Source: Flavobacteriales bacterium (GTDB lineage: Bacteria; Bacteroidota; Bacteroidia; Flavobacteriales; Weeksellaceae). Taken from it: 64,000 nucleotides of DNA. The stretch spans positions 1,135 to 65,134 of the forward strand of contig CAAGLV010000077.1 of the NCBI GenBank assembly GCA_900770875.1, given 5' to 3'. Under the pieces are notes generated by a model. The model saw nothing but the letters and a program-made list of their open reading frames with translations. It was not told the origin of the DNA and did no database searches. The translations under genes were made by a program, and so were the position numbers. Position 1 is the first letter of the stretch. Every line of letters begins with the position of its first letter. Positions 1-64,000 of this stretch are shown here, in pieces.

Positions 1-2455
1 CAGGAATTAAAGGAGGAGAAGTTTTAGTTCTAGTTTCTAATAATACATTTTGTTCTAAATATACGGCTTCATAGTGCGTAGAGTTTACAGCCTTATCACC
101 TTTACTGTAAGAGTAAACCAAACCTCCGGCATTTGAATTTGGAGAAGTGTAAGAGCTAGATAACAATGTTAAATAAACTCCTGAATTCACACTTACTTTA
201 GTAGGGAAATAACCTGTAGAATAAATATAAGCATCTATTGTATTTTCATTGCTTAATTCATTTGAATTATTAGAATTAGTAACATCTAAGAAACTTCTTA
301 AATGATTTATCAAATTATCTCCAGAATAAGTATCTCCAGGAGAAAAATTAGACATAGAAATGAATTCGGCTGTTTCTGAGTTAGAAATAAATGTGTCTGA
401 GATTCTTCTAAAGAATTTTTTATTCCAAGAAGGATTAACTGTTCCTGAATTAACATATACTAATCCGCTTTGACCTAATTCATGTAAAATAGAACCATCT
501 TCTTTTAAAGTTTTGATAGAAGGAATACCATCTTCTTCTCTCCAGCTAATTATAATACGAGGTCTTTTTTGAGAATCATTAACAAAAATACCAGAAGCAG
601 TAAGTTCCATTTTCTGATCACCAAAAATAATTTTACCTAAAAGACCATCTAAAGTTAAGTTAGAATATAAAGGATTTCCGTTTCCGTCAGAAACTAAGCC
701 TGCTTGGGAGAATAGTTTATTAAGCATCATAATCCAACCTCCGATATTAGCTTTCATGCCTAAAATAACATCGCTTACTTCAGTAGTTATTTCCCAATCA
801 GATGAATCAGTTATATTACCGATAGCGGTACTTTCGGTGATATTATTTTTTAATTTATACCATTTATCAGAAGTAGGAATATAAACGTAATCTTTAAAAT
901 TAGAATTATTGTAATAAGTTCTACCAACCACCCAATAGAATTGACGAGCAATAGCTCCATCTTTTCCAGGAGCTCCGGGAGTAGCTTCTCCGTCTTTACC
1001 ATCCTTTCCATCTTTACCGTCTTTACCGTCGGCCCCATTTTTACCATTAGATACAAAAGGAACAACCTCTGTATCTGCAATCATATTATATAAAGGATCG
1101 TAGTAATAAAATTGGATGTAAGTAGGGTTATCAGTACTTGATAAAGTAAGGTTAGTATTGATAGCTAAATTTCTTTCAGTTCCGTTTGAGTATTTGTAAG
1201 TTAAATTACCTTCTGTTGTTTCTTCGTAACCATATCCAGTATTTTTAAACACTTGAGCTTTTATTGTTGTTGGGTTTAAAATAACAGGAGTTGTAGAAGT
1301 TTCAGGAGTTACTTTAACGCTGCCTACACTTAGCTTTATTTTATATGAAGCTTTATTTTTAGATTTAATTAAAGAAAAAGTAGCAGAAGCTAGCAATTCT
1401 TTTGAACTATTTATAGCTTTAAAAATAATAGTTCCGGAATCAGGCATATCATTAACATCAGTAATTAATATATCGTGAGTTATTCCATTTAATTGAGTTC
1501 TATTAAAAACTATTCCGTTGGAAGATTCCATTGTTAAAACATAATCAGTAACGTTTACTGCTTCTGTACCTAAGAATAAAGTAACCTGACAATTAGCTCC
1601 TTCGTAAGCTATTTGGTTGTTTGTATGGCCATTAGAATCTGTGGGGATTGAATGTACTTCGTTTGAGATATCTAAGAAATAAACTTTATCAGCATCATTA
1701 CCTTTAACCTTTGTAAAGATGAAATTTAATTCATTAAATTCTTGAGCAGATAAAGCAGAGAAATTTGGTTTAGTTTCTGTTAATTTATTTGCGGCAACGC
1801 CCATATATAAAGTCGATTCGTTAGATTCATTAGTTACATCAACTTTATTAAGGTTGTTTATACCATTTGGATAATGAGAATAAACAAACCAATTATATAA
1901 AACATTACCTTGCTCTCCTTTATATTTAGACCAAGAGTAATCTTGATAATTTAAACTTTGCTCTTGTTCAGTTTGATCAAAAGCTAAGCCTATAAAACTT
2001 CTGTATTCTCCATTACTTTTTAAAGAAAATTCAGAAATGTTTAAACCTTCGTCGTTATCAGCGTAACATACCCAACTAAACTTTTCAACTGCATCTTGTC
2101 CGTCATCACCTCGATCACCTTTTTCTCCGTCTTTTCCGTCTTTTCCTTTTTTAATGAATTGGATAAAATTAAAAGCTTTAAGAGAATAATCGTAACCATC
2201 TGTAGTAATGCCGTCAGGATAAACAAAATCTTCTTCTAAAAGCTTTTCTTCTCCTTCTGTATCGTCGGTCCAAACATAAACAATCCCGTTTTCTTCACAA
2301 GTAACGGACATACCTTTATAAAAGCTATAAGCTTTGTAATTATCAATTCCTAAATCAATAAGCTCATCTATTGTTGATACTAAAGATTTAGCATCTAACG
2401 GAGCCATAGATTTGACTTTTAATGATTGATTGTAGTCTGCAAAATTATTCTCCAT
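1..2455 (-). CDS. Tail fibre / receptor-binding protein with collagen-like GXY repeats (partial, runs off left edge, at least 818 aa)
   Basis: Absent from the ORF track because no stop lies in the window. ATG at 2455 gives MENNFADYNQSLKVKSMAPLDAK...GKDGKDGEKGDRGDDGQD...WVCYADNDEG...DYSWSKYKGEQG and later NGKNGADGKDGKDGKDGKDGEATPGAPGKDG. The frame was spot-checked as open at ~1000 and at 1-60. Confidence 0.8.
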   Translation of the reverse strand, partial: MENNFADYNQSLKVKSMAPLDAKSLVSTIDELIDLGIDNYKAYSFYKGMSVTCEENGIVYVWTDDTEGEEKLLEEDFVYPDGITTDGYDYSLKAFNFIQFIKKGKDGKDGEKGDRGDDGQDAVEKFSWVCYADNDEGLNISEFSLKSNGEYRSFIGLAFDQTEQEQSLNYQDYSWSKYKGEQGNVLYNWFVYSHYPNGINNLNKVDVTNESNESTLYMGVAANKLTETKPNFSALSAQEFNELNFIFTKVKGNDADKVYFLDISNEVHSIPTDSNGHTNNQIAYEGANCQVTLFLGTEAVNVTDYVLTMESSNGIVFNRTQLNGITHDILITDVNDMPDSGTIIFKAINSSKELLASATFSLIKSKNKASYKIKLSVGSVKVTPETSTTPVILNPTTIKAQVFKNTGYGYEETTEGNLTYKYSNGTERNLAINTNLTLSSTDNPTYIQFYYYDPLYNMIADTEVVPFVSNGKNGADGKDGKDGKDGKDGEATPGAPGKDGAIARQFYWVVGRTYYNNSNFKDYVYIPTSDKWYKLKNNITESTAIGNITDSSDWEITTEVSDVILGMKANIGGWIMMLNKLFSQAGLVSDGNGNPLYSNLTLDGLLGKIIFGDQKMELTASGIFVNDSQKRPRIIISWREEDGIPSIKTLKEDGSILHELGQSGLVYVNSGTVNPSWNKKFFRRISDTFISNSETAEFISMSNFSPGDTYSGDNLINHLRSFLDVTNSNNSNELSNENTIDAYIYSTGYFPTKVSVNSGVYLTLLSSSYTSPNSNAGGLVYSYSKGDKAVNSTHYEAVYLEQNVLLETRTKTSPPLIP

Positions 2456-3497
2456 TGTATAAGATTTTAAAGAAGATTGAACTATGTGTAATTAAATTTT
2501 TAGAAAAGAAGATTAATGTTTTCTTTTCAGGTAAATACAATTTATCAAATGAATTAAGCAAAGATGTATTTGTTAAATCTATAATATCTAAATTGTTAGG
2601 AGAGTTAATATCTTCAATTAAAAATCCGTACTTCCCGATATTTAAGAAATTAACAACTCTACCATTTATGAATTCAGATAAATCATACTCGCTAATATCC
2701 ATCTTACTGTTTTGATTTAAAGCATTTGGATCGTCTGGAACTAATTGATTTTTTACATCATTAATAGTTTTTTTATTATCTTCTAAAGTGTATTGGAATA
2801 CTTTTACTTTTTTATTCATATATTCGTTGTCATCATATTCATATTCAAAACAAGCAGAAGAACACTCACAAGAATCTGCAAGATCTAAATTATAAAGACC
2901 TCTAGTCGTTGCTGTGTTGTAAATCGAAAGGCTATCTAAATCCCTTACAATTTCATTCATAGCATCCTCTCCTCTTGCTTCTAAACATCTATCGAACCAA
3001 TCTTGTTCAAGTACTCTATACATATTCATATTGCCTTTAGATTTATGCATTTTAGATTTATAAAACATATACTCTAAATAAGCTAATACAGCTTCTCTAT
3101 GATTGATAGTAGTAAATGGATTTCCTGTACCATCACAAGCGTAACCATAGTAAACAAATGAAATGCTATCTCTTTTTTTATTATCACATAGAATAATAAA
3201 AGATTGATTCATATTATACATTCCATCACATAAACCTTCTTTACAGCTTCCGATGTAATCTAATTCAAAGAAATCTTTAGGTTTTACAATATTTCTTCCG
3301 TCAAAATTACCATTCCCTTTATGGTAGGTAACTTTCTTTTTAACTACCAACGAGCTATAAGGGTTTATTTCGTGCTCTGCTGATATAATTAATCTTTTAA
3401 TGATAGTTTCCTCATTTTTTAGATTATCTCTTCCTAAACGGAAAGAAAGCTCTATTAAAAGAGAATTATAACTAACATATCCATTATTATTTTTCAT
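2445..3497 (-). CDS. Tail tubular/ring protein (crAss Ttub, P22 gp4-like), putative
   Basis: Position after the IHF-like gene in the crAss capsid block; motif ISFVYYGYACDGTGNPF...EAVLAYLEY. Confidence 0.55.
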   Translation of the reverse strand: MKNNNGYVSYNSLLIELSFRLGRDNLKNEETIIKRLIISAEHEINPYSSLVVKKKVTYHKGNGNFDGRNIVKPKDFFELDYIGSCKEGLCDGMYNMNQSFIILCDNKKRDSISFVYYGYACDGTGNPFTTINHREAVLAYLEYMFYKSKMHKSKGNMNMYRVLEQDWFDRCLEARGEDAMNEIVRDLDSLSIYNTATTRGLYNLDLADSCECSSACFEYEYDDNEYMNKKVKVFQYTLEDNKKTINDVKNQLVPDDPNALNQNSKMDISEYDLSEFINGRVVNFLNIGKYGFLIEDINSPNNLDIIDLTNTSLLNSFDKLYLPEKKTLIFFSKNLITHSSIFFKILYNGE

Positions 3498-4011
3498 TTT
3501 TATAAATAGCTTTTAATTTCTTAGTAGTAATTCTTTTATGCTCATCTAAAGTTACTAATTCATCTACTGAAAAGAATTTACTCCATTCTTGTTCAGCTAA
3601 CGGGAATATGTTTGTTGATCCAGTCATTTTTCTAACTTTAAATGAGAAAAATCTTGTTGGCGCTAAGATTCTATCCCAATAAATTCCTACTCTAGATTCA
3701 AACTTTTTGTAGATTTTTTGTTTAGACCTTAGAAGCTTGTAATTGCTTTTATCTAAATCGTATTTTTCTTCTGTTTTGTATTTCTTTACGTGGAAACCAA
3801 AAGGAAAATAGTAAATGACTGGACTCCATAAAAAATCATATAGCCAAACACGTAAGTATTTGGCTATTATTTTTCTGTACATCACTTGAGTAATTTCTAC
3901 TTTTTTACTCTTACCTTTTATTTTAACAAAATTCTTTCGGCTTTCCACGAGTTGATCAAAACTATCTTCTATTGTAATAAAGATTTTTTTTCTCTTTTCG
4001 TCTATTCTCAT
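3487..4011 (-). CDS. crAss capsid-module IHF/HU-like basic protein, putative
   Basis: Lys-rich 174 aa; syntenic with IHF-like genes in crAss-like structural blocks. Confidence 0.45.
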   Translation of the reverse strand: MRIDEKRKKIFITIEDSFDQLVESRKNFVKIKGKSKKVEITQVMYRKIIAKYLRVWLYDFLWSPVIYYFPFGFHVKKYKTEEKYDLDKSNYKLLRSKQKIYKKFESRVGIYWDRILAPTRFFSFKVRKMTGSTNIFPLAEQEWSKFFSVDELVTLDEHKRITTKKLKAIYKNEK

Positions 4012-4709
4012 TATTGTTCTAAATTGGTATTTTCATGATATCTAACATTGTCTACTCTTGCGTTTTGTATTTCATCTGGTTTAACTTGAGATGTAATTCC
4101 AAATTCTTTACGCAAGATAGTGGTTTTTAATTCATCAATTTTTTCAGCAGGAAATGGATATACATCTTCAAGCCAATTATAATCACTAGCATCCGAAGGG
4201 TTAACTAATACAGCTCTTAAATCTAAAGTAGAATCTTTTTTAGAAGATGTCGAGTTAAGAACATTTAAAACTTGATATAGAATATATTTATCTGAATTGT
4301 ATTTGACTTCGTAGCTTAATTCAGTAGCTAGCTTTAAACGAGCTACATTCCCTGTTGTACTTATTAAAGGTAAATCATTACATTCAGCAATAGAGAAAGT
4401 AGTCATATTTACAGAAGGAATACTTATTCCTATTTTCTCGAAAAAGAATCCATTTCTATTACTAAATCTAATGATTTGAGGTAAATCTGCTTTGAAGATA
4501 TTATCTCTCTCTTTAGTAAAAGCAACTTTAGTATATTGGAAACATTCTTCAGATATATCTTCTCCTTCTGAATAATATTTACGTATAACTTCTCCTCTGT
4601 AACTAGCTAATAAATTACGAACAAGTCTTTCTGTAATTTTATTATCGTTTGTGTATTGATTTGAATTTAAAGTTTCAATAATCGAGTACACTAATTCTTT
4701 TTCCGTCAT
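4011..4709 (-). CDS. Conserved crAss virion structural (ring/neck) protein
   Basis: Third gene downstream of MCP; C-terminal YPFP...KPDEIQN; translationally coupled. Confidence 0.55.
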   Translation of the reverse strand: MTEKELVYSIIETLNSNQYTNDNKITERLVRNLLASYRGEVIRKYYSEGEDISEECFQYTKVAFTKERDNIFKADLPQIIRFSNRNGFFFEKIGISIPSVNMTTFSIAECNDLPLISTTGNVARLKLATELSYEVKYNSDKYILYQVLNVLNSTSSKKDSTLDLRAVLVNPSDASDYNWLEDVYPFPAEKIDELKTTILRKEFGITSQVKPDEIQNARVDNVRYHENTNLEQ

Positions 4710-5359
4710 GATCTATTCTTTTTACCAAATTTAGCATTAAACGCTTCGTTTTGCTGCGCGAAATTATCTGAAGTTGTATATCTAAATGAATTTGAAACTT
4801 GATTACAAATTTGAATAATAGATTGTATAGGTAGATCAACTATTCTCTTTTCAAGCTCACCTTCTTTAGCGAATGTAGGTTCTTTACAATACTTTAAATA
4901 AGCATTTGTATAAACTGAATTATCCTTTCCTGTTTTTATGTAAAAAAAATCATTCATTCTAAAAACATTCGGATATTCTGGAGTAGGTTCTCTAAATGGA
5001 TTTAAAGCGTAAGTTTCTTGGCCATTCTTAAGAATTGTAACTTCTCTTGATTTTTTTAAACCGTCAATCAAGGGAGCTATTGTAATTAATCTATGATAGT
5101 TACTTGGAACAGGAACTTTCCACGAATCAGAATCCTTTATAATAGAAATATCAGAACTCTCAATAATAAGAGTTCTGATATCGTCAGATATAGGCTGAGT
5201 CGCATCCATATAAACAAGGTTAGATCTAATGAAATCATAAGTTAAAGCAATAAATCTGTCTAGTTTTACAGGTAGAGGGAAATAATCACTTCCTTGCTTA
5301 TCTATTAGTTCGTCAAGATAAATATCTATGTTTTCTAATGTAGGATACGTTAAACTCAT
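4706..5359 (-). CDS. Conserved crAss virion structural (ring/neck) protein
   Basis: Second gene downstream of MCP; motifs PSNY, NPFREP, YLKYCKEP. Confidence 0.55.
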   Translation of the reverse strand: MSLTYPTLENIDIYLDELIDKQGSDYFPLPVKLDRFIALTYDFIRSNLVYMDATQPISDDIRTLIIESSDISIIKDSDSWKVPVPSNYHRLITIAPLIDGLKKSREVTILKNGQETYALNPFREPTPEYPNVFRMNDFFYIKTGKDNSVYTNAYLKYCKEPTFAKEGELEKRIVDLPIQSIIQICNQVSNSFRYTTSDNFAQQNEAFNAKFGKKNRS

Positions 5360-5360
5360 T

Positions 5361-6209
5361 TTAATCTTCTGTTACATAATTACTGTATTCTTCTTTAATT
5401 GATTTATCTACTAAAGATTTTAAGTAATCAAATTTTTCTTTATTTTCTTCAAAGTATTTGAATACTGTTGCTTTATCAATTCCAATAGGAATATGCTCTC
5501 CTTTCATTTTATAGAATCCATTATCCGTAGTAATTAATTCATACTTGATGAATAAGTTTAAATAATAATGTAATTCTTGATCTGCAATTCTCTCGAAAAT
5601 TTCAATTAAATATTCCGCGTTAGCCGTAGAATATTTAACGAAGTTAGATAGTTTTTGCTCTAAAGCACCTCGTCTAGCTTTTTCGAAAGTTTCTTCGATA
5701 GAATAAGGGATCTCAAGCATTGCGCATAGCTTGCATAACTGCTTAGAATTGTATTTATCATTAAATACTAAAGCTTGAGCTTTTACTAAAGTCTTTTCAG
5801 CAGAAAGTTTTAAATCCTTTTTCTTATCTAAGTTAGTTAAGATAAAACGTGGATTAGAACGTTTTAAGCCTTTTTGAACTAACTCATTATGTTCTTCAGA
5901 AGACATTGATTCAATTCTTACATCAGAATGATTAATCAATGCCATTACATTATGTTGGTCAATATCACTTTCATCTGGTTTGAAAATTATTCTAAGTTTA
6001 TCGATATAATAAGTAGCAACTAACTCGCTATTATTATTTAAAAAATAAACTCTATCCTTTGATCCAACAGGTACTTCACTTTGTAGATTAGTAAATCTAA
6101 ATTTATTTCTCTTTTTAGCATCTTGAAGATTTCTATCCAGAGCAAATTTTCCTGAAACAGCGACTTTAATTTGTTTCGTTCTTAACTTGAATACCTTTTC
6201 GTTTGACAT
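5361..6209 (-). CDS. Conserved crAss protein downstream of MCP (gene 75-like), putative
   Basis: 282-aa ORF; call rests on synteny. Confidence 0.5.
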   Translation of the reverse strand: MSNEKVFKLRTKQIKVAVSGKFALDRNLQDAKKRNKFRFTNLQSEVPVGSKDRVYFLNNNSELVATYYIDKLRIIFKPDESDIDQHNVMALINHSDVRIESMSSEEHNELVQKGLKRSNPRFILTNLDKKKDLKLSAEKTLVKAQALVFNDKYNSKQLCKLCAMLEIPYSIEETFEKARRGALEQKLSNFVKYSTANAEYLIEIFERIADQELHYYLNLFIKYELITTDNGFYKMKGEHIPIGIDKATVFKYFEENKEKFDYLKSLVDKSIKEEYSNYVTED

Positions 6210-6232
6210 AGTTTGTTATAAATTTTTGTTTG

Positions 6233-6266
6233 AAAAAAAATCACAAGGAGAATCAACTCCTTGTGA
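6233..6266 (-). terminator. Intrinsic terminator after the major capsid gene
   Basis: TCACAAGGAG/CTCCTTGTGA 10-bp stem followed by T8 on the minus strand. Confidence 0.85.
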
Positions 6267-6280
6267 AATATAGTAAGATG

Positions 6281-8023
6281 TTATAATCCTCCGAAACCAC
6301 CTCCTACTGGTCCAGTAAAAGGAAATTTTTGGAAGTTAATATTACCTGCGTTAGCAGAAGAAATAACACCTGTATATTTTCTGTTTGCACGAATTATTGC
6401 GCAACAATCAGGGAAATAGTTTACAGGCATCAACTCTGTGAAATAGTGAACACTTGCTCCATCGAATCCAGAAGAAGCAAAGATTGAAGCCTCACCACCA
6501 GCATTTAATGAATGTAATCCGTTTACATATTTTTTCAAGAAGAAACGTCCACGAGCACCAGCCATTACTTCGAAGATAGAAGTTCCATCAGGCATTGGTG
6601 TAGCGTTGATAAAGTATAAATCTCCCGATCCTGTTAAACCTCCGTTACGGTTATGTAAACCTGGGTTAGATAATAAAGAATCTTCAACGAACATTACTTT
6701 ATTTCCTAAGTATTCGTATTCTGTAATATCGAATCCTAAAGAAACTTCTTTTTTGTTGATATCGTAAATTACGTTTGTAGCGTAAGAAGCAGTATTTGCT
6801 AAAGCACCTCCGTTAGAAACGTTAAGACCGATTAAAGCCATCATTGTTTTACGGAAATTTAAGTGAGCGATTTTATCACCTAAACAAACGAAAATATTAC
6901 CAGTATTACCTACAGGAGAGTTTTCTGCTAAAACGTTCATAGTCGTTTCTAAATCAGAAATAGGTAAACCTTCATTTGGATTATAATTTAAATCGAATGT
7001 GTCTAACATCGAAGTAATAAATCCATCACCTTGAGCCGGTGCTGTAATACCAGATTCAGGTTTGAAGTAAGAATTTGTTAATTGGTTTTGACCAGCATTT
7101 TCTAACCAAGTATGACCTGCAGTTTTCATTGTAGAAACGTTATAACGTAATGATAACTCGTTCATTATTGCAAACATTCTATCTGCTCGTTCTTCTTCTT
7201 CATACTCCCAATAAGCTCCTTCTGTTTTAGAAGATGGGTTAGAAATAGTTGGGTGGCACCAAACAACTTTCTTTTGGCGTAACGCATCCCCTGTGAAACG
7301 TAAAGAGTAACGAGATTTATGAGAATAGAAAATTTCAGCCCAACTTCTACGGTTTCTTTGATAACCTGTTGTAGAACCTTCACCTACGATGTTACCAGAT
7401 TCCATTAACACTTCATCCTCTGCGAAAGCTTCTGCGTTAAATTGTCCTCCTACGATAAATTTACCATCATAGATATAGTGATCCCCTGTAGTAGCTCTAC
7501 GTTTACCTACTGTAATAATCTCGATTGCATCCAAACCATGAGATAAAGAGATTTTATCATTTGGATTTAATTTATCCCCCCAGATATTATTGTCAGGATC
7601 GTGTTTTACAGCATAAGAAACTAAAACATCAGTTTTAACTTTAGAAGCTTCATTAATATCTTGACCAGGAGCATAAGTAACACCTGATACAGAAGTCATG
7701 TCATCAGTTGGATGGAAAGCTCCAATAACTACAGCACCCATAGAAACCAATGGCATTAAATCCATTCCTTCGTATTTAACTCGGTAAGCGTTATCTGCTA
7801 ATTCTTTTGTGATAGAATCACGAGTAATACGTTTGTTTTTTAAACCACCTTTTGTACGTTCAGACAAATAGATGATCGATGTAAATTTTGCATATTTAGC
7901 AAAACGATTAATAACGTTCTTATGAACATCATTGTACTTTTCAGAGTGAGCAGAAAGCGATAAAGCTTCTGTATGGATCTGAGGGTTATAATCCTCAGCT
8001 TGACTTTTTATTAATTGTCCCAT
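6281..8023 (-). CDS. Major capsid protein (crAss-type HK97 fold)
   Basis: 580 aa, two genes after the portal; crAss MCP-like segments (GEGSTTGY, GDGF, GFDITEYEYLGNKVMFVEDSLL, SSGFDG); highly expressed codon style; own terminator. Confidence 0.8.
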   Translation of the reverse strand: MGQLIKSQAEDYNPQIHTEALSLSAHSEKYNDVHKNVINRFAKYAKFTSIIYLSERTKGGLKNKRITRDSITKELADNAYRVKYEGMDLMPLVSMGAVVIGAFHPTDDMTSVSGVTYAPGQDINEASKVKTDVLVSYAVKHDPDNNIWGDKLNPNDKISLSHGLDAIEIITVGKRRATTGDHYIYDGKFIVGGQFNAEAFAEDEVLMESGNIVGEGSTTGYQRNRRSWAEIFYSHKSRYSLRFTGDALRQKKVVWCHPTISNPSSKTEGAYWEYEEEERADRMFAIMNELSLRYNVSTMKTAGHTWLENAGQNQLTNSYFKPESGITAPAQGDGFITSMLDTFDLNYNPNEGLPISDLETTMNVLAENSPVGNTGNIFVCLGDKIAHLNFRKTMMALIGLNVSNGGALANTASYATNVIYDINKKEVSLGFDITEYEYLGNKVMFVEDSLLSNPGLHNRNGGLTGSGDLYFINATPMPDGTSIFEVMAGARGRFFLKKYVNGLHSLNAGGEASIFASSGFDGASVHYFTELMPVNYFPDCCAIIRANRKYTGVISSANAGNINFQKFPFTGPVGGGFGGL

Positions 8024-8150
8024 TTTTTAATAATTAATTAGTGATACTTCCTATTATTGGCTTTTAACTTAGATTTTGATAAAAATACTTTCAGTATTTA
8101 GAAAGGGACCATTTTGCAGTTTAGATTTTGGAATCAGTATTTAGATTTTA

Positions 8151-9332
8151 TTAAAATCTTCCTGCAACTCGTCTTGTTGGTTTTTGTTTTTTATCTTCTT
8201 CGTTAGAACTCGGTCTGATTGCTGAAGTCCATGCACTTGGTTCAAATCTATTAGGGTTCATATTTCCTCTACCACTAATTTGTTTACCAAAGGATGAATT
8301 AGATGATTTTGCGCTTCCGTTAGAACGGATATCATCTAAAGTATCTTTCACCCCTCTGGAATAATTATCATCATTATTGAATAAGCGTTTTCCTTTACGT
8401 TCGGCTAATTCGGCGATAACTGATCTTACGACAAAGTTTGGATCGTCTACAATCTTTTTAAATTCTTCTGAATTCATAAATGAGTAGACCTCTTTAGCAT
8501 CATTCTTGTTCAAGCCATATTTCTTTGATAAATCTACGACAGTTTTACGAGTTTGAGCTTTCAACGAATTTAGCTTTTCAGTTAAAGCTTGTTCGTGTTG
8601 TTGTTTTAAAGAATCTCTTTGAGCAGTTTTATCTTTAATTAAATTTTGAATTCCTTGTTTCTGTGTATCTACGTACATATTCTTGAAAGAAGGATTCAAA
8701 TTCATGTCGCTGATACGCTCCTCTAATTCTTCTTTAAAATCTGATGAATTGATTTTTTGAGCTTGACCTTTATCATTGTACTCTTTCGTTAATTGATTCG
8801 TTAAAGCAATTCTGATGATTTGGTTATCGTCATAAGAAAGAATATTAGATAATCCATCAATAACATTATCTAATTGATTAATTCCATTTACACGAATTGC
8901 ATCTTCATCTTCTGGAGCTTCGATTTTATAACCTTTAGCTTTAAGATTAGCAATAATTTCATTTTCGTTAGAAGGAGCAGAAGATTGATTTTGATTGTCA
9001 TCACCTTGATCAAGAATGTTAGAGTAATCATCTTCTAAATCTAATTCGTTAAATTCAGAATCATCATCGTAGTCATCACTTACTCCGTTTAACGGATCGT
9101 CGTGTACTTCTTCTTGAGAAGAATCAGAAGTATCGACAGCTTCAAAATCAGACCAACCATAATCAGTCGAAATTCCTTCTTCATCATCAGCATTAATTTC
9201 TTCGAAATCGCTTTGTTCAGTTTCTTGATTTAAATGCTCTCTTTCTTCTTCCAAATCAACTTGACTGTAATCTTCAAAAGAAGATGGACCATTCATAAAA
9301 TCGTCGTCTGTAATGTTTGTATTATCACTCAT
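8151..9332 (-). CDS. Acidic scaffold-like protein (between portal and MCP)
   Basis: Very D/E-rich N-terminus, coiled coil, position in the head block. Confidence 0.6.
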   Translation of the reverse strand: MSDNTNITDDDFMNGPSSFEDYSQVDLEEEREHLNQETEQSDFEEINADDEEGISTDYGWSDFEAVDTSDSSQEEVHDDPLNGVSDDYDDDSEFNELDLEDDYSNILDQGDDNQNQSSAPSNENEIIANLKAKGYKIEAPEDEDAIRVNGINQLDNVIDGLSNILSYDDNQIIRIALTNQLTKEYNDKGQAQKINSSDFKEELEERISDMNLNPSFKNMYVDTQKQGIQNLIKDKTAQRDSLKQQHEQALTEKLNSLKAQTRKTVVDLSKKYGLNKNDAKEVYSFMNSEEFKKIVDDPNFVVRSVIAELAERKGKRLFNNDDNYSRGVKDTLDDIRSNGSAKSSNSSFGKQISGRGNMNPNRFEPSAWTSAIRPSSNEEDKKQKPTRRVAGRF

Positions 9333-9348
9333 ACCTGTATATATTTAA

Positions 9349-11622
9349 TTAAACTTTATTATTTTCTGATTGTTCTTTTAAATCGATTTCTCTATTCTTT
9401 GTTTCGATATCTGCAGCTTTTCTATAATTCTCATTTTTAATTTTCATAGATTCAAGTTCAGCTTTTGAATTATGATTAATCATAGCTACATCAATATTAT
9501 TCTGACGATCAAGAGCTTTTTGTTCGTTTTCATTTTGGATTTCAGCTTGTTGAGCTTCCTGTGCTGCTTTAGCTTGCTCTTGCATAGCTTGTTGAGCAAC
9601 TTGAGCTTCTTCCGCAGCTTGTTTTTGGTAACGCAATAAAAGACCTTTAGCCTCTTCGTAATTTTCAGAATCTAATACATCAAGCATAGCAATCATGACT
9701 TCTATTTTATCTGTAGTACTCATAATTCTTGTTGCCATTTGATCGATGTTATTTTTAGACTCGTAGTCTTTTCTATTATTAACAAACTTAACACCTAAAT
9801 CGTCATTAGCCCAATCTTCTGTAATCTCAATAAATTTTTGAGCACCATCACCTCCAATAAAAGAAAGAATATCATTTTTCTTATATAGTTGTTGACCTTT
9901 AGCAGTTAAATAATTTAAAGCTTTTTCAAGACCAGATTCAAAAATACCAAAATATTCCTCTAAACGGGAAGTAGTGTTTTGAGCTTGGAGTTCCGCAACT
10001 GTAGCTTTTTGGTAAACTTGGTTAGCTTTCTGAGAAGGAATACCGCAGATTTTATCGGCCATTTGTTCGATTAGAGCGAACATCTGCATTAAGTCGGACA
10101 TTCTACCCTTTTGAGATACATTGATTGAATTAGCGTAGCCATTTGACCTTTTATCTTTAGTATTAACTAACATTATACGTTCTTTTTTAAGTAAACGCAT
10201 AATTTTATCCATAGCTTTATTTGCTGAATTACCTCTCCTATTAAAATCTCCAAATAATTCTTTTGGGAACATAGAAGTATCATACATCAAAACATTACCA
10301 TCTATTTGTCTAATACTAAAACGTAATTCCCATAAAATCTCCGAAGCGAACTCTTGCAAGAATAAAAGCTTCTTAGCCATAGAACGTACTTCTCCTGTAC
10401 GCATTGCGTTATCAGATTTAATACGAACGAAAGGAATAAATCTTTTGCGAGGATCTCCCACAGAAGTTATTTGATTTTTTAAAACTCCCCATGATAAAAC
10501 TAATTCAGGACCAACCATAGTGATATGTCTAATATTTTCCACATCAATAACATCTAATTCTTCATTATCGATTAATCGTTTTTTATCCCTTTCTTTAATT
10601 CTTCCGTCGATTTTAAAAGCTCCTTTCTTTTTAGTTTTTTTATTCTCGAATTCTTTATATTCTAATTTTCTTCGAGATTTCCAATAGACAGTAACTACTC
10701 TACATTTTTTAACTCCATTAGTATTTCGAATAAAATCTTGTTTTGATAATCCTAAATCTTCTGAAATTCTAAATTCTTCGGTATCACCTCTGAATAAATC
10801 AGAAAGTTTTTTTCTTTCAGATTCTAATAAATCAAATTTATTAAGGATTTCATTTTCTGAAAACCATTGATCTAAAGCGCAAATTTCAACATCAGAATTG
10901 ATATTTTCAGTTGGAAGTTCATCACAAAAATACTCTAATGGGTGAGGTACGTAAAGGCTTGGATTTCCATTTTTCTCGTCAATAAATAAAGCGCAATCAC
11001 CAAAAGCTAAAAAGAATTCCGCAGCTAAGTATATCTTTTCTTTTTCGCCTTTAGCATTTAAGATATAATCTAAAACAGTTTCTCCAATCCTTTCAACTTC
11101 GGTTCTATAATTAGCGATAAAATCATCAATCTTATCCAAGTCAGGAACTTCTAAATCTGGATTAGTAGATCCTAATTCAACTTGCTTGCCTGTATCACTC
11201 ATAATTTCAGCTTCAGCTTCCGAATTAATATGCCTTTCGGCCGCTTCGGTAATTCTAATCATTATTTCTTGTAGTTTAGAATTTACTGCTGTTTTATTAA
11301 TTACTGCTGTTTTAGAACGCAAAGGTCTTAATCTATAATAACCAATAGCATCTTCAAGCTTTTGCTCGATTAAAGGATAAATAACAAAAGGAACTTGTAG
11401 ATCATCTCCATATTGCTTTGTAAGTGTAGATTCAATAATCTGTCTACTCTTAGGAGAAGCTTTAGCTACAATAGCGTAAGATAATTCTAAAATATCCTTT
11501 GTTCTTTGTGTATAATGAGAAGTAGTTGTATTATGAATAAAAGCGTAAATATGCTTCATGTGAAACTCTACATTATCTTTTTGAGATTCTGGTATATTTT
11601 GATTTGGAAATTCGTAATTCAT
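9349..11622 (-). CDS. Portal protein
   Basis: 757 aa downstream of terminase; podoviral portal-like with Q/A-rich C-terminal barrel ending ALDRQNNIDVAMI. Confidence 0.85.
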   Translation of the reverse strand: MNYEFPNQNIPESQKDNVEFHMKHIYAFIHNTTTSHYTQRTKDILELSYAIVAKASPKSRQIIESTLTKQYGDDLQVPFVIYPLIEQKLEDAIGYYRLRPLRSKTAVINKTAVNSKLQEIMIRITEAAERHINSEAEAEIMSDTGKQVELGSTNPDLEVPDLDKIDDFIANYRTEVERIGETVLDYILNAKGEKEKIYLAAEFFLAFGDCALFIDEKNGNPSLYVPHPLEYFCDELPTENINSDVEICALDQWFSENEILNKFDLLESERKKLSDLFRGDTEEFRISEDLGLSKQDFIRNTNGVKKCRVVTVYWKSRRKLEYKEFENKKTKKKGAFKIDGRIKERDKKRLIDNEELDVIDVENIRHITMVGPELVLSWGVLKNQITSVGDPRKRFIPFVRIKSDNAMRTGEVRSMAKKLLFLQEFASEILWELRFSIRQIDGNVLMYDTSMFPKELFGDFNRRGNSANKAMDKIMRLLKKERIMLVNTKDKRSNGYANSINVSQKGRMSDLMQMFALIEQMADKICGIPSQKANQVYQKATVAELQAQNTTSRLEEYFGIFESGLEKALNYLTAKGQQLYKKNDILSFIGGDGAQKFIEITEDWANDDLGVKFVNNRKDYESKNNIDQMATRIMSTTDKIEVMIAMLDVLDSENYEEAKGLLLRYQKQAAEEAQVAQQAMQEQAKAAQEAQQAEIQNENEQKALDRQNNIDVAMINHNSKAELESMKIKNENYRKAADIETKNREIDLKEQSENNKV

Positions 11623-11913
11623 TTATTCAAACATTAAATTATGATTTTGTTTAAATTCTTCCCATTTCCATTTATTCATACGGTTAGGAAAAAACTCTTC
11701 GTTATTGCAAGAAAACTTTTCTATAAAAGTATCATACGGACTGCATGAACATACTTTGCATTTGTTATTCTTAAAACATTCTTGACAAATATACATCCTA
11801 AATCTTATCTGCTCTTTTGTGCAAATATCCAAGACTAAACTCGGATAATCGCGCTCGGTCTTGGATATAAAATTTAAGAAATCATCATCAGTCATTTTCA
11901 AACATAAAACCAT
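11623..11913 (-). CDS. Small Cys-rich putative Zn-binding protein
   Basis: CQEC...CKVCSC...C motif; lies between terminase and portal. Confidence 0.6.
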   Translation of the reverse strand: MVLCLKMTDDDFLNFISKTERDYPSLVLDICTKEQIRFRMYICQECFKNNKCKVCSCSPYDTFIEKFSCNNEEFFPNRMNKWKWEEFKQNHNLMFE

Positions 11914-14134
11914 CTGTAATGAAACTATTAATTTGTTGTTCTAAAAATTTGTTCGGATCGTTGAAATATTCTTTTTCTCTTTCAATACGAACACTCTCTT
12001 TTTCTTTTTTTCTCATTAAATATTCTTCGTAGTCTGCTGCATCTAAATCCCTTTCAGGTAAGAATACATCTGGACCATCGTAATCCTCATCCATTTCAAA
12101 TTGAAGCTCACCATTCACATCTACATACCATCGACCTCCCATATTTAATCCTTGTTGGTCAAAGTAAGCTTCTGCTTTTTCAATATCTTCTGTTATATCC
12201 TCAAATAAATCAAGTTTATAAAGTAAGGCAATCATTAATGCCATAGATATATCTGTATTTTCTTCTCCGAATTTCATTAAATCAATAATAACTTCTTGCA
12301 TGAAATAATTATGGATATTATCGCGTACTTCGGCTTTCAATAATCGTTCCCCTAAAGCTTTTACTTCTCCAGGCATTTTAAGACCATATTCGTTGAGATG
12401 ATTTTCTGTAACCTTAAGATTAGGTTTGTATTTTAAATACTTCACAGCTCCTACATCTTTGAAATAACGTTCGATATGGAATTTTGTATGCTCAATAAGA
12501 ACTTCTAAATCCCAATAAATAGAGAACATTACAGCATGCTCGTAGAATAAATCATCATCAAAGGAACCATCACCACGTTCTACAATTAAACCGACAGGAT
12601 AGTTAGCTTCTCTACTTGGACCACTAAAACATCTATAAGCGATAATAGCACCAGAAGAATAGTTACTAGGATTTTTGTTTATATTAACAACCTCATCGTA
12701 ACTATCACAAGCTCCGATATCAGGTTTATATCCAATAGAATTAGCTACTAAATGATTTATAGGACTCCCTTGCTTAACCATAAAAGCATCATCCGGATTA
12801 TCAGGTATTTTAAATATTACTTTAGAACCTCTAGTTACTCGGATTTTAGTTCTTTCCTTGATATTTTTAGCACGTTGTAAAAGCATTGCGGTTTGAGGAT
12901 CGTCAACCCATTCTAAAACACCTCTCTGAACCGGCTCAAATTCTTCTTGTTTATTAATTCGGCCTAATTGGTAATTCAGTTTTAATAAATCAAGTTTACC
13001 TCCTTTTGTTCTAATGAAGATATCTTCTTCAATAAGTGGATATGATTGTAAGTGTTTGATGTAAGAATCCTTGTCTAATCTCTCCTTAATCTTACGTTGC
13101 TGAACAATATATTCTTGAGCAGCTTCTCTGTTTGTTACACCAGTTTCAGGATCGAAGAATGTTACAACGTTTCCGTTTTCATCTTCTCCACCATCACCAG
13201 GATAATAGAAATAAGCAGGAATGAAAAGCTTTTTCAAGTTATATGCAAAATGATTATCCCACATATATTTATAACCAGAAGAACCTTTTTCGATATCACC
13301 ACCTGTACCATAAACCAACGGAACACCGAACTGAATATTACCATCCATAAAACATGGTTGAGTAGCAGTAAACGACATCATTAAGTTTTCGAAAAGTCCG
13401 GCTTCCTCGAAAATAACCATATTGTAAGAACCTCCCTCAAATGCTCCGGAATCAGAATACATTGTTTTTACACGCATTAAAGAGCCTAAACCACAATTTT
13501 CCTTAGTCTTGTTGATTTGATCAGTATATCCTAATACAATCTCATCTTCATTTTGCTTTAATGTACCGTTTTGGTATTCTTTTCTTGTATTCTTTAAAGA
13601 TGATTTTACTTTTTCAAAGAACTCTTTTACTTTATCATCTTTACCAGCAGCGGCTCCAATTTTAGATAATTGGTAGAATGTTAATTCGTAGTTAGCATTT
13701 ACGGCTCCAAATTCAGACAAACCAACACGACGAGGTTTACCAATAATTAATCCGTATCCATGTTTTTGAGCATTCTCAAGCTCTAAAAATAACCAATGGT
13801 CTAAATCTCTATATAGTGGCGGTTCTAAAGTTTTACGTTTAGATTTCTTAGATTTAAGACGCTCGATCATCGTCATATTTAGGTAATAGAAATGTCTCCC
13901 TGTAATACGTGGCATACCTTTCGGTTCAAAACCATTTATACAGTAATAATCCATTTCATCCCAAAAATCATCGTAATCTAATGTACCTGGTTTTAAATGT
14001 TCTGCTTTGGATTTAATTTCTTCATTAAAGACTAAAGGTTGATATAATTTAGGGTCCCAAGTTTTAGCTTTGGATAACTCAATAATATTAGGAAGGTTTA
14101 AAACAGGAAATATAGTTTGAGAATAGTCTACCAT
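11888..14134 (-). CDS. terL: Terminase large subunit
   Basis: ITGRHFYYLN, KPRRVGLS (Walker A), FEEAG (Walker B), GTGG, and RNase H-like nuclease GACDSYD; typical of crAss TerL. Confidence 0.93.
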   Translation of the reverse strand: MVDYSQTIFPVLNLPNIIELSKAKTWDPKLYQPLVFNEEIKSKAEHLKPGTLDYDDFWDEMDYYCINGFEPKGMPRITGRHFYYLNMTMIERLKSKKSKRKTLEPPLYRDLDHWLFLELENAQKHGYGLIIGKPRRVGLSEFGAVNANYELTFYQLSKIGAAAGKDDKVKEFFEKVKSSLKNTRKEYQNGTLKQNEDEIVLGYTDQINKTKENCGLGSLMRVKTMYSDSGAFEGGSYNMVIFEEAGLFENLMMSFTATQPCFMDGNIQFGVPLVYGTGGDIEKGSSGYKYMWDNHFAYNLKKLFIPAYFYYPGDGGEDENGNVVTFFDPETGVTNREAAQEYIVQQRKIKERLDKDSYIKHLQSYPLIEEDIFIRTKGGKLDLLKLNYQLGRINKQEEFEPVQRGVLEWVDDPQTAMLLQRAKNIKERTKIRVTRGSKVIFKIPDNPDDAFMVKQGSPINHLVANSIGYKPDIGACDSYDEVVNINKNPSNYSSGAIIAYRCFSGPSREANYPVGLIVERGDGSFDDDLFYEHAVMFSIYWDLEVLIEHTKFHIERYFKDVGAVKYLKYKPNLKVTENHLNEYGLKMPGEVKALGERLLKAEVRDNIHNYFMQEVIIDLMKFGEENTDISMALMIALLYKLDLFEDITEDIEKAEAYFDQQGLNMGGRWYVDVNGELQFEMDEDYDGPDVFLPERDLDAADYEEYLMRKKEKESVRIEREKEYFNDPNKFLEQQINSFITDGFMFEND

Positions 14135-14149
14135 ATTTACATAAAAATT

Positions 14150-14175
14150 TAAAGTGGTCGAATTTGACCACTTTA
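14150..14175 (-). terminator. Hairpin/terminator upstream of terL
   Basis: TAAAGTGGTC/GACCACTTTA inverted repeat with a nearby T-run on the minus strand. Confidence 0.5.
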
Positions 14176-14178
14176 TTA

Positions 14179-14547
14179 TTAACCTATAGAATTTAAAATA
14201 ATTTCCGCAGCAGATTTGATTTTTTGAACATCAATCTGTTTTAGCTTTTGATTAAGCTCTCTACATTCAACTACTTTCGCGTGGAATTTTTCCTCAAAAG
14301 AGGTAGGTACTTCTTCCTCTGGATATAATTCTTCTTTTAAGGTTTTGAATAATTCTTCTTTTTCCTCTAAAGTAAGTTCAGGTTTTTCCTTTAAAGTTTC
14401 TCCTTTTAAAGCAAATTCCTCTTGCTCTGCTAAAAAAGCATCTAAATCATCATTCGATAACTTAGTAAAAGCTGAAGCTAACGCAACAGTGATAAATCCT
14501 TTTTCTACTAATGATTGAACTTTTTGTTCTTTAGTTTGTTCTGACAT
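14179..14547 (-). CDS. Hypothetical acidic protein
   Basis: 122-aa ORF in operon. Confidence 0.6.
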   Translation of the reverse strand: MSEQTKEQKVQSLVEKGFITVALASAFTKLSNDDLDAFLAEQEEFALKGETLKEKPELTLEEKEELFKTLKEELYPEEEVPTSFEEKFHAKVVECRELNQKLKQIDVQKIKSAAEIILNSIG

Positions 14548-14562
14548 ATATTATATTTTTTT

Positions 14563-15174
14563 TTAATCTTCTTCGACTAACCCTAATTTATTTGGGTTTT
14601 CTAATTTCTTTTCAGGGTTAGTAAATTTACTATTTCTTCTCGATTTAATATCGCGTTCTATTCTTGATAATACATATCCGTTTTGAGCTACTGCATGTTG
14701 TTCGATAATAGAATCTTTATTGAAAGTTTCATTAAATTTCTTTATCCTTTCTTTATGCTTTGATAAATCTGTATGAGTAGATGATAATGCAGCTTGGTCC
14801 GGAACTTCTTGATTTGCTAAATAAGCATATCGATCTAATAAATCTGATTCGATTTGAGCATTAATAGCATCATACTCTAAATCATTGTTTTTCTGTAAAG
14901 ACTTATACTTAATAAAAGCTTTTCGATATAAAGTCGTATTTAAGTCAATCTTTTTACGAGAATCGTATATCTCCTCCATTGCTCTATAAGGTCTATCATT
15001 TTCAGAATATCCTCTTAATGGAGATAGATAATCACAAGATAAAGCAACTAAGGTCAAACCTTTTAATCCGTCTTTATCAACAACAGCTTTAAAATCATTT
15101 ATAGCTTTCCAGCCATCGTTATTAATATCATCTTTGATTAATCCTGTTTTACTATCTAGCTGAAACAAATACAT
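14563..15174 (-). CDS. Hypothetical protein, possible terminase small subunit
   Basis: 203-aa helical protein two genes upstream of terL; DYLSPLRGY motif; function inferred from position only. Confidence 0.4.
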   Translation of the reverse strand: MYLFQLDSKTGLIKDDINNDGWKAINDFKAVVDKDGLKGLTLVALSCDYLSPLRGYSENDRPYRAMEEIYDSRKKIDLNTTLYRKAFIKYKSLQKNNDLEYDAINAQIESDLLDRYAYLANQEVPDQAALSSTHTDLSKHKERIKKFNETFNKDSIIEQHAVAQNGYVLSRIERDIKSRRNSKFTNPEKKLENPNKLGLVEED

Positions 15175-15484
15175 TATCGTAGATTTTTATGTAATTTTTA
15201 ATACTTCTTGTAGTTTCGTGAATTTGATATTTTTCTGATATCAACTCGTACCTTTTTTCTTTACTATACTTCTCTTTATAAACGAACGATATCAACTTAT
15301 TCAAGAAACCTACCTTGTAAGCTTTTTTATGGCTCTTATCTACTTCCGATAAATGGTGAGGAATAACAAATAATAAATACCCTAAGTTTAATCTTTCAGT
15401 AATGTAGTTTTTAGCAGATGAATCCAAATCGTTAAACTTTTCTGGACTATCTAATTTTATATTTAAACTTTCTATTACTATCAT
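15152..15484 (-). CDS. Hypothetical protein with possible C-terminal HTH
   Basis: RYELISEKYQIHETTRSIKNYI; first gene after a TATATTTG promoter. Confidence 0.45.
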   Translation of the reverse strand: MIVIESLNIKLDSPEKFNDLDSSAKNYITERLNLGYLLFVIPHHLSEVDKSHKKAYKVGFLNKLISFVYKEKYSKEKRYELISEKYQIHETTRSIKNYIKIYDNVFVSAR

Positions 15485-15503
15485 TTTCTATATCTTATAG
15501 AAA

Positions 15504-15525
15504 CAAATATAAGGGAAAAGTTTTC
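15504..15525 (-). promoter_or_regulatory. Bacteroidota-type -7 promoter element with adjacent palindromic operator
   Basis: TATATTTG (15504-15511, minus strand) with GAAAAGTTTTC at 15515-15525. Confidence 0.6.
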
Positions 15526-15539
15526 ATTTTTATAAATAC

Positions 15540-15629
15540 AAAAAAAGCCTCTAGAAAACTAGAAGCTTTTTTGACGTTGTTATTTAACACAATAAAATCG
15601 TTGCTTTTGCGAGAAGCTTTACAAATATA
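15540..15629 (-). ncRNA. Putative ~75-nt small RNA unit (promoter-RNA-terminator)
   Basis: TTTG(15651-54)-21 nt-TATATTTG(15622-29), then a non-coding stretch ending in AAAAAAGCTTCTAG-TTTT-CTAGAGGCTTTTTTT. Confidence 0.45.
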
Positions 15630-15878
15630 CTAAAGTTTTTTACTTATATACAAATTTTCTATATTTTTTCTAAAATGATCATTCGCAGAAATCGGCCCTT
15701 GCATTTTTTTTGCATGGAAATTATACACATATTCTAGCATTGGATAGTAAGCAAACATAGCTCCTGTTCTTTTAAATTCAACTATCATCGCTCCTCCTAA
15801 TGCTGGGTCTAAATCTTCAAATTCTTTTATGAAATTGATAGATTCAATATTCTTTGATTCAATTTTAATCTTTGACAT
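15630..15878 (-). CDS. KTSC domain protein
   Basis: IESKNIESI...MIVEFKRTGAMFAYY...SANDHFRKNI matches the KTSC pattern (SSxIxSxGY...LxVxF..G..YxY...S.G.yF...I). Confidence 0.7.
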   Translation of the reverse strand: MSKIKIESKNIESINFIKEFEDLDPALGGAMIVEFKRTGAMFAYYPMLEYVYNFHAKKMQGPISANDHFRKNIENLYISKKL

Positions 15879-17152
15879 TATTTTTTTCTTTTTATTGATT
15901 TTGGCGCTCTCTTAGGTTTAGAACTTTCTACAACTTCTTCAATTACTTCTTCCTCCACTTTTTCTTCTACTATTTCCACAGCAGTTTCAGTAAGTTCTAA
16001 TTCCTCTACATCAAACAAATTAGATTGATTAGTAGGCGCAAAATCATCTAATTCTATACCTACATCATTAGTATTTAATAACTGAATTGGTTGATTATAT
16101 AAAAACTCTTTTATTTTCATTATATGCATCCCCTTAAATGATTGAGGAATTACATCTAAATCTAATGTTAATAACAATCCTAATTCTATCTTCCCTTTTC
16201 TAAACGAAATTTGATTATGAGGTAATCTAAATCCACAAGCTCCTCTATGACCCCCTCCTCCGAAGAATGTAGCAATCTTTAAAATATCAACATCAGTCTT
16301 TGTTGTATATAAACTCAACTTCCAATCTTTACCAGTGAAAGAAAACGCTAACATCGCATCAAATAAATCAGGATTCCAATAAGCATCAAATGTAAATGAT
16401 GTAAATCTATTCGTATTTAACGCCAAAATTCTAAGCCCTTGTAAATCGAAATTAAAACTATTCTTTAAATTATTTAAATTCTCAGATTTTAAGAAATTTA
16501 AAATCGAATTCCCTTCGGAAATTAATTTATCTAAGCCGTACTTACTACCTCCATTATCAAGATTGTATAATACTTTACACATACTCTCAGGATTCATATA
16601 CGCTTTTAATGCGTATTGTACAGGTAAAACAACTTTATCCCAATCCTGGTCCGTTGTAAATTTCTTATCATTCGTATTTCGCCAAGTATCGTACTGACCT
16701 AAAAGACTTATCAACTTCTTAGACTCATCCTTTAAATTATGACCAAATAATTTCATCATTAACTCACAAGCACTATAAGAGCTACTATAAAAATATGTAA
16801 AGTTGAAATCCTTAATCGTGTATCGCGATGCTACTCCAAAACTATCCTTTGAATAAGTAATGTTATTCTCATCACAGTAAAGTAAAAAATTGTCGTGAAA
16901 CGAAACATGATGATCTATTAAATAAAATTCCGCAGCCAATTTAGAAACTTCAAACAACTCCGGACAATTTAAACTTACATCAACCATATAAATAACATGA
17001 CCCTCTGTTTTCTTCTTAGAAAACTCCTTATCATAATCATAAGGAATTAACTCTAATTCTTCTTCCTTAAATTCAGACTCTAATAACATAATAGCAGCCG
17101 ATGTTACTCCGTCTAAATCAGCTTCGTGATACACAATTTTATTCTTTACCAT
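15878..17152 (-). CDS. DHH/DHHA1 family phosphoesterase
   Basis: YHEADLDG, MVD, IDHH and GGGGHRGACG motifs. Confidence 0.9.
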   Translation of the reverse strand: MVKNKIVYHEADLDGVTSAAIMLLESEFKEEELELIPYDYDKEFSKKKTEGHVIYMVDVSLNCPELFEVSKLAAEFYLIDHHVSFHDNFLLYCDENNITYSKDSFGVASRYTIKDFNFTYFYSSSYSACELMMKLFGHNLKDESKKLISLLGQYDTWRNTNDKKFTTDQDWDKVVLPVQYALKAYMNPESMCKVLYNLDNGGSKYGLDKLISEGNSILNFLKSENLNNLKNSFNFDLQGLRILALNTNRFTSFTFDAYWNPDLFDAMLAFSFTGKDWKLSLYTTKTDVDILKIATFFGGGGHRGACGFRLPHNQISFRKGKIELGLLLTLDLDVIPQSFKGMHIMKIKEFLYNQPIQLLNTNDVGIELDDFAPTNQSNLFDVEELELTETAVEIVEEKVEEEVIEEVVESSKPKRAPKSIKRKK

Positions 17153-17171
17153 TTCAAAGTTTTTATAAAAA

Positions 17172-17188
17172 TATGAAAAATTTTCATA
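17172..17188. promoter_or_regulatory. Palindromic operator TATGAAAA-A-TTTTCATA upstream of the DHH gene
   Basis: Perfect 8-bp inverted repeat with core GAAAANTTTTC, shared with three other intergenic sites. Confidence 0.6.
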
Positions 17189-17204
17189 AATAAATACAAG
17201 GCAT

Positions 17205-17310
17205 AAAAAAAGTAGGATTTCTCCTACTTAAGCACAAAGTATTTAATTCCCTTGTAACCAACCTAAACCTTATATTTCCCTATCTATGAAAATATTAATA
17301 CTCAAATTTA
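17205..17310 (-). ncRNA. Small RNA array unit E
   Basis: TTTG-19 nt-TAAATTTG (17303-10) promoter; terminator AAGTAGGA-GAAA-TCCTACTT plus T-run (17205-17229). Confidence 0.6.
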
Positions 17311-17313
17311 AGC

Positions 17314-17475
17314 AAAAAAAAATAACTACCAAATTAATTGATAGTTATTTCAATCCATAATGAATTTAGAAAAAAATATACAGTAGAAGGGCTCGAACCT
17401 TCGACCTCTATCGTCATAGCGCTCTCCCTACTGAGCTATACTGTACATTACTTTTAAAAGAACTCCACAAAGATA
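17314..17475 (-). ncRNA. Small RNA array unit D (contains tRNA-like element)
   Basis: TTTG-18 nt-TATCTTTG (17468-75); terminator AAATAACTATCA/TGGTAGTTATTT plus T-run (17314-17350). Confidence 0.65.
17379..17445 (-). tRNA. tRNA-like RNA with truncated anticodon arm (no assignable anticodon, no encoded CCA)
   Basis: TACAGTA-TA-GCTC-AGTAGGGA-GAGC-G-CTAT-GACG-ATAG-AGGTC-GAAGG-TTCGAGC-CCTTC-TACTGTA: perfect acceptor, D and T arms, but a 4-bp stem/4-nt loop replaces the 5-bp/7-nt anticodon arm. Confidence 0.8.
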
Positions 17476-17478
17476 TAT

Positions 17479-17589
17479 AAAAAAAAACAACCACAAAATA
17501 AATTAGTAGTTGTTCCAAAATGTAATTATAAAATAAAAAAAAGCAACAACTGGAGAAAGTCGCATTCATCATTAGGCTTTTCAAATATA
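17479..17589 (-). ncRNA. Small RNA array unit C
   Basis: TTTG-19 nt-TATATTTG (17582-89); terminator AACAACTAC/GTGGTTGTT plus T-run (17479-17514). Confidence 0.6.
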
Positions 17590-17592
17590 ATT

Positions 17593-17700
17593 AAAAAATA
17601 ATAGCAACCAAAATAAGTCGCTATTATTCAAACTAAAACTTTAAATAGATGTAACATCAAATCATAGAACCAGCTAGGAAATCATTACACAACAAAGATA
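17593..17700 (-). ncRNA. Small RNA array unit B
   Basis: TATCTTTG (17693-17700); terminator AATAATAGCGAC/GTTGCTATTATT plus T-run (17593-17628). Confidence 0.6.
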
Positions 17701-17703
17701 TAC

Positions 17704-17833
17704 AAAAAAAAAAGATAGCTGAAACAAATACAACTATCCTCAAATCTTAAAAAATATTTTTTTAAAAACATTTAAAACATGAAAGCACAAAAAAAAAACT
17801 AACACATAATTCAAATCCCGTTCACCAAATATA
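17704..17833 (-). ncRNA. Small RNA array unit A
   Basis: TATATTTG (17826-33); terminator GATAGTTG/CAGCTATC plus T10 (17704-17738). Confidence 0.55.
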
Positions 17834-17896
17834 TGAAAAATATTTTTACAAAAGGAAAACTTTTCCATAAGATTTTTTTTATATATTTTTTTTGGC

Positions 17897-17955
17897 GAGG
17901 GGGGTGTATAGAGAATAGCCCCCGGCTGTTCTCGAATTTCCCCAAGCCACCCCTC
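17897..17955. other. GC-rich nested inverted repeat at the late/early divergence point
   Basis: GAGAATAGCC-CCC-GGCTGTTCTC hairpin flanked by GAGGGGGGTG / CACCCCTC in otherwise very AT-rich DNA. Confidence 0.6.
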
Positions 17956-18037
17956 TTTATATATAAAAAATACACAAAAAATAAGAGAGCTTTAAATAAA
18001 CTTAACCCAAGCTCATTAACTTATTAAATTAAAAATT

Positions 18038-18352
18038 ATGAAAAACGTAACATTCAAAGCAGTAAAATTTGTAGGACAAACTATCCACACAACAGCAGTA
18101 GCAACACAAGTAATTTCTGAAGAAATTACTGGCTCAATAGGAGCTAAACTAGATCAAGGCAGTAAAGCTGAGATTATAGAGGATATGCGTAAAGTATCTG
18201 ATAAGCGTGTTAATCAGAAACTTGCGTCAGTTAAGAAAGATTTAGCTTTCCTTAAAGAAGGTTTATCTAAATTAAAAGCTGAGCGTGCCGCTCAAAAAGA
18301 ACCTAAAAAAGAACCTAAAAAAGAAACTAAAAAAGAACCTAAAAAGAAATAA
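18038..18352 (+). CDS. First early gene, hypothetical, with C-terminal KEPK tandem repeats
   Basis: A-rich start context; 12-nt repeat AAAGAACCTAAA x4 (one variant). Confidence 0.75.
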   Translation: MKNVTFKAVKFVGQTIHTTAVATQVISEEITGSIGAKLDQGSKAEIIEDMRKVSDKRVNQKLASVKKDLAFLKEGLSKLKAERAAQKEPKKEPKKETKKEPKKK

Positions 18353-18435
18353 TAACTATTAAATACACATAAAATGGAATATAAATAAAAAACATGGCAA
18401 GAAGAAGAAGTCTTAGAATTATTTGAATATTGATT

Positions 18436-18567
18436 ATGAAAAAGTCATTAGTCTTAGCAGTCTTTATCTGCATAGTTGGAGCATTGTTTTCGTTAATGGT
18501 ATTGCTATTCAACTTAGCAATGTTCCTATTCCAATTATACACAAATTACATTATCACACTTAAATAA
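18436..18567 (+). CDS. Small hydrophobic membrane peptide (43 aa)
   Basis: MKKSLVLAVFICIVGALFSLMVLLFNLAMFLFQLYTNYIITLK; below ORF-track cutoff. Confidence 0.5.
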   Translation: MKKSLVLAVFICIVGALFSLMVLLFNLAMFLFQLYTNYIITLK

Positions 18568-18586
18568 CATTTAAAAACTAAAATAT

Positions 18587-18658
18587 ATGATCACTTCATT
18601 AATTATCATCCTTGTATTAAAAATAGCATTCTTTGTTTACTATGCTAACAAAGATTAA
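18587..18658 (+). CDS. Small hydrophobic peptide (23 aa)
   Basis: MITSLIIILVLKIAFFVYYANKD with A-rich start context AAAAACTAAAATAT-ATG. Confidence 0.4.
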   Translation: MITSLIIILVLKIAFFVYYANKD

Positions 18659-18665
18659 TAAAAAC

Positions 18666-18726
18666 ATTCGAAACCTGCTACGGCAGGTCTATAGCCTTAA
18701 GCAAGCTATACTGATGAGATAGCTTA
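18666..18726 (+). ncRNA. Hammerhead ribozyme, type II
   Basis: C-GAAA-CCTGC-TACG-GCAGG-TC^-TATAGC-CTTAAGCAA-GCTATA-CTGATGA-G: complete catalytic core, GUC cleavage triplet (cut after 18689), and loop I TAAGC pairing with 3' GCTTA as a pseudoknot. Confidence 0.9.
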
Positions 18727-18745
18727 TTAATTTAAAACCTCGACG

Positions 18746-19270
18746 ATGTACAGGTTAATCGCTACTATTATTATGAATACTTCATTCAAATTACCAAACG
18801 TAGATGTTAAATATTCTAACATCATCATCAATCACAAGAATCGTACAGCTACTATAGATGTACAAACAAGAAAGCATGGCAACAAACGCTGGTCTAAAGT
18901 AACAACTATTGAAGCTGTTGTTACAAAAGCTTTATTAGATTGGGCTATGCTTAAATTCAAAAGCTATGACGGTAGCGAAACTACCGCATTCAAGCTATAC
19001 TTAAAGAAACGTGGCATAGAGTTCTATCCAGGTATTCTTAGAACATTAACTTTCGAAAGCTATAACTTATCGGAAGATTATCAAGAAAACCCTTTCAAGC
19101 TAGTGTATTACAACAATGGTAAACATACGCTTACTCTAGTTAACGTTAGACCTTTAATAAAGGATTCTAAAGGAAACTATCATAAGCCTGTCTACCAAAA
19201 TAAAGAGGGGGAAATCAAAATGTCTTATTACTCTAAAAATAGCTTTAGAAGATTAGTTATTCAATCTTAA
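18746..19270 (+). CDS. Hypothetical early protein
   Basis: 174-aa ORF directly downstream of the hammerhead. Confidence 0.7.
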   Translation: MYRLIATIIMNTSFKLPNVDVKYSNIIINHKNRTATIDVQTRKHGNKRWSKVTTIEAVVTKALLDWAMLKFKSYDGSETTAFKLYLKKRGIEFYPGILRTLTFESYNLSEDYQENPFKLVYYNNGKHTLTLVNVRPLIKDSKGNYHKPVYQNKEGEIKMSYYSKNSFRRLVIQS

Positions 19271-19663
19271 GCTTATATTATCATACTGATGACTCATACA
19301 CATCTCTTGGAATGCGCATTCCTGTGTTTTACTCATCTTATTGATAAATCTAGGGTTAACTAAGTAGTTACTACTCCTATCTATCTTAGCTATCACCTTA
19401 TGCTCTATAAAGAACTTTATAGCTGCATAATAGTTACTTCTCGCTCCTGATATACATTCAGGCGTTAACTCTATTGTCTGTGCCTCAACAAATCCCTTAC
19501 GCGATTGAAGTAAGTTCATAAAGATATATAAATATAGATTCTTGATACTTGTACTCTGATTACAAATATCTAAGTCCCTATGAAATTTATGATCAAAGTC
19601 TTTTATCATAATGTTATTTATCGTCAATTCATCGCTCATGTAAAGTGATATCAATTCTCGCAT
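19253..19663 (-). CDS. RepL-like winged-helix DNA-binding protein
   Basis: SNYYAAIKFFIEHKVIAK...NYLVNPRF resembles the RepL wHTH C-terminus (YxVNP); own TAGTTTTG promoter. Confidence 0.6.
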   Translation of the reverse strand: MRELISLYMSDELTINNIMIKDFDHKFHRDLDICNQSTSIKNLYLYIFMNLLQSRKGFVEAQTIELTPECISGARSNYYAAIKFFIEHKVIAKIDRSSNYLVNPRFINKMSKTQECAFQEMCMSHQYDNISLRLNN

Positions 19664-19685
19664 TTTTGTATCAATTTTATTGAAG

Positions 19686-19706
19686 CAAAACTATGGAAAA
19701 CTTTTC
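19686..19706 (-). promoter_or_regulatory. -7 promoter element plus palindromic operator for the RepL-like gene
   Basis: TAGTTTTG (19686-93, minus strand) with GAAAACTTTTC at 19696-19706. Confidence 0.6.
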
Positions 19707-20051
19707 ACTTTTTAACACTTTTTCAAAGTAAACATTTCTACACTTTCGATTTTTTGCCCTAGTATAGACTATTAGAGGGATACCTAGAGATTTATACTAA
19801 AATAGTTTATATATATAGTAATAATTATAGAAACTAATAAGAAAAATAAGACAAGAAAAGAGAGAGTGAATACACCCTACGGGGATAAAACTTTTGTGAA
19901 ATAATTACTTTTGTTAAATATATTATTTGAGGTTTAATTATATATTAATAATATCTGTTGAATATTGTTTTTAATGATTGTGTAAACTATTGTTAAAAAA
20001 AAATACGGATTATTAAGTTTATCTTAGCTGTATAATATATAATAATAAATT

Positions 20052-20534
20052 ATGAGTGGTATAGAAGAAATAGAGCGTACTGGTTTAAATGATTTAAGTA
20101 ATCGTTGGAACACTATGAGTATAATAGGTGATAATGTATTCAGTTGTAGTTATGCTACTGATATGAGTGTATTGGTACCATTAGATAGTGTAGAGGTAGG
20201 AGATATAGTTAGTCATGCTAATATATCAGGAGTAGTAGAGACTGTAACATTAGGAAATGTAGGAGTAGATTTAGGTTTAAGTAGTATAGTAGTAAAGTAT
20301 GCTGATCCTTATAATTACAAACCTGGTATAAATGATTACTATAAGAGGGTTGTATTTGTATTTGGTAAGTCTGCGATAGATTTGGGAGATTATGAATATC
20401 CTGTAAGTAGACAAGATCAATCACATGCTGTTTATGCAGATGTTAGTAGTTTACGAATACTAAAGCGTAGTACTGATACGTATAAGAATCATATAGAGAA
20501 GTTATTATTATATCAAGAAGATAGTAACAGGTAG
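20052..20534 (+). CDS. Hypothetical protein
   Basis: 160-aa ORF with strongly G-skewed codons, followed by a terminator. Confidence 0.6.
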   Translation: MSGIEEIERTGLNDLSNRWNTMSIIGDNVFSCSYATDMSVLVPLDSVEVGDIVSHANISGVVETVTLGNVGVDLGLSSIVVKYADPYNYKPGINDYYKRVVFVFGKSAIDLGDYEYPVSRQDQSHAVYADVSSLRILKRSTDTYKNHIEKLLLYQEDSNR

Positions 20535-20559
20535 TAAGATTTAAAGAATAAAAAAATAG

Positions 20560-20595
20560 GAGTATAAGCTTTATATGTTTATACTCTTTTTTTTT
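20560..20595 (+). terminator. Intrinsic terminator (probably bidirectional)
   Basis: GAGTATAAGC/GTTTATACTC stem, T9 downstream and A-run upstream. Confidence 0.75.
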
Positions 20596-20632
20596 ATGTA
20601 TAAAAAAAAATTAACGAATAAAAATTAAAATT

Positions 20633-21040
20633 ATGTTAGATCATTTGGATAAGAGGCAAACAGGGGTTTGTTTAGGTTTAATTATGTTTCTTTTATTATT
20701 TGGAGGAGCACATATAACATCACATATACTATTTGGGATATTGATGTTTGTAGGATTAGTAGCATTAGTAGAGAATGTAGAATCTATCAAGAAGATAGTA
20801 TATATGTCGAATAAGTTATTAGATGTAGGTATCTTCATAGCATCTATATTAGCTACGATATATATGGGAGTAACGATAACTGGAGCTGTAACAGTAGCAT
20901 CAATTATATTTTCATTAGTGTATGCACCAATGATTAGAAATGAGCGTAAAGCTCAAGAGGAGATTAAAGATGAGATTAAGAAACAAAAGATTAATTCATT
21001 TAGATATAAATTAATTCGTAATAAACGTAAATTAAAATAA
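20633..21040 (+). CDS. Membrane protein
   Basis: Several hydrophobic segments and a basic C-terminus. Confidence 0.75.
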   Translation: MLDHLDKRQTGVCLGLIMFLLLFGGAHITSHILFGILMFVGLVALVENVESIKKIVYMSNKLLDVGIFIASILATIYMGVTITGAVTVASIIFSLVYAPMIRNERKAQEEIKDEIKKQKINSFRYKLIRNKRKLK

Positions 21041-21041
21041 G

Positions 21042-21683
21042 ATGGAATCAAACATTAAAACAAGATTAGAGATTAAAGCTTTAAGAAACGATTTAAAAGA
21101 ACTTTTAATATCAAAACAACAACTTACAAGAGAGCAACAGATAAAGTTGCTTAAATTAGCTTTAAATGACTATACTGACAATCTTTTATCAAATGATGAA
21201 AGTGTATTTGATTTATCACTTACACAATATCTTCATAAAACATTTGGAGCAAGAATTGAAGCTTGGACTTTATTTAATGAATATATACCATGTAATTCAT
21301 TAAAAATAAAAGCTTATAATTTAGATTACAGCCAACGTGAGTACAATAAAGAGTACATAGAGTTAATTCTTAAATATTATTCAAATGACGGTGTTTTAAG
21401 AACGTATAGTGATTGGGTAGCTAGTGGAATAGATTTATTAGAATTTTTAGGAGAAACTGCAGAAGTAGATGAAAAGATATACTTAGACCAATTAGGAGTA
21501 GTTCCTCCAATACATACAGAATGGAGAGATGATGAATATATCTTTCAAGTAGGAGAAGCTGCATGTCTTAAACTTAATGTAGAATATAAAGATGAATTAT
21601 TATATGCTACATTTAAACAATCAAACAATAAGTTTTACTTCATAGGATTACATCCAGAAGGATATATTACTAATATTAAATAA
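21042..21683 (+). CDS. Hypothetical protein
   Basis: 213-aa ORF in dense plus-strand operon. Confidence 0.7.
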   Translation: MESNIKTRLEIKALRNDLKELLISKQQLTREQQIKLLKLALNDYTDNLLSNDESVFDLSLTQYLHKTFGARIEAWTLFNEYIPCNSLKIKAYNLDYSQREYNKEYIELILKYYSNDGVLRTYSDWVASGIDLLEFLGETAEVDEKIYLDQLGVVPPIHTEWRDDEYIFQVGEAACLKLNVEYKDELLYATFKQSNNKFYFIGLHPEGYITNIK

Positions 21684-21691
21684 TTCATAAA

Positions 21692-22111
21692 ATGAAAAGG
21701 AATACAATCAAACTTAATTTTATCCCAAAACTATGTATAGATTCTGTACAATACAGATTAGATATTTACGAAGTAATCTTGGATTACTTTCAAGAAAAAA
21801 TGAATCAAAAGGATAATCGCTCGGCTTGGAGGAAATTCACAGACTTTATTTTCTTTAGAAAATTTGAGAAATATTATCCTGATATGCATAATACAAGTTT
21901 CATTAACATTATATCTAAATACTATGATAACTTCCCTTACATAAACGATGAGGATACTTACATCAAGTATTACTTACCAGAACTTGGAGAATCCGGAATA
22001 CCATTTCAAAACAAATTAGAGTTTTATAATGATATCCACAGGATAAGAGCAGTTCAAGCTGCAAGAGATAAAGCTATTTTAGAACTTAAATCGATGAATA
22101 ATCAAAATTAA
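21692..22111 (+). CDS. Hypothetical protein
   Basis: 139-aa ORF in operon. Confidence 0.7.
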   Translation: MKRNTIKLNFIPKLCIDSVQYRLDIYEVILDYFQEKMNQKDNRSAWRKFTDFIFFRKFEKYYPDMHNTSFINIISKYYDNFPYINDEDTYIKYYLPELGESGIPFQNKLEFYNDIHRIRAVQAARDKAILELKSMNNQN

Positions 22112-22116
22112 AACGT

Positions 22117-22509
22117 ATGCTTAAAAACGAAACTAAAGAAATTCTATACACTAAATTGATAGATTTCTTAAAAGATGAATCTAAAATGCAAAATGAGGTA
22201 GATATAATAACTAATGAGATTAAAAAAGTTAATAGCAATTTATCTTCTAATATAGACGATGTAGGTTTTTGCAGAATATTAGAAAAAATTGATTATTTAT
22301 CGATAATAAAAAATGATTATAATTTAACGCCTTACGAGATTAGTTCTGATGATTTAAAATACGAAGGTCAAAGACATAGAATATTAAATGATTTAGGGCT
22401 TTCAAATCAAACAGGTAATTCTTATTGGTACTATAATTTCAACGAAAGATTAAAAGCAATAGAAAATGCATATACTAGGTTTAAGAAGAATTGCTTCAGA
22501 CAGAACTGA
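22117..22509 (+). CDS. Hypothetical protein
   Basis: 130-aa ORF in operon. Confidence 0.65.
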   Translation: MLKNETKEILYTKLIDFLKDESKMQNEVDIITNEIKKVNSNLSSNIDDVGFCRILEKIDYLSIIKNDYNLTPYEISSDDLKYEGQRHRILNDLGLSNQTGNSYWYYNFNERLKAIENAYTRFKKNCFRQN

Positions 22510-23128
22510 AGAAAAATATCATATTGGAGAATGTAATCATTGTCGTAAGAAATCTACATTCACAGAACACGGCTACTGCAATAACTGCGGTAGCCTTTTT
22601 TCATTAGGACAAGAAGTAAGCTATGATATCTACGAAACATTTAGAATAGGTAAATACGCTGAAACATATTTAGAATTAGATTATGTACCAAGAATTCCTG
22701 ATGAAATAATTAAAAACTTAACTAAAAAAGGAGAGCCTGCACCGGCTTATAAACCAAAAAATAATACACAAAAAATAAATTCAAATCTTAAAAAACAAAA
22801 TTTTATGAAAAAATCTATCAACACAATCGGAAACGGAATCGGAAACGGAATTTGTAAAGTATTAGGTGGAGCTCACCTTGTTGTTCAAACCTCAGCAGAT
22901 TTAATTGTCGTTACAGAGGCTTTAATTAAAGAAAAGCAAACTGGTAAGGCTAAAGAGGAAACAATCAAAGAGCGTAAGCTTAAAACAGCAGAAACGCAAG
23001 TTAAAGTATGTTTAACTGCTATCGAAAAAGCTGAACAAGCAAAAGAGAAAACTAAAGAGCTTAAAAATAGATTAACAAATATATTCACACCAGCTAATGT
23101 AGAAACTATCGAAATTGAAGCTAAGTAA
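22466..23128 (+). CDS. Hypothetical protein: N-terminal CxxC Zn ribbon plus coiled coil; possible internal start at 22805
   Basis: CNHC...CNNC; strong A-rich start context before ATG 22805. Confidence 0.6.
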   Translation: MHILGLRRIASDRTEEKYHIGECNHCRKKSTFTEHGYCNNCGSLFSLGQEVSYDIYETFRIGKYAETYLELDYVPRIPDEIIKNLTKKGEPAPAYKPKNNTQKINSNLKKQNFMKKSINTIGNGIGNGICKVLGGAHLVVQTSADLIVVTEALIKEKQTGKAKEETIKERKLKTAETQVKVCLTAIEKAEQAKEKTKELKNRLTNIFTPANVETIEIEAK

Positions 23129-23441
23129 TATGCAGCCAACACAATTAATATTTAGTGAAGTTAAACTCGAAGATAAGTCTACTATCTTCGAGTTTATCGA
23201 TCAAAGAGGTAATCTTAGATTGCTTTATGAGAAAACAAAGAAAGGCAAATACACATTAGTAGATGTATTTATGTCTGATTTAGACGAGTATTATCTCAAA
23301 GGAGCTAAAGACACAAGATATATTAGAACTATGCGTTCTAAATTCATTTACACAAATAGCAATGAATTTAAAATAAACATGAAACATATCATCGGAGGCC
23401 GATTTGTTTCTACATATTTTTTAAATTTCGAAAACAATTAG
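23115..23441 (+). CDS. Hypothetical protein
   Basis: ORF in operon; likely true start is the ATG at 23130. Confidence 0.6.
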   Translation: MKLSNMQPTQLIFSEVKLEDKSTIFEFIDQRGNLRLLYEKTKKGKYTLVDVFMSDLDEYYLKGAKDTRYIRTMRSKFIYTNSNEFKINMKHIIGGRFVSTYFLNFENN

Positions 23442-23463
23442 AAACCTTTAATATATTTACCCA

Positions 23464-23838
23464 ATGAAACGTAAAATATTTTTAACATTATTTATGTTAT
23501 ACAACTTTGCATTTGCACAATCTAAATGCGAAATCAAAGTAGATTACAACTATGTAAAATTTGAAACTAAAGAAGATGCTTTTAGTTTTAAAAAAGAAAC
23601 TTCAATAATCTATAACTATTTAAATGTCCGAGAGGACATTTATTTAGATTTAGGAGATAACGCATATCTTCTAAAGAAAATAACACCTAATCAAAGAGGA
23701 ATTACCAACGGAAAAGAATACAGTTACTCTACTTATTTAGGGAATGCAGGGAATGAAATCATCATACAAAGGTTTGATGACATAAAACAAGGAGTTAGAA
23801 TTATATTTGACGAAAATTTTATAATGCGTTTATTTTAA
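23464..23838 (+). CDS. Secreted/periplasmic protein
   Basis: Signal peptide MKRKIFLTLFMLYNFAFA|Q. Confidence 0.7.
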   Translation: MKRKIFLTLFMLYNFAFAQSKCEIKVDYNYVKFETKEDAFSFKKETSIIYNYLNVREDIYLDLGDNAYLLKKITPNQRGITNGKEYSYSTYLGNAGNEIIIQRFDDIKQGVRIIFDENFIMRLF

Positions 23839-23840
23839 TT

Positions 23841-24107
23841 ATGAAAGAATTATTAACAATCACTTTATTAACATTCGTTTTGTTCTACACATTCTTAATG
23901 TTTAGAAGATATTATTTAAGCAAAAACTTATTCAATCTTTACAAGGAATTACATCGATTAGAATCATTAAGAAACTTTGGCTTTATGACTGTCAATAGAT
24001 ATAATTACAAAAAAAACACAACAGAAGTTGTTTGGTTAGATAAACAAATCAAAGAAGTAGAATCAGAAATCAAATCATTAGAATCATCAATATTTAAACT
24101 AAAATAA
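23841..24107 (+). CDS. Small membrane-anchored protein
   Basis: N-terminal TM helix and C-terminal coiled coil. Confidence 0.65.
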   Translation: MKELLTITLLTFVLFYTFLMFRRYYLSKNLFNLYKELHRLESLRNFGFMTVNRYNYKKNTTEVVWLDKQIKEVESEIKSLESSIFKLK

Positions 24108-24108
24108 A

Positions 24109-24855
24109 ATGGCAAAGAAAAATAAAAAACAAGCAACATCAACTAGATTATTCAGTACAGTTAAAAAACAACAAAAAGAAGAAAATTACATTAATGTCCT
24201 TACGGAATTAGAAAATATCCGTTTTCATAAATGGTTGAATTTAGTATTCACAGTTAATGCAGCTTATGCAGCTTCAGAAGAATGTTACTCTATTAGTCCT
24301 GACCTAATCAAAATGGGATCTATGTTACCTAACCAAGCAAAGAATACTCTTAATATCCTTAAAAGGACCACAAAAGATATAGACAAGAGATTTTTAGAAC
24401 TTCTTAAAACTATGGAACGAGAGGTTATTAAAAATCCTATGGCTAATAATTTCTTTGAATTATTAAACAACGATGGAGATTTAGAAAAAGCTTGGACCAA
24501 TACAGAAATTCAATTAGAATTTCAAGAGAATTTAATTAGAAAATTCACACCTGGAACTATACAGAATATAATGGAAGCGATGAATATCGAAACTAAAACT
24601 CAAGAGCCAGTTTTAGTTAGAAACGATATGCAAGTATTCTTTGTTAAATGTACTCATAATAGCAAGTATATACCACTTAATATTGTTCAATTAGAGAACG
24701 TAGCTAAGAAGTTTGAAATACTTAATATATTAACCTTAAATGATGAAACTGGTAAAACTATAAAAGTTACCAAAAAACATCTTAAAGAAATATACAATGG
24801 AGTTAAAGGATACGGAGATGCTTTTGTAAATGCTTACTTTCCAAATATTAAATAA
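24109..24855 (+). CDS. Hypothetical protein
   Basis: 248-aa ORF followed by a hairpin. Confidence 0.7.
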   Translation: MAKKNKKQATSTRLFSTVKKQQKEENYINVLTELENIRFHKWLNLVFTVNAAYAASEECYSISPDLIKMGSMLPNQAKNTLNILKRTTKDIDKRFLELLKTMEREVIKNPMANNFFELLNNDGDLEKAWTNTEIQLEFQENLIRKFTPGTIQNIMEAMNIETKTQEPVLVRNDMQVFFVKCTHNSKYIPLNIVQLENVAKKFEILNILTLNDETGKTIKVTKKHLKEIYNGVKGYGDAFVNAYFPNIK

Positions 24856-24867
24856 TAAAAAAAAATC

Positions 24868-24893
24868 AAGCCGGTCTTTATGATCGGCTTTTC
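24868..24893 (+). terminator. Putative intrinsic terminator
   Basis: AAGCCGGTC/GATCGGCTT stem followed by TTT. Confidence 0.6.
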
Positions 24894-24922
24894 GTTTATA
24901 CACAAAAAATAAATTTTAAAAC

Positions 24923-25189
24923 ATGTACTTATTAAAATCAAATCAACATTGTTTTGTAATTAGATTTCAAAACAATAACTACAATTATTTATTCTTTACA
25001 GATTCTGACAAATCTTTAGAAGAATTAGGAGCTTATTTATGTCAAAATAAAACTCTTATTATCAAAGATATTAAGATATACGACCAGCCTAAAACAAGGT
25101 ATGTAAGAGCTAATAAAAATATGCTTAAAAGTATATTTAAGTGGGTAACAATTTTAGATGTAGAATTAGAACGTAGAAACTTTTATTAA
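24923..25189 (+). CDS. Hypothetical protein
   Basis: Coupled small ORF. Confidence 0.6.
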   Translation: MYLLKSNQHCFVIRFQNNNYNYLFFTDSDKSLEELGAYLCQNKTLIIKDIKIYDQPKTRYVRANKNMLKSIFKWVTILDVELERRNFY

Positions 25190-25395
25190 TGGAAATATTT
25201 AAAATTATAGCAAAATTCATTGGAGCTAATGGCTCTTGTGGGTATAAAACAAATCAAGTTTATAAACTTATTGTAGAAATACATAAAGATAATTCTGTTT
25301 CTATTTATCATAGAGGACATCAAGAATGTATTTATTCTACATTTTCAACTTTATGTGATAACTGGGTTAATATTAATAAAATACAGTCTAAATAA
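25189..25395 (+). CDS. Hypothetical protein
   Basis: TAATG-coupled small ORF. Confidence 0.6.
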   Translation: MEIFKIIAKFIGANGSCGYKTNQVYKLIVEIHKDNSVSIYHRGHQECIYSTFSTLCDNWVNINKIQSK

Positions 25396-25703
25396 TGAAT
25401 TTACAAGAAGCATTAGACAAATCTTATAAAGATTTAGAATCTAAAATCATTCAAATTTACAATGAAATAGAGGTTTTTAATGAACCTTTTTACATTCATC
25501 CAGATTTCTTTTCGTCTTTTATTTTATATAATATTTCAGCAAGCAGCATATCTGAATTTAGAGATAAAAAAGATCGTAATTATATTAATGACTTCATGAA
25601 TAATGTGTTTAGTGAGGATAAGAAATATATGTTCGGTCATGAAATTATTTTAGATGACGCTTTAGGTAAAAGAGAAATTAAGTATAACAACAAAATTTAT
25701 TAA
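25395..25703 (+). CDS. Hypothetical protein
   Basis: TAATG-coupled small ORF. Confidence 0.6.
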   Translation: MNLQEALDKSYKDLESKIIQIYNEIEVFNEPFYIHPDFFSSFILYNISASSISEFRDKKDRNYINDFMNNVFSEDKKYMFGHEIILDDALGKREIKYNNKIY

Positions 25704-25704
25704 A

Positions 25705-26028
25705 ATGAAAACAACAAGAGAATTATTGTACTCAGATGATAAATATATTATCGGTACAGCAAAAAAAGTATACAATGCAATTAAAGAAAACTTCTTAATC
25801 GCTTGTATGGAGGCAGACCAAATCGGAGATCTTCAAGACACTCTTGAAACTTTAAGAGAAATAGAAAGTGTATATTTAAGTAATGGATATGAAAATGATA
25901 TTATTTTATTAAAAGAATGTATCATGACATCAGGTTTTGAAATTGTAGAAGATTCAGCGATAGTTAAAGATTTTCTATTCGATTTAATTACAGAACAAAA
26001 GTTAAAATTTGCAGAACCAGAAAAATAA
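25705..26028 (+). CDS. Hypothetical protein
   Basis: 107-aa ORF in operon. Confidence 0.6.
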   Translation: MKTTRELLYSDDKYIIGTAKKVYNAIKENFLIACMEADQIGDLQDTLETLREIESVYLSNGYENDIILLKECIMTSGFEIVEDSAIVKDFLFDLITEQKLKFAEPEK

Positions 26029-26033
26029 ATATT

Positions 26034-26426
26034 ATGAGATTTTTCGATGACATATATCAAGACTCTTTAAAAGAGTTAAATATAAAATACGAGTTATTCT
26101 ATGCTTTCAATAAAGAACAATTTGACGAAGCTTTAAAAATTAGAAACAGAAAAGATTTAGGCTTTTATGTTAATATATCATATGGAGCTTATATTCCTAA
26201 TAAATTCAAAGAAGAATACAAAAAAGAATTGGATATTCTTTACAAAAAATCTATTCAAATTGACATAGAAGAAAACGGAAAGGATAAGATAATTCTAAGA
26301 GAATTAAATAACCACGAATGTTTCTATACAGGAGAAATTGACGATGCTGTAGATGCTGTACATAAATACGGATACACTTCTGATGATGTGTATAAAATCT
26401 ACAAAAAAGAACTAAAAAATAATTAA
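26034..26426 (+). CDS. Conserved phage/ICE hypothetical protein
   Basis: FYAFNKEQFDEA...RELNNHECFYTG pattern recalled from small mobile-element proteins. Confidence 0.65.
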   Translation: MRFFDDIYQDSLKELNIKYELFYAFNKEQFDEALKIRNRKDLGFYVNISYGAYIPNKFKEEYKKELDILYKKSIQIDIEENGKDKIILRELNNHECFYTGEIDDAVDAVHKYGYTSDDVYKIYKKELKNN

Positions 26427-26449
26427 TACACAATAAATAAATTTATAAA

Positions 26450-26692
26450 ATGAATAACGAATACAAAGAATTAAATATGACAATTAATAACGGTAAAGAT
26501 GAAGTAACCGTTTTTGTATACGAAGGTAGAGTTCAAACTTACTATTGCCAAGAGGGAGCTTCTATGATTTGCATGACTTATGATGAGTTATTAGAAGGAG
26601 AAGATTTAGATGCTATTAAAGATCACGATGTAATGTCTTTTGCATTTGAAATTGATACTATTGATGAATTTGAAGAAGCTTTATGTTTTTAA
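26450..26692 (+). CDS. Hypothetical acidic protein
   Basis: 80-aa ORF. Confidence 0.6.
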   Translation: MNNEYKELNMTINNGKDEVTVFVYEGRVQTYYCQEGASMICMTYDELLEGEDLDAIKDHDVMSFAFEIDTIDEFEEALCF

Positions 26693-26940
26693 AAGAATTG
26701 AATCCAGAGGATTACCTACACTTTATTAAAAATGAGCACCCTGTTAGAGAAGGGTGCTTTGTTAAATATTTCTGTCGTTCTAAAAAAGAAATAATAGAAG
26801 GAAAAGTTTACGTTTCTAAATACGTAAAAAATGATAATAGTAAACACGTTTACATTATAAAAAAATCTAACGGAGAATTAACAGCAGTCGAAGCTTCTGC
26901 TTTATATTCTTGTTTAATCGAACATAAACCAAACTTATAA
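26683..26940 (+). CDS. Hypothetical protein
   Basis: 85-aa ORF. Confidence 0.55.
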   Translation: MFLKELNPEDYLHFIKNEHPVREGCFVKYFCRSKKEIIEGKVYVSKYVKNDNSKHVYIIKKSNGELTAVEASALYSCLIEHKPNL

Positions 26941-26942
26941 TT

Positions 26943-27233
26943 ATGATAGCATATTTAATTTACGAGACAGATAAATTTCACTCTTTAAACAGCAGAGTAG
27001 TTGTTGGAGTTTTTAGTAACAAACAACTATTACGTTCTTTTGTTTACAACAAAATCAAAGATGAAGTTCACTTGAAAGTTAAAGAAGATGGACTAGAAAA
27101 TTTAGGAGGACTATCTAAAAGAGAATATATAGATATGACTCTTGAATACTTTAAATCAAATAACCAAACTCAACATTTATGGGATTGGGAATTAGAAATT
27201 CATCAAATAGAGTTAAACAAAGAAATAGATTAA
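26943..27233 (+). CDS. Hypothetical protein
   Basis: 96-aa ORF. Confidence 0.6.
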   Translation: MIAYLIYETDKFHSLNSRVVVGVFSNKQLLRSFVYNKIKDEVHLKVKEDGLENLGGLSKREYIDMTLEYFKSNNQTQHLWDWELEIHQIELNKEID

Positions 27234-27256
27234 TAACAATAAAATTTTAAAACAAA

Positions 27257-27775
27257 ATGAAAACATTATTCAACATTATCAAATCATTAGGAAACGTAAG
27301 AGTAGCAATCTCTCAAACAGAAGAAAAATTAACAATCTCATTAATTCCAGATATTACAGGAATAAAAGATGAAGCTGTTAAATTGTTACAACCACTTCAT
27401 ATCTCAGCTCGTCTAGAAGATACAGAAGAACAAATTTGCGATTTAATTCTGGAATTTGCACCGAAAGCTATTGAAGAATTAGATTCGATGCGAGTATATC
27501 AAGAAGCTATTGATAAAATGGCAAATGAAAAAGCAGAAGCTAAAGCTAAAAAGGAACTCGAAGATAAACTTAAAAAAGAATTCAAAGATTCTGTATCAGC
27601 ATTAGAAAAAGCTTTCGATAAAAACGAACCTAAAGACGAAGAAAAACATACTAAGATGTTTCTAGAGTTTAAAGATAAATTCAAAGACATAGCTGGGTTT
27701 AATACAGTTTGCAACGATCTACAAAAAGCTTTCAACGAAAAGTATGTTTCATTCGATTTATTCTCTCAAATATAA
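27257..27775 (+). CDS. PRTRC system protein E
   Basis: LTISLIP...IKDEAVKLLQPLHIS...then coiled coil ending DLF; same layout as Bacteroidota PRTRC-E; upstream of the Ub/E2/E1 genes. Confidence 0.75.
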   Translation: MKTLFNIIKSLGNVRVAISQTEEKLTISLIPDITGIKDEAVKLLQPLHISARLEDTEEQICDLILEFAPKAIEELDSMRVYQEAIDKMANEKAEAKAKKELEDKLKKEFKDSVSALEKAFDKNEPKDEEKHTKMFLEFKDKFKDIAGFNTVCNDLQKAFNEKYVSFDLFSQI

Positions 27776-27780
27776 TTATT

Positions 27781-28032
27781 ATGGCAAAATTCAGAAAAGT
27801 AGAATTGTCAATTAGACGAGGTTCAGGATATGGCAATTATATAATTTCAGCAAATTATAAAGGTGTGGATATGGAAGTTCACACTCATAACGGAGAGTGT
27901 TACGATTATCTTGATGATGACGGAGAGAATGGTATTATCGATGATATAAAACGTCATAAGGAAAAACACCAAGAAGCTAAAAGATATGCTTATAGAAGAA
28001 TTGTAGAAGCTTATAAAAGACGGTATGAATAA
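27781..28032 (+). CDS. Hypothetical protein (start adjusted to ATG 27781)
   Basis: MAKFRKVELSIRRGSGYGNYIISANYKG..., inserted within the PRTRC cassette. Confidence 0.6.
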   Translation: MAKFRKVELSIRRGSGYGNYIISANYKGVDMEVHTHNGECYDYLDDDGENGIIDDIKRHKEKHQEAKRYAYRRIVEAYKRRYE

Positions 28033-28106
28033 AAGTGAAAATCATTTTTTCCATACACTCAACAACAAATAAAATATTCTAAAATTTTAAAATCATAAAA
28101 TAGAAA

Positions 28107-28313
28107 ATGGCAACAATTACAGAAATTAAAAGAAAAGTTATGTTTCAAGGTAAACAATTAACTGATATTAAAGAGTTAGAAATAGAGCAATTAAAAGCTC
28201 ATTATTCAGCTTTATATCCAGAACTTATAAATGCTCAAATAAGCAATTTAGGAATTGACCAAGATGGTCAAATGCTTTATGAATTTCAATTAAAAGTAGG
28301 AACTAACGGCTAA
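28107..28313 (+). CDS. PRTRC system protein C, prokaryotic ubiquitin-like protein (Prok_Ub)
   Basis: KRKVMFQGKQLTD...YSALYPELINA...YEFQLKVGTNG with C-terminal Gly. Confidence 0.88.
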   Translation: MATITEIKRKVMFQGKQLTDIKELEIEQLKAHYSALYPELINAQISNLGIDQDGQMLYEFQLKVGTNG

Positions 28314-29191
28314 TGTCATTACTAAAAACTGAAATATTCGATAGGGGAACTTCACAAAAAGTTCCTCTATTTTTATATCCAAACAATAACATTGAATACT
28401 ACGATGGTCCTATACCTCAATTTCATAAAACAATAATAAGTCAAGATGTTATAAATGTTATTCAATCTCATTTCGATAAAGAATTAACTATTTATGATGG
28501 TCAAGAAATAATAGATTATTTATTTAAAGATAAAACAGATGGATTAGAGTTAAGTGAAATTGTAGTTGAAGATGAAAGGATATTAATATTCTATAACGAT
28601 TCATTCAATTTCTTCGATATTATATTCATTGATGAATTAATAAAAATGGAAGATTGTTATGATAAAGAATTAATAGGGACTGCATTATCTATAATGTCTA
28701 ATCTATCTAAAAAACATTATGAAATGATAGAAGATATTGAAGATTTATCGGAAGAAGATAAGTTAGAGAATATTGAAACAGTAGAGTTTCGTAAGATTAT
28801 GAAAACTTTAGAATATAAGCATCAAGGAGATAAAACCATATTAAATCCTTACACTTTAGAATTGGTTAAAACTATAAAAGAGATTACACCTATTCTACAT
28901 GAGTTTAATGTTTATATGGATTTATACACAGATAATTCATCACCTTTCTTACCTATCTATATAACATCAGAAGTTTACGATGTCTTTATTTATGGATACG
29001 GCTCTTATATACATGAAAAAGAATATTTCTCATTACCAGTAGAATTTAATAATTCAGGAGAGAAATATTCTTATATGTTCAATCAATTAGAATCTTTATC
29101 AGAAGATATACAAAACAAGTTTAATAATATATACAACAAATGGCAAACATATCAGGAAAAGAAAACATCAGTTCAAACCCAGCATCATTAA
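28313..29191 (+). CDS. PRTRC system protein F-like acidic protein
   Basis: Position between the Ub and E2 genes with translational coupling; sequence alone is not diagnostic. Confidence 0.5.
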   Translation: MSLLKTEIFDRGTSQKVPLFLYPNNNIEYYDGPIPQFHKTIISQDVINVIQSHFDKELTIYDGQEIIDYLFKDKTDGLELSEIVVEDERILIFYNDSFNFFDIIFIDELIKMEDCYDKELIGTALSIMSNLSKKHYEMIEDIEDLSEEDKLENIETVEFRKIMKTLEYKHQGDKTILNPYTLELVKTIKEITPILHEFNVYMDLYTDNSSPFLPIYITSEVYDVFIYGYGSYIHEKEYFSLPVEFNNSGEKYSYMFNQLESLSEDIQNKFNNIYNKWQTYQEKKTSVQTQHH

Positions 29192-29754
29192 TAATAATTT
29201 ATACTGACGGTTATTCTGAGGTAGCTAAATATTCAGATACAGAAAAAAAATTCAAAGAGTTTAAAATAATAACTCAAGATGAATTAGAAGAACTGAAAAG
29301 CATAATAGGTATTAATAAAAACACAGAACAATTAATGCCTAGAAATATAGTTTCATATAAGGATATAAATAACTTCTCGTTTATAATAAAGAGAGGTTGG
29401 CAAAATCTTAAATTCTCAAAATTCCTTAATAAAGAAACTAACGAATATGAGTACAAAGAAATTTCCACTTACTTACCAGATTTATATGTAAAAGTCGTTC
29501 ATAACGAACTTTACTTCTTGGTAAAGAAAAATAATAAATTATACAAAAATCCATTACCAAATAACTTCTCTAACGGCTCTTTTTGTATCGGTTCAGCAGA
29601 TAAAAGTTTTATCACTGAACAAGTACTATCTGAAAAAGTAGAGTTAATTATACGAATGTATATTGATTCTATCTTTAGCCATAAAGTAAATCATGAAGTT
29701 TTAGACGATTGGTTTAATGGAAAAATTAACTACAAAAAATTAGAAGAATTATGA
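29140..29754 (+). CDS. PRTRC system protein B, prokaryotic E2 family D
   Basis: LYKNPLPNNFSNGSFCIGS...SIFSH matches the Prok-E2_D PxxN..xGxxCxG...S.FSH pattern. Confidence 0.8.
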   Translation: MANISGKENISSNPASLIIIYTDGYSEVAKYSDTEKKFKEFKIITQDELEELKSIIGINKNTEQLMPRNIVSYKDINNFSFIIKRGWQNLKFSKFLNKETNEYEYKEISTYLPDLYVKVVHNELYFLVKKNNKLYKNPLPNNFSNGSFCIGSADKSFITEQVLSEKVELIIRMYIDSIFSHKVNHEVLDDWFNGKINYKKLEEL

Positions 29755-30464
29755 TACATGTTAAACATAAATCATTATCTATTCATAATAGATACCACGA
29801 TTTTAATATAGCTTTAATTGGTTGTGGTGGTACAGGAAGTGCAATAGCAGAAGAAATAGGAAGATTACATTATTCTATGGTATATTCTGATATGCCAGGT
29901 GTTAAACTTCATATTATAGATCCTGATAAAGTAGAAAGTAAAAATATTGGTAGACAGAAATTTTACGCTAACAATATAAACAAATACAAAGCAGAAGTTT
30001 TAACACAAAGATTATCTCGTAATTTCCTTATGCGAAATGTATTCTCTCATTGTTCTAAAATAGAGGATATATCAAATGGATTAAAACAAACATTTGATAT
30101 TGTTATTTGCTGTGTAGATAACTATAAAGCACGCAGATATATTTACGATGTTTTTTCAGAAAAATATATTCTTGATATCGGAAACGAAAAAGACTTCGGA
30201 CAAATATTTTTGTCTAAGAAAAATGAGCTTAAACATACATTCGATGTATTTGGAATAGCAGAATCCAATAAGCAAAATAAAGAGTCTAATTATCGTTGTG
30301 GATATGCAGATCAATTTGAAGAACAAGGACTTTATATCAATTCTTTGCTTTCAATATATGCAGCAGAATTGCTTAAAGATTTTCTTACAAAAGATACCAT
30401 AGATTACAACTGTATCTTTGTGAACTTAAAAGATAAAACAACAATAAAAGCTTTTAAAGAATGA
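29751..30464 (+). CDS. PRTRC system ThiF/E1 family protein
   Basis: IALIGCGGTGS, DPDKVESKNIGRQKF, CCVDN, LDIGN..GQ, candidate catalytic Cys in YRCGY, QGLYIN. Confidence 0.92.
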   Translation: MIHVKHKSLSIHNRYHDFNIALIGCGGTGSAIAEEIGRLHYSMVYSDMPGVKLHIIDPDKVESKNIGRQKFYANNINKYKAEVLTQRLSRNFLMRNVFSHCSKIEDISNGLKQTFDIVICCVDNYKARRYIYDVFSEKYILDIGNEKDFGQIFLSKKNELKHTFDVFGIAESNKQNKESNYRCGYADQFEEQGLYINSLLSIYAAELLKDFLTKDTIDYNCIFVNLKDKTTIKAFKE

Positions 30465-30652
30465 AAAAAGAAATAGGAAAGAAAGTTACTTTCAGAGGAA
30501 CAGCAACTTACAACCATAGTGAAGATAGATGTGATTCTACAAACTCAAGAGGTAGTAATGAAGATGTGATTACCAAAGTTTTTACTCATGGTGTAAGAAC
30601 TAAAAAAAACGGATACGTTAATAATAAAAGAATTTTAAACATAGAAGAATAA
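30461..30652 (+). CDS. Hypothetical protein
   Basis: ATGA-coupled to the E1 gene. Confidence 0.5.
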   Translation: MKKEIGKKVTFRGTATYNHSEDRCDSTNSRGSNEDVITKVFTHGVRTKKNGYVNNKRILNIEE

Positions 30653-30691
30653 AAAAGATTTTTTTTTTAAGTGATATAAAATAAAACTAAA

Positions 30692-30970
30692 ATGATTAAA
30701 GCAGAAATAACATCAAGAAAAGTTTGGAACGGAGAATTGTCTATCCAAGAAAAAGAGTTCAACGATGAACAGCATTTAAATAACTACATAAAAGCTATTA
30801 TTCGAAATGGTAATTTAAAATACAAATATGTTAACCATAGGATTATCCACGCGAACGAAAAAGCTATGTTTAATCTAAATCAAATGCAAAGAGTTTTTGA
30901 TTTAGCAAAAGAAAATAAATATTCTTCATTAAGAGAATTGATCGCCGAAGAATTTAAACTAAAAATATAA
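30692..30970 (+). CDS. Hypothetical protein
   Basis: 92 aa, coupled to the next gene. Confidence 0.6.
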   Translation: MIKAEITSRKVWNGELSIQEKEFNDEQHLNNYIKAIIRNGNLKYKYVNHRIIHANEKAMFNLNQMQRVFDLAKENKYSSLRELIAEEFKLKI

Positions 30971-33720
30971 TGAAGAAGAATAAGCTTAAAATAGATATTG
31001 CCAATCAATTAGCTTTCGATTTCGATTTTATAGAGGTTATGACAGAGGAAGAAGCTTCCTTTGTAGAACCTATAACAGAAGAAGAAATTAAAACTTGGGA
31101 ATTTGTTTATGGAGATAAAGATAACGTCCATATTCAATTCCCATTTTTGCGTTGGCATCAAGCAGAAGATATCGCAAGATGCGAAAAGCGATTCTTTATT
31201 GATAAAGGAAAAGGTGTTCAAGTAACTAACGGCACCGGAGTTGGTAAAACTTATTTAGGTCTAGGATTAGCTAATAGATTCTATTACAAAGGAATGAAGA
31301 ACATTCTTATAGTTGTGCCTACTGACAAAAAAATTAAAGATTGGATTAGAGATAATGCAAGGTTTTTCGATACAGAAGTAAGACAATTAAAAGATACTAT
31401 ATCAGTTCCTTTAAACCATGAAGGACAACCTGGAATAGTTATAACAACTTACTCTAACTTTTACCAAAATGAAAAGTTAACTGAATACGATTGGAGTTTA
31501 TTAATTTATGATGAATCGCATAAACTCCAAGAAAATTCAAAAGGAGAAAATACTGTTTATCAAGACCAACATAGGAAACTAGCTAAACTTCCATCTACTT
31601 GGAGAAAGAAAAATGTTATAGAACCAGAAAATGGTTTTGATTACATTTCGAGTTTATCCGTAGAAGTACGCGAAAAAATGTTATTTGATTACACTCAAAG
31701 AACGAAAGTTTTATTCTTATCAGCTTCACCATTTGCTTACATCTTTAATACTGAAATTGGAGACGGTTGCTTATGGAATATAAGAGAAAATTATTCTTTA
31801 GAAAGTAATAATGATATTTGGAACTCTTATAGTGTTGGTTATAATATGCCTGATCGTTATAATAAATTCTTTATAGAGAATTTTGGATATAAAATGAGAA
31901 TAAACAAATTAACTAAACCTGATAGCGGAATTGATTTGTGTTTAATGGAAAGATTATTCTTTGAAAAGTATAATAAATTAGGAGTTATTTTTGGCCGACA
32001 AATCGAAGTTGATAAAGATTATTCTCGAGAATTTGTTTTATTAAATTCCGAAGTAGGACAAAAAATCGACGAAGGTTTGTCTGTATTTGAAGATTTTAAA
32101 TTTAAAGAGAAGTACAGAGTGCTGCCTTTAATAATTAATAAGAAGATTAATTACTTATACAAAAATCAATTATTAGAATCCTTAAAATCTAAGCTTATTA
32201 TTCCTAGAATACAAAAGCATTTAGATTTAAATAGAAAAGTAGTTTTATTCCATGATTATAATAATTCCGAAGTAGGACATCCTTTCCACTTCTTAGATAG
32301 AGATATTTGGTTACTAGATGATGTTTCCGTAGAGAATTACGGATACAAATATCGAGAAGAAGTAATTCAATTTGAACAAGAATATAAGCACCTTGTAGAA
32401 ATTAATATTAGCGATGATTTATCTAATGCACCAGGAGAACTTTTAAAAGCTTTTGGTTCAAAAAGAGTTGCTATTTTCAACGGAAAAATTCCTACTAAGA
32501 AAAGAGGAATATTAAAAGATGCTTTTCAAGATGATTTATCAGGAATTGATATTATCTGTGTTCAAAGGCAAGCTGGAAAAGAAGGAATAGATCTACATGA
32601 TACAACAGGTGTTTATCAAAGAGTATTGATAGATTTAGGATTACCTCGTAGACCAACAGATTCTATTCAATGTGAAGGTAGGACTTATAGAGATGGTGTA
32701 ATGTCAAATGCTATTTGGGAATATGCTATCATTAATACTATTTTTGAATCAAACTGTTTTTCTTCTGTAATTTCAGAGAGAGCTTCTACTGCTGAAAATT
32801 TAGCAATGGGAAATAAAGCTCGTAATTTAAAATCAGCTTTTAAGCAAGGATATATAGATTATAATAATGAAGAACCTAACCTATCTCAAGGTATTGGAGG
32901 TAAAGAAAAAGATTTCAGTTATAATACTATGTCTGAATTCGATTTAACAGTCGCATTATACTACACTAATCAAAAGAAAAATTCTAAGAATAAGTCTTCC
33001 GAAGGAGAAGATTATTATGCTACACCAGAACCGTTAGGTTATAAAATGGTTCAATGGTTGGATATTAGACCTGATGAAAGAGTTTTAGAACCTTCAGCAG
33101 GACATGGAGCTATCGCTAGATTCTTTCCGGGCCATTCTACTAATTATGCAATAGAACCCTCAAGAGAATTAATGGCTAAACTAAAGTTAAATTGTGATCA
33201 AATCAATGAAGATAATTATCATTATCATAGATTTGAGGATTTAGATTCTTCAAACAAATTTAACAAAATAGCTATGAACCCACCTTTTGGAGTTGGAGGT
33301 AAATTAGCTTTTGAACATTTGTACAAAGCTATAAGCGATCATTCCTATACTTATGGGAATTTAAATTCAAGAATCATTTGTATAGTTCCAGAATCAAAAG
33401 GAATTGAAAAAGGTCTTGAGAGAATGTTTGACGAAGAATATATTAAAAAAGAATCAACAAATTATGAACGAACAAAACGATTAAATGTTATTAAAACAAT
33501 TAAGCTTTCAGCAGAGATATTATTACCTTCGGTTACTTTTAATAGGGCAGGAACAAGTGTATTATGTAAAATATTAATATTTGATAAAATCAATCAGTAT
33601 AATGAGAACAGAACTAAATCTGTTTACGATTTTAGACATATTGATAAGATTGAAGATTTATTCAAAGAAATTGACGATCTACATATTCCAACTTTCATCC
33701 CTTACGTAGACGAAGATTAA
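30970..33720 (+). CDS. SF2 (Strawberry notch-like) helicase fused to C-terminal N6-adenine DNA methyltransferase
   Basis: GTGVGKT, DESH, SASP, AGKEGIDLHD...QCEGRTYR; then YYATP, VLEPSAGHG, MNPPF. Confidence 0.85.
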   Translation: MKKNKLKIDIANQLAFDFDFIEVMTEEEASFVEPITEEEIKTWEFVYGDKDNVHIQFPFLRWHQAEDIARCEKRFFIDKGKGVQVTNGTGVGKTYLGLGLANRFYYKGMKNILIVVPTDKKIKDWIRDNARFFDTEVRQLKDTISVPLNHEGQPGIVITTYSNFYQNEKLTEYDWSLLIYDESHKLQENSKGENTVYQDQHRKLAKLPSTWRKKNVIEPENGFDYISSLSVEVREKMLFDYTQRTKVLFLSASPFAYIFNTEIGDGCLWNIRENYSLESNNDIWNSYSVGYNMPDRYNKFFIENFGYKMRINKLTKPDSGIDLCLMERLFFEKYNKLGVIFGRQIEVDKDYSREFVLLNSEVGQKIDEGLSVFEDFKFKEKYRVLPLIINKKINYLYKNQLLESLKSKLIIPRIQKHLDLNRKVVLFHDYNNSEVGHPFHFLDRDIWLLDDVSVENYGYKYREEVIQFEQEYKHLVEINISDDLSNAPGELLKAFGSKRVAIFNGKIPTKKRGILKDAFQDDLSGIDIICVQRQAGKEGIDLHDTTGVYQRVLIDLGLPRRPTDSIQCEGRTYRDGVMSNAIWEYAIINTIFESNCFSSVISERASTAENLAMGNKARNLKSAFKQGYIDYNNEEPNLSQGIGGKEKDFSYNTMSEFDLTVALYYTNQKKNSKNKSSEGEDYYATPEPLGYKMVQWLDIRPDERVLEPSAGHGAIARFFPGHSTNYAIEPSRELMAKLKLNCDQINEDNYHYHRFEDLDSSNKFNKIAMNPPFGVGGKLAFEHLYKAISDHSYTYGNLNSRIICIVPESKGIEKGLERMFDEEYIKKESTNYERTKRLNVIKTIKLSAEILLPSVTFNRAGTSVLCKILIFDKINQYNENRTKSVYDFRHIDKIEDLFKEIDDLHIPTFIPYVDED

Positions 33721-33734
33721 TACACAAAAAATAA

Positions 33735-35111
33735 ATGAATTACGATTATAAAGCGAGAGATTTAGTTGAAAAACATATTATAGCATGCGGTCTATCTTAT
33801 GTTAATGAAGAACTTATAATAAACTCTTTTAAAACGGATTTAAAAGAAGAATACTTCCATAATCCATTCACAAGAGAAGTAGCAAAGATATTAATCATAA
33901 TGTATAAAGAAGGCAAGGTACCTACTTTAGAATACGTTACTGCTAATCGAAGTGATATGTATAGAGAGAGTTTTATTGAAGGAACTTCCGAACGAGAAAC
34001 TTACGAAGCATTCTTCGTAGATTTAGTTTCCATAGCTCAATTAGCTTCTACAAAAGCAAGGTTTGAAACCGACCTTTTTATGCTAAAAGAGTTTGTACTT
34101 ATAGATTATTGGAATAACCAAGCAAATAATATTATTAATAGCCATTGGAATAATAGAGATGTTTTAATAGTTAGTGATAATATTATTAACGGCTACAATA
34201 ATCTAATGAAAGAAATTACGTACTCATATTCTGCGGAAGATGAAGTGCAAACTATTGATGATATAAAACAAATTGCATTAAAAAAAATAAATGAAAGAAA
34301 CGCTGGTATAGATACCACAATTAAATTAGGACACACATATTTAGATAATCACGTAGGAGGTTTTGGAGGATCAGAATTTATTATTATCGGAGGTCGACCT
34401 GGTATGGGTAAGACTGCTTTTGGTTTAGCTATGGCTAAAAAGCTTTCAATAGAAGGAGGACGAAAAGGAGCTTATTTTACTTTAGAAATGTCTAAAGAGC
34501 AACTTCTTAATAAATACGCGTCTAACGCTCTTAATATTGAATATAGTAAGCTTAAAAGCTATAATATAGACCAAGCTACTATGAATAGATTATTCGGTTA
34601 TTATGAGTATATCGAATCACGTAATTTAGATATTTTATTCACAAGTAATTTAGATAAAATATCAAATACGATTAAGACAGGCGGATATGATTATGTAATT
34701 GTTGATTACTTACAATTAATCACCACTACTGAATCATTCCAATCAAGAGAGCAGCAAGTATCTCATATATCAAGAACTCTTAAGAATTTAAGTAGACAAT
34801 TAAATATTCCATTGATTGCATTATGTCAATTAAAGAGGGTTACAGGTAGACCGAACTTAACGGATTTAAGAGAATCAGGTTCGTTAGAACAAGATGCTGA
34901 TACTGTCATATTCCCTTATAGACCTGCATACGATAATAAAGATGCTCAAGCATGGGAACATGGTAACGTTGAGTTATTATTAGAGAAATGTAGAAGTTCT
35001 GGAACTGGTTTGTTTAATGGATATATGGATCTTACTGCTTATGAAATATTAGATTTTCCTATCATAAATTACGAGCAATGGCAAGACTTTCTTAATTCAA
35101 AAAAGTATTAG
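33735..35111 (+). CDS. dnaB: Replicative DNA helicase DnaB
   Basis: GRPGMGKT, FTLEMS, VDYLQL, ALCQL, DLRESGSLEQDAD, KCRSSGTG. Confidence 0.93.
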   Translation: MNYDYKARDLVEKHIIACGLSYVNEELIINSFKTDLKEEYFHNPFTREVAKILIIMYKEGKVPTLEYVTANRSDMYRESFIEGTSERETYEAFFVDLVSIAQLASTKARFETDLFMLKEFVLIDYWNNQANNIINSHWNNRDVLIVSDNIINGYNNLMKEITYSYSAEDEVQTIDDIKQIALKKINERNAGIDTTIKLGHTYLDNHVGGFGGSEFIIIGGRPGMGKTAFGLAMAKKLSIEGGRKGAYFTLEMSKEQLLNKYASNALNIEYSKLKSYNIDQATMNRLFGYYEYIESRNLDILFTSNLDKISNTIKTGGYDYVIVDYLQLITTTESFQSREQQVSHISRTLKNLSRQLNIPLIALCQLKRVTGRPNLTDLRESGSLEQDADTVIFPYRPAYDNKDAQAWEHGNVELLLEKCRSSGTGLFNGYMDLTAYEILDFPIINYEQWQDFLNSKKY

Positions 35112-35161
35112 AATTGGTAAATAAATAGTATCTTTCGGCTGTTATTATAACAGCTTTTTTT

Positions 35162-35479
35162 ATGTCAAAAAAAATAGAAACTTTAACCAATGTAGACTTT
35201 GCTAAAAAGTTTAGTAAGAGTCTAAAAAAAGAAGGCTTTAATATCTCATTAGAAGATGCTAAAGCTATTTCAAGAATCTTTATTGATACACTTGTAAACG
35301 AATACATCAAACTAGGTAAAAATATTACATTCCCTCGGTTTGGTACGTTTACTTGTCGTTTCAAAAAACTAAGTGATTTCCATTTATCAAGAGATAAAAA
35401 AGGAACATCTCTAAATGTAAAATTTGTTTTATCGGAAACTTCTAAAGCTTTCTTTAAAAAAATTTATGGAAAAGATTAG
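35162..35479 (+). CDS. HU/IHF family DNA-binding protein
   Basis: GKNITFPRFGTF...VKFVLS. Confidence 0.8.
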   Translation: MSKKIETLTNVDFAKKFSKSLKKEGFNISLEDAKAISRIFIDTLVNEYIKLGKNITFPRFGTFTCRFKKLSDFHLSRDKKGTSLNVKFVLSETSKAFFKKIYGKD

Positions 35480-35861
35480 GTCTGATTTAAGTAAATTTTA
35501 CCAACGATGTGATTATGAATCTAAATTCTTAACAAAAGAAGAATTGGACGAAATAGCTAATAAAGTTTATGATGATATAGACTTTCAAAGAAATGTAAAA
35601 GAAACATCTGAAGCTATTAATATTCCAATAGAAATTTGTGATGTAGTAATAAAACAATACATAAGAAGTGTATTAGGTTTTATGTTTAAAATTCATAAGT
35701 ACAAAATCGTAATAACAATCTATGGACTTATGTTTATCGATATTTCGAATACTATTTTTCAAGAAGATAGTAAATACTTCTATAAGAAGTATAAGAGTAT
35801 AAGTAAAGAGTTACGTAAGTCCATTACCAAAACTAAAAATAATAACAAATTAAAATTTTAA
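35466..35861 (+). CDS. Second HU-like protein, putative (start adjusted to ATG 35466)
   Basis: VKETSEAINIPIEICDVVIKQY...ITIYGL resembles the HU helix-helix-strand core. Confidence 0.45.
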   Translation: MEKIRSDLSKFYQRCDYESKFLTKEELDEIANKVYDDIDFQRNVKETSEAINIPIEICDVVIKQYIRSVLGFMFKIHKYKIVITIYGLMFIDISNTIFQEDSKYFYKKYKSISKELRKSITKTKNNNKLKF

Positions 35862-35864
35862 AAG

Positions 35865-37250
35865 ATGAACAATTCAAACTTTAATCAAAACGGAAATCAA
35901 AATTTCAATCAACAAGGATACGCTCCTCAACAAAATCAAGGTTATCCACCACAACAAGGATATCCTCAAAATAATCAGTATATGAATCAAGATCCGAATC
36001 AAGGATATAATCCTCAAGGTCAAGTACCACAGCAACAGTATCAACAGCAGATGCCACCACAGCAACAATATCAACAGCAAGCGCCGCAACAGCAGATGCC
36101 ACAAGGTAATGTAACTGGGTTTACTGCTGCGGAAGCGGGAGTGCAACCTGCATTCAATAATAACAATGAGAATTACGAACGTAATCCTGATGTTTATAAT
36201 GTTCCTGACGGACAGAATATTGGTAGAATTTATAAAGTTGTAGATTTAGGTAGCCATCCTGGTTATCAAAATCAAGGACTTTTAAGAAAATTAAGAATCT
36301 CTTTTGAGTTCCCTCAATATTGCCAAAGATTTAATTTAAAATCGGAAGAATTTAAACCATCTGCTGTTCATTACGATGTAGCGTTTTTCACATCTTCTAA
36401 ATCTAAGTTAAGAAAATTGATTAACGCTTCAGTAGGAAGAACGTTATCTGATGATGAAGCTAAAGTATTTAACTATGCTGAATTATTAGGTAAAATGTTA
36501 TTACTTACTATTCAGAATAAAGTGAGTTCTCAAGGAAACGTATTTAGTAATGTTATTGATTTCGCTCAAGCCAATCCAAATGTAGTTGTAATTCCACCAG
36601 CATTTACTGATCCAAATACACCAAGAAATAATTATACTTGCTTTGCTATTGGTCCGAATTGCTCTAATCTATTAAATGAAAGTTTCGCTAACTTAACTTT
36701 AAAGGATAGAAAGGATATTATTAAATCTACAGAAGCAGAAGCTTTCTTAGCAAATGGAGGAATTGTTTTTAGAAATAAAAATAATGAAAAAGATAATTTC
36801 TATAATAAAGAACTTGCTGTAACTTCAAGTCAATATAATAATCAAAACTTCCAGCCACAGGGTAATTTCCCTCAGCAACAAGTTCCTCAACAGCAATACC
36901 AACAGCAGATGCCACAACAGCAGTATCAACCACAAGCACCACAAGGGCAACAGCCTAATTATGGAGCTTTCGGTCAATCTGCTCAACAAGCTATGCAAGA
37001 GCAATATCAACAGCAAGCGCCGCAACAGCAGTATCAGCCACAAGGTAATTTCCCTCAAGAAATACCTCAGCAAAATAATCCGGCAATGCAAGCTCCACAA
37101 GGAATGCAACCAAACGTAAATCCAGCTATGCAACAAGCTGCTCAAGTTTATGATAACCAACAACAGCAGTATCAACAAGAACCACCTTTATCTCAACAAC
37201 CTGGTTCTGGATTTTCAATGGGTAATGGAGAAGATGATTTACCATTCTAA
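35865..37250 (+). CDS. ssDNA-binding protein-like with Q/N/P-rich low-complexity arms
   Basis: Central phage replication/OB-like domain (RIYKVVDLGSH...LRISFEF...ELLGKMLLLTI) and SSB-type acidic tail EDDLPF. Confidence 0.7.
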   Translation: MNNSNFNQNGNQNFNQQGYAPQQNQGYPPQQGYPQNNQYMNQDPNQGYNPQGQVPQQQYQQQMPPQQQYQQQAPQQQMPQGNVTGFTAAEAGVQPAFNNNNENYERNPDVYNVPDGQNIGRIYKVVDLGSHPGYQNQGLLRKLRISFEFPQYCQRFNLKSEEFKPSAVHYDVAFFTSSKSKLRKLINASVGRTLSDDEAKVFNYAELLGKMLLLTIQNKVSSQGNVFSNVIDFAQANPNVVVIPPAFTDPNTPRNNYTCFAIGPNCSNLLNESFANLTLKDRKDIIKSTEAEAFLANGGIVFRNKNNEKDNFYNKELAVTSSQYNNQNFQPQGNFPQQQVPQQQYQQQMPQQQYQPQAPQGQQPNYGAFGQSAQQAMQEQYQQQAPQQQYQPQGNFPQEIPQQNNPAMQAPQGMQPNVNPAMQQAAQVYDNQQQQYQQEPPLSQQPGSGFSMGNGEDDLPF

Positions 37251-37648
37251 TGATTGTTAAATCTGCAACTATAAAGCTAAACGACGATGGTTCGTTTAGC
37301 TTTATTACCTCAAGAGAAGAGGAATCGTTTAAAAGAACAATATCTGCTTTAACTAAAAAAGGAACATTTAAAGCAGAGCTTACATTAAATTTAATTTATG
37401 AAGAATCTACACAAAGACAATGCAATTTATTTAAAATGATTTGTCGTAAAATAAGTGAAGCTTCAGCTATGTATGATTATAACATAGTTTATTCCTCAAT
37501 ACTTCAATACTTTGGATATAATAATATAGAGGATTTTCCTAAAGATAAGTTTAATGATTTGTTAGAAATTTCTATAATGACAGCTCGTGAAGCTTTCGGA
37601 GTAGAAATTAAGATTAACCCTGAAAATCATCATGTAGAAATTTTATGA
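37250..37648 (+). CDS. Hypothetical protein, possibly NinB/Orf-like
   Basis: STQRQCNLF...ISE pattern; located in the recombination block. Confidence 0.4.
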   Translation: MIVKSATIKLNDDGSFSFITSREEESFKRTISALTKKGTFKAELTLNLIYEESTQRQCNLFKMICRKISEASAMYDYNIVYSSILQYFGYNNIEDFPKDKFNDLLEISIMTAREAFGVEIKINPENHHVEIL

Positions 37649-37774
37649 TAAAAATCCTATCTATGATAGTATGTGTCGCAAGGATATCAACTATCTGGAT
37701 TAAAAATCCATTGACAAAGAAAATTTTAATAACTATTAGCCAATTAGCCTTAACATCAATAATTTTAAAGAAAA

Positions 37775-39656
37775 ATGAAAATAGAGTTCAATCAATTAAC
37801 AGAAGAACAGAAGATAGGAGTACAGAGAATAAAAGAGTTTGTTAATTCTCCTATTGATTTAAACGATTATCGAACAAGAGTTTTAGTATTAGTAGGACAA
37901 GCCGGAACAGGTAAAACTACTATGCTTAGAAATGGCTTAGAAGAAGTATTACAAGTAGATGAAAATATCGCTCACGAATCTATTAAAACTAGATATGATG
38001 CAGATTTATTTAATAATGGAGTACTTGGATGTGTCGGAGTAACAGTCGCTCATAAAGCGAAAAAAGTACTTAATCGTTCTATTAAAATTACTACAACATA
38101 CGCGGGATATTTTGGAATGATACAAGATAACGACGAATATGGTAATAAAATATTCGTTCCAAATCCAGACTTAAATAAACGTAATTCTTCTTTACATAAA
38201 AAACCTCATCGTGTAGCAGTGCATGATGAGGTTTCTATGTATGATGCTGATATGATTAATTATGTATTAGCAAATACGGACCCATTAACAAAGATAATTC
38301 TAGTCGGTAAATGGATTGCCGACTTTAAACCACTCTAATTGACTGGAAACCCCTTAGAGCCTTATACACTCCCTTGTTCAGTAATGAAACAAGTATAGTA
38401 AAAGAGATAAGGATTGGGCAATCAGCAGCGAAGATTCCTAATAGGAATAATGTTCAACGACTATCTCGCAAGAGAGTAGATTTTAAATTATCAATTAAAA
38501 TCGAAACGGGTGGATTGTGATAAGACTTTTTTATATACACAGAAAAATATCTAACGATGTTCCTTTTTACATAGGAAAAGGAACTAGATATAGATGTCTT
38601 GATTTTAATTCAAGGACTGAGCATTGGAAAAGAACAGCTAATAAACATGTATTTAAATATCACAATAAGATATAGTCTAATCTTATTAGAAATAATAAGT
38701 TCTAAAAATGTAAAGAAATGATAAACTTTATATATAAGTTTTTAGAAAAAATCCTGGATCCAGGACAACTTCCGCCAATCAAGGAAACAGGAGAAGATGG
38801 ATATTTATCTGATGAAGATTCTCCAGCTTTTACTTGGTTTAAGGATAATATGATTGTTCTTACTAAAAAAGTAAGACAAACAGAAGGTAATCCTATTATA
38901 GAATTAACAGATTTCATTTATAAAGAAATCTTTTCTACACACGATTTAGCTTCTGTATTACAAACTATGTCTGTACCTAACTATAATGAAGGTATAGGAT
39001 ATACAATGCTTAAATATGTAGACTTTTTAAGAACATATACTTCGGTAACTACATCTTATATAGATTCTAAGATTTTAGCTTACAGAAATGATACAGTTAA
39101 TTACATGAATGATTCTATTAGAAATTTCATTTATAATAATCCTACACAAGAAATAATTGAAGGAGAATTGATTTATATGTCAAGTACTTTTCAATGCTCA
39201 AGAAAAGGATTCTTATATAATTCAGATGAGTATCTAATAGACTCAATACATATCGTTGTAGAGAAAGAAGTTGAATGTTATAAATGTATTGTTAATAAAG
39301 GAGGTCATGATCATTTAATAAATGAACATAATCCTTTTTTCTTAATTCCAACTGCTCAAGGAAAAATACAATTTCAAAATGTATCTATCCAATTAAAGAG
39401 ATTTGCAATTCAAGAAAAGGATAATTTCAAGAAGAAAAAAGCTTGGGCTAGATATCTTAATTATATTAATAATTTCGCTACAATTTCTTACGGATATTGT
39501 TATACTTCTCATAAGTCTCAAGGTTCGACGTTTAAGAATGTATTTGTAGATGTCAATGATATTATAACATCTACAAGATTATCTAACAAGAGAAAGCTAC
39601 AAGCGTTATACACAGCTATAACAAGAGCTTCACACTCAGTATATTTTTTACATTAA
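37775..39656 (+). CDS. Dda/RecD-like SF1 helicase, intron-split (exons 37775-38308 and 38757-39656; 477 aa spliced)
   Basis: GQAGTGKT and DEVSM; splicing restores motif III ILVG|DPGQLPP; VRQ, HKSQGSTF, YTAITRA. Confidence 0.9.
38309..38756 (+). ncRNA. Group I intron
   Basis: Exon ends in U and intron ends in G; P1 GTCGGT/GCCGAC; P10 TGGATT/GATCCA; P (AATTGACTGGAAAC), Q (AATCAGCAG), R (TCAACGACTA) and S (AAGATATAGTC) core elements. Confidence 0.92.
38517..38675 (+). pseudogene. Truncated GIY-YIG homing endonuclease remnant in the intron P8 loop
   Basis: VIRLFYIHRKISNDVPFYIGKGTRYRCLDFNSRTEHWKRTANKH...stop; bracketed by P8 ATTGTGATA/TATCACAAT. Confidence 0.75.
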
Positions 39657-39669
39657 TAAATAAAACAAA

Positions 39670-40038
39670 ATGGAAAAGAAAACAGAAACAAGGGAATCAA
39701 TTTTTGAAGATTTAAAATCTATCATCCCAGTAATGAAAGCTAAGAAATCTGATATGATTTTTGATGTTTATAAAAAAGATATTAAAAACTTAGCTCAATT
39801 ATCTGCAGTTCAAGAACTAGCAGACGAAGAAGAAATCTGTATTAAAAACTTCGAATTAATCATTGATTGTGGTATAGATACTTATTCTAAGCTAGAGGAG
39901 ATCTACTCTAAGCTAGAAGAAGGAGTTGAAAAAATGGATAATCTAGAATTAAAAGGAGCTATCTATACAATATATAGCTTTGTAGATTACTCTTATCAAG
40001 AACAAAATAACCCAGATTTTTTAGTTTTAGATGAATAA
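39670..40038 (+). CDS. Hypothetical acidic protein
   Basis: 122-aa ORF. Confidence 0.65.
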   Translation: MEKKTETRESIFEDLKSIIPVMKAKKSDMIFDVYKKDIKNLAQLSAVQELADEEEICIKNFELIIDCGIDTYSKLEEIYSKLEEGVEKMDNLELKGAIYTIYSFVDYSYQEQNNPDFLVLDE

Positions 40039-40924
40039 CCAAGATAATAGTATTATAAATTTTACTCTTGAAGACGTTGGAGTAACAAGATTAAAAACAA
40101 ATCGACTTGCTTTATATGATGCTGATAGAGTTAAATTTATAATTCCTGATAGAATTTGGAAACGTAAAAAAGAGAACGAAATTAAAGGTATATCGGATAT
40201 TTATATGGAGGAGCCTTTAGTTATCACGGAAACTAAAGCTTGGATACAAGAGATTACTTCTCAAATCGAAGATCCAATATTATTTTGTTTCTCAGACAAA
40301 CCTTATAATGTTTATCGTTCCAAAGTTGCATTTGAAAAAGAATACAAAGGGAATCGTAAAGAGAAAAAGGAATACAGAGAATATGAAGGAAAAGCAGAAG
40401 ATGCTATTGCAGCAGCTAAGTACGTTATAGAGAATTGTAATTCCGTTTTTGCCGAAGGATTAGAAGCTGATGATATATTATCGTTTTTACAAGATAAAGA
40501 CAATACTTACATCATATCTAACGACAAGGATTTAAAGCAGATTCCTGGTTATCATTTCAATCAAGAAATATTAGGATTAGAAGAGGTAACGGAAATGGAT
40601 GCATTAAAAATGTTATGTATGCAATTACTTAAAGGTGATCCTACAGATAACATTCAAGGGATTGATAAAATAGGAGATAAGAAAGCATTAGCTTTTGTTA
40701 ATTCTCCAAACTTTAATCCGGCATTATGTTTTCAACAAATTATGTATGAATATCAAAAAGCTCATAAATCTAAAACTAAAGGGGTTGAAGCTTTTTGTGA
40801 AAATTTCATGTTAATTAAAATGAAAACAGATAGAGGTGCTTACTTCAAAAGCAAGTACCAACACGTTTATGATTTAAAAGAATATTTATTAAATCAAATG
40901 CGTGAAAATAATTTAAAGCAATAG
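40031..40924 (+). CDS. 5'-3' exonuclease / flap endonuclease (T7 gp6 / T4 RNase H-like)
   Basis: YKGNR, EADD, SNDKDL, GDPTDNIQGIDKIG. Confidence 0.92.
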   Translation: MNNQDNSIINFTLEDVGVTRLKTNRLALYDADRVKFIIPDRIWKRKKENEIKGISDIYMEEPLVITETKAWIQEITSQIEDPILFCFSDKPYNVYRSKVAFEKEYKGNRKEKKEYREYEGKAEDAIAAAKYVIENCNSVFAEGLEADDILSFLQDKDNTYIISNDKDLKQIPGYHFNQEILGLEEVTEMDALKMLCMQLLKGDPTDNIQGIDKIGDKKALAFVNSPNFNPALCFQQIMYEYQKAHKSKTKGVEAFCENFMLIKMKTDRGAYFKSKYQHVYDLKEYLLNQMRENNLKQ

Positions 40925-40970
40925 CTTTAAATACCAAAATAAATTTATACTTTTAACAACAATATCTGTA

Positions 40971-42227
40971 ATGAATATTTATTTTATTTGTTACAGATAT
41001 TTATTTAAAATAAAAACTATGTTAGAAACTAAAAAAGAACAATTAGAAGTAAAGGTTATCGTTGGAATTGATCCAAAACTTACAAACTTCGACCATCAAA
41101 AACATGCATTAATTTTTGATATTACAAATGAAACTACAACAGAAGTTAAAAATTTAATAACTCAAGTTGTATCAAGTTCTAATCAAGCTCAATTAGAATC
41201 ATTCGTTCCATTTGTTCAAAACGTCTTATCATTACAAGAAATTCAAAATACTTTTTACGACAAGGATAACGAAGAAGAATCATTAAAGCGATTTAACGAG
41301 TTTAATGCTTTAACTGCTGCTAAGAGAGTAGATGAAGCTTTTGAGTTAATCTATCGCGAAGCTATGGATCGTAAGGATCAAATTGTTAATCTTAAGAAAG
41401 CCTTTAAAGACGAACTTAAAGCTAAAAAATCTTTATTAGAGGAAAACTATAAAGAGTATTTAGACGAAAAGAAACGTAAAGCTGACGAAGCTAAAGCTAA
41501 AAAGAAAGCTCAAGATGAAGCTGAAAATTTAGCTTTAAAACAAGCCGCGGAAGAAGCTCAAGAAAAAGCTAAAAGATTAGAAATTTCAAACGCTATTGAA
41601 AGTTGTAAAAATAAGATTTCAGCTATTCAAACTTCTGCTTTAAGTAATTTGAACTTTGCTAATATCGACGGCTTAGAAAGGCTTAAATTCAACATTGCTG
41701 ATACTAACTTCGAATCATATAAACCTAATGTAGAATTAGAGAAAGAAGTTGTAGAGGAATTAAGAAAATTATATATCGATACTATTAGCAATTCTGTTAA
41801 AGCTATTGATACAAAAATTCAAGCTTTAAAATTAGCTCAACGTAATGAAAAGCTAGAGCAACAAGTTCCAGAGTCAATCAACACTCAACAGGTTCCACAA
41901 AACTTTGAACAACAAGAAACAAATCAAGTTCCACCTACACCACAATCTTTCACTCATACACCTACACATAAAACAGATTTAGAGCTTGTTGCAGAATTTA
42001 GACAAATCGTAGAATCGTACACTAATTCTGTTAAAAGTTTAAACCAAAACTTACGTAATGATTTAGCTTACGTAATTACAAATTTGGAGAATCAAGAGTT
42101 AATGAATATTGTTAGTAATTTGCCTGTGAAATCATTACCAACAGTTGATGAGTGGATGGAAAAAATGGATACTTGGTCTGAAAAAGTAAAAATGAATTAC
42201 GAAGCTTTTATTACTAATAACAAATAA
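40971..42227 (+). CDS. Coiled-coil hypothetical protein (likely start ATG 41019)
   Basis: Long heptad region KRKADEAKAKKKAQDEAE. Confidence 0.7.
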   Translation: MNIYFICYRYLFKIKTMLETKKEQLEVKVIVGIDPKLTNFDHQKHALIFDITNETTTEVKNLITQVVSSSNQAQLESFVPFVQNVLSLQEIQNTFYDKDNEEESLKRFNEFNALTAAKRVDEAFELIYREAMDRKDQIVNLKKAFKDELKAKKSLLEENYKEYLDEKKRKADEAKAKKKAQDEAENLALKQAAEEAQEKAKRLEISNAIESCKNKISAIQTSALSNLNFANIDGLERLKFNIADTNFESYKPNVELEKEVVEELRKLYIDTISNSVKAIDTKIQALKLAQRNEKLEQQVPESINTQQVPQNFEQQETNQVPPTPQSFTHTPTHKTDLELVAEFRQIVESYTNSVKSLNQNLRNDLAYVITNLENQELMNIVSNLPVKSLPTVDEWMEKMDTWSEKVKMNYEAFITNNK

Positions 42228-42238
42228 ATAATATAAAA

Positions 42239-43006
42239 ATGAAATTTAAATTACCAGCATTACACGAAGCAGTTAGTACATCTAAAAACTTAACTAAAGA
42301 TGATATTAGACAATATATTTTCGTTTGGAACGGAATTGCAATGACTTTTATGAGTCCTGTTTTCATTGTTGATTTATACGAATACGTAAAGCAAGAATGT
42401 AAAATTGACAATGAAGAAGAATTAGAAAAATTATCTCAAGTAATTGATTTCTTAAATGGTCGAGCTATTTCGATTTCTTCTTGGAAAGAATTAACTTCTT
42501 TATGCGATATTGAATTTGACGAAGATGAAGAATCTTTAGTTATAAACAAAATAGGACATAAATTAGAAGTTATCTTCGATGATAATTTTATTGGTGTTCA
42601 GTACTTCAAACAAAAGATTACTCAATACATCAATACATTATCTTCTAAAACTGTTCCTGCTGACGGATTATCTTTTGAAGGCCCTGTATTAAAATCTATT
42701 GGTAATATCTTCAAAACGGAAGCTAAATCAGATACAATTCGATTATTCTTAATTGAGAATAGCTCTTTCGTTAGATTCCAATTATCTAGAAAAGGATATA
42801 TTTTTGGTATTATTAATATTGACGGAGATGCAGCGCATTTAAATAAAGATTTAACTTCTGGTGTTCATACTCAAGAATTGATTGATAATTTAAATGAAGG
42901 ATTAGATCAAGTTGTCTTCAAAGAACCTGAACTAGCTAAAGTAGAAGAAGGCGCGCCGTCAAGCGTATTGTTTTCTATGGATGATGATTTAAATTTAGAA
43001 GATTAA
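42239..43006 (+). CDS. Hypothetical protein, weak resemblance to the sliding-clamp (Pol III beta) N-terminus
   Basis: LHEAVS...DDIRQYIFVWNGIAMT; resemblance is tentative. Confidence 0.4.
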   Translation: MKFKLPALHEAVSTSKNLTKDDIRQYIFVWNGIAMTFMSPVFIVDLYEYVKQECKIDNEEELEKLSQVIDFLNGRAISISSWKELTSLCDIEFDEDEESLVINKIGHKLEVIFDDNFIGVQYFKQKITQYINTLSSKTVPADGLSFEGPVLKSIGNIFKTEAKSDTIRLFLIENSSFVRFQLSRKGYIFGIINIDGDAAHLNKDLTSGVHTQELIDNLNEGLDQVVFKEPELAKVEEGAPSSVLFSMDDDLNLED

Positions 43007-43015
43007 TACTAACAT

Positions 43016-43040
43016 AAGGCTCTTTAATTAGAGCCTTTTA
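43016..43040 (+). terminator. Intrinsic terminator
   Basis: AAGGCTCT/AGAGCCTT stem followed by T-rich tail. Confidence 0.65.
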
Positions 43041-43051
43041 ATTTTACAAAC

Positions 43052-43789
43052 ATGGCAGAATTAGCTAATGATGATGAATTATACTTCACTTGGTGGTTTA
43101 ATGAATTAGAGCAAGCAGGGCTTGCAAAAGACTTATCACACGAAGGAACTCAATTTGATATTATTGATAATGATATTTTCTCTTATGAGCATTTTGATAA
43201 AAGAGGTAAAGAAAAAATTATAACAAAAGAGCTTTACGAAAGGTTAACTTGGAAGCCTGATTTCTCAATGTTATTATCAAGAAAATTAGAAGGAAAAATG
43301 TTTGCTATTATTAATGAAAATTCAAATGATAATAGATTGATATTACCAGATAACTTTGATAAATCATTAGGAAATATATATCAAGAAACTTGCTTACTGA
43401 CTACTACAAGCCAAATTGTAGATGATGAATGGATAAGAGTTTGGTTTGATGTTAAACCTCCGGCATTCGCTTTACAATTCAGTTCTAAATTAAGCTCATC
43501 AAGAGATTTTAGATACCTAAAAAAGATTATGTTTTTAAGACATAAAATTTATGTAAATAAAGTAGTTACTTCTCATAATAAAGATGTGAAGCAATTGTCA
43601 AGAACAAACACTATTTTTTACAAAACATTCTTACCTCAACGTTATTTATTCAACAATAAAGATGGTCGTCCAAGAAAACTTAAAAACCACGAGAAAGCTT
43701 CTAAAAGTATTGCACAATACTTAGAATCAAAAAAGGTTTTCGAAGAACCTCAAACACAAAATTTAAACCAACAACAAGAATTATTTTAA
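43052..43789 (+). CDS. Putative PD-(D/E)xK nuclease
   Basis: E...WKPDF...FDVKP...F...KK pattern. Confidence 0.55.
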   Translation: MAELANDDELYFTWWFNELEQAGLAKDLSHEGTQFDIIDNDIFSYEHFDKRGKEKIITKELYERLTWKPDFSMLLSRKLEGKMFAIINENSNDNRLILPDNFDKSLGNIYQETCLLTTTSQIVDDEWIRVWFDVKPPAFALQFSSKLSSSRDFRYLKKIMFLRHKIYVNKVVTSHNKDVKQLSRTNTIFYKTFLPQRYLFNNKDGRPRKLKNHEKASKSIAQYLESKKVFEEPQTQNLNQQQELF

Positions 43790-43853
43790 TTATGAAGAAA
43801 TAATTTTTAAAAAATAAATTATAGTGAAGTTCAATTATTAGAAGAAAATTAAA

Positions 43854-44372
43854 ATGATAGAAATCCAATTAGTAGGTAAAAACAGAGTAGAATTACCTAG
43901 AAAAGCAACAAGATTATCGGGAGCAGTAGATTTACACGCAAGAGGTGTTATCCAATGGTACACAGCAAATAATGTACAATTAAACGAAAAAGAATTAGAA
44001 GAAGTTAATTGGAGGTTTAAAAACAAGAAACCTATCCGATTATTAAAAGGGCAAAGAATTTTAATCGATACTGATTTATTCTTAGCTAATTGTCCTGAAG
44101 ATTTTAGAGGAGATGTGAAATCGCGTTCTGGATTAGCTTTAAAGCATGGAGTATTTGTTTTAAATGCTGACGGATTAGTAGACGCTGATTATAGAAAATG
44201 CATAGGAGTTATTCTTAGTAATGTATCAAACGAAGCTTTTGAAATTAACTTCAATGATAGAATAGCTCAGTTCGAATCTCGTAGAGGAGAAGATGTAACT
44301 TATGAATTTGTAAATGAAATAGTGCCGGCTGATTCCGAGAGAAAAGACGGTTTCGGACATACAGGGAAATAA
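43854..44372 (+). CDS. dut: dUTPase (trimeric)
   Basis: AVDL, SRSGLA, GLVDADY, DRIAQ, RKDGFGHTG. Confidence 0.95.
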   Translation: MIEIQLVGKNRVELPRKATRLSGAVDLHARGVIQWYTANNVQLNEKELEEVNWRFKNKKPIRLLKGQRILIDTDLFLANCPEDFRGDVKSRSGLALKHGVFVLNADGLVDADYRKCIGVILSNVSNEAFEINFNDRIAQFESRRGEDVTYEFVNEIVPADSERKDGFGHTGK

Positions 44373-44407
44373 ACTACAATTTTCTGAAAAAATTATGTAA
44401 TAACAAA

Positions 44408-44440
44408 TGCGAGGTTTTAATAAAACCTCGCAATTTTATT
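44408..44440 (+). terminator. Hairpin/terminator after dut
   Basis: TGCGAGGTTTTA/TAAAACCTCGCA inverted repeat followed by ATTTTATTTT. Confidence 0.65.
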
Positions 44441-44442
44441 TT

Positions 44443-44685
44443 ATGGAAAAATTTAATCCTAAAGATTGGAAAGCAAAAGGCTTTACTGGTTATTGTCATT
44501 ATGTAATTAATACAAAAACTAAAGAAGAGGTACTTATACCAATATGTATAGGAGTTGCAGTTTATAATGATTTAGATATGTGTACTTGTCGTTCATCATA
44601 TCAATTAGATAAATCAAAAGATAAACTCGTAGAAGAGAATAATTATCTTAAACAATTACTAATAAATAATAATATAAAATTTTAA
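44443..44685 (+). CDS. Hypothetical protein (start adjusted to ATG 44443, after the hairpin)
   Basis: MEKFNPKDW...CHY...ICIG...CTC. Confidence 0.6.
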   Translation: MEKFNPKDWKAKGFTGYCHYVINTKTKEEVLIPICIGVAVYNDLDMCTCRSSYQLDKSKDKLVEENNYLKQLLINNNIKF

Positions 44686-44688
44686 AAA

Positions 44689-45384
44689 ATGAGAAAGTTT
44701 TTTTACGATACAGAATTTTGTGAGGGAGTTCAACAAAATTTAAACAAACCTACAATAGATTTAATTTCAATCGGAATTGTAGATGAAGAAGGAAATGAAT
44801 ATTATGCTATTTCTAATGACTTTAATTTAAGTAATGCATGGCATAAAAACGATAATACTGTAGCAGAACCAAATTATTGGTTAAGAGAAAATGTACTTAA
44901 AAAAGTATTTAATGATTTAAGAAAATTTGATAATGATGATTTATATGAATATTTTACTTTAGAAAATCTTTATACGTTATTACAAGATTATGGTAAATCA
45001 AATTATACTATTCAGAAAGAAATTTTAGATTTTATCAAACCATCAAAAGAATCTCCAGTAGAATTATATGGTTATTATTCTGCTTACGACCATGTTGTTT
45101 TATGTTGGTTATTTGATAAAATGATTGATTTACCAGAAGGAATGCCAATGTACACTACTGATTTAAGACAAATGATTGATATAAAAATAAATGATGTTAT
45201 TAACAATATTTGTTATAGTTCAGGAAATCATACTATATGGAATAAAAAAGAAGCGTTAGATTTTATTAAATCAAAACATGATTATCCTAAACAATCTAAT
45301 GAACATAATGCTTTAGATGACGCTAAATGGAATTTAGAATTATATAAATTTTTAACTAAAAAAGAAAACAATGAAAAAAAATAA
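44689..45384 (+). CDS. DEDDh 3'-5' exonuclease (Rv2179c-like exoribonuclease)
   Basis: FFYDTEF, LISIGIV, YYSAYDHV, HNALDDAKW. Confidence 0.88.
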   Translation: MRKFFYDTEFCEGVQQNLNKPTIDLISIGIVDEEGNEYYAISNDFNLSNAWHKNDNTVAEPNYWLRENVLKKVFNDLRKFDNDDLYEYFTLENLYTLLQDYGKSNYTIQKEILDFIKPSKESPVELYGYYSAYDHVVLCWLFDKMIDLPEGMPMYTTDLRQMIDIKINDVINNICYSSGNHTIWNKKEALDFIKSKHDYPKQSNEHNALDDAKWNLELYKFLTKKENNEKK

Positions 45385-45595
45385 CCAACAATTTCAATAC
45401 ATGATGTTAGGAAGATTAGTTTCTGATTGTGAATACTATTTAGGTAATGGAGGTAGAAATCCTAAAAACCTTTGGGCATTAGAAGAGAAAGAACATATTT
45501 CTGAAATGAAAAAGATTTATAATCAATTAGAGGTTAAACCTGAATGGTTATCTATGGAAGATATTAAAGAGTATGAATCTAAAATGACACAATAA
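45371..45595 (+). CDS. LPD11 domain protein
   Basis: YMMLGRLVSDCEYYLGNG...LWA...KPEWLSMEDIKEYE. Confidence 0.75.
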   Translation: MKKNNQQFQYMMLGRLVSDCEYYLGNGGRNPKNLWALEEKEHISEMKKIYNQLEVKPEWLSMEDIKEYESKMTQ

Positions 45596-45723
45596 TGTTT
45601 TATGCTTATAACTAAGAAACAAAAAAGCTTATAGTAACTGATAATTTAAAATCTATGGCTTATATTTATAATTCTATAAAGTTTGGACATATTATCAGAA
45701 AACAATATTTAATGATTTAAAGT

Positions 45724-45764
45724 AAAAAAGCAACTATCCGATTTTTCCAGATAGTTGCTTTTTT
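45724..45764. terminator. Bidirectional terminator at the early/late convergence
   Basis: AAAAAAGCAACTATC...GATAGTTGCTTTTTT. Confidence 0.9.
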
Positions 45765-45998
45765 TTAACTTCTTACTGCGAAGGTTACGAGAGAAAGAAG
45801 ATTTATATTTGAAATAGTATGTGAATATTTAGCTTTTTGGACCTTTTCGTTTCTTATATTATTAGCACAGTCTTTTAGAGAAAAACCTTTAACCCACATC
45901 TTTTTAGTTTCGCTAAACTCTAAATATTTATTAACACCCTTTTGAGTGTAGTAATCAACAGTTACCTCTGCTATATACATTGGTATTTTATGCTCCAT
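45765..45998 (-). CDS. Hypothetical protein
   Basis: 77-aa ORF after the RNAP gene, ending at the terminator. Confidence 0.55.
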   Translation of the reverse strand: MEHKIPMYIAEVTVDYYTQKGVNKYLEFSETKKMWVKGFSLKDCANNIRNEKVQKAKYSHTISNINLLSLVTFAVRS

Positions 45999-46028
45999 TT
46001 GTTCTTTTATATTTTGCTAATATATAAA

Positions 46029-49000
46029 TTATAATTTACTAATCATTCCAAGTGCCGGAGGAGTCGTTAATTTATAACCTAAGCGATCTACATCAAAAAA
46101 GATATTAGTATCACTAGCAAGGTCGTTTACGTATTTATTATCAGCTCCTGCCGTAGCTAAAGCTCCTGCCGTAGCTAACATTCCAAATCCCATAAGCCCA
46201 GAGTAGAATTTTCTTTTTTCTTCACCCTCGAGAGAGTTTACATACTTTTTAAAATCTGCTGGTTTCATTTTACCTATAACAGCTTGCTGAATAACATTAT
46301 AAACTTGTCTGTAAGCTCCAATATGGTCTTGACCATATATGTTCTTATCTTTAGCTCCAAAGTTGTTATATATAACAGTTGGAATATGTCTAGAGAATTG
46401 TAACATCATTCTTCCCCAAGAATACATTTGAATCATTCTTTGATCAGTTGCTTGATATCCTTTTCCATGAGATAACTTTACTTTATCCTCAAGCATATTT
46501 AATTCTTCAACAGACAACCCATCTTTTCCATTAGCTAATATTTTATTCCATTGGTCGTCCGAAAGCATACCTAAGAAGTGAACACCTTGTATCCATCTTT
46601 CAGAGTATGTCATAGGAGTTAAAGCAATATTCATAAAGAAATTTTCTAACGAATTTTTGCGAGTAATACTAACATCTTCATAAATGTTAATATCCATAAA
46701 TCCAATTTCCTTTAAAATTTGATTAGCTTCTCTTACACCTTTTAACGGGTCCTTTAAACTAAACTTCCCACTTTTCCCCAACCAAAATCTTTTCTCACCT
46801 TTAACCCAATCTTTTCCTCCTGCATTCGCTATGTTATTAAATTTTCCGTTTAATACATTTCCAATAGCATAAAGACCACTACTTAAAGCAAGACCTTTAT
46901 ATCCTAACCAATAAACCAAAGAACCTCTTGTAATAAAATCAATCACTTTATCAGACGAAATTCCGATCGCTTTTAACGCATCGGGAGTCCAAGTGTTATT
47001 TTTCTTAACACCTTTCAAGAAATTATCTTTCCAAATTGACTGCACATATTCTTTCATATTAGATTGCCCTTTAGTATCTAATAAAGCTAAAGCTCCGTCA
47101 ATCATAGGTAACATAGATTTCATACCAGAGAAATTATCATTACCATTAATAAATAAAGTAGAGTGAATATAATCACCAAAAGCTTTATTTAAGTCTAATG
47201 TAACGAAGTTATTAGATTGCTTACTTCCAGAATTAAAGAATCTATCAGAGAAGTTTTCTCCAATAACAGTTCCGGCTGTAATATCGCTAGTTTCTATTCT
47301 TGTTCCATCTTCATTGATACCTTGCTTTAATAATTTTAAAGCTTTTTTTCTAAGCTTAAATAATTGTTGAGCATTAGAAGTTTTATTTCCTTTCGCTATA
47401 ATATCATTTGAGAAAAAGAATTCTACATCCCTCATAGAAGCGTTCATAATTTCCTCTCCAGTATTCGGGTCTACAAAGTTTATCTTTACATCACCTAAAC
47501 CACTTTCGATAGGTTTAGACACGTTCATTAACCCTAATAATCCACGTCTTGAGAAAGCTTCCATTTGCCCCGGCGATACGTGAGGAATAAATCCACTACC
47601 TTCACCTTTCTTTAAATTTTGGTGCTTAACTAAATCATTAAAAATTTCTCTAGTAGCTTTATAAAATGCTAATTGAGCGTCAGAAACATTACCTTCTAAA
47701 TGTTCTTTTATAATTTGGCTTTCATCTTTATAACGAAGAACTTTCATTTCATAAGACTTTCCTTTAGGATCAGTTTTCTGAACATTATCATAAGTAATCA
47801 AAGGGCCATATAACTTAGTGTAAAATTCTTCTTTATTCTTGAACAAGTAATCGATTAAAGCTTTTATTTTATCAATGATAGTTCCGTCTTTAATAGCGTA
47901 TCCAAGTTGCTCTTTATAAAGCGCGTTAGTAGCATCTTGTAATTTATTTTGATACAAATTCTGCTCTTTACTGAAAGTCTTATAAGCGTTTTCCATGTGT
48001 CTAACAATACCTTGTACCATTGGATGATTAGAGGGGATGTTATCAGACATAAAATACTTTTGAACTACGGAAATATCTCTACCGTCAGATTTAGTTTGAG
48101 TGTATTTTTCAGTTTGTTCATCACCAATTCTTTTAGCTACCTCTTTGGCAAGAGGTGTTAAGATATTAGCATAAGCATATTGGTCTTTATTAGCATAATT
48201 ATTATACAAGTTAAGTATACGTTCCGTAGACATATCCTTAATTGTATTTTCATTTATGGTTTTATAATCTTCATCAGCCAACTTTTTTTCTCTTAGATAA
48301 TAATTATAAGCAGAGCTTCTATCAGCTTCGCTGACGAAGCTAGGATACTCCATAGCTCCGTCAAACTGCTGTCTATTCATTTTGTTTTCGAATAGAAAAA
48401 AATCTTTTTTAAATCTGAAATTAGACGAACCACTTTTTGTATGCTCTATCCATTGGTTATAAGAAGCTGGGTTGTTTAATTTCTTAGTCTTTTCAAGAGG
48501 ATCGTTATTCTTAATATCTGAATCTTTAATAGAAGTTAATTTCTCATATCCAATATCTCCTTTATAAGCATCTCTGATTTCTTCAATAATAAAGTTACTA
48601 TTCCCTTTTTTGAACATATCTTTAGCCATCTCAGAAACTATATAGAAGAATCTATCATCGTTGTTAGATATTTTCTTTTCTCTGAATTTAGAAATTTGTT
48701 CTCCGTTAAAACCTTTAAACTTAACAAAGAATTTCTTTTTACTGTCCTTATCGTAATAAAAGAAAGTTACAGCTTCTCCATTCTTCATTTTTCGCCAAAT
48801 CTTATTAGCTACTTCTCCTTCTTTAGCTTTCAAGAAGATTGAATTAAGCATCGGTCTGCCTTCTTTATTCTTAGGGAAAGGATTAAAGACAATGCTATCA
48901 TAAAATGATTGATTCTTTTCTGCTAAAGATATTTCCATGTCGCGTTTAACTCTTGGAGATATACTTTGGTTATCTTTATTCTTAACATCAAGGTCAGATA

Positions 49001-52000
49001 ATCTAGAAATTTCTTTCTTGAAATTATCATCCATAATATGGAATAAAGATTTTCGGCCTTCCCACCCGTTAACCATCATATCGTAAAGCATTAAATCTTT
49101 TTTCAACTGATTATCTAAAGCGTTAAATTCAGCTCTAACAAGTTCTTTCTCTTGCTCCGTAGTGTTCTCATTATAATAAGACGAACGTAAAGAGATAAAC
49201 TTATTATTACCTTCTGTAACTACAGATAAAGCTTGAGAGAATAATAAAGAAGCATCGTAAGCTGTAACAGTATTATGAATATTATTGCCACTTAAAATAA
49301 TATTCCTTTTCTCTGTAATAATTTTAGAAATTCTATTATATAAGTTGTTTGGATTATTAGGGTCCGTTAAAGATTCTTTATACTCTTGAGAAATATTATT
49401 AAATCCTAATAACCTTGATAAAGCAACTCTTTCCATATCCGCGTGGATTTGCTTTTTCTGGTTTTCTCCAATCATCTTTGTACTTGATGATGTGATTTTA
49501 CCAAAAATATCTTTATAGTCTTTTCTTGATACAGGATCGAATTTCTCTCTAACAGATAAAGCTGTTTTAGCAACTTCGATATAATTCTGAACAAGAGGAT
49601 TATTTTTAATATCGCTTGAAATATTTAAAACTTGATTTTGTTTATCATTATTTAATAAGGTTTCGATTTTCTCAATCTGCTCTGTCAAGACAAAAGGATC
49701 AGTTTCAATTCTGTTATGACCTCCCATAATCTTAGATAAATCACTCATATCAGATTTAACTTTAGACATTAAAGAGATTAAAGCTTCGATAGAAGAATCA
49801 TTTTTCTTAGAATTAATATCAGCAGTATTAATGTTGATATCGGCTTCCGAATCTAATTCCATATTAGCTTCTGCAGGAGTAAACATATTTCTCTTAGAAG
49901 CTACCTTAGAAACGTATTCTTTATACTTGTTAGAATTTAAAATTAAACCAACAGTTTTTAAATCAAATCCTAAATTTGTTAAGATTAAAGAATCGCCAAC
50001 AGTCTGCTCATTAATACCTAATCTATCAGCATATTGGTATTTAGCATTATCTAAAATAATGTTGAATATTTTAGCTGAATCGATAGTTCTACTTCTTTGA
50101 GCATTACTATAATCAGTAAACGTATCTACTATTCTACCATCAATAATTATTTTCTTAGCAATACTTGTATTATAAGAAGCTAACATACTTAAGAAAGAGT
50201 GATAGTTTGCTGCGGAACCTACATTATTTTTAGAAACGATAGTATCATTAAAAGCTTGACGTCTTGATTTAGGAGAACCGATTAAAGACTTATCTTTCGT
50301 TGAACCTAATTGATTTTCGATATCAGTTAACGCAGCTTTAGTTTCATCTTCGAAATCAATTCGCTTTGTAATTTCATCGCGCATATCTGCCGACATCCAT
50401 TGCTTAACAATTTTATCAAAGATTTTATTAAACTTACTACCCTCTTGTTTATGCTGAATAAAAACTTGATCTCCATCATAATCTCCACCAGTTGTATTTA
50501 AAGCGAATTCCGAAGGTAATTGAGTTTGTGAACCATTTGTAGTGTCAAAATCAATTACCTCAAAAATACCTGTAGATTGAGGACCATGCGAAGGTACACG
50601 AGTAGCAGAAATTAAATCTCCCGGAACATAAAATCCAATAACAAAACCTTTTTTGTTTAAGACTTTGTAATTATCCATGTATTCTTCAACAGACATTTTT
50701 TTGTCAATTCTTCCTTCTTCCTTAGCATACTTCATTAAAGACTGAGCGTACTTCTGTGCTTGCTCTGGATGACCGTAACCAAATTCGGGAGCAGCATAAT
50801 AACTAAGTTTAGTTTTATCTGAATTATCAAAAATATGATACTTACGTGCTTTAACTTTATTAGCCATATATTTCGGAACTACGGCCTCTCCAGGGCGTGT
50901 TGTCCCATCTTCATTTACACTATAGAATTTTAAATTATCTCCTTTGTATTTATTAATTCTGTCTATTTCTGACATATCAGCTCTCTTAGATAAAGCTTCG
51001 TAAGCGTCTATTTCAGATTGGGATAAATTAGATTTATCCATTTCTAAATAATTCGCGTATTTAATTGTATCAGCAGATACGTTAGTAAATACTTCAATAT
51101 CGTTACCTTCTAAATCAGTAGCTCTTTTAATGTGCTTCGCTGGTTTTTGTTGAGCGATAGTTCCCGGAGTTTTTAATTTATTACCACTTTGACGAATACG
51201 ATTCATAAAAGTATTAACAGCTAATAAACGAACAGCAGGAGTATTTAAAGAAAGCCCTTGATTCAGTAAATCCATTTGTAGAGTATCAACAAAATCTTCG
51301 TCGATAGAATCTTTAAAATGAGCTTGTATTTCTTCTAAAGTTCCGTTTTGAAGAACGTCGACAGAATCCATTAATTGCTCGTTTTGTAAAGCAACGATAT
51401 CGTTTTGGATTTCTTCTAAAGCTTTTAAGTTTCCATTTAAACTTCCGTTCGTTGTAATAAACTTAGATAACTGAACAGGCATGTTAATTTGATTTCTAAC
51501 CTTATCTAAAGAGTTTTGGATAATTAAATTAGAACCGTCTAAACCTACAAATTGATTTCCGCTATAATAAGCTTCATTAAATAATTGATGAATATGAGAA
51601 TCATTGTTTGAACCATTTTCTAAATAATCATCTAAAGTGAATTTAGAACTATCCTCAGTAAAGCTTTTTGGTAACACAGTTTGTTTAGCTGCATTTTTAA
51701 CTTTCACAGATGACATAGGAACAGCTATAACTAAATGAGATTGATTAGATGAAGTTAAACTTTGCTCATAAGCTTCTTTACCAACTTTACTAATATATTG
51801 TTCTCTACGTTTAAGCATAGCTTCGTAAAGACCTCTTAATCTTGGGTTACGTTTAACAACTTCTTCGCTTAAAATTGTTGTATAGCCTTTATCATAAAAG
51901 TTCTTCCCTTTAAACAATGGATTCTGTTGTTCCATACCAGCATGAAGTAATTTATAACCTAATCCTAAGTTCATTAAATTACCAAAAGCATCTTGAATTC

Positions 52001-55000
52001 TTTGTGCGTCTTCCTCAAGGATATACATACCAGAATCATCCATACTATCAGATAAACCTTCTTCTTGATCGTCTTTAAACCATAATGTTTCAAACTTTGT
52101 GTTTTTAAAATTAAACCCTGGCGATCTTAAAGCTTTAGCACGCTTACCTAAATCGGCCCCCGAAACATCAGGTAACATCACTTGGTTAAATTGTGTTTGA
52201 TTCATAAAATGATTAAACACATATTGATTAACTATTTCTTCACCTTTTAAATTTAAAGCAGTTTTATCTTCATTTAAAAAAGGCTGCATTGTAGCCATAT
52301 CTACAAATGCATTAATATTGCTATTCATAAAATCTAACTCATCAGCGATATCTTTTTCTAAAGCTTTTTTAAGTTCCATAGGAGTTAATTGATTTTCTTT
52401 AGTTTGAAAACTATTGTAAGCATTAACTGTATGAATAAAGTATTTAGACTGCTCTCCTGAAAAAACAATTTTACCATTCTTTAACGAAAAGTAATCTTGA
52501 GTTTTTAACTTCGGAACTTCCATCAAATAAGATACTGGAGAATCAGAATATCTACCTGTATCCATCATATAAGTAGAAGTTCTATTTCCTGTTTGCAAGA
52601 ACATTAAAAACTCATTAATCGAGTTATCGTTCGCGCTGTTTTTAGAGAAATCAGAGTAATTACCGTCTTTATCATTCTTAACACCTAAGAATTGAGCAAT
52701 CTTAACATCTTGTCCAGAATTAGCTCTTTCATAAAAACTTTCTAAGAATTTATTAGACATTAACCCTTCACCTCTTTGACGAGAGTATTTACGAATAAAT
52801 CCTTGAACTTTCATAGAACGCGCGTCTTGGTTCATTTCATCAAGTTTACGCATTAAAGCATTTTGGATTTGCCTTGATGGAACTTGATTACCTTCTGCGT
52901 TTAATACCGTAAAATCAGCTTTATTCTTTCTATCCGTAACAACTAAACCACGAATAATTTTTCTTAAAATAGGATCGACTTCTGTTTTTACTTTTCCGTT
53001 TTTAAGTACTGGTTTATTATCTAATCCAACAACCGGCTTAAAGATATTATTTTGGCTTAAATCATAATCTAAAGCATACTTAACAAGAACAGAATCTAAT
53101 GCTCTATTCTTACCGTCAATAACAATCTTATTATCAACTAACAGATTTTTATTTCCTCCTAAGAAGCTTGTTATAGCTAATAAATCAGAATCAGTGAAAT
53201 TATCACTTTGAATATTTCTAACTGCTTGAGCAAACTTATCGTATTGACCTACGTGGAATTGAATTAAATTTTCATTAGAAACTTTATAGTTATCCATAGA
53301 GTTCCCAGTGAATTTTCTGAAAGCAGAAACAGCAGCTATTACGTTTTGGAAATTTCTTTCATCTAAAAATTTCTCGCGCATACTTAATGAAGATTGTACA
53401 TCTACCTTACCATCTTTATTGATGTAAGTTTGCACAGAATCTACATTCTTCATATCCTTAGCAAGCATCCAGAAACTATTTAAATAAGTGTACTTATCAT
53501 TTGCTCTTGTAGTGTCTAAGAAATCATTAAACTCAAACATTTCTTCAAACTCCGAGTTCTCGATCAAACTAATAAATTCATTTGCCGATTTTGCCGAAGC
53601 AGCTAAATCGTGTAAATCAACCATTAAAGCATCACCATTAAAAGTAGGAATCTCCCACTTATCTCCGGATTTTCTTTGATTTAAATAACGACTTCTTAAC
53701 GATTTGTTATAAACTTTAGAGAATGATTTAATAAGAGCAGAAGTTTTATTTAAATAAAGAGTTCTATCCTTATCGAATAAGTTTTCGTTTCTACCTTCTT
53801 CTAAATTATTTTCTAATTGTTCTTCTTCTTGATTGTCTTGAGAAACAACTTTTTTAGTTTTCGCAGAATTAATCCTACGATCAATTTGAGTTTCATTTTG
53901 AATTCGTATTTGCTCTCCAATTAATTTTTCATGATTTTGCTGTGCTATTTCAGCTTCAGTTAATCTTTTGTATCTAATTGAAGGGTTTGTATAGTTCTTA
54001 GAATTTGAACCTTTTAAAAAGGCTTGAATTACCTTTTCTTTTTTATTAAATAACTTTCTTTGATTAGAATCAGTTAAACCATCAACATATCTTTCTAAGA
54101 TAGATGTAGTAGGGTCCTCCTCTTTCATCATATCTTCAGCTTGACCTTTGATAGTTTTAATCCAATTCTTTAAAGCATTACCAACTCTCCTTAAATAATC
54201 TACACCTGTTTTACGTTCGATGAATCTACGTAAAGCAGAACGTTTATCTTTAGGTTCGTCAGAGTTCATAGCAGCTTTCTCCTCATCAGTATATTCTTCA
54301 AAGAATTTGTTTTTATACTGTAAGTCGAATTGGTGCTCCATATTAATAGCGAATAACTCATCTATTAATATTTCTTGTTGGTCCATTGGCATTTCTTCAA
54401 TAATACCATCAGTAATAAGCTTATCTAACTCTTGCTTTAATTCAGCATCAGATAATTTAAAACCTAACTCTTTGTGAATTCTATCAACAAGGTTTTGATA
54501 AGTTTCAGTTTTAAAATCTACACCAGGAAATTTTCTTCCTTTGAAAGTTTTATTAATACGATAAAGAACTTGATCTTGATAATTTTCTTTTACAAATTTT
54601 ATAAGTTCTTTATTTTTTAATAATTCTTTTATTAAGGCTTTTGTAGCTCGAGTGTTTCTAGATAAATTAAAATGGATATGCGCTACTTCATGGAAGAAAT
54701 CTTTATTATTATTATCCCAAGTTTCAGTATCTACGAATATCATTCCGTTTACGGCTAATGCTGTTGCAGGAATACCCATAGTTTTATACATACCATCGAT
54801 AGTAGAAACTAAGATATTTGCATTAGGATACATAACCTCTAATCTTCGTTCTACTGCTCTAACTTGACTTAATCTTGAAGGTGGATATAAATGATGATTG
54901 ATATCTACGCCACGATTAATAATTTTATTACTTCTTGTCTTAGCTGCTTCATAAAGCTTTTGAGTAGCTTCTTTAATAGACTCTCTTTTAAGCTTATTAT

Positions 55001-58000
55001 AAAGCTTAGGATACTTTTCTTTTAACTTATCTAAGTTATCTTTTAAAAATTTTTTTGTAGCCTCAGTAGCAGTTCCTTTAGCTTCTTCTTGTAAAGCTTC
55101 TTCAATCTTCTGTTCTTGACTTTTTTCCTCTTCAATCTTCTGTTCTTGACTTTTTTCCTCTTCGTTTTGAGTAACTTCTTCTTGATTTTCATCAAGTTCG
55201 TTTTCAGTATCTACAGCTTCAAACTCATCAATAGATTTAGATTCTTCGTCTTTTTTAATTCGTCTACGTTCGTTAAACTCGTCTAACTTACGTCTACGTT
55301 CTTCAATTTTAGATTCTTTAGACGCTTTAGCTCTACGTTTAGCAGAACGATCAAAGTATGCTTTTTCCTCAGCAGACAAAGAATCAGAATCGACAACAGC
55401 TTTTTCCAAAGACTCAGTAGGATTAGCTAAATTATTTTCAGAAGCAATCTCTTGGAACACTTCCGGATATTTAGCTACAGCTTCTACTTCTTTCGGGTTT
55501 AAAGCTTGATTTTCTTTTATAGCATCAACAGCCGATTCAATCATTCCTAATTCGATCGCCGATTGCTCAAATGCATCCTCATCCTCTAATAAATCAAAAT
55601 CATTATCAGTAAGAATATCAAAATCATTACCGCTTGCTTTTAATCTACGAACTAAATCTACTCTAGCTTTAGATTGCTCATCAGCATTTTCATATTGTTT
55701 CGCTGTAATACCATTTGTAGCATGATTAACTTTAGAATTAATAACATCTTTTTTCTTATTAAAGATTTCTTCTTCTTCTTGAGTTAAAACTTCGTTATCT
55801 ATTTTCTTACGCGCGATTTCATTTAAAATTCCAGAAGAAACAGTACCATCTTTTTGGAACTGTTCATAAGCTTGTGGAGTAACTTGTTCTAAATTACTTT
55901 CATCATATTTACGCTCTTTTGCATTATTTTTAGCTTTTTCTAATTTTTCAGCCGTTGTATTTAAAACTTTAGCTGCAATCTCAGTAGCTTTTGAGTACAA
56001 ACTCTTAGCTCCATCAACAACCGTATCTAATGTAGATTTATTTTCTGAATTTTCATTAGTGGATTGATCTCCGTCAACCATTTGATTAACCATAGCATTA
56101 GCCTGTCTACGTAATTGATTTCTCATATTAGCAGTAACAATCTGCCCTTGATTCATATCCTTACGTTTTATCTTAGGATTAACACCTTCTTTAGCCATAT
56201 CAGGATCAAGGTAATTATCAATCATAATTGCTGGCTTACCTGCTAATAATTGCTGTTGGTTATTTTGAGAAACAATAATTTTCTTTGCTAATAATTCAGC
56301 AGAGTCTTTAAAATTTTTCTTTTCATTAGCAATCGCGTTTTTTAAATCAGAAGGGTTTTTTATGTTCTTTTGGTGGAAAGCGATCGCATCTAACATCTTT
56401 TGATGTAAAGTATTGATTTGGTCATTAGCAGCGATTTCTTCTGCAAAGTTATCCATAAAAGCTACTTTACCATTCAAAGATTCGATACCTCTAACCTCAT
56501 TAGCCTTTTGAGCTAACTTGTCAAAGTTCCCCTGGAAGTAACTTAAATCTTCTTCTGTAATAACACCTTTTTCAGCTAAATGATTTATGAAAGGAACAAA
56601 TAAATCTTCCTTATTTTGCATAATCATTTCACTCATTGTAGAGTTAATATGATGAATTTTAGCTGCATCATCTTCTGTACCTTTAATCGATGAACGAGAT
56701 AAGTTTTCAGCACGATTATACATGTTGTAAGCTTGATCTGCATTCTTGTTGATAACTTCATTAATATTAAAAGTCCCACCCATTAAAGCACCTAAAATAC
56801 CAGAGAGGTTTCTTGTTGTTTTATTTTCGTCTGAAATATAATAATCCATAAAACTACCAAGCTTACCAGACTCTTTCATTGATTTTGGAAGTGTACCTTG
56901 ATAATGCTCGAACGAACCTGTTTTTTCGTAGAAAGCTTTTAACTTAGCCCAATCCTCCCAAGACTCTTGAAATGACTCTTCTACACCTTCTAATGTAGCT
57001 TGACCTGATAATTTAGCTAATCTACCTGGTAAGTACTTCTGAGAATTAGAGAATAGCTTACTAATCTTTTTAATTGGCTCTATAGAGCTGTTTTCTAAAC
57101 CTGCTTTTAACGCATTGTTTTTACCATAAACTAACATGAATGAAGCAATATCAGCACCCATATAAGCCATTTGATTTAACAATGTATTTCTTGCCATTTC
57201 TCCAGCTTCTTGAGGAGTGAATAAAACTTCTCCTGTTTTTGGATCAGTAAGGTTAGCATAAGTGTTATAAACTTCGGTTCCGTTCTGCATACCAAGTTTA
57301 ACATTCATTGCAGCACCTCCGGCAACACCATTAGAAATTTCTCCAAATGTTTTTGTGTATTTACCTGTATCAGTAAATACTCTAGACATTACACCAGAAC
57401 CACTACCAGCAACTTCATTAGCTCCACGTTTAGCACCTTGATAAACACCTTGAGTAGTTCCTTTAACTTCACCTAAAAGACCTTTAGCTCTTGAAGTATA
57501 TCTAGCTGCATTTTTAGCTGCTAATTCACCACCTTCTTGAGCTACTTCTTTTAATAAAAGTTTAGAAGCTGCTTTTTGACCTACTTTAGAAGCTAAACCT
57601 CCGACTCCATGACCTATAGCTATAGTGTCAATAAGTTGAGGTATCATTTTAGGAGCCTCTGTTAACCAGAAATCAGGGTTAGAAATTAAATCAATTAAAT
57701 CGTTTTGTTTAGATAAATCTAAAGATTCTCTTGTATCCATTGCTCCTTTTTCGTGAAGTAAATCACCAATCATTTGCAATGGATTCTCAGACCAACCTTC
57801 ATTACCATTTAAAAAACCTAAAGAGCTTGCATACTGCAATGCATCACCCATACTTTTAACAACATCACCTGTACCATTAATTAAAGATTTACCAATCTTA
57901 GAAGCCCAATTCTCATGCAACCAATCTAAGTCTTGAGAGCCTTCAATCTCTTGTGGCTCGTAAGCATTAAAGTCTTGATTCTTCGCGTACTTCTCTGAAT

Positions 58001-58238
58001 AAGCTTGATCCATTTGCTCATTCATATAGTCTTGGTTATTGACATTTGAAGTAAGACCTAAATCTCCGTTAAAACCTTTTAAGTCTTTTTTGTTTTCTTT
58101 CTCTTTAATTAATCTATTTTGCTTTTCGTTTAAAGCTTTGATTTGAGAAAGAGCATCGCTCGTTGGATCGATTGTATTGCTTTGAGCAGCCTTTCTTTCC
58201 ATTTGGCGACGTTTAATTATATCTCTGATATCTTCCAT
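46029..58238 (-). CDS. Giant virion-packaged two-barrel RNA polymerase polyprotein (crAss/phi14:2 gp66-like) with zincin-like motif
   Basis: TRVPSHGPQS followed by GGDYDGDQVF catalytic motif (50469-50483); HEVAH at 54678-54692; N-terminal EGVEESFQ-type ejection-protein region. Confidence 0.88.
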   Translation of the reverse strand: MEDIRDIIKRRQMERKAAQSNTIDPTSDALSQIKALNEKQNRLIKEKENKKDLKGFNGDLGLTSNVNNQDYMNEQMDQAYSEKYAKNQDFNAYEPQEIEGSQDLDWLHENWASKIGKSLINGTGDVVKSMGDALQYASSLGFLNGNEGWSENPLQMIGDLLHEKGAMDTRESLDLSKQNDLIDLISNPDFWLTEAPKMIPQLIDTIAIGHGVGGLASKVGQKAASKLLLKEVAQEGGELAAKNAARYTSRAKGLLGEVKGTTQGVYQGAKRGANEVAGSGSGVMSRVFTDTGKYTKTFGEISNGVAGGAAMNVKLGMQNGTEVYNTYANLTDPKTGEVLFTPQEAGEMARNTLLNQMAYMGADIASFMLVYGKNNALKAGLENSSIEPIKKISKLFSNSQKYLPGRLAKLSGQATLEGVEESFQESWEDWAKLKAFYEKTGSFEHYQGTLPKSMKESGKLGSFMDYYISDENKTTRNLSGILGALMGGTFNINEVINKNADQAYNMYNRAENLSRSSIKGTEDDAAKIHHINSTMSEMIMQNKEDLFVPFINHLAEKGVITEEDLSYFQGNFDKLAQKANEVRGIESLNGKVAFMDNFAEEIAANDQINTLHQKMLDAIAFHQKNIKNPSDLKNAIANEKKNFKDSAELLAKKIIVSQNNQQQLLAGKPAIMIDNYLDPDMAKEGVNPKIKRKDMNQGQIVTANMRNQLRRQANAMVNQMVDGDQSTNENSENKSTLDTVVDGAKSLYSKATEIAAKVLNTTAEKLEKAKNNAKERKYDESNLEQVTPQAYEQFQKDGTVSSGILNEIARKKIDNEVLTQEEEEIFNKKKDVINSKVNHATNGITAKQYENADEQSKARVDLVRRLKASGNDFDILTDNDFDLLEDEDAFEQSAIELGMIESAVDAIKENQALNPKEVEAVAKYPEVFQEIASENNLANPTESLEKAVVDSDSLSAEEKAYFDRSAKRRAKASKESKIEERRRKLDEFNERRRIKKDEESKSIDEFEAVDTENELDENQEEVTQNEEEKSQEQKIEEEKSQEQKIEEALQEEAKGTATEATKKFLKDNLDKLKEKYPKLYNKLKRESIKEATQKLYEAAKTRSNKIINRGVDINHHLYPPSRLSQVRAVERRLEVMYPNANILVSTIDGMYKTMGIPATALAVNGMIFVDTETWDNNNKDFFHEVAHIHFNLSRNTRATKALIKELLKNKELIKFVKENYQDQVLYRINKTFKGRKFPGVDFKTETYQNLVDRIHKELGFKLSDAELKQELDKLITDGIIEEMPMDQQEILIDELFAINMEHQFDLQYKNKFFEEYTDEEKAAMNSDEPKDKRSALRRFIERKTGVDYLRRVGNALKNWIKTIKGQAEDMMKEEDPTTSILERYVDGLTDSNQRKLFNKKEKVIQAFLKGSNSKNYTNPSIRYKRLTEAEIAQQNHEKLIGEQIRIQNETQIDRRINSAKTKKVVSQDNQEEEQLENNLEEGRNENLFDKDRTLYLNKTSALIKSFSKVYNKSLRSRYLNQRKSGDKWEIPTFNGDALMVDLHDLAASAKSANEFISLIENSEFEEMFEFNDFLDTTRANDKYTYLNSFWMLAKDMKNVDSVQTYINKDGKVDVQSSLSMREKFLDERNFQNVIAAVSAFRKFTGNSMDNYKVSNENLIQFHVGQYDKFAQAVRNIQSDNFTDSDLLAITSFLGGNKNLLVDNKIVIDGKNRALDSVLVKYALDYDLSQNNIFKPVVGLDNKPVLKNGKVKTEVDPILRKIIRGLVVTDRKNKADFTVLNAEGNQVPSRQIQNALMRKLDEMNQDARSMKVQGFIRKYSRQRGEGLMSNKFLESFYERANSGQDVKIAQFLGVKNDKDGNYSDFSKNSANDNSINEFLMFLQTGNRTSTYMMDTGRYSDSPVSYLMEVPKLKTQDYFSLKNGKIVFSGEQSKYFIHTVNAYNSFQTKENQLTPMELKKALEKDIADELDFMNSNINAFVDMATMQPFLNEDKTALNLKGEEIVNQYVFNHFMNQTQFNQVMLPDVSGADLGKRAKALRSPGFNFKNTKFETLWFKDDQEEGLSDSMDDSGMYILEEDAQRIQDAFGNLMNLGLGYKLLHAGMEQQNPLFKGKNFYDKGYTTILSEEVVKRNPRLRGLYEAMLKRREQYISKVGKEAYEQSLTSSNQSHLVIAVPMSSVKVKNAAKQTVLPKSFTEDSSKFTLDDYLENGSNNDSHIHQLFNEAYYSGNQFVGLDGSNLIIQNSLDKVRNQINMPVQLSKFITTNGSLNGNLKALEEIQNDIVALQNEQLMDSVDVLQNGTLEEIQAHFKDSIDEDFVDTLQMDLLNQGLSLNTPAVRLLAVNTFMNRIRQSGNKLKTPGTIAQQKPAKHIKRATDLEGNDIEVFTNVSADTIKYANYLEMDKSNLSQSEIDAYEALSKRADMSEIDRINKYKGDNLKFYSVNEDGTTRPGEAVVPKYMANKVKARKYHIFDNSDKTKLSYYAAPEFGYGHPEQAQKYAQSLMKYAKEEGRIDKKMSVEEYMDNYKVLNKKGFVIGFYVPGDLISATRVPSHGPQSTGIFEVIDFDTTNGSQTQLPSEFALNTTGGDYDGDQVFIQHKQEGSKFNKIFDKIVKQWMSADMRDEITKRIDFEDETKAALTDIENQLGSTKDKSLIGSPKSRRQAFNDTIVSKNNVGSAANYHSFLSMLASYNTSIAKKIIIDGRIVDTFTDYSNAQRSRTIDSAKIFNIILDNAKYQYADRLGINEQTVGDSLILTNLGFDLKTVGLILNSNKYKEYVSKVASKRNMFTPAEANMELDSEADININTADINSKKNDSSIEALISLMSKVKSDMSDLSKIMGGHNRIETDPFVLTEQIEKIETLLNNDKQNQVLNISSDIKNNPLVQNYIEVAKTALSVREKFDPVSRKDYKDIFGKITSSSTKMIGENQKKQIHADMERVALSRLLGFNNISQEYKESLTDPNNPNNLYNRISKIITEKRNIILSGNNIHNTVTAYDASLLFSQALSVVTEGNNKFISLRSSYYNENTTEQEKELVRAEFNALDNQLKKDLMLYDMMVNGWEGRKSLFHIMDDNFKKEISRLSDLDVKNKDNQSISPRVKRDMEISLAEKNQSFYDSIVFNPFPKNKEGRPMLNSIFLKAKEGEVANKIWRKMKNGEAVTFFYYDKDSKKKFFVKFKGFNGEQISKFREKKISNNDDRFFYIVSEMAKDMFKKGNSNFIIEEIRDAYKGDIGYEKLTSIKDSDIKNNDPLEKTKKLNNPASYNQWIEHTKSGSSNFRFKKDFFLFENKMNRQQFDGAMEYPSFVSEADRSSAYNYYLREKKLADEDYKTINENTIKDMSTERILNLYNNYANKDQYAYANILTPLAKEVAKRIGDEQTEKYTQTKSDGRDISVVQKYFMSDNIPSNHPMVQGIVRHMENAYKTFSKEQNLYQNKLQDATNALYKEQLGYAIKDGTIIDKIKALIDYLFKNKEEFYTKLYGPLITYDNVQKTDPKGKSYEMKVLRYKDESQIIKEHLEGNVSDAQLAFYKATREIFNDLVKHQNLKKGEGSGFIPHVSPGQMEAFSRRGLLGLMNVSKPIESGLGDVKINFVDPNTGEEIMNASMRDVEFFFSNDIIAKGNKTSNAQQLFKLRKKALKLLKQGINEDGTRIETSDITAGTVIGENFSDRFFNSGSKQSNNFVTLDLNKAFGDYIHSTLFINGNDNFSGMKSMLPMIDGALALLDTKGQSNMKEYVQSIWKDNFLKGVKKNNTWTPDALKAIGISSDKVIDFITRGSLVYWLGYKGLALSSGLYAIGNVLNGKFNNIANAGGKDWVKGEKRFWLGKSGKFSLKDPLKGVREANQILKEIGFMDINIYEDVSITRKNSLENFFMNIALTPMTYSERWIQGVHFLGMLSDDQWNKILANGKDGLSVEELNMLEDKVKLSHGKGYQATDQRMIQMYSWGRMMLQFSRHIPTVIYNNFGAKDKNIYGQDHIGAYRQVYNVIQQAVIGKMKPADFKKYVNSLEGEEKRKFYSGLMGFGMLATAGALATAGADNKYVNDLASDTNIFFDVDRLGYKLTTPPALGMISKL
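55101..55160 (-). repeat. 30-bp perfect tandem duplication (EEKSQEQKIE x2) in the RNAP linker
   Basis: TTCAATCTTCTGTTCTTGACTTTTTTCCTC twice. Confidence 0.9.
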
Positions 58239-60235
58239 TATTTATTCGATAAGAATTTAGAATTATTAATCCAATTTTGGTAAAACGTTTTATTATAAGA
58301 GTTCGGATCTTTAGAAGCTATATGCTGAATAATAGTCTGGTCCGAAGCTCCTTGTTTCATCAAATCTAATACCTTTTGGTCAATATATTTATTGATCTGT
58401 CCTGAGTCAACCCAGTTAGCAAATTGATTTGGATCACCCTCCATTCCGGTTAACGCAACATAGAATGACATAAATAAATTTGTTCTGTTCTTAGCACCGA
58501 CACTATTAATTTGAGCCTGCTTATGAACTTTATGCATAGCGTTCGGATCGTTTGTTACTTGCTCTAAGAATAGTTTATTAGAAGATGCTGATTGGCGTTT
58601 AGTTTCCTTAATCTGTTCATTTTTAGTATAAATGTTTTGAGACATTTTTCTTTGAGAAGTTAAAACATCTGCTGGAGCATTTTTAGAATAAGCAGTTTGA
58701 ATAGGAACAGATGATGTATCAAAAGGAACATATACTAATTCATTATTAGACGGATCGCGTAAAGCGATAACGTTAGATAATTTTACGTTTTTATTTTTAG
58801 TATTAGCTACTAATTTCTTTCCGTATTCTTTATCTAAACCTCCGAAAGTTCCATATCTATCCATCATAATAACATCTTTACCGCTACCATCTTTTATCAC
58901 ACCTACAGATACAACACCTTCTACTTTAAAATCTCTAGGTTTATTAACTCCAGATCTAAACCAAGCTGCATTATCAGAAAACTTAGTTCCGTCAGCAGAG
59001 AACCAGTTTTGGTCTTTTAGGATTAAATTTCTAACCATTCCTCTATCAACGATATCAGCACCTAAAACAGCTTTAGCTGCTGCTTCTCCATTAATAGAAG
59101 TTATTTTCATCCCGTTTTTAGGAGAATAAGAGTTTGATAAACCTCTTGCTACAATAGAGTTTTGTAAAGCACCTCCATAACCTTTTAACTTAAATGGAGT
59201 ATATCCCATTTCAGAAGATTCTTTTGATAACGTAGCTATTTTCTTTTGCCAAAAATCTGGTCTAGAGAAACCGTCTGTAGTTACAGATTTACCATCTAAA
59301 GTATTTGTTACAAAGTTTACGTTAGCAATTTGAGATTCTTCTTCAAAACTTCCGGCAACAGCAGTACCCGCAGCAGTACTACCATCACCACCAGAAGCTA
59401 AAGACATTTTTTGATTATACTCTAAAAGCCACTTCTGTTTATCCCATTCAGATTCAGCTAATTTATCTTTACGATTTAAATCATATTGCCTAACGTTTTC
59501 ATCGAATTGAGCTTGAGCTAAACCTCTTTGATAATTAGAACCTCTTTGTTTATATTGAGAACGTACATATTCAATCAAATCTCTTTCGTCCGGAGCTCCT
59601 AAATTTGGAAAAGACTTTCGGTAATTACCAACAATTTTAAGGTAATTATCTTTATGCTTTAAGATATTAATTGCTGGTACATCAGTATCCCAATCGTACT
59701 CATTTGACGGTGGAATGTCAATCTCTTGCATTTGACCCGTATAAGTAATCTTACCACCTCCGTTAGTTCTGTACTTATCTAAATTAGCTCTATCAACAGC
59801 GTTTATTAAATGGCTCTTACCTGTTTTTTCTAATTCTAAAATAGTAGCCATGTTTTTAGAATTATCTTGATAATTAGCCATATCCTCAGAACTAAGAATA
59901 GAGGACTTGTAGTCCTCTATTAAAGCTCTACCACCAGAAGCAAGAAAATTAGTGTACTTTCCTCCCGAAGCTTGTAGCTGTGTTGCTATTGACCTGAATT
60001 GAGCACGAGCTCTATTTCTAATGGCTATTTTATCAGGAGTAAGCAACATATCAGTTTCTTTTCTAATTTGCTCTTGCATTTGAGCAATCCTTGCTTGAGC
60101 ATCCTCTTGTTTAGCTCTGTCATTATCTATCGTTGTTTTTAACGATTGTAAGACATTCAAATTGTCTTTGGCTTGTTCCATAGAATTGTTTGAATGAAAC
60201 AATCCTGAATAACCTTGATTAGAACCTCCTGGCAT
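58238..60235 (-). CDS. Virion ejection/cargo protein, putative
   Basis: 665 aa with coiled-coil N-terminus, coupled to the RNAP gene. Confidence 0.6.
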   Translation of the reverse strand: MPGGSNQGYSGLFHSNNSMEQAKDNLNVLQSLKTTIDNDRAKQEDAQARIAQMQEQIRKETDMLLTPDKIAIRNRARAQFRSIATQLQASGGKYTNFLASGGRALIEDYKSSILSSEDMANYQDNSKNMATILELEKTGKSHLINAVDRANLDKYRTNGGGKITYTGQMQEIDIPPSNEYDWDTDVPAINILKHKDNYLKIVGNYRKSFPNLGAPDERDLIEYVRSQYKQRGSNYQRGLAQAQFDENVRQYDLNRKDKLAESEWDKQKWLLEYNQKMSLASGGDGSTAAGTAVAGSFEEESQIANVNFVTNTLDGKSVTTDGFSRPDFWQKKIATLSKESSEMGYTPFKLKGYGGALQNSIVARGLSNSYSPKNGMKITSINGEAAAKAVLGADIVDRGMVRNLILKDQNWFSADGTKFSDNAAWFRSGVNKPRDFKVEGVVSVGVIKDGSGKDVIMMDRYGTFGGLDKEYGKKLVANTKNKNVKLSNVIALRDPSNNELVYVPFDTSSVPIQTAYSKNAPADVLTSQRKMSQNIYTKNEQIKETKRQSASSNKLFLEQVTNDPNAMHKVHKQAQINSVGAKNRTNLFMSFYVALTGMEGDPNQFANWVDSGQINKYIDQKVLDLMKQGASDQTIIQHIASKDPNSYNKTFYQNWINNSKFLSNK

Positions 60236-62931
60236 TATATTTTAGTATTTTGATTATCAATTAAACTAAGAACATTTTGAAAAATGTTATTTTGTATATT
60301 ATCTGCTAAATTAAAAGAAGATTGATTATTTTGAGATTCATCAGCTTTTGGTTGTTCTGTAACAGGAGAAGCTAACTCTAAAGCTTTTTGAGGGTCCATA
60401 ATACTATTATCTATCTTATTTTGATTCAAAATATTATTAGTAAAGAATTCATTAGGATTTTTACTAACCTTATCTAAATCAACTTTATCTCTATTTTGAA
60501 TTAAATAATCTATATAAGCATTACCATCTTGAGCAGTATAATTAGGGTTAGCTTTTAACCAACTCGTTACAGCTAATTTCTCATTATCATTAAGAGAAGA
60601 TGTAGCTTTTGTTTTAAAAGCGTTCATAGCTGCATTATTTTTTTCAAGCTCATTTCTTTGGGCAACCATATAAGAATAAGTGCCTTTTTCTCTACCGGTT
60701 CCATCATCTTTTAATAAGGGATTATAACCTAACATATCATTAAGCATGTAAGATTCTGCTATATGATAAGCTGAACCAGGTTTCTTATTTTCATAATCAT
60801 TTATTGATTTAGAAAAAGCAGACCAAGCAGCTTGAGTTAAATCTCCTCCGTTACGGCGTTTTTCTTGAGCGATTAAATACTCTCTTTCGTTGTTAGTACG
60901 TTCAACATCGTTATCATGCTCAGAAATGTATTTCATAGCTTCTCCGTAAGCTTGCAATCCCTCCATTTTCATTTTAGAGTCTGCGATTTGAATTTCACCT
61001 AAAGACATATTCTTTTGAGCGTCTAATCGACCTAAATTACCAAGAACAGTATTTCTATGTCCTCCTGAAGCTTTTACAATTTGAGCGATACCACTTGAGT
61101 AAGCTTCTGTTATTTTATTATAAGCTGCTGCTTCATCTTCTATTGATAAACCTCGTTTTGCTATTTCAGCCATTTGAGAAGCGTAAGATTCAAATGCACC
61201 ACTTACTCTATCATTTCTAAGAGGATTGTTTTCGTCTTGCATAGATAAACCAGTAACTATACCTCCAAATGAATTAGCTAAATCAGTAATAGGAAGATTA
61301 TCTTTATAATCGCCTTTATCGTACTTAAAACTATTATCAGCGATTAATTCAGATGTAGTCATTTCATCGTTAAAATAACTTAAATCATTATCCCTTTTCT
61401 CTTGAACTTCTTTTTCTGCAGTAGCTTTTTTCTCTTTCTCAAGATGTTCAATCCATTTATCCGGAGTATTTTCACTTGGTCCAGAAGATGATGAAGAATC
61501 AAATTTATTGATATCATAAGGATTAACAACATCGCCACTTAAATCAGATTCATCATAATTATTAGAGAAAAGACTAGTATCAATTCCTTTAATTCCATTT
61601 GTAATAGTACTAGCATCGTAAGCAACCTTTTTTAATTTATTAGTTAAAGAAAAAGATTCCGGGGTTGGCTTATAAGCATGATCAGAAAAAGCGTTAAACT
61701 TTACTGAATGATCCAATCCTATTGCTTCACTCAAATAAACATTTCCTTTTTTATCTACTTGAAAAAAATTAATTCCTTGACCGTTAAAAAACTCTTTTTG
61801 AGTTCTATTTAAGAAAGAGTTTAATTTGCTAAAATCTTTTACATAAACCTTACCTTCATCTTTAGTACTGTTAAATAATTCAGGGTGCTCTTTAATTAAG
61901 TTCTTTTCAGCTTGAGTTAAATCTTTAGCATTGATTTTAACTCCGTTTATTTTCTCTTTGATATTGCCATCATCAGTTTTCGTTCTTTGAGCTTTATATT
62001 GAGCTTTATTAAGAATATTCGTGATAAGGTTATAAGCTTCTGCTCTTTTATATTTAGAGTTTTTTAAATCTTGAGTTTCTTTAGAAATACTTTGATTGAT
62101 AAAATCAGTATAACCCATTTTATCATATTTATGCATTACACCGATAGCAAGCTCATTAAGCTGTTCATTACTCCAACCTTCTGACTTAGCTTGAATTTCT
62201 AAATCAGTCATTTCTTTCTTATAATCATTATAAGCTTTAAGACCACCATTAACATTAAATTTAATACTAGAGGGATCTACTATTTTTGTTGATTTAGGAT
62301 TAGACAAATAACCTAAGATAGCTTCTGTTCTTTGAGTTTTATTTCCTAAATAATTTCCTTTAGCATCTTTAGGCATGCCTAAAGCAGAATATACACCTTG
62401 ATTGAAATTCTTTAAATATAAATTACCATTTGTTCCATCTTTAGATTTATAATTTACAATACCAGCTTTTAAATTTGCTTTAGCTGTGCCAGAACCTTGA
62501 TGATGAATAATAGCATAAATCTCATCCATTCTAAGATTATTATTTCGACCATATTGTTTATATAAATCTAAAGTTTCTCTATAAGAACGATCTAAATGGA
62601 AATCCATAAAAGATTCTTGCAAAGCTGGGCTATTCAAGAAAGCTTGTTGAGGATTTTTCTTCCATGCATCAGATTCTACTAAAGTTTTAAATCTTGCATC
62701 TTTAGCAGCAAAAGCTTTAATATCTTTATTCCATTCAGACCAAAGGAATTGATACTTACCTGTTGCAGAAGAAATCTTACTTTTCTCATTGTATCTATTT
62801 CTTGATTCTACATAACCAAGACCTTTTTTAACTAAATACTTGAAATCAGATTTAGACAAAACACCTTTATTCGCTCCTGAATTAGATGATGTTTTTCTTA
62901 TCGTAGAATTATCATATTGTTTCTTTGCCAT
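60235..62931 (-). CDS. Virion ejection protein with N-terminal lysozyme-like (transglycosylase) domain
   Basis: VESRNRY...SSATGKYQF...W...FLNSPALQE...HHQG motif set. Confidence 0.75.
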   Translation of the reverse strand: MAKKQYDNSTIRKTSSNSGANKGVLSKSDFKYLVKKGLGYVESRNRYNEKSKISSATGKYQFLWSEWNKDIKAFAAKDARFKTLVESDAWKKNPQQAFLNSPALQESFMDFHLDRSYRETLDLYKQYGRNNNLRMDEIYAIIHHQGSGTAKANLKAGIVNYKSKDGTNGNLYLKNFNQGVYSALGMPKDAKGNYLGNKTQRTEAILGYLSNPKSTKIVDPSSIKFNVNGGLKAYNDYKKEMTDLEIQAKSEGWSNEQLNELAIGVMHKYDKMGYTDFINQSISKETQDLKNSKYKRAEAYNLITNILNKAQYKAQRTKTDDGNIKEKINGVKINAKDLTQAEKNLIKEHPELFNSTKDEGKVYVKDFSKLNSFLNRTQKEFFNGQGINFFQVDKKGNVYLSEAIGLDHSVKFNAFSDHAYKPTPESFSLTNKLKKVAYDASTITNGIKGIDTSLFSNNYDESDLSGDVVNPYDINKFDSSSSSGPSENTPDKWIEHLEKEKKATAEKEVQEKRDNDLSYFNDEMTTSELIADNSFKYDKGDYKDNLPITDLANSFGGIVTGLSMQDENNPLRNDRVSGAFESYASQMAEIAKRGLSIEDEAAAYNKITEAYSSGIAQIVKASGGHRNTVLGNLGRLDAQKNMSLGEIQIADSKMKMEGLQAYGEAMKYISEHDNDVERTNNEREYLIAQEKRRNGGDLTQAAWSAFSKSINDYENKKPGSAYHIAESYMLNDMLGYNPLLKDDGTGREKGTYSYMVAQRNELEKNNAAMNAFKTKATSSLNDNEKLAVTSWLKANPNYTAQDGNAYIDYLIQNRDKVDLDKVSKNPNEFFTNNILNQNKIDNSIMDPQKALELASPVTEQPKADESQNNQSSFNLADNIQNNIFQNVLSLIDNQNTKI

Positions 62932-63707
62932 TATAAGTAGTTTAATTTTGATTTATTCATTGATGTAAGTAAGGCAATATCTTTTTCAGCTTGCTTAATT
63001 TCGTATTCAGTGCGTCTTTCTTTTTCAGCTTGTTCAGCTAATTGATCGTTTTTCTTATCAATAGCTTTACCTCGTTTTTCTTTATCAGCACCTTTATTAA
63101 TTAATCCGGCGCCAAAACCAACAACAGCTCCGACACCCATTCCAATAGGACCACCTATTTGACCTCCAAATTTAGCGGCTGACGCTGTTAATTGAGCTGT
63201 CTTAGCCCAAGACTCTGCCTCACTTCCGTCAGTTCCTTGTAGAGCAGAAAAAGCGTTATTACCAAATTGCAATGATCCTGAAGCAATACCACTCCAATCT
63301 GTTCCTTCGGATTGAACGGGAACTCTATCTAAAGCTTCTTGAGATGCATTTTGTAGATTATTTGTATAGCTTGTTCCAGGTAATATTTTTGAATTAAAAT
63401 TAGCTACATAATCTTGAGCAGTTTTATTTACATCGATTAATCCTTGAGCAGCTTCATTATTATTAATAATACGACTATTAGCGCCATGAGGAGCTAATGA
63501 TTGTGGAGAAGATAAACCTTCTTTATAAAATGAATCGTTTACATTTATCCCGTCTGTAGGATTAGAACTTAAAAAAGGATCATTCGACTGAATACCATTT
63601 CCTATATATTGTGGGTTAGCGTAGTATTCTTCCCATAGTTTTTTATTACGCTCAATAGTACCTAACGAAGTTTTTATTTCGTTTAAATCTATATTGAATT
63701 TAGCCAT
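62931..63707 (-). CDS. Virion ejection protein with Gly-rich membrane segment
   Basis: AAKFGGQIGGPIGMGVGAVVGFGAGL followed by a charged coiled coil. Confidence 0.65.
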   Translation of the reverse strand: MAKFNIDLNEIKTSLGTIERNKKLWEEYYANPQYIGNGIQSNDPFLSSNPTDGINVNDSFYKEGLSSPQSLAPHGANSRIINNNEAAQGLIDVNKTAQDYVANFNSKILPGTSYTNNLQNASQEALDRVPVQSEGTDWSGIASGSLQFGNNAFSALQGTDGSEAESWAKTAQLTASAAKFGGQIGGPIGMGVGAVVGFGAGLINKGADKEKRGKAIDKKNDQLAEQAEKERRTEYEIKQAEKDIALLTSMNKSKLNYL

Positions 63708-63708
63708 A

Positions 63709-64000
63709 TTATTGATATGAATTTCTTACAAAATTAGTTATTGAATAGATAGAAACTTTACTATCATTTTTAGATTCTACTTCTAAATCGTATTCTAACC
63801 AAACACCTCTTGTATCTGATCGTTCTGTTCTATTCTTTAAAGGGAAAGAATGAACACCCTCTTGTATCTTGTATCTATGATGAGTTCCGTTAATGGTTTT
63901 AGTACCACTAAAATCTGTATTTAAATTTACGGATTTAATAGGGTAATTTACATTAGTGATAATCTTAGAATCTGGGAAAATAAGAGTTGTAATACCATCG
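63709..64000 (-). CDS. C-terminus of tail stabilisation protein (crAss Tstab, P22 gp10-like), partial
   Basis: Open frame entering from the right edge: ...HHRYKIQEGVHSFPLKNRTERSDTRGVWLEYDLEVESKNDSKVSIYSITNFVRNSYQ*; position just upstream of the ejection genes. Confidence 0.6.
   Translation of the reverse strand, partial: DGITTLIFPDSKIITNVNYPIKSVNLNTDFSGTKTINGTHHRYKIQEGVHSFPLKNRTERSDTRGVWLEYDLEVESKNDSKVSIYSITNFVRNSYQ

Follow-up and report, generated by a model that had tools for sequence, protein, structure and literature searches.

A reduced PRTRC cassette lacking the JAB peptidase and ParB in a phage replication gene block

What might a cassette of the PRTRC type, with its ubiquitin-like protein (Ubl), E2 and E1, do in a phage? 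The question was raised by a locus in a 64,000-nucleotide stretch of DNA, which was analysed as a whole and is called the window here. By gene content, PRTRC (NCBIfam TIGR03734-03742) is operon type 6d as set out by Iyer, Burroughs, and Aravind in 2006 (PMC1779556). Among the five operon types of those authors, PRTRC/6d was the only one for which no functional study was found in the literature. We found no experiment on any PRTRC cassette, and a published report states that PRTRC function has not been studied (PMC13366799), in agreement with a sequence-only reading of the locus that had described PRTRC as having no demonstrated function. In this study, we found that the window carries a reduced variant of the PRTRC (type 6d) cassette, without JAB and ParB, in a phage replication block.

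Gene content of the cassette

In the list of open reading frames (ORFs), positions 27257-30464 of the + strand hold a single coupled run of PRTRC-E, an 83-aa gene, the Ubl, a protein in the F position, E2, and E1 (Table 1). By ORF coordinates, neighbouring genes overlap by 1 nt (Ubl/F), 52 nt (F/E2), and 4 nt (E2/E1), and E1 overlaps a 63-aa ORF by another 4 nt. No family match to the 63-aa ORF was found in Pfam, NCBIfam, or PADLOC. The coordinates and named ORFs of the operon described in the sequence-only reading were confirmed, and the 83-aa gene, which that description had left out, was added. This gene starts with the ATG at 27781; its relatives, at 49-100% identity, number 7 when the record of the window itself is counted. 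A search with the 82-aa form, which begins at 27784 and lacks the first Met, gave no family match in Pfam, NCBIfam, PHROGs, or PADLOC.

Table 1. Positions of the cassette genes in the window and the evidence for each
Feature	Coordinates	Strand	Evidence
PRTRC-E-like protein, 172 aa	27257..27775	+	PF19556 and local profile
Conserved small gene between E and Ubl, 83 aa	27781..28032	+	ORF and 7 relatives; no family match
Ubl (PRTRC-C / Prok_Ub), 68 aa	28107..28313	+	PF14454, AlphaFold2 model
Orphan F-position protein, 292 aa	28313..29191	+	Position; 7 relatives
E2-like protein (PRTRC-B / Prok-E2_D), 204 aa	29140..29754	+	Local profile, invariant residues
E1 (PRTRC ThiF family), 237 aa	29751..30464	+	TIGR03736, above cut-off
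Candidate cassette member, 63-aa ORF	30461..30652	+	Start overlaps E1 stop by 4 nt

Local profiles were built with jackhmmer on PRTRC loci of phages and viruses, and they recognised four window proteins, PRTRC-E (1.1e-18), Ubl (4.5e-16), E2 (1.4e-28), and E1 (5.2e-65). In the HMM search that the sequence-only reading had proposed, E, Ubl, and ThiF each exceeded a curated Pfam or NCBIfam cut-off, and E2 fell just under that of PF14460. PRTRC-E matched PF19556 (PRTRC_E) with E 3e-8 and 34.1 bits against a cut-off of 26, and scored 27.3 against the 37.95 of TIGR03741. The Ubl matched PF14454 (Prok_Ub) with E 5.1e-12 and 45.8 bits against a cut-off of 25, and its score of 44.1 was just under the 45.95 of TIGR03738. 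E1 scored 147.6 against the 144.75 of TIGR03736 (PRTRC_ThiF) and matched PF00899 with E 1e-19. E2 reached E 3.9e-5 and 23.9 bits with PF14460 (Prok-E2_D; cut-off 25), and 22 against the 131 of TIGR03737. The protein is assigned as E2-like by profile evidence below the curated cut-offs, together with its invariant residues.

The E2-like protein carries PLPNNFSNGSFCIG, and its key residues are Cys149, Gly151, Phe179, and His181. Cys149, Gly151, and Phe179 were invariant across 91 non-redundant relatives, and a His two residues after the Phe, His181 in the window, was present in 69 of the 91. The downstream His of Prok-E2_D was noted by Iyer et al. 2006 (PMC1779556). The motifs of E1 are GCGGTGS (G24xGGTGS30), GRQ (R68-Q69), CVDN (D123), and YRCG, which contains Cys183. 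Its ATP-binding and catalytic columns and Cys183 did not vary among 18 diverse E1s of the PRTRC type, which comprise that of the window, ten of its close relatives, and seven that are more distant, nor within the window's own clade of 11 E1s at 47-89% identity. In a quick tree, this clade formed a separate long branch of 11 rows (SH-aLRT 99). The catalytic residues reported for E1 and E2 in the sequence-only reading are present and conserved in these alignments. By profile, the closest solved relatives of E1 were eukaryotic UBA6, UBA3, and UBA5 (E 3e-14 to 1e-10), and matches to ThiF or MoeB were weaker (E 3e-7 to 1e-6). PADLOC models of Cap2-type E1-E2 proteins matched E1 residues 11-139 (up to E 2.4e-15), and BilD matched with E 0.004.

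The last residue of the Ubl is Gly68, and the tail ...KVGTNG is followed directly by the stop codon. An AlphaFold2 model (pLDDT 82.6) predicted the order strand-strand-helix-helix-strand-strand, which is the beta-grasp order of elements. The top Foldseek rows for this model were nearly all SUMO, ubiquitin, and NEDD8, at non-significant scores (best E 0.19, TM about 0.5). The exposed terminal Gly was confirmed, and the predicted fold is consistent with a Ubl. One relative lies on a contig of 4,996 bp; its Ubl was 99% identical to that of the window, compared with 89% for E1 and 87% for F, which fits strong constraint on the tag.

The N-terminal domain of PRTRC-E is conserved; it is followed by a helical linker rich in Lys and Glu, and the protein ends in ...YVSFDLFSQI. 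Of 64 non-redundant E proteins, 48 have the pattern [LIVMF][DNSE][LIMV]([FLYW]|P[ILV]) within their final 9 residues, compared with 42 of 3527 background ORFs; these counts come from related sequences and from a pattern written after the tails had been seen. The window FDLF, which ends 3 residues before the C-terminus, was aligned to this pattern by MAFFT. Several E proteins of JAB-less loci do not have the pattern at the C-terminus. A tail of the FDLF type presumably resembles a sliding-clamp-binding peptide, and we take an SSB-tip-like or other docking motif to fit equally well.

The F-position protein matched nothing in Pfam, NCBIfam, PHROGs, or PADLOC. Its place in the operon agrees with its designation in the sequence-only reading, and homology to PRTRC_F was not found, as hhalign gave a probability of 0.6% against canonical PRTRC_F (alpha-hel2, PF14456) and the local F profile had zero matches within the window. 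Comparison with the F-position proteins at other JAB-less loci gave an hhalign probability below 1%. The family has 7 relatives among 1.84 billion representatives. The predicted structure (pLDDT 70.8) gave no fold match, and its N-terminus is disordered yet best conserved. Members of the F family and of the E1 clade seem to share contigs, judging by size alone, as the longest ones are equal at 4996, 8063, 26514, and 81602 bp. From its position, this protein may be a lineage-specific partner, or a factor that confers specificity.

The absence of JAB peptidase and ParB from the cassette, which had been pointed out from the sequence alone, held in each search. PRTRC-A (JAB-N/DUF2016 + JAB) was not found between E2 and E1, whose reading frames overlap, and the local JAB (PRTRC-A) profile had zero matches within the window. 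Across the entire bin of 2.67 Mb, Prok-JAB gave two weak matches (E 0.04 and 0.14), both off this contig. The single ParB_N match of the bin was on another contig (C51), and Pfam found no ParB among the + strand genes.

Phage context and recurrence of the layout

The contig carries terminase, portal, and DnaB by PHROGs, and together with the profile searches this supports the reading of the contig as phage DNA with a Ubl/E2/E1 cassette of the PRTRC type. In tblastn, the large terminase (TerL) found 29 records at 22-25% identity, all of them crAss-like or FpV4-like Flavobacterium phages. The portal matched a PHROG profile only (E 2.8e-30) and had no tblastn match, and a 4069-aa ORF had no PHROG match. 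The phage is large, and the TerL matches suggest that it is distantly crAss-like. The cassette is followed by a 916-aa helicase-methylase, which matches 3925-aa phage proteins (phrog_10691, E 6e-235), and by DnaB. The block also contains LPD11 and DUF7659, two small domains of a kind found with large polyvalent proteins. The locus had been placed in the early region of a crAss-like phage; the TerL matches are compatible with the second part, and the region is better described as a replication gene block. No dnaN and no recognisable DNA polymerase were found in the window.

We compared 103 related loci, mostly IMG/VR viral contigs. All 18 non-redundant Ubls of JAB-less loci were 67-75 aa long with an exact Gly end, compared with 3 short Gly-ended Ubls among the 66 of JAB-bearing loci, for which the median length was 134 aa. 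The association between JAB absence and a short Gly-ended Ubl gave a Fisher p of 1.4e-15, uncorrected for relatedness. The JAB-less rows were scattered in a quick E1 tree rather than forming one clade, and at least 5 changes were needed. The neighbours of other JAB-less cassettes include DnaB (loci L030 and L051), dnaN (L007 and L008, with L075 around dnaN), and topoisomerase (L078). dnaN was present in 9 loci, 5 of which were JAB-less. Integrase-bearing prophages (L007 and L008) were found among the JAB-less loci. These results demonstrate that the JAB-less layout with a Gly-ended Ubl is not unique to the window and recurs in phage and prophage loci.

The sequence-only reading had called PRTRC cassettes known mainly from plasmids and ICEs, which proved too narrow. 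A PRTRC-type ThiF was encoded in 127 of 143 candidate stretches in an IMG/VR scan, and PRTRC genes are already annotated in Ralstonia phage Dina, a Burkholderia prophage, and a Phocaeicola prophage. In phage Dina, RefSeq annotates the complete E-C-F-B-A-ThiF set. Two papers of 2026, one of them the Phocaeicola prophage preprint, name PRTRC genes in prophages.

Comparison with known systems

Compared with the canonical PRTRC set of phage Dina (NC_055026, gp07 to gp02), the order E, Ubl, F-position protein, E2, and ThiF E1 is kept, and the canonical and window cassettes are both on mobile elements. However, the window has neither PRTRC-A (DUF2016 + JAB) nor ParB, its F-position protein is unrelated in sequence to alpha-hel2/PRTRC_F, and it has the extra 83-aa gene in the E/Ubl interval. 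The Dina Ubl is 129 aa long with a C-terminal extension, whereas the window Ubl stops at the Gly. The identity of the window E1 to canonical PRTRC members is low, at 25-36%. The JAB-less cassettes of low-GC prophages and phages from IMG/VR (for example L007, L008, L030, L051, and L075) likewise have E, a short Ubl (...G-x-[KN]-G), an F-position protein, and an E2 abutting E1, and like that of the window they lie in replication modules, adjoining DnaB or dnaN. Their E1s are at most 33% identical to that of the window, and their F-position proteins (about 340-500 aa) do not resemble the one in the window. Several of these loci are integrase-bearing prophages, whereas the window appears to be from a large, distantly crAss-like phage.

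Bil (BilABCD), Type II CBASS Cap2/Cap3, and Bub share with the window cassette the E1-adenylation superfamily, an E2-like carrier, a Ubl or Ubl-like C-terminus, and a location on mobile DNA (PMC10557695, PMC11601596). These systems are host-encoded, and an anti-phage function was shown for CBASS and Bil in the same sources. The characterised systems described there all encode a JAB peptidase, and every Bub operon adds a BubE protease (Bub preprint, PMC11601596). In contrast, the window system is phage-encoded and has no peptidase, and its Ubl, E2, E, and F had no PADLOC match, so that it was not placed in Bil, CBASS, or Bub. Cap2 is an E2-E1 fusion and Bub forms oxyesters without a catalytic Cys, whereas the window has separate E1 and E2 proteins with an invariant Cys. 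The crAss001-like Steigviridae (cr111_1 and DAC15) likewise have a ThiF-family E1 in a replication block. There, ThiF is the second gene of a pair; the first encodes 365-415 aa and matches Prok-JAB weakly, below the cut-off (E 7e-4 and 6.5e-5). The match of this ThiF to the window E1 covers 54-66% of the window protein at 27-31% identity. E, Ubl, and E2 were not found in the Steigviridae loci by the local PRTRC profiles.

Possible roles of the cassette

Conjugation of the Ubl to proteins by E1 and E2 is probable, and we lean towards regarding this PRTRC-type cassette as an active conjugation system of this kind, as its conserved residues suggest. In the first step, the ThiF-type E1 would activate the ready-made Ubl by adenylating Gly68; the invariant Cys183 of E1 would probably take up the Ubl, and the Ubl would be handed to Cys149 of E2 as a thioester and end on lysines of target proteins. 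The Ubl would need no trimming, and the phage appears to provide no enzyme that removes the tag. The fast-evolving F-position protein may select or present the target. PRTRC-E would serve as a tether, with its FDLF tail likely binding a hub of the replisome, for instance the sliding clamp, so tagging would take place at replicating DNA, where it may favour replication or establishment of the phage. Taken by itself, this replisome-docked role is put forward tentatively.

The same chemistry may instead serve counter-defence or host takeover, with immune or housekeeping proteins of the host as targets and no link to the replisome. All characterised bacterial relatives in the sources cited above, namely CBASS Cap2 and Bil, and probably Bub, take part in the conflict between phage and host, and the adjoining helicase-methylase with its match to very large phage proteins and the LPD11 and DUF7659 domains of the block are in keeping with such a role. 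So is the F family, tiny and divergent, which would be evolving fast to track host targets in an arms race. PRTRC protein B varies recurrently in a Phocaeicola prophage, and the 2026 preprint links it to a diversity-generating retroelement. However, only the adenylation domain of E1 matches a PADLOC defence model, and counter-defence leaves the E-tail motif and the repeated placement beside DnaB, dnaN, or topoisomerase unexplained. We regard it as unlikely, though worth keeping in view; counter-defence and replisome readings can overlap. The data are compatible with the earlier suggestion of a possibly irreversible tagging of host or phage proteins that would serve takeover or counter-defence.

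Two further explanations concern whether the cassette conjugates at all. In one, E1 makes a Ubl thiocarboxylate as in ThiF/ThiS or MoeB/MoaD, for thiolation of a cofactor, tRNA, or DNA. The Ubl is a small beta-grasp protein with a Gly end, like sulfur carriers, ThiF genes in related crAss-like records are annotated as thiamine biosynthesis, and E1 also matches the ThiF/MoeB models NF006395 (E 1.4e-15) and TIGR02356 (E 2.3e-11). These equivalog scores were 20-57 bits against cut-offs of 152-510, however, and the E1 profile is nearer to eukaryotic E1s than to ThiF/MoeB. The operon also encodes an E2-like protein of its own, in which the Cys is invariant, and rhodanese, cysteine desulfurase, and thiazole or molybdopterin synthase were not found by Pfam in the + strand gene block. 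We consider sulfur transfer very improbable. The cassette could also be an inert passenger, a decaying remnant acquired from an ICE or prophage, or the contig a chimera of phage and mobile element, given a metagenome bin with an estimated contamination of 8.2%, the absence of two canonical parts (JAB and ParB), and an unrecognisable F-position protein. Yet the six ORFs are all intact and coupled, the GC of the cassette (0.26-0.28) equals that of its flanks, further large ORFs at both contig ends share the strand of the structural genes, and the catalytic residues are invariant over a clade that spans 47-89% identity. The window's Ubl and 83-aa protein are also recorded from a 79,434-bp contig, E1 and F relatives occur on contigs of 26-82 kb, and the JAB-less layout is seen again in loci with terminase and portal. 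We consider a remnant or artefact very improbable as well.

A further replisome-docked possibility concerns the clamp itself. A lytic crAss-like phage would place E on the host clamp via FDLF, and E1 and E2 would irreversibly tag the clamp or clamp-bound host proteins, by which the replisome would be redirected to phage DNA. We consider this version improbable as it stands. If true, such clamp tagging would be a bacterial or viral counterpart of the ubiquitylation or SUMOylation of PCNA, and it would provide the first function for PRTRC/6d.

Gene content and conserved residues of the cassette

The sequence-only reading had claimed a phage-encoded PRTRC cassette of the order E-C-F-B-ThiF. All of its genes were present as ORFs, and E, the ubiquitin-like protein (Ubl), E2 and E1 were recognised by family profiles. 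E matched PF19556 above the cut-off, the 68-aa Ubl matched Prok_Ub PF14454 (E 5e-12), and E1 scored 147.6 with NCBIfam PRTRC_ThiF, above the cut-off of 144.75. E2 matched Prok-E2_D at E 3.9e-5, 1 bit below the cut-off, and no family was assigned to the 292-aa F-position protein. We also found an 83-aa gene absent from that gene list. Since its product has relatives at 49-74% identity, this is a real gene. Neither the cassette DNA nor, by tblastn, Ubl and E2 had a match in INPHARED.

An alignment of E1 with 17 relatives showed that the nucleotide-binding loop G24xGGTGS30 and residues D57, D59, N65, R68-Q69, K80, D123, R128, D142, G144 and N145 were kept, and that Cys183 was the single invariant Cys. 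All of these residues were also present in ten close relatives (47-89% identity). When E1 was used as a single protein, a scan of IMG/VR gave no confirmed relative. When members close to the window E1 clade were sought by profile in JGI metagenomes and GTDB genomes, only distant PRTRC loci came up (<=38% identity). In E2, Cys149, Gly151 and Phe179 were invariant among 91 non-redundant PRTRC-B sequences from the fetched loci, and Pro138 and Asn141 were 96-99% conserved. A His, which the window E2 has, lay at Phe+2 in 69 of the 91 and within four residues in 83. The Cys and downstream His of the window E2 match the pair that PMC1779556 gives as conserved in type 6d E2s.

The Ubl was modelled with AlphaFold2 from a 16-sequence alignment (mean pLDDT 82.6). 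The model runs strand, strand, helix, helix, strand, strand, and ends in a flexible tail. Foldseek against the PDB gave no significant match (best E 0.19, TM about 0.5), though nearly all of the 50 matches listed were SUMO, ubiquitin or NEDD8. The model and these matches are compatible with a beta-grasp fold, short of proof. Among PDB sequences, profile searches yielded no credible match to E, E2 or Ubl.

A search of 1.84 billion cluster representatives found only 7 relatives of the F-position protein. Four of the 7 agreed with close E1 relatives in the size of their longest contig (4996, 8063, 26514 and 81602 bp), and because these sizes agree, there is indirect evidence that F-position and E1 relatives lie on the same contigs. 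Comparison with canonical PRTRC-F and with other JAB-less F-position proteins gave hhalign probabilities <1%, jackhmmer across all fetched loci returned only the query itself, and Foldseek with its model (pLDDT 70.8) found nothing significant in the PDB, BFVD or ESM Atlas. No defensible N-terminal motif common to the window family and other F proteins was seen by eye. The model is mostly helical from residue 107 on. Residues 1-60 are predicted to be disordered, yet contain most of the invariant columns, which would suit a docking segment.

Cassettes without a JAB peptidase and their carriers

A scan of IMG/VR with the E1-alignment profile gave 143 candidate stretches, 127 of which encode a relative. 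The best 80 were kept and combined with 15 metagenome loci, 5 GTDB loci and three annotated phage regions; ORFs were called in all of them, and local jackhmmer searches were started from the six PRTRC proteins annotated in Ralstonia phage Dina. The order E-C-F-B-A-ThiF was found in 39 loci, and in 9 more with one further gene. C-B-A-ThiF occurred in 16 loci and C-B-ThiF in 3, while E-C-B-ThiF, with neither JAB nor a recognisable F, was found in 14, the window among them. The remaining loci fell into smaller classes, including cassettes cut by contig ends.

The JAB profile covered the fetched loci, up to 8-10 kb either side of the E1 gene. Within this range, the Ubl of JAB-less loci was 67-75 aa long with a terminal Gly in 19/19 (18/18 non-redundant). 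In loci with JAB, its median length was 134 aa, and a terminal Gly was present in only 3/66 non-redundant sequences. For the association between JAB absence and a Gly-ended Ubl, Fisher p was 1.4e-15, uncorrected for relatedness. On a simple reading, JAB serves mainly to trim the precursor and can be lost when the gene already specifies the mature tag. A similar view of the JAB domain of BubCD is taken in the discussion of the Bub preprint (PMC11601596). GC content was 26-52% in the JAB-less loci, against a median of 61% in the others. In a quick maximum-likelihood E1 tree (midpoint root, SH-aLRT only, thorough search incomplete), the window E1 and ten close relatives formed a separate long branch with support 99, and the JAB-less loci were not one clade, so that at least 5 changes are needed.

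Pfam was run on 109 ORFs of seven JAB-less loci. Two of these loci, L007 and L008, are prophages with the order integrase, dnaN, E, Ubl, F-position gene, E2, E1, methylase and terminase, followed in L007 by a portal gene. DnaB lay immediately upstream of the cassette in L030, where an HNH nuclease and a reverse transcriptase follow, and downstream of it in L051; dnaN lay within the cassette in L075. In L078, the cassette adjoins a topoisomerase gene, and CBASS and type I restriction systems are close by; this locus has more the look of an ICE or of a defence island.

RefSeq annotates the whole PRTRC cassette in phage Dina. A Burkholderia prophage cassette is described in PMC13366799 as unstudied in function, and a 2026 preprint reports that PRTRC protein B varies recurrently in a Phocaeicola prophage. 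The reverse transcriptase of L030 recalls the retroelement-linked variation of protein B in the latter. Phage PRTRC cassettes were therefore already in databases. Literature searches by family name, by accessions and by ubiquitin-like, phage, ThiF and JAB themes found no functional study of PRTRC, and no paper was found that joins "crAss-like" with ThiF. In crAss001-like phages, the gene before ThiF encodes a protein of 365-415 aa that matches Prok-JAB weakly; PRTRC profiles recognised no E2 or Ubl at the DAC15 and cr111_1 loci. Their records label this ThiF a thiamine biosynthesis protein, probably a misleading annotation.

The phage and its replication genes

The contig carrying the window (71,477 bp; longest contig of a 2.67-Mb metagenome bin, 31.5% GC) encodes a large terminase (phrog_6681, E 8e-56), a portal (phrog_6547, E 3e-30) and, by PHROG search, a DnaB-like helicase. 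Judged from these three genes, it is a phage contig. With moderate confidence, we call the phage distantly crAss-like, because tblastn of the terminase against INPHARED gave 29 records, all of crAss-like or FpV4-like Flavobacterium phages at 22-25% identity, and that of the portal gave no match. Crass-like phages are expected to encode a giant virion protein, but a PHROG search did not identify the 4069-aa ORF of the window. Both contig ends run on into large minus-strand ORFs. A 79,434-bp contig, longer than this one, has on record the window's own 83-aa protein and Ubl. A fuller assembly of the phage probably exists, and the present contig may not be its whole genome.

The features are listed in the table. 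The 916-aa helicase-methylase aligned over nearly its full length with a family of 3925-aa phage proteins (phrog_10691, E 6e-235). It resembles a single module of a large polyvalent protein, with a possible role in anti-restriction. Two ORFs separated by about 380 bp appear to be the halves of a split Dda-like helicase, and Rfam found no intron between them. Small DUF7659 and LPD11 proteins flank the replication block on either side. ARAGORN found no tRNA anywhere in the window. Promoter-like sites numbered 34 against 30.3 expected from shuffling, which is not above expectation.

Features of the window and of comparison loci
Feature	Location	Strand	Remarks
PRTRC-type cassette	window 27257-30464	+	
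83-aa gene	window 27781-28032	+	between E and Ubl
83-aa gene and Ubl	window 27781-28313	+	
tRNA	window 17378-17445	-	Rfam, 49.5 bits; at switch between minus-strand and plus-strand gene blocks
DUF7659 small protein	window 26034-26426	+	E 5e-21
Helicase-methylase, 916 aa	window 30970-33720	+	ResIII/SNF2-type helicase fused to N6-adenine methyltransferase; directly after cassette
Dda-like helicase, N-terminal half	window 37775-38338	+	AAA_19/AAA_30
Dda-like helicase, C-terminal half	window 38718-39656	+	UvrD_C_2
LPD11 small protein	window 45371-45595	+	large polyvalent protein-associated domain 11; E 2e-31
4069-aa ORF	window 46029-58238	-	no PHROG match at E 1e-5
Phage-borne dnaN	L075 4326-5420; L007 2449-3606; L008 1404-2531		directly upstream of, or inside, JAB-less cassettes
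Reverse transcriptase (RVT_1)	L030 11200-12123		about 2.5 kb downstream of JAB-less cassette
ThiF and preceding protein, Bacteroides phage DAC15	L003 3590-5699		
ThiF and preceding protein, crAssphage cr111_1	L004 3640-5645		

The N-terminal ~75 residues of PRTRC-E form a conserved domain, which is followed by a variable linker, either low in complexity or coiled, and then by a short tail. The pattern [LIVMF][DNSE][LIMV] followed by [FLYW] or P[ILV] was found in the last nine residues of 48/64 non-redundant E proteins and in 42/3527 background ORFs of >=100 aa from the same loci; as it was written after the tails had been inspected, the enrichment is descriptive only. Examples are GVDLL, TLNLF, GLDLF and GLDLPI, and the window E ends in ...VSFDLFSQI. 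Several JAB-less E proteins have no terminal motif and carry an internal GSLFG, PSLFG or QPDMF instead. The motif is reminiscent of the peptide that binds the sliding clamp in bacteria; a likeness to the SSB tip, which is acidic-hydrophobic, is an alternative. The clamp gene dnaN was present in 9 fetched loci, 5 of them JAB-less. The window itself lacks dnaN and any recognisable DNA polymerase.

Proposed activity, alternatives and significance

Because of homology and conserved residues, we think it probable that the cassette carries out conjugation, in which E1 would adenylate Gly68 of the Ubl, the Ubl would pass as a thioester to Cys149 of E2, and it would then be joined to lysines, with neither processing nor phage-encoded removal. 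Sulfur-carrier chemistry appears very improbable. The E1 profile matched ThiF and MoeB (E 3e-7 to 1e-6) among PDB sequences, after eukaryotic UBA6, UBA3 and UBA5 (E 3e-14 to 1e-10) and before Cap2 and BubCD. Assignment to the ThiF/MoeB sulfur carriers was rejected, as equivalog models scored far below their cut-offs and no partner genes were found in the block. From Ubl through E1, neighbouring genes overlap by 1, 52 and 4 nt, and the GC content of the cassette equals that of its flanks; that it is an inert passenger or an assembly artefact is hardest of all to credit.

For the biological role, we tentatively suggest that PRTRC-E would act as a tether, so that tagging takes place at the replisome and favours phage replication or establishment. 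A conflict with host defences is a slightly weaker possibility. CBASS and Bil act in phage-host conflict, and Bub is predicted to. In PADLOC, the Ubl, E2, E and F of the window matched no model, and of the window proteins only the E1 adenylation domain matched, to Cap2-type models. The cassette therefore falls outside CBASS, Bil and Bub, and assignment to them was rejected.

PRTRC/6d is the only operon class of the 2006 census for which we found no functional study in the literature, and it proves to be common among phages and prophages. In the window, the cassette is reduced to a minimal form and belongs to a large phage of apparently virulent type; its tag needs no processing, and it includes no enzyme for removing the tag. 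Ubl, E1, E2 and two or three helpers form a small, self-contained and assayable gene set. The association of JAB loss with a tag encoded ready for use, the position amid replication genes and the conserved tail motif of E together lead to specific, testable ideas on how mobile elements may use ubiquitin-like tagging.
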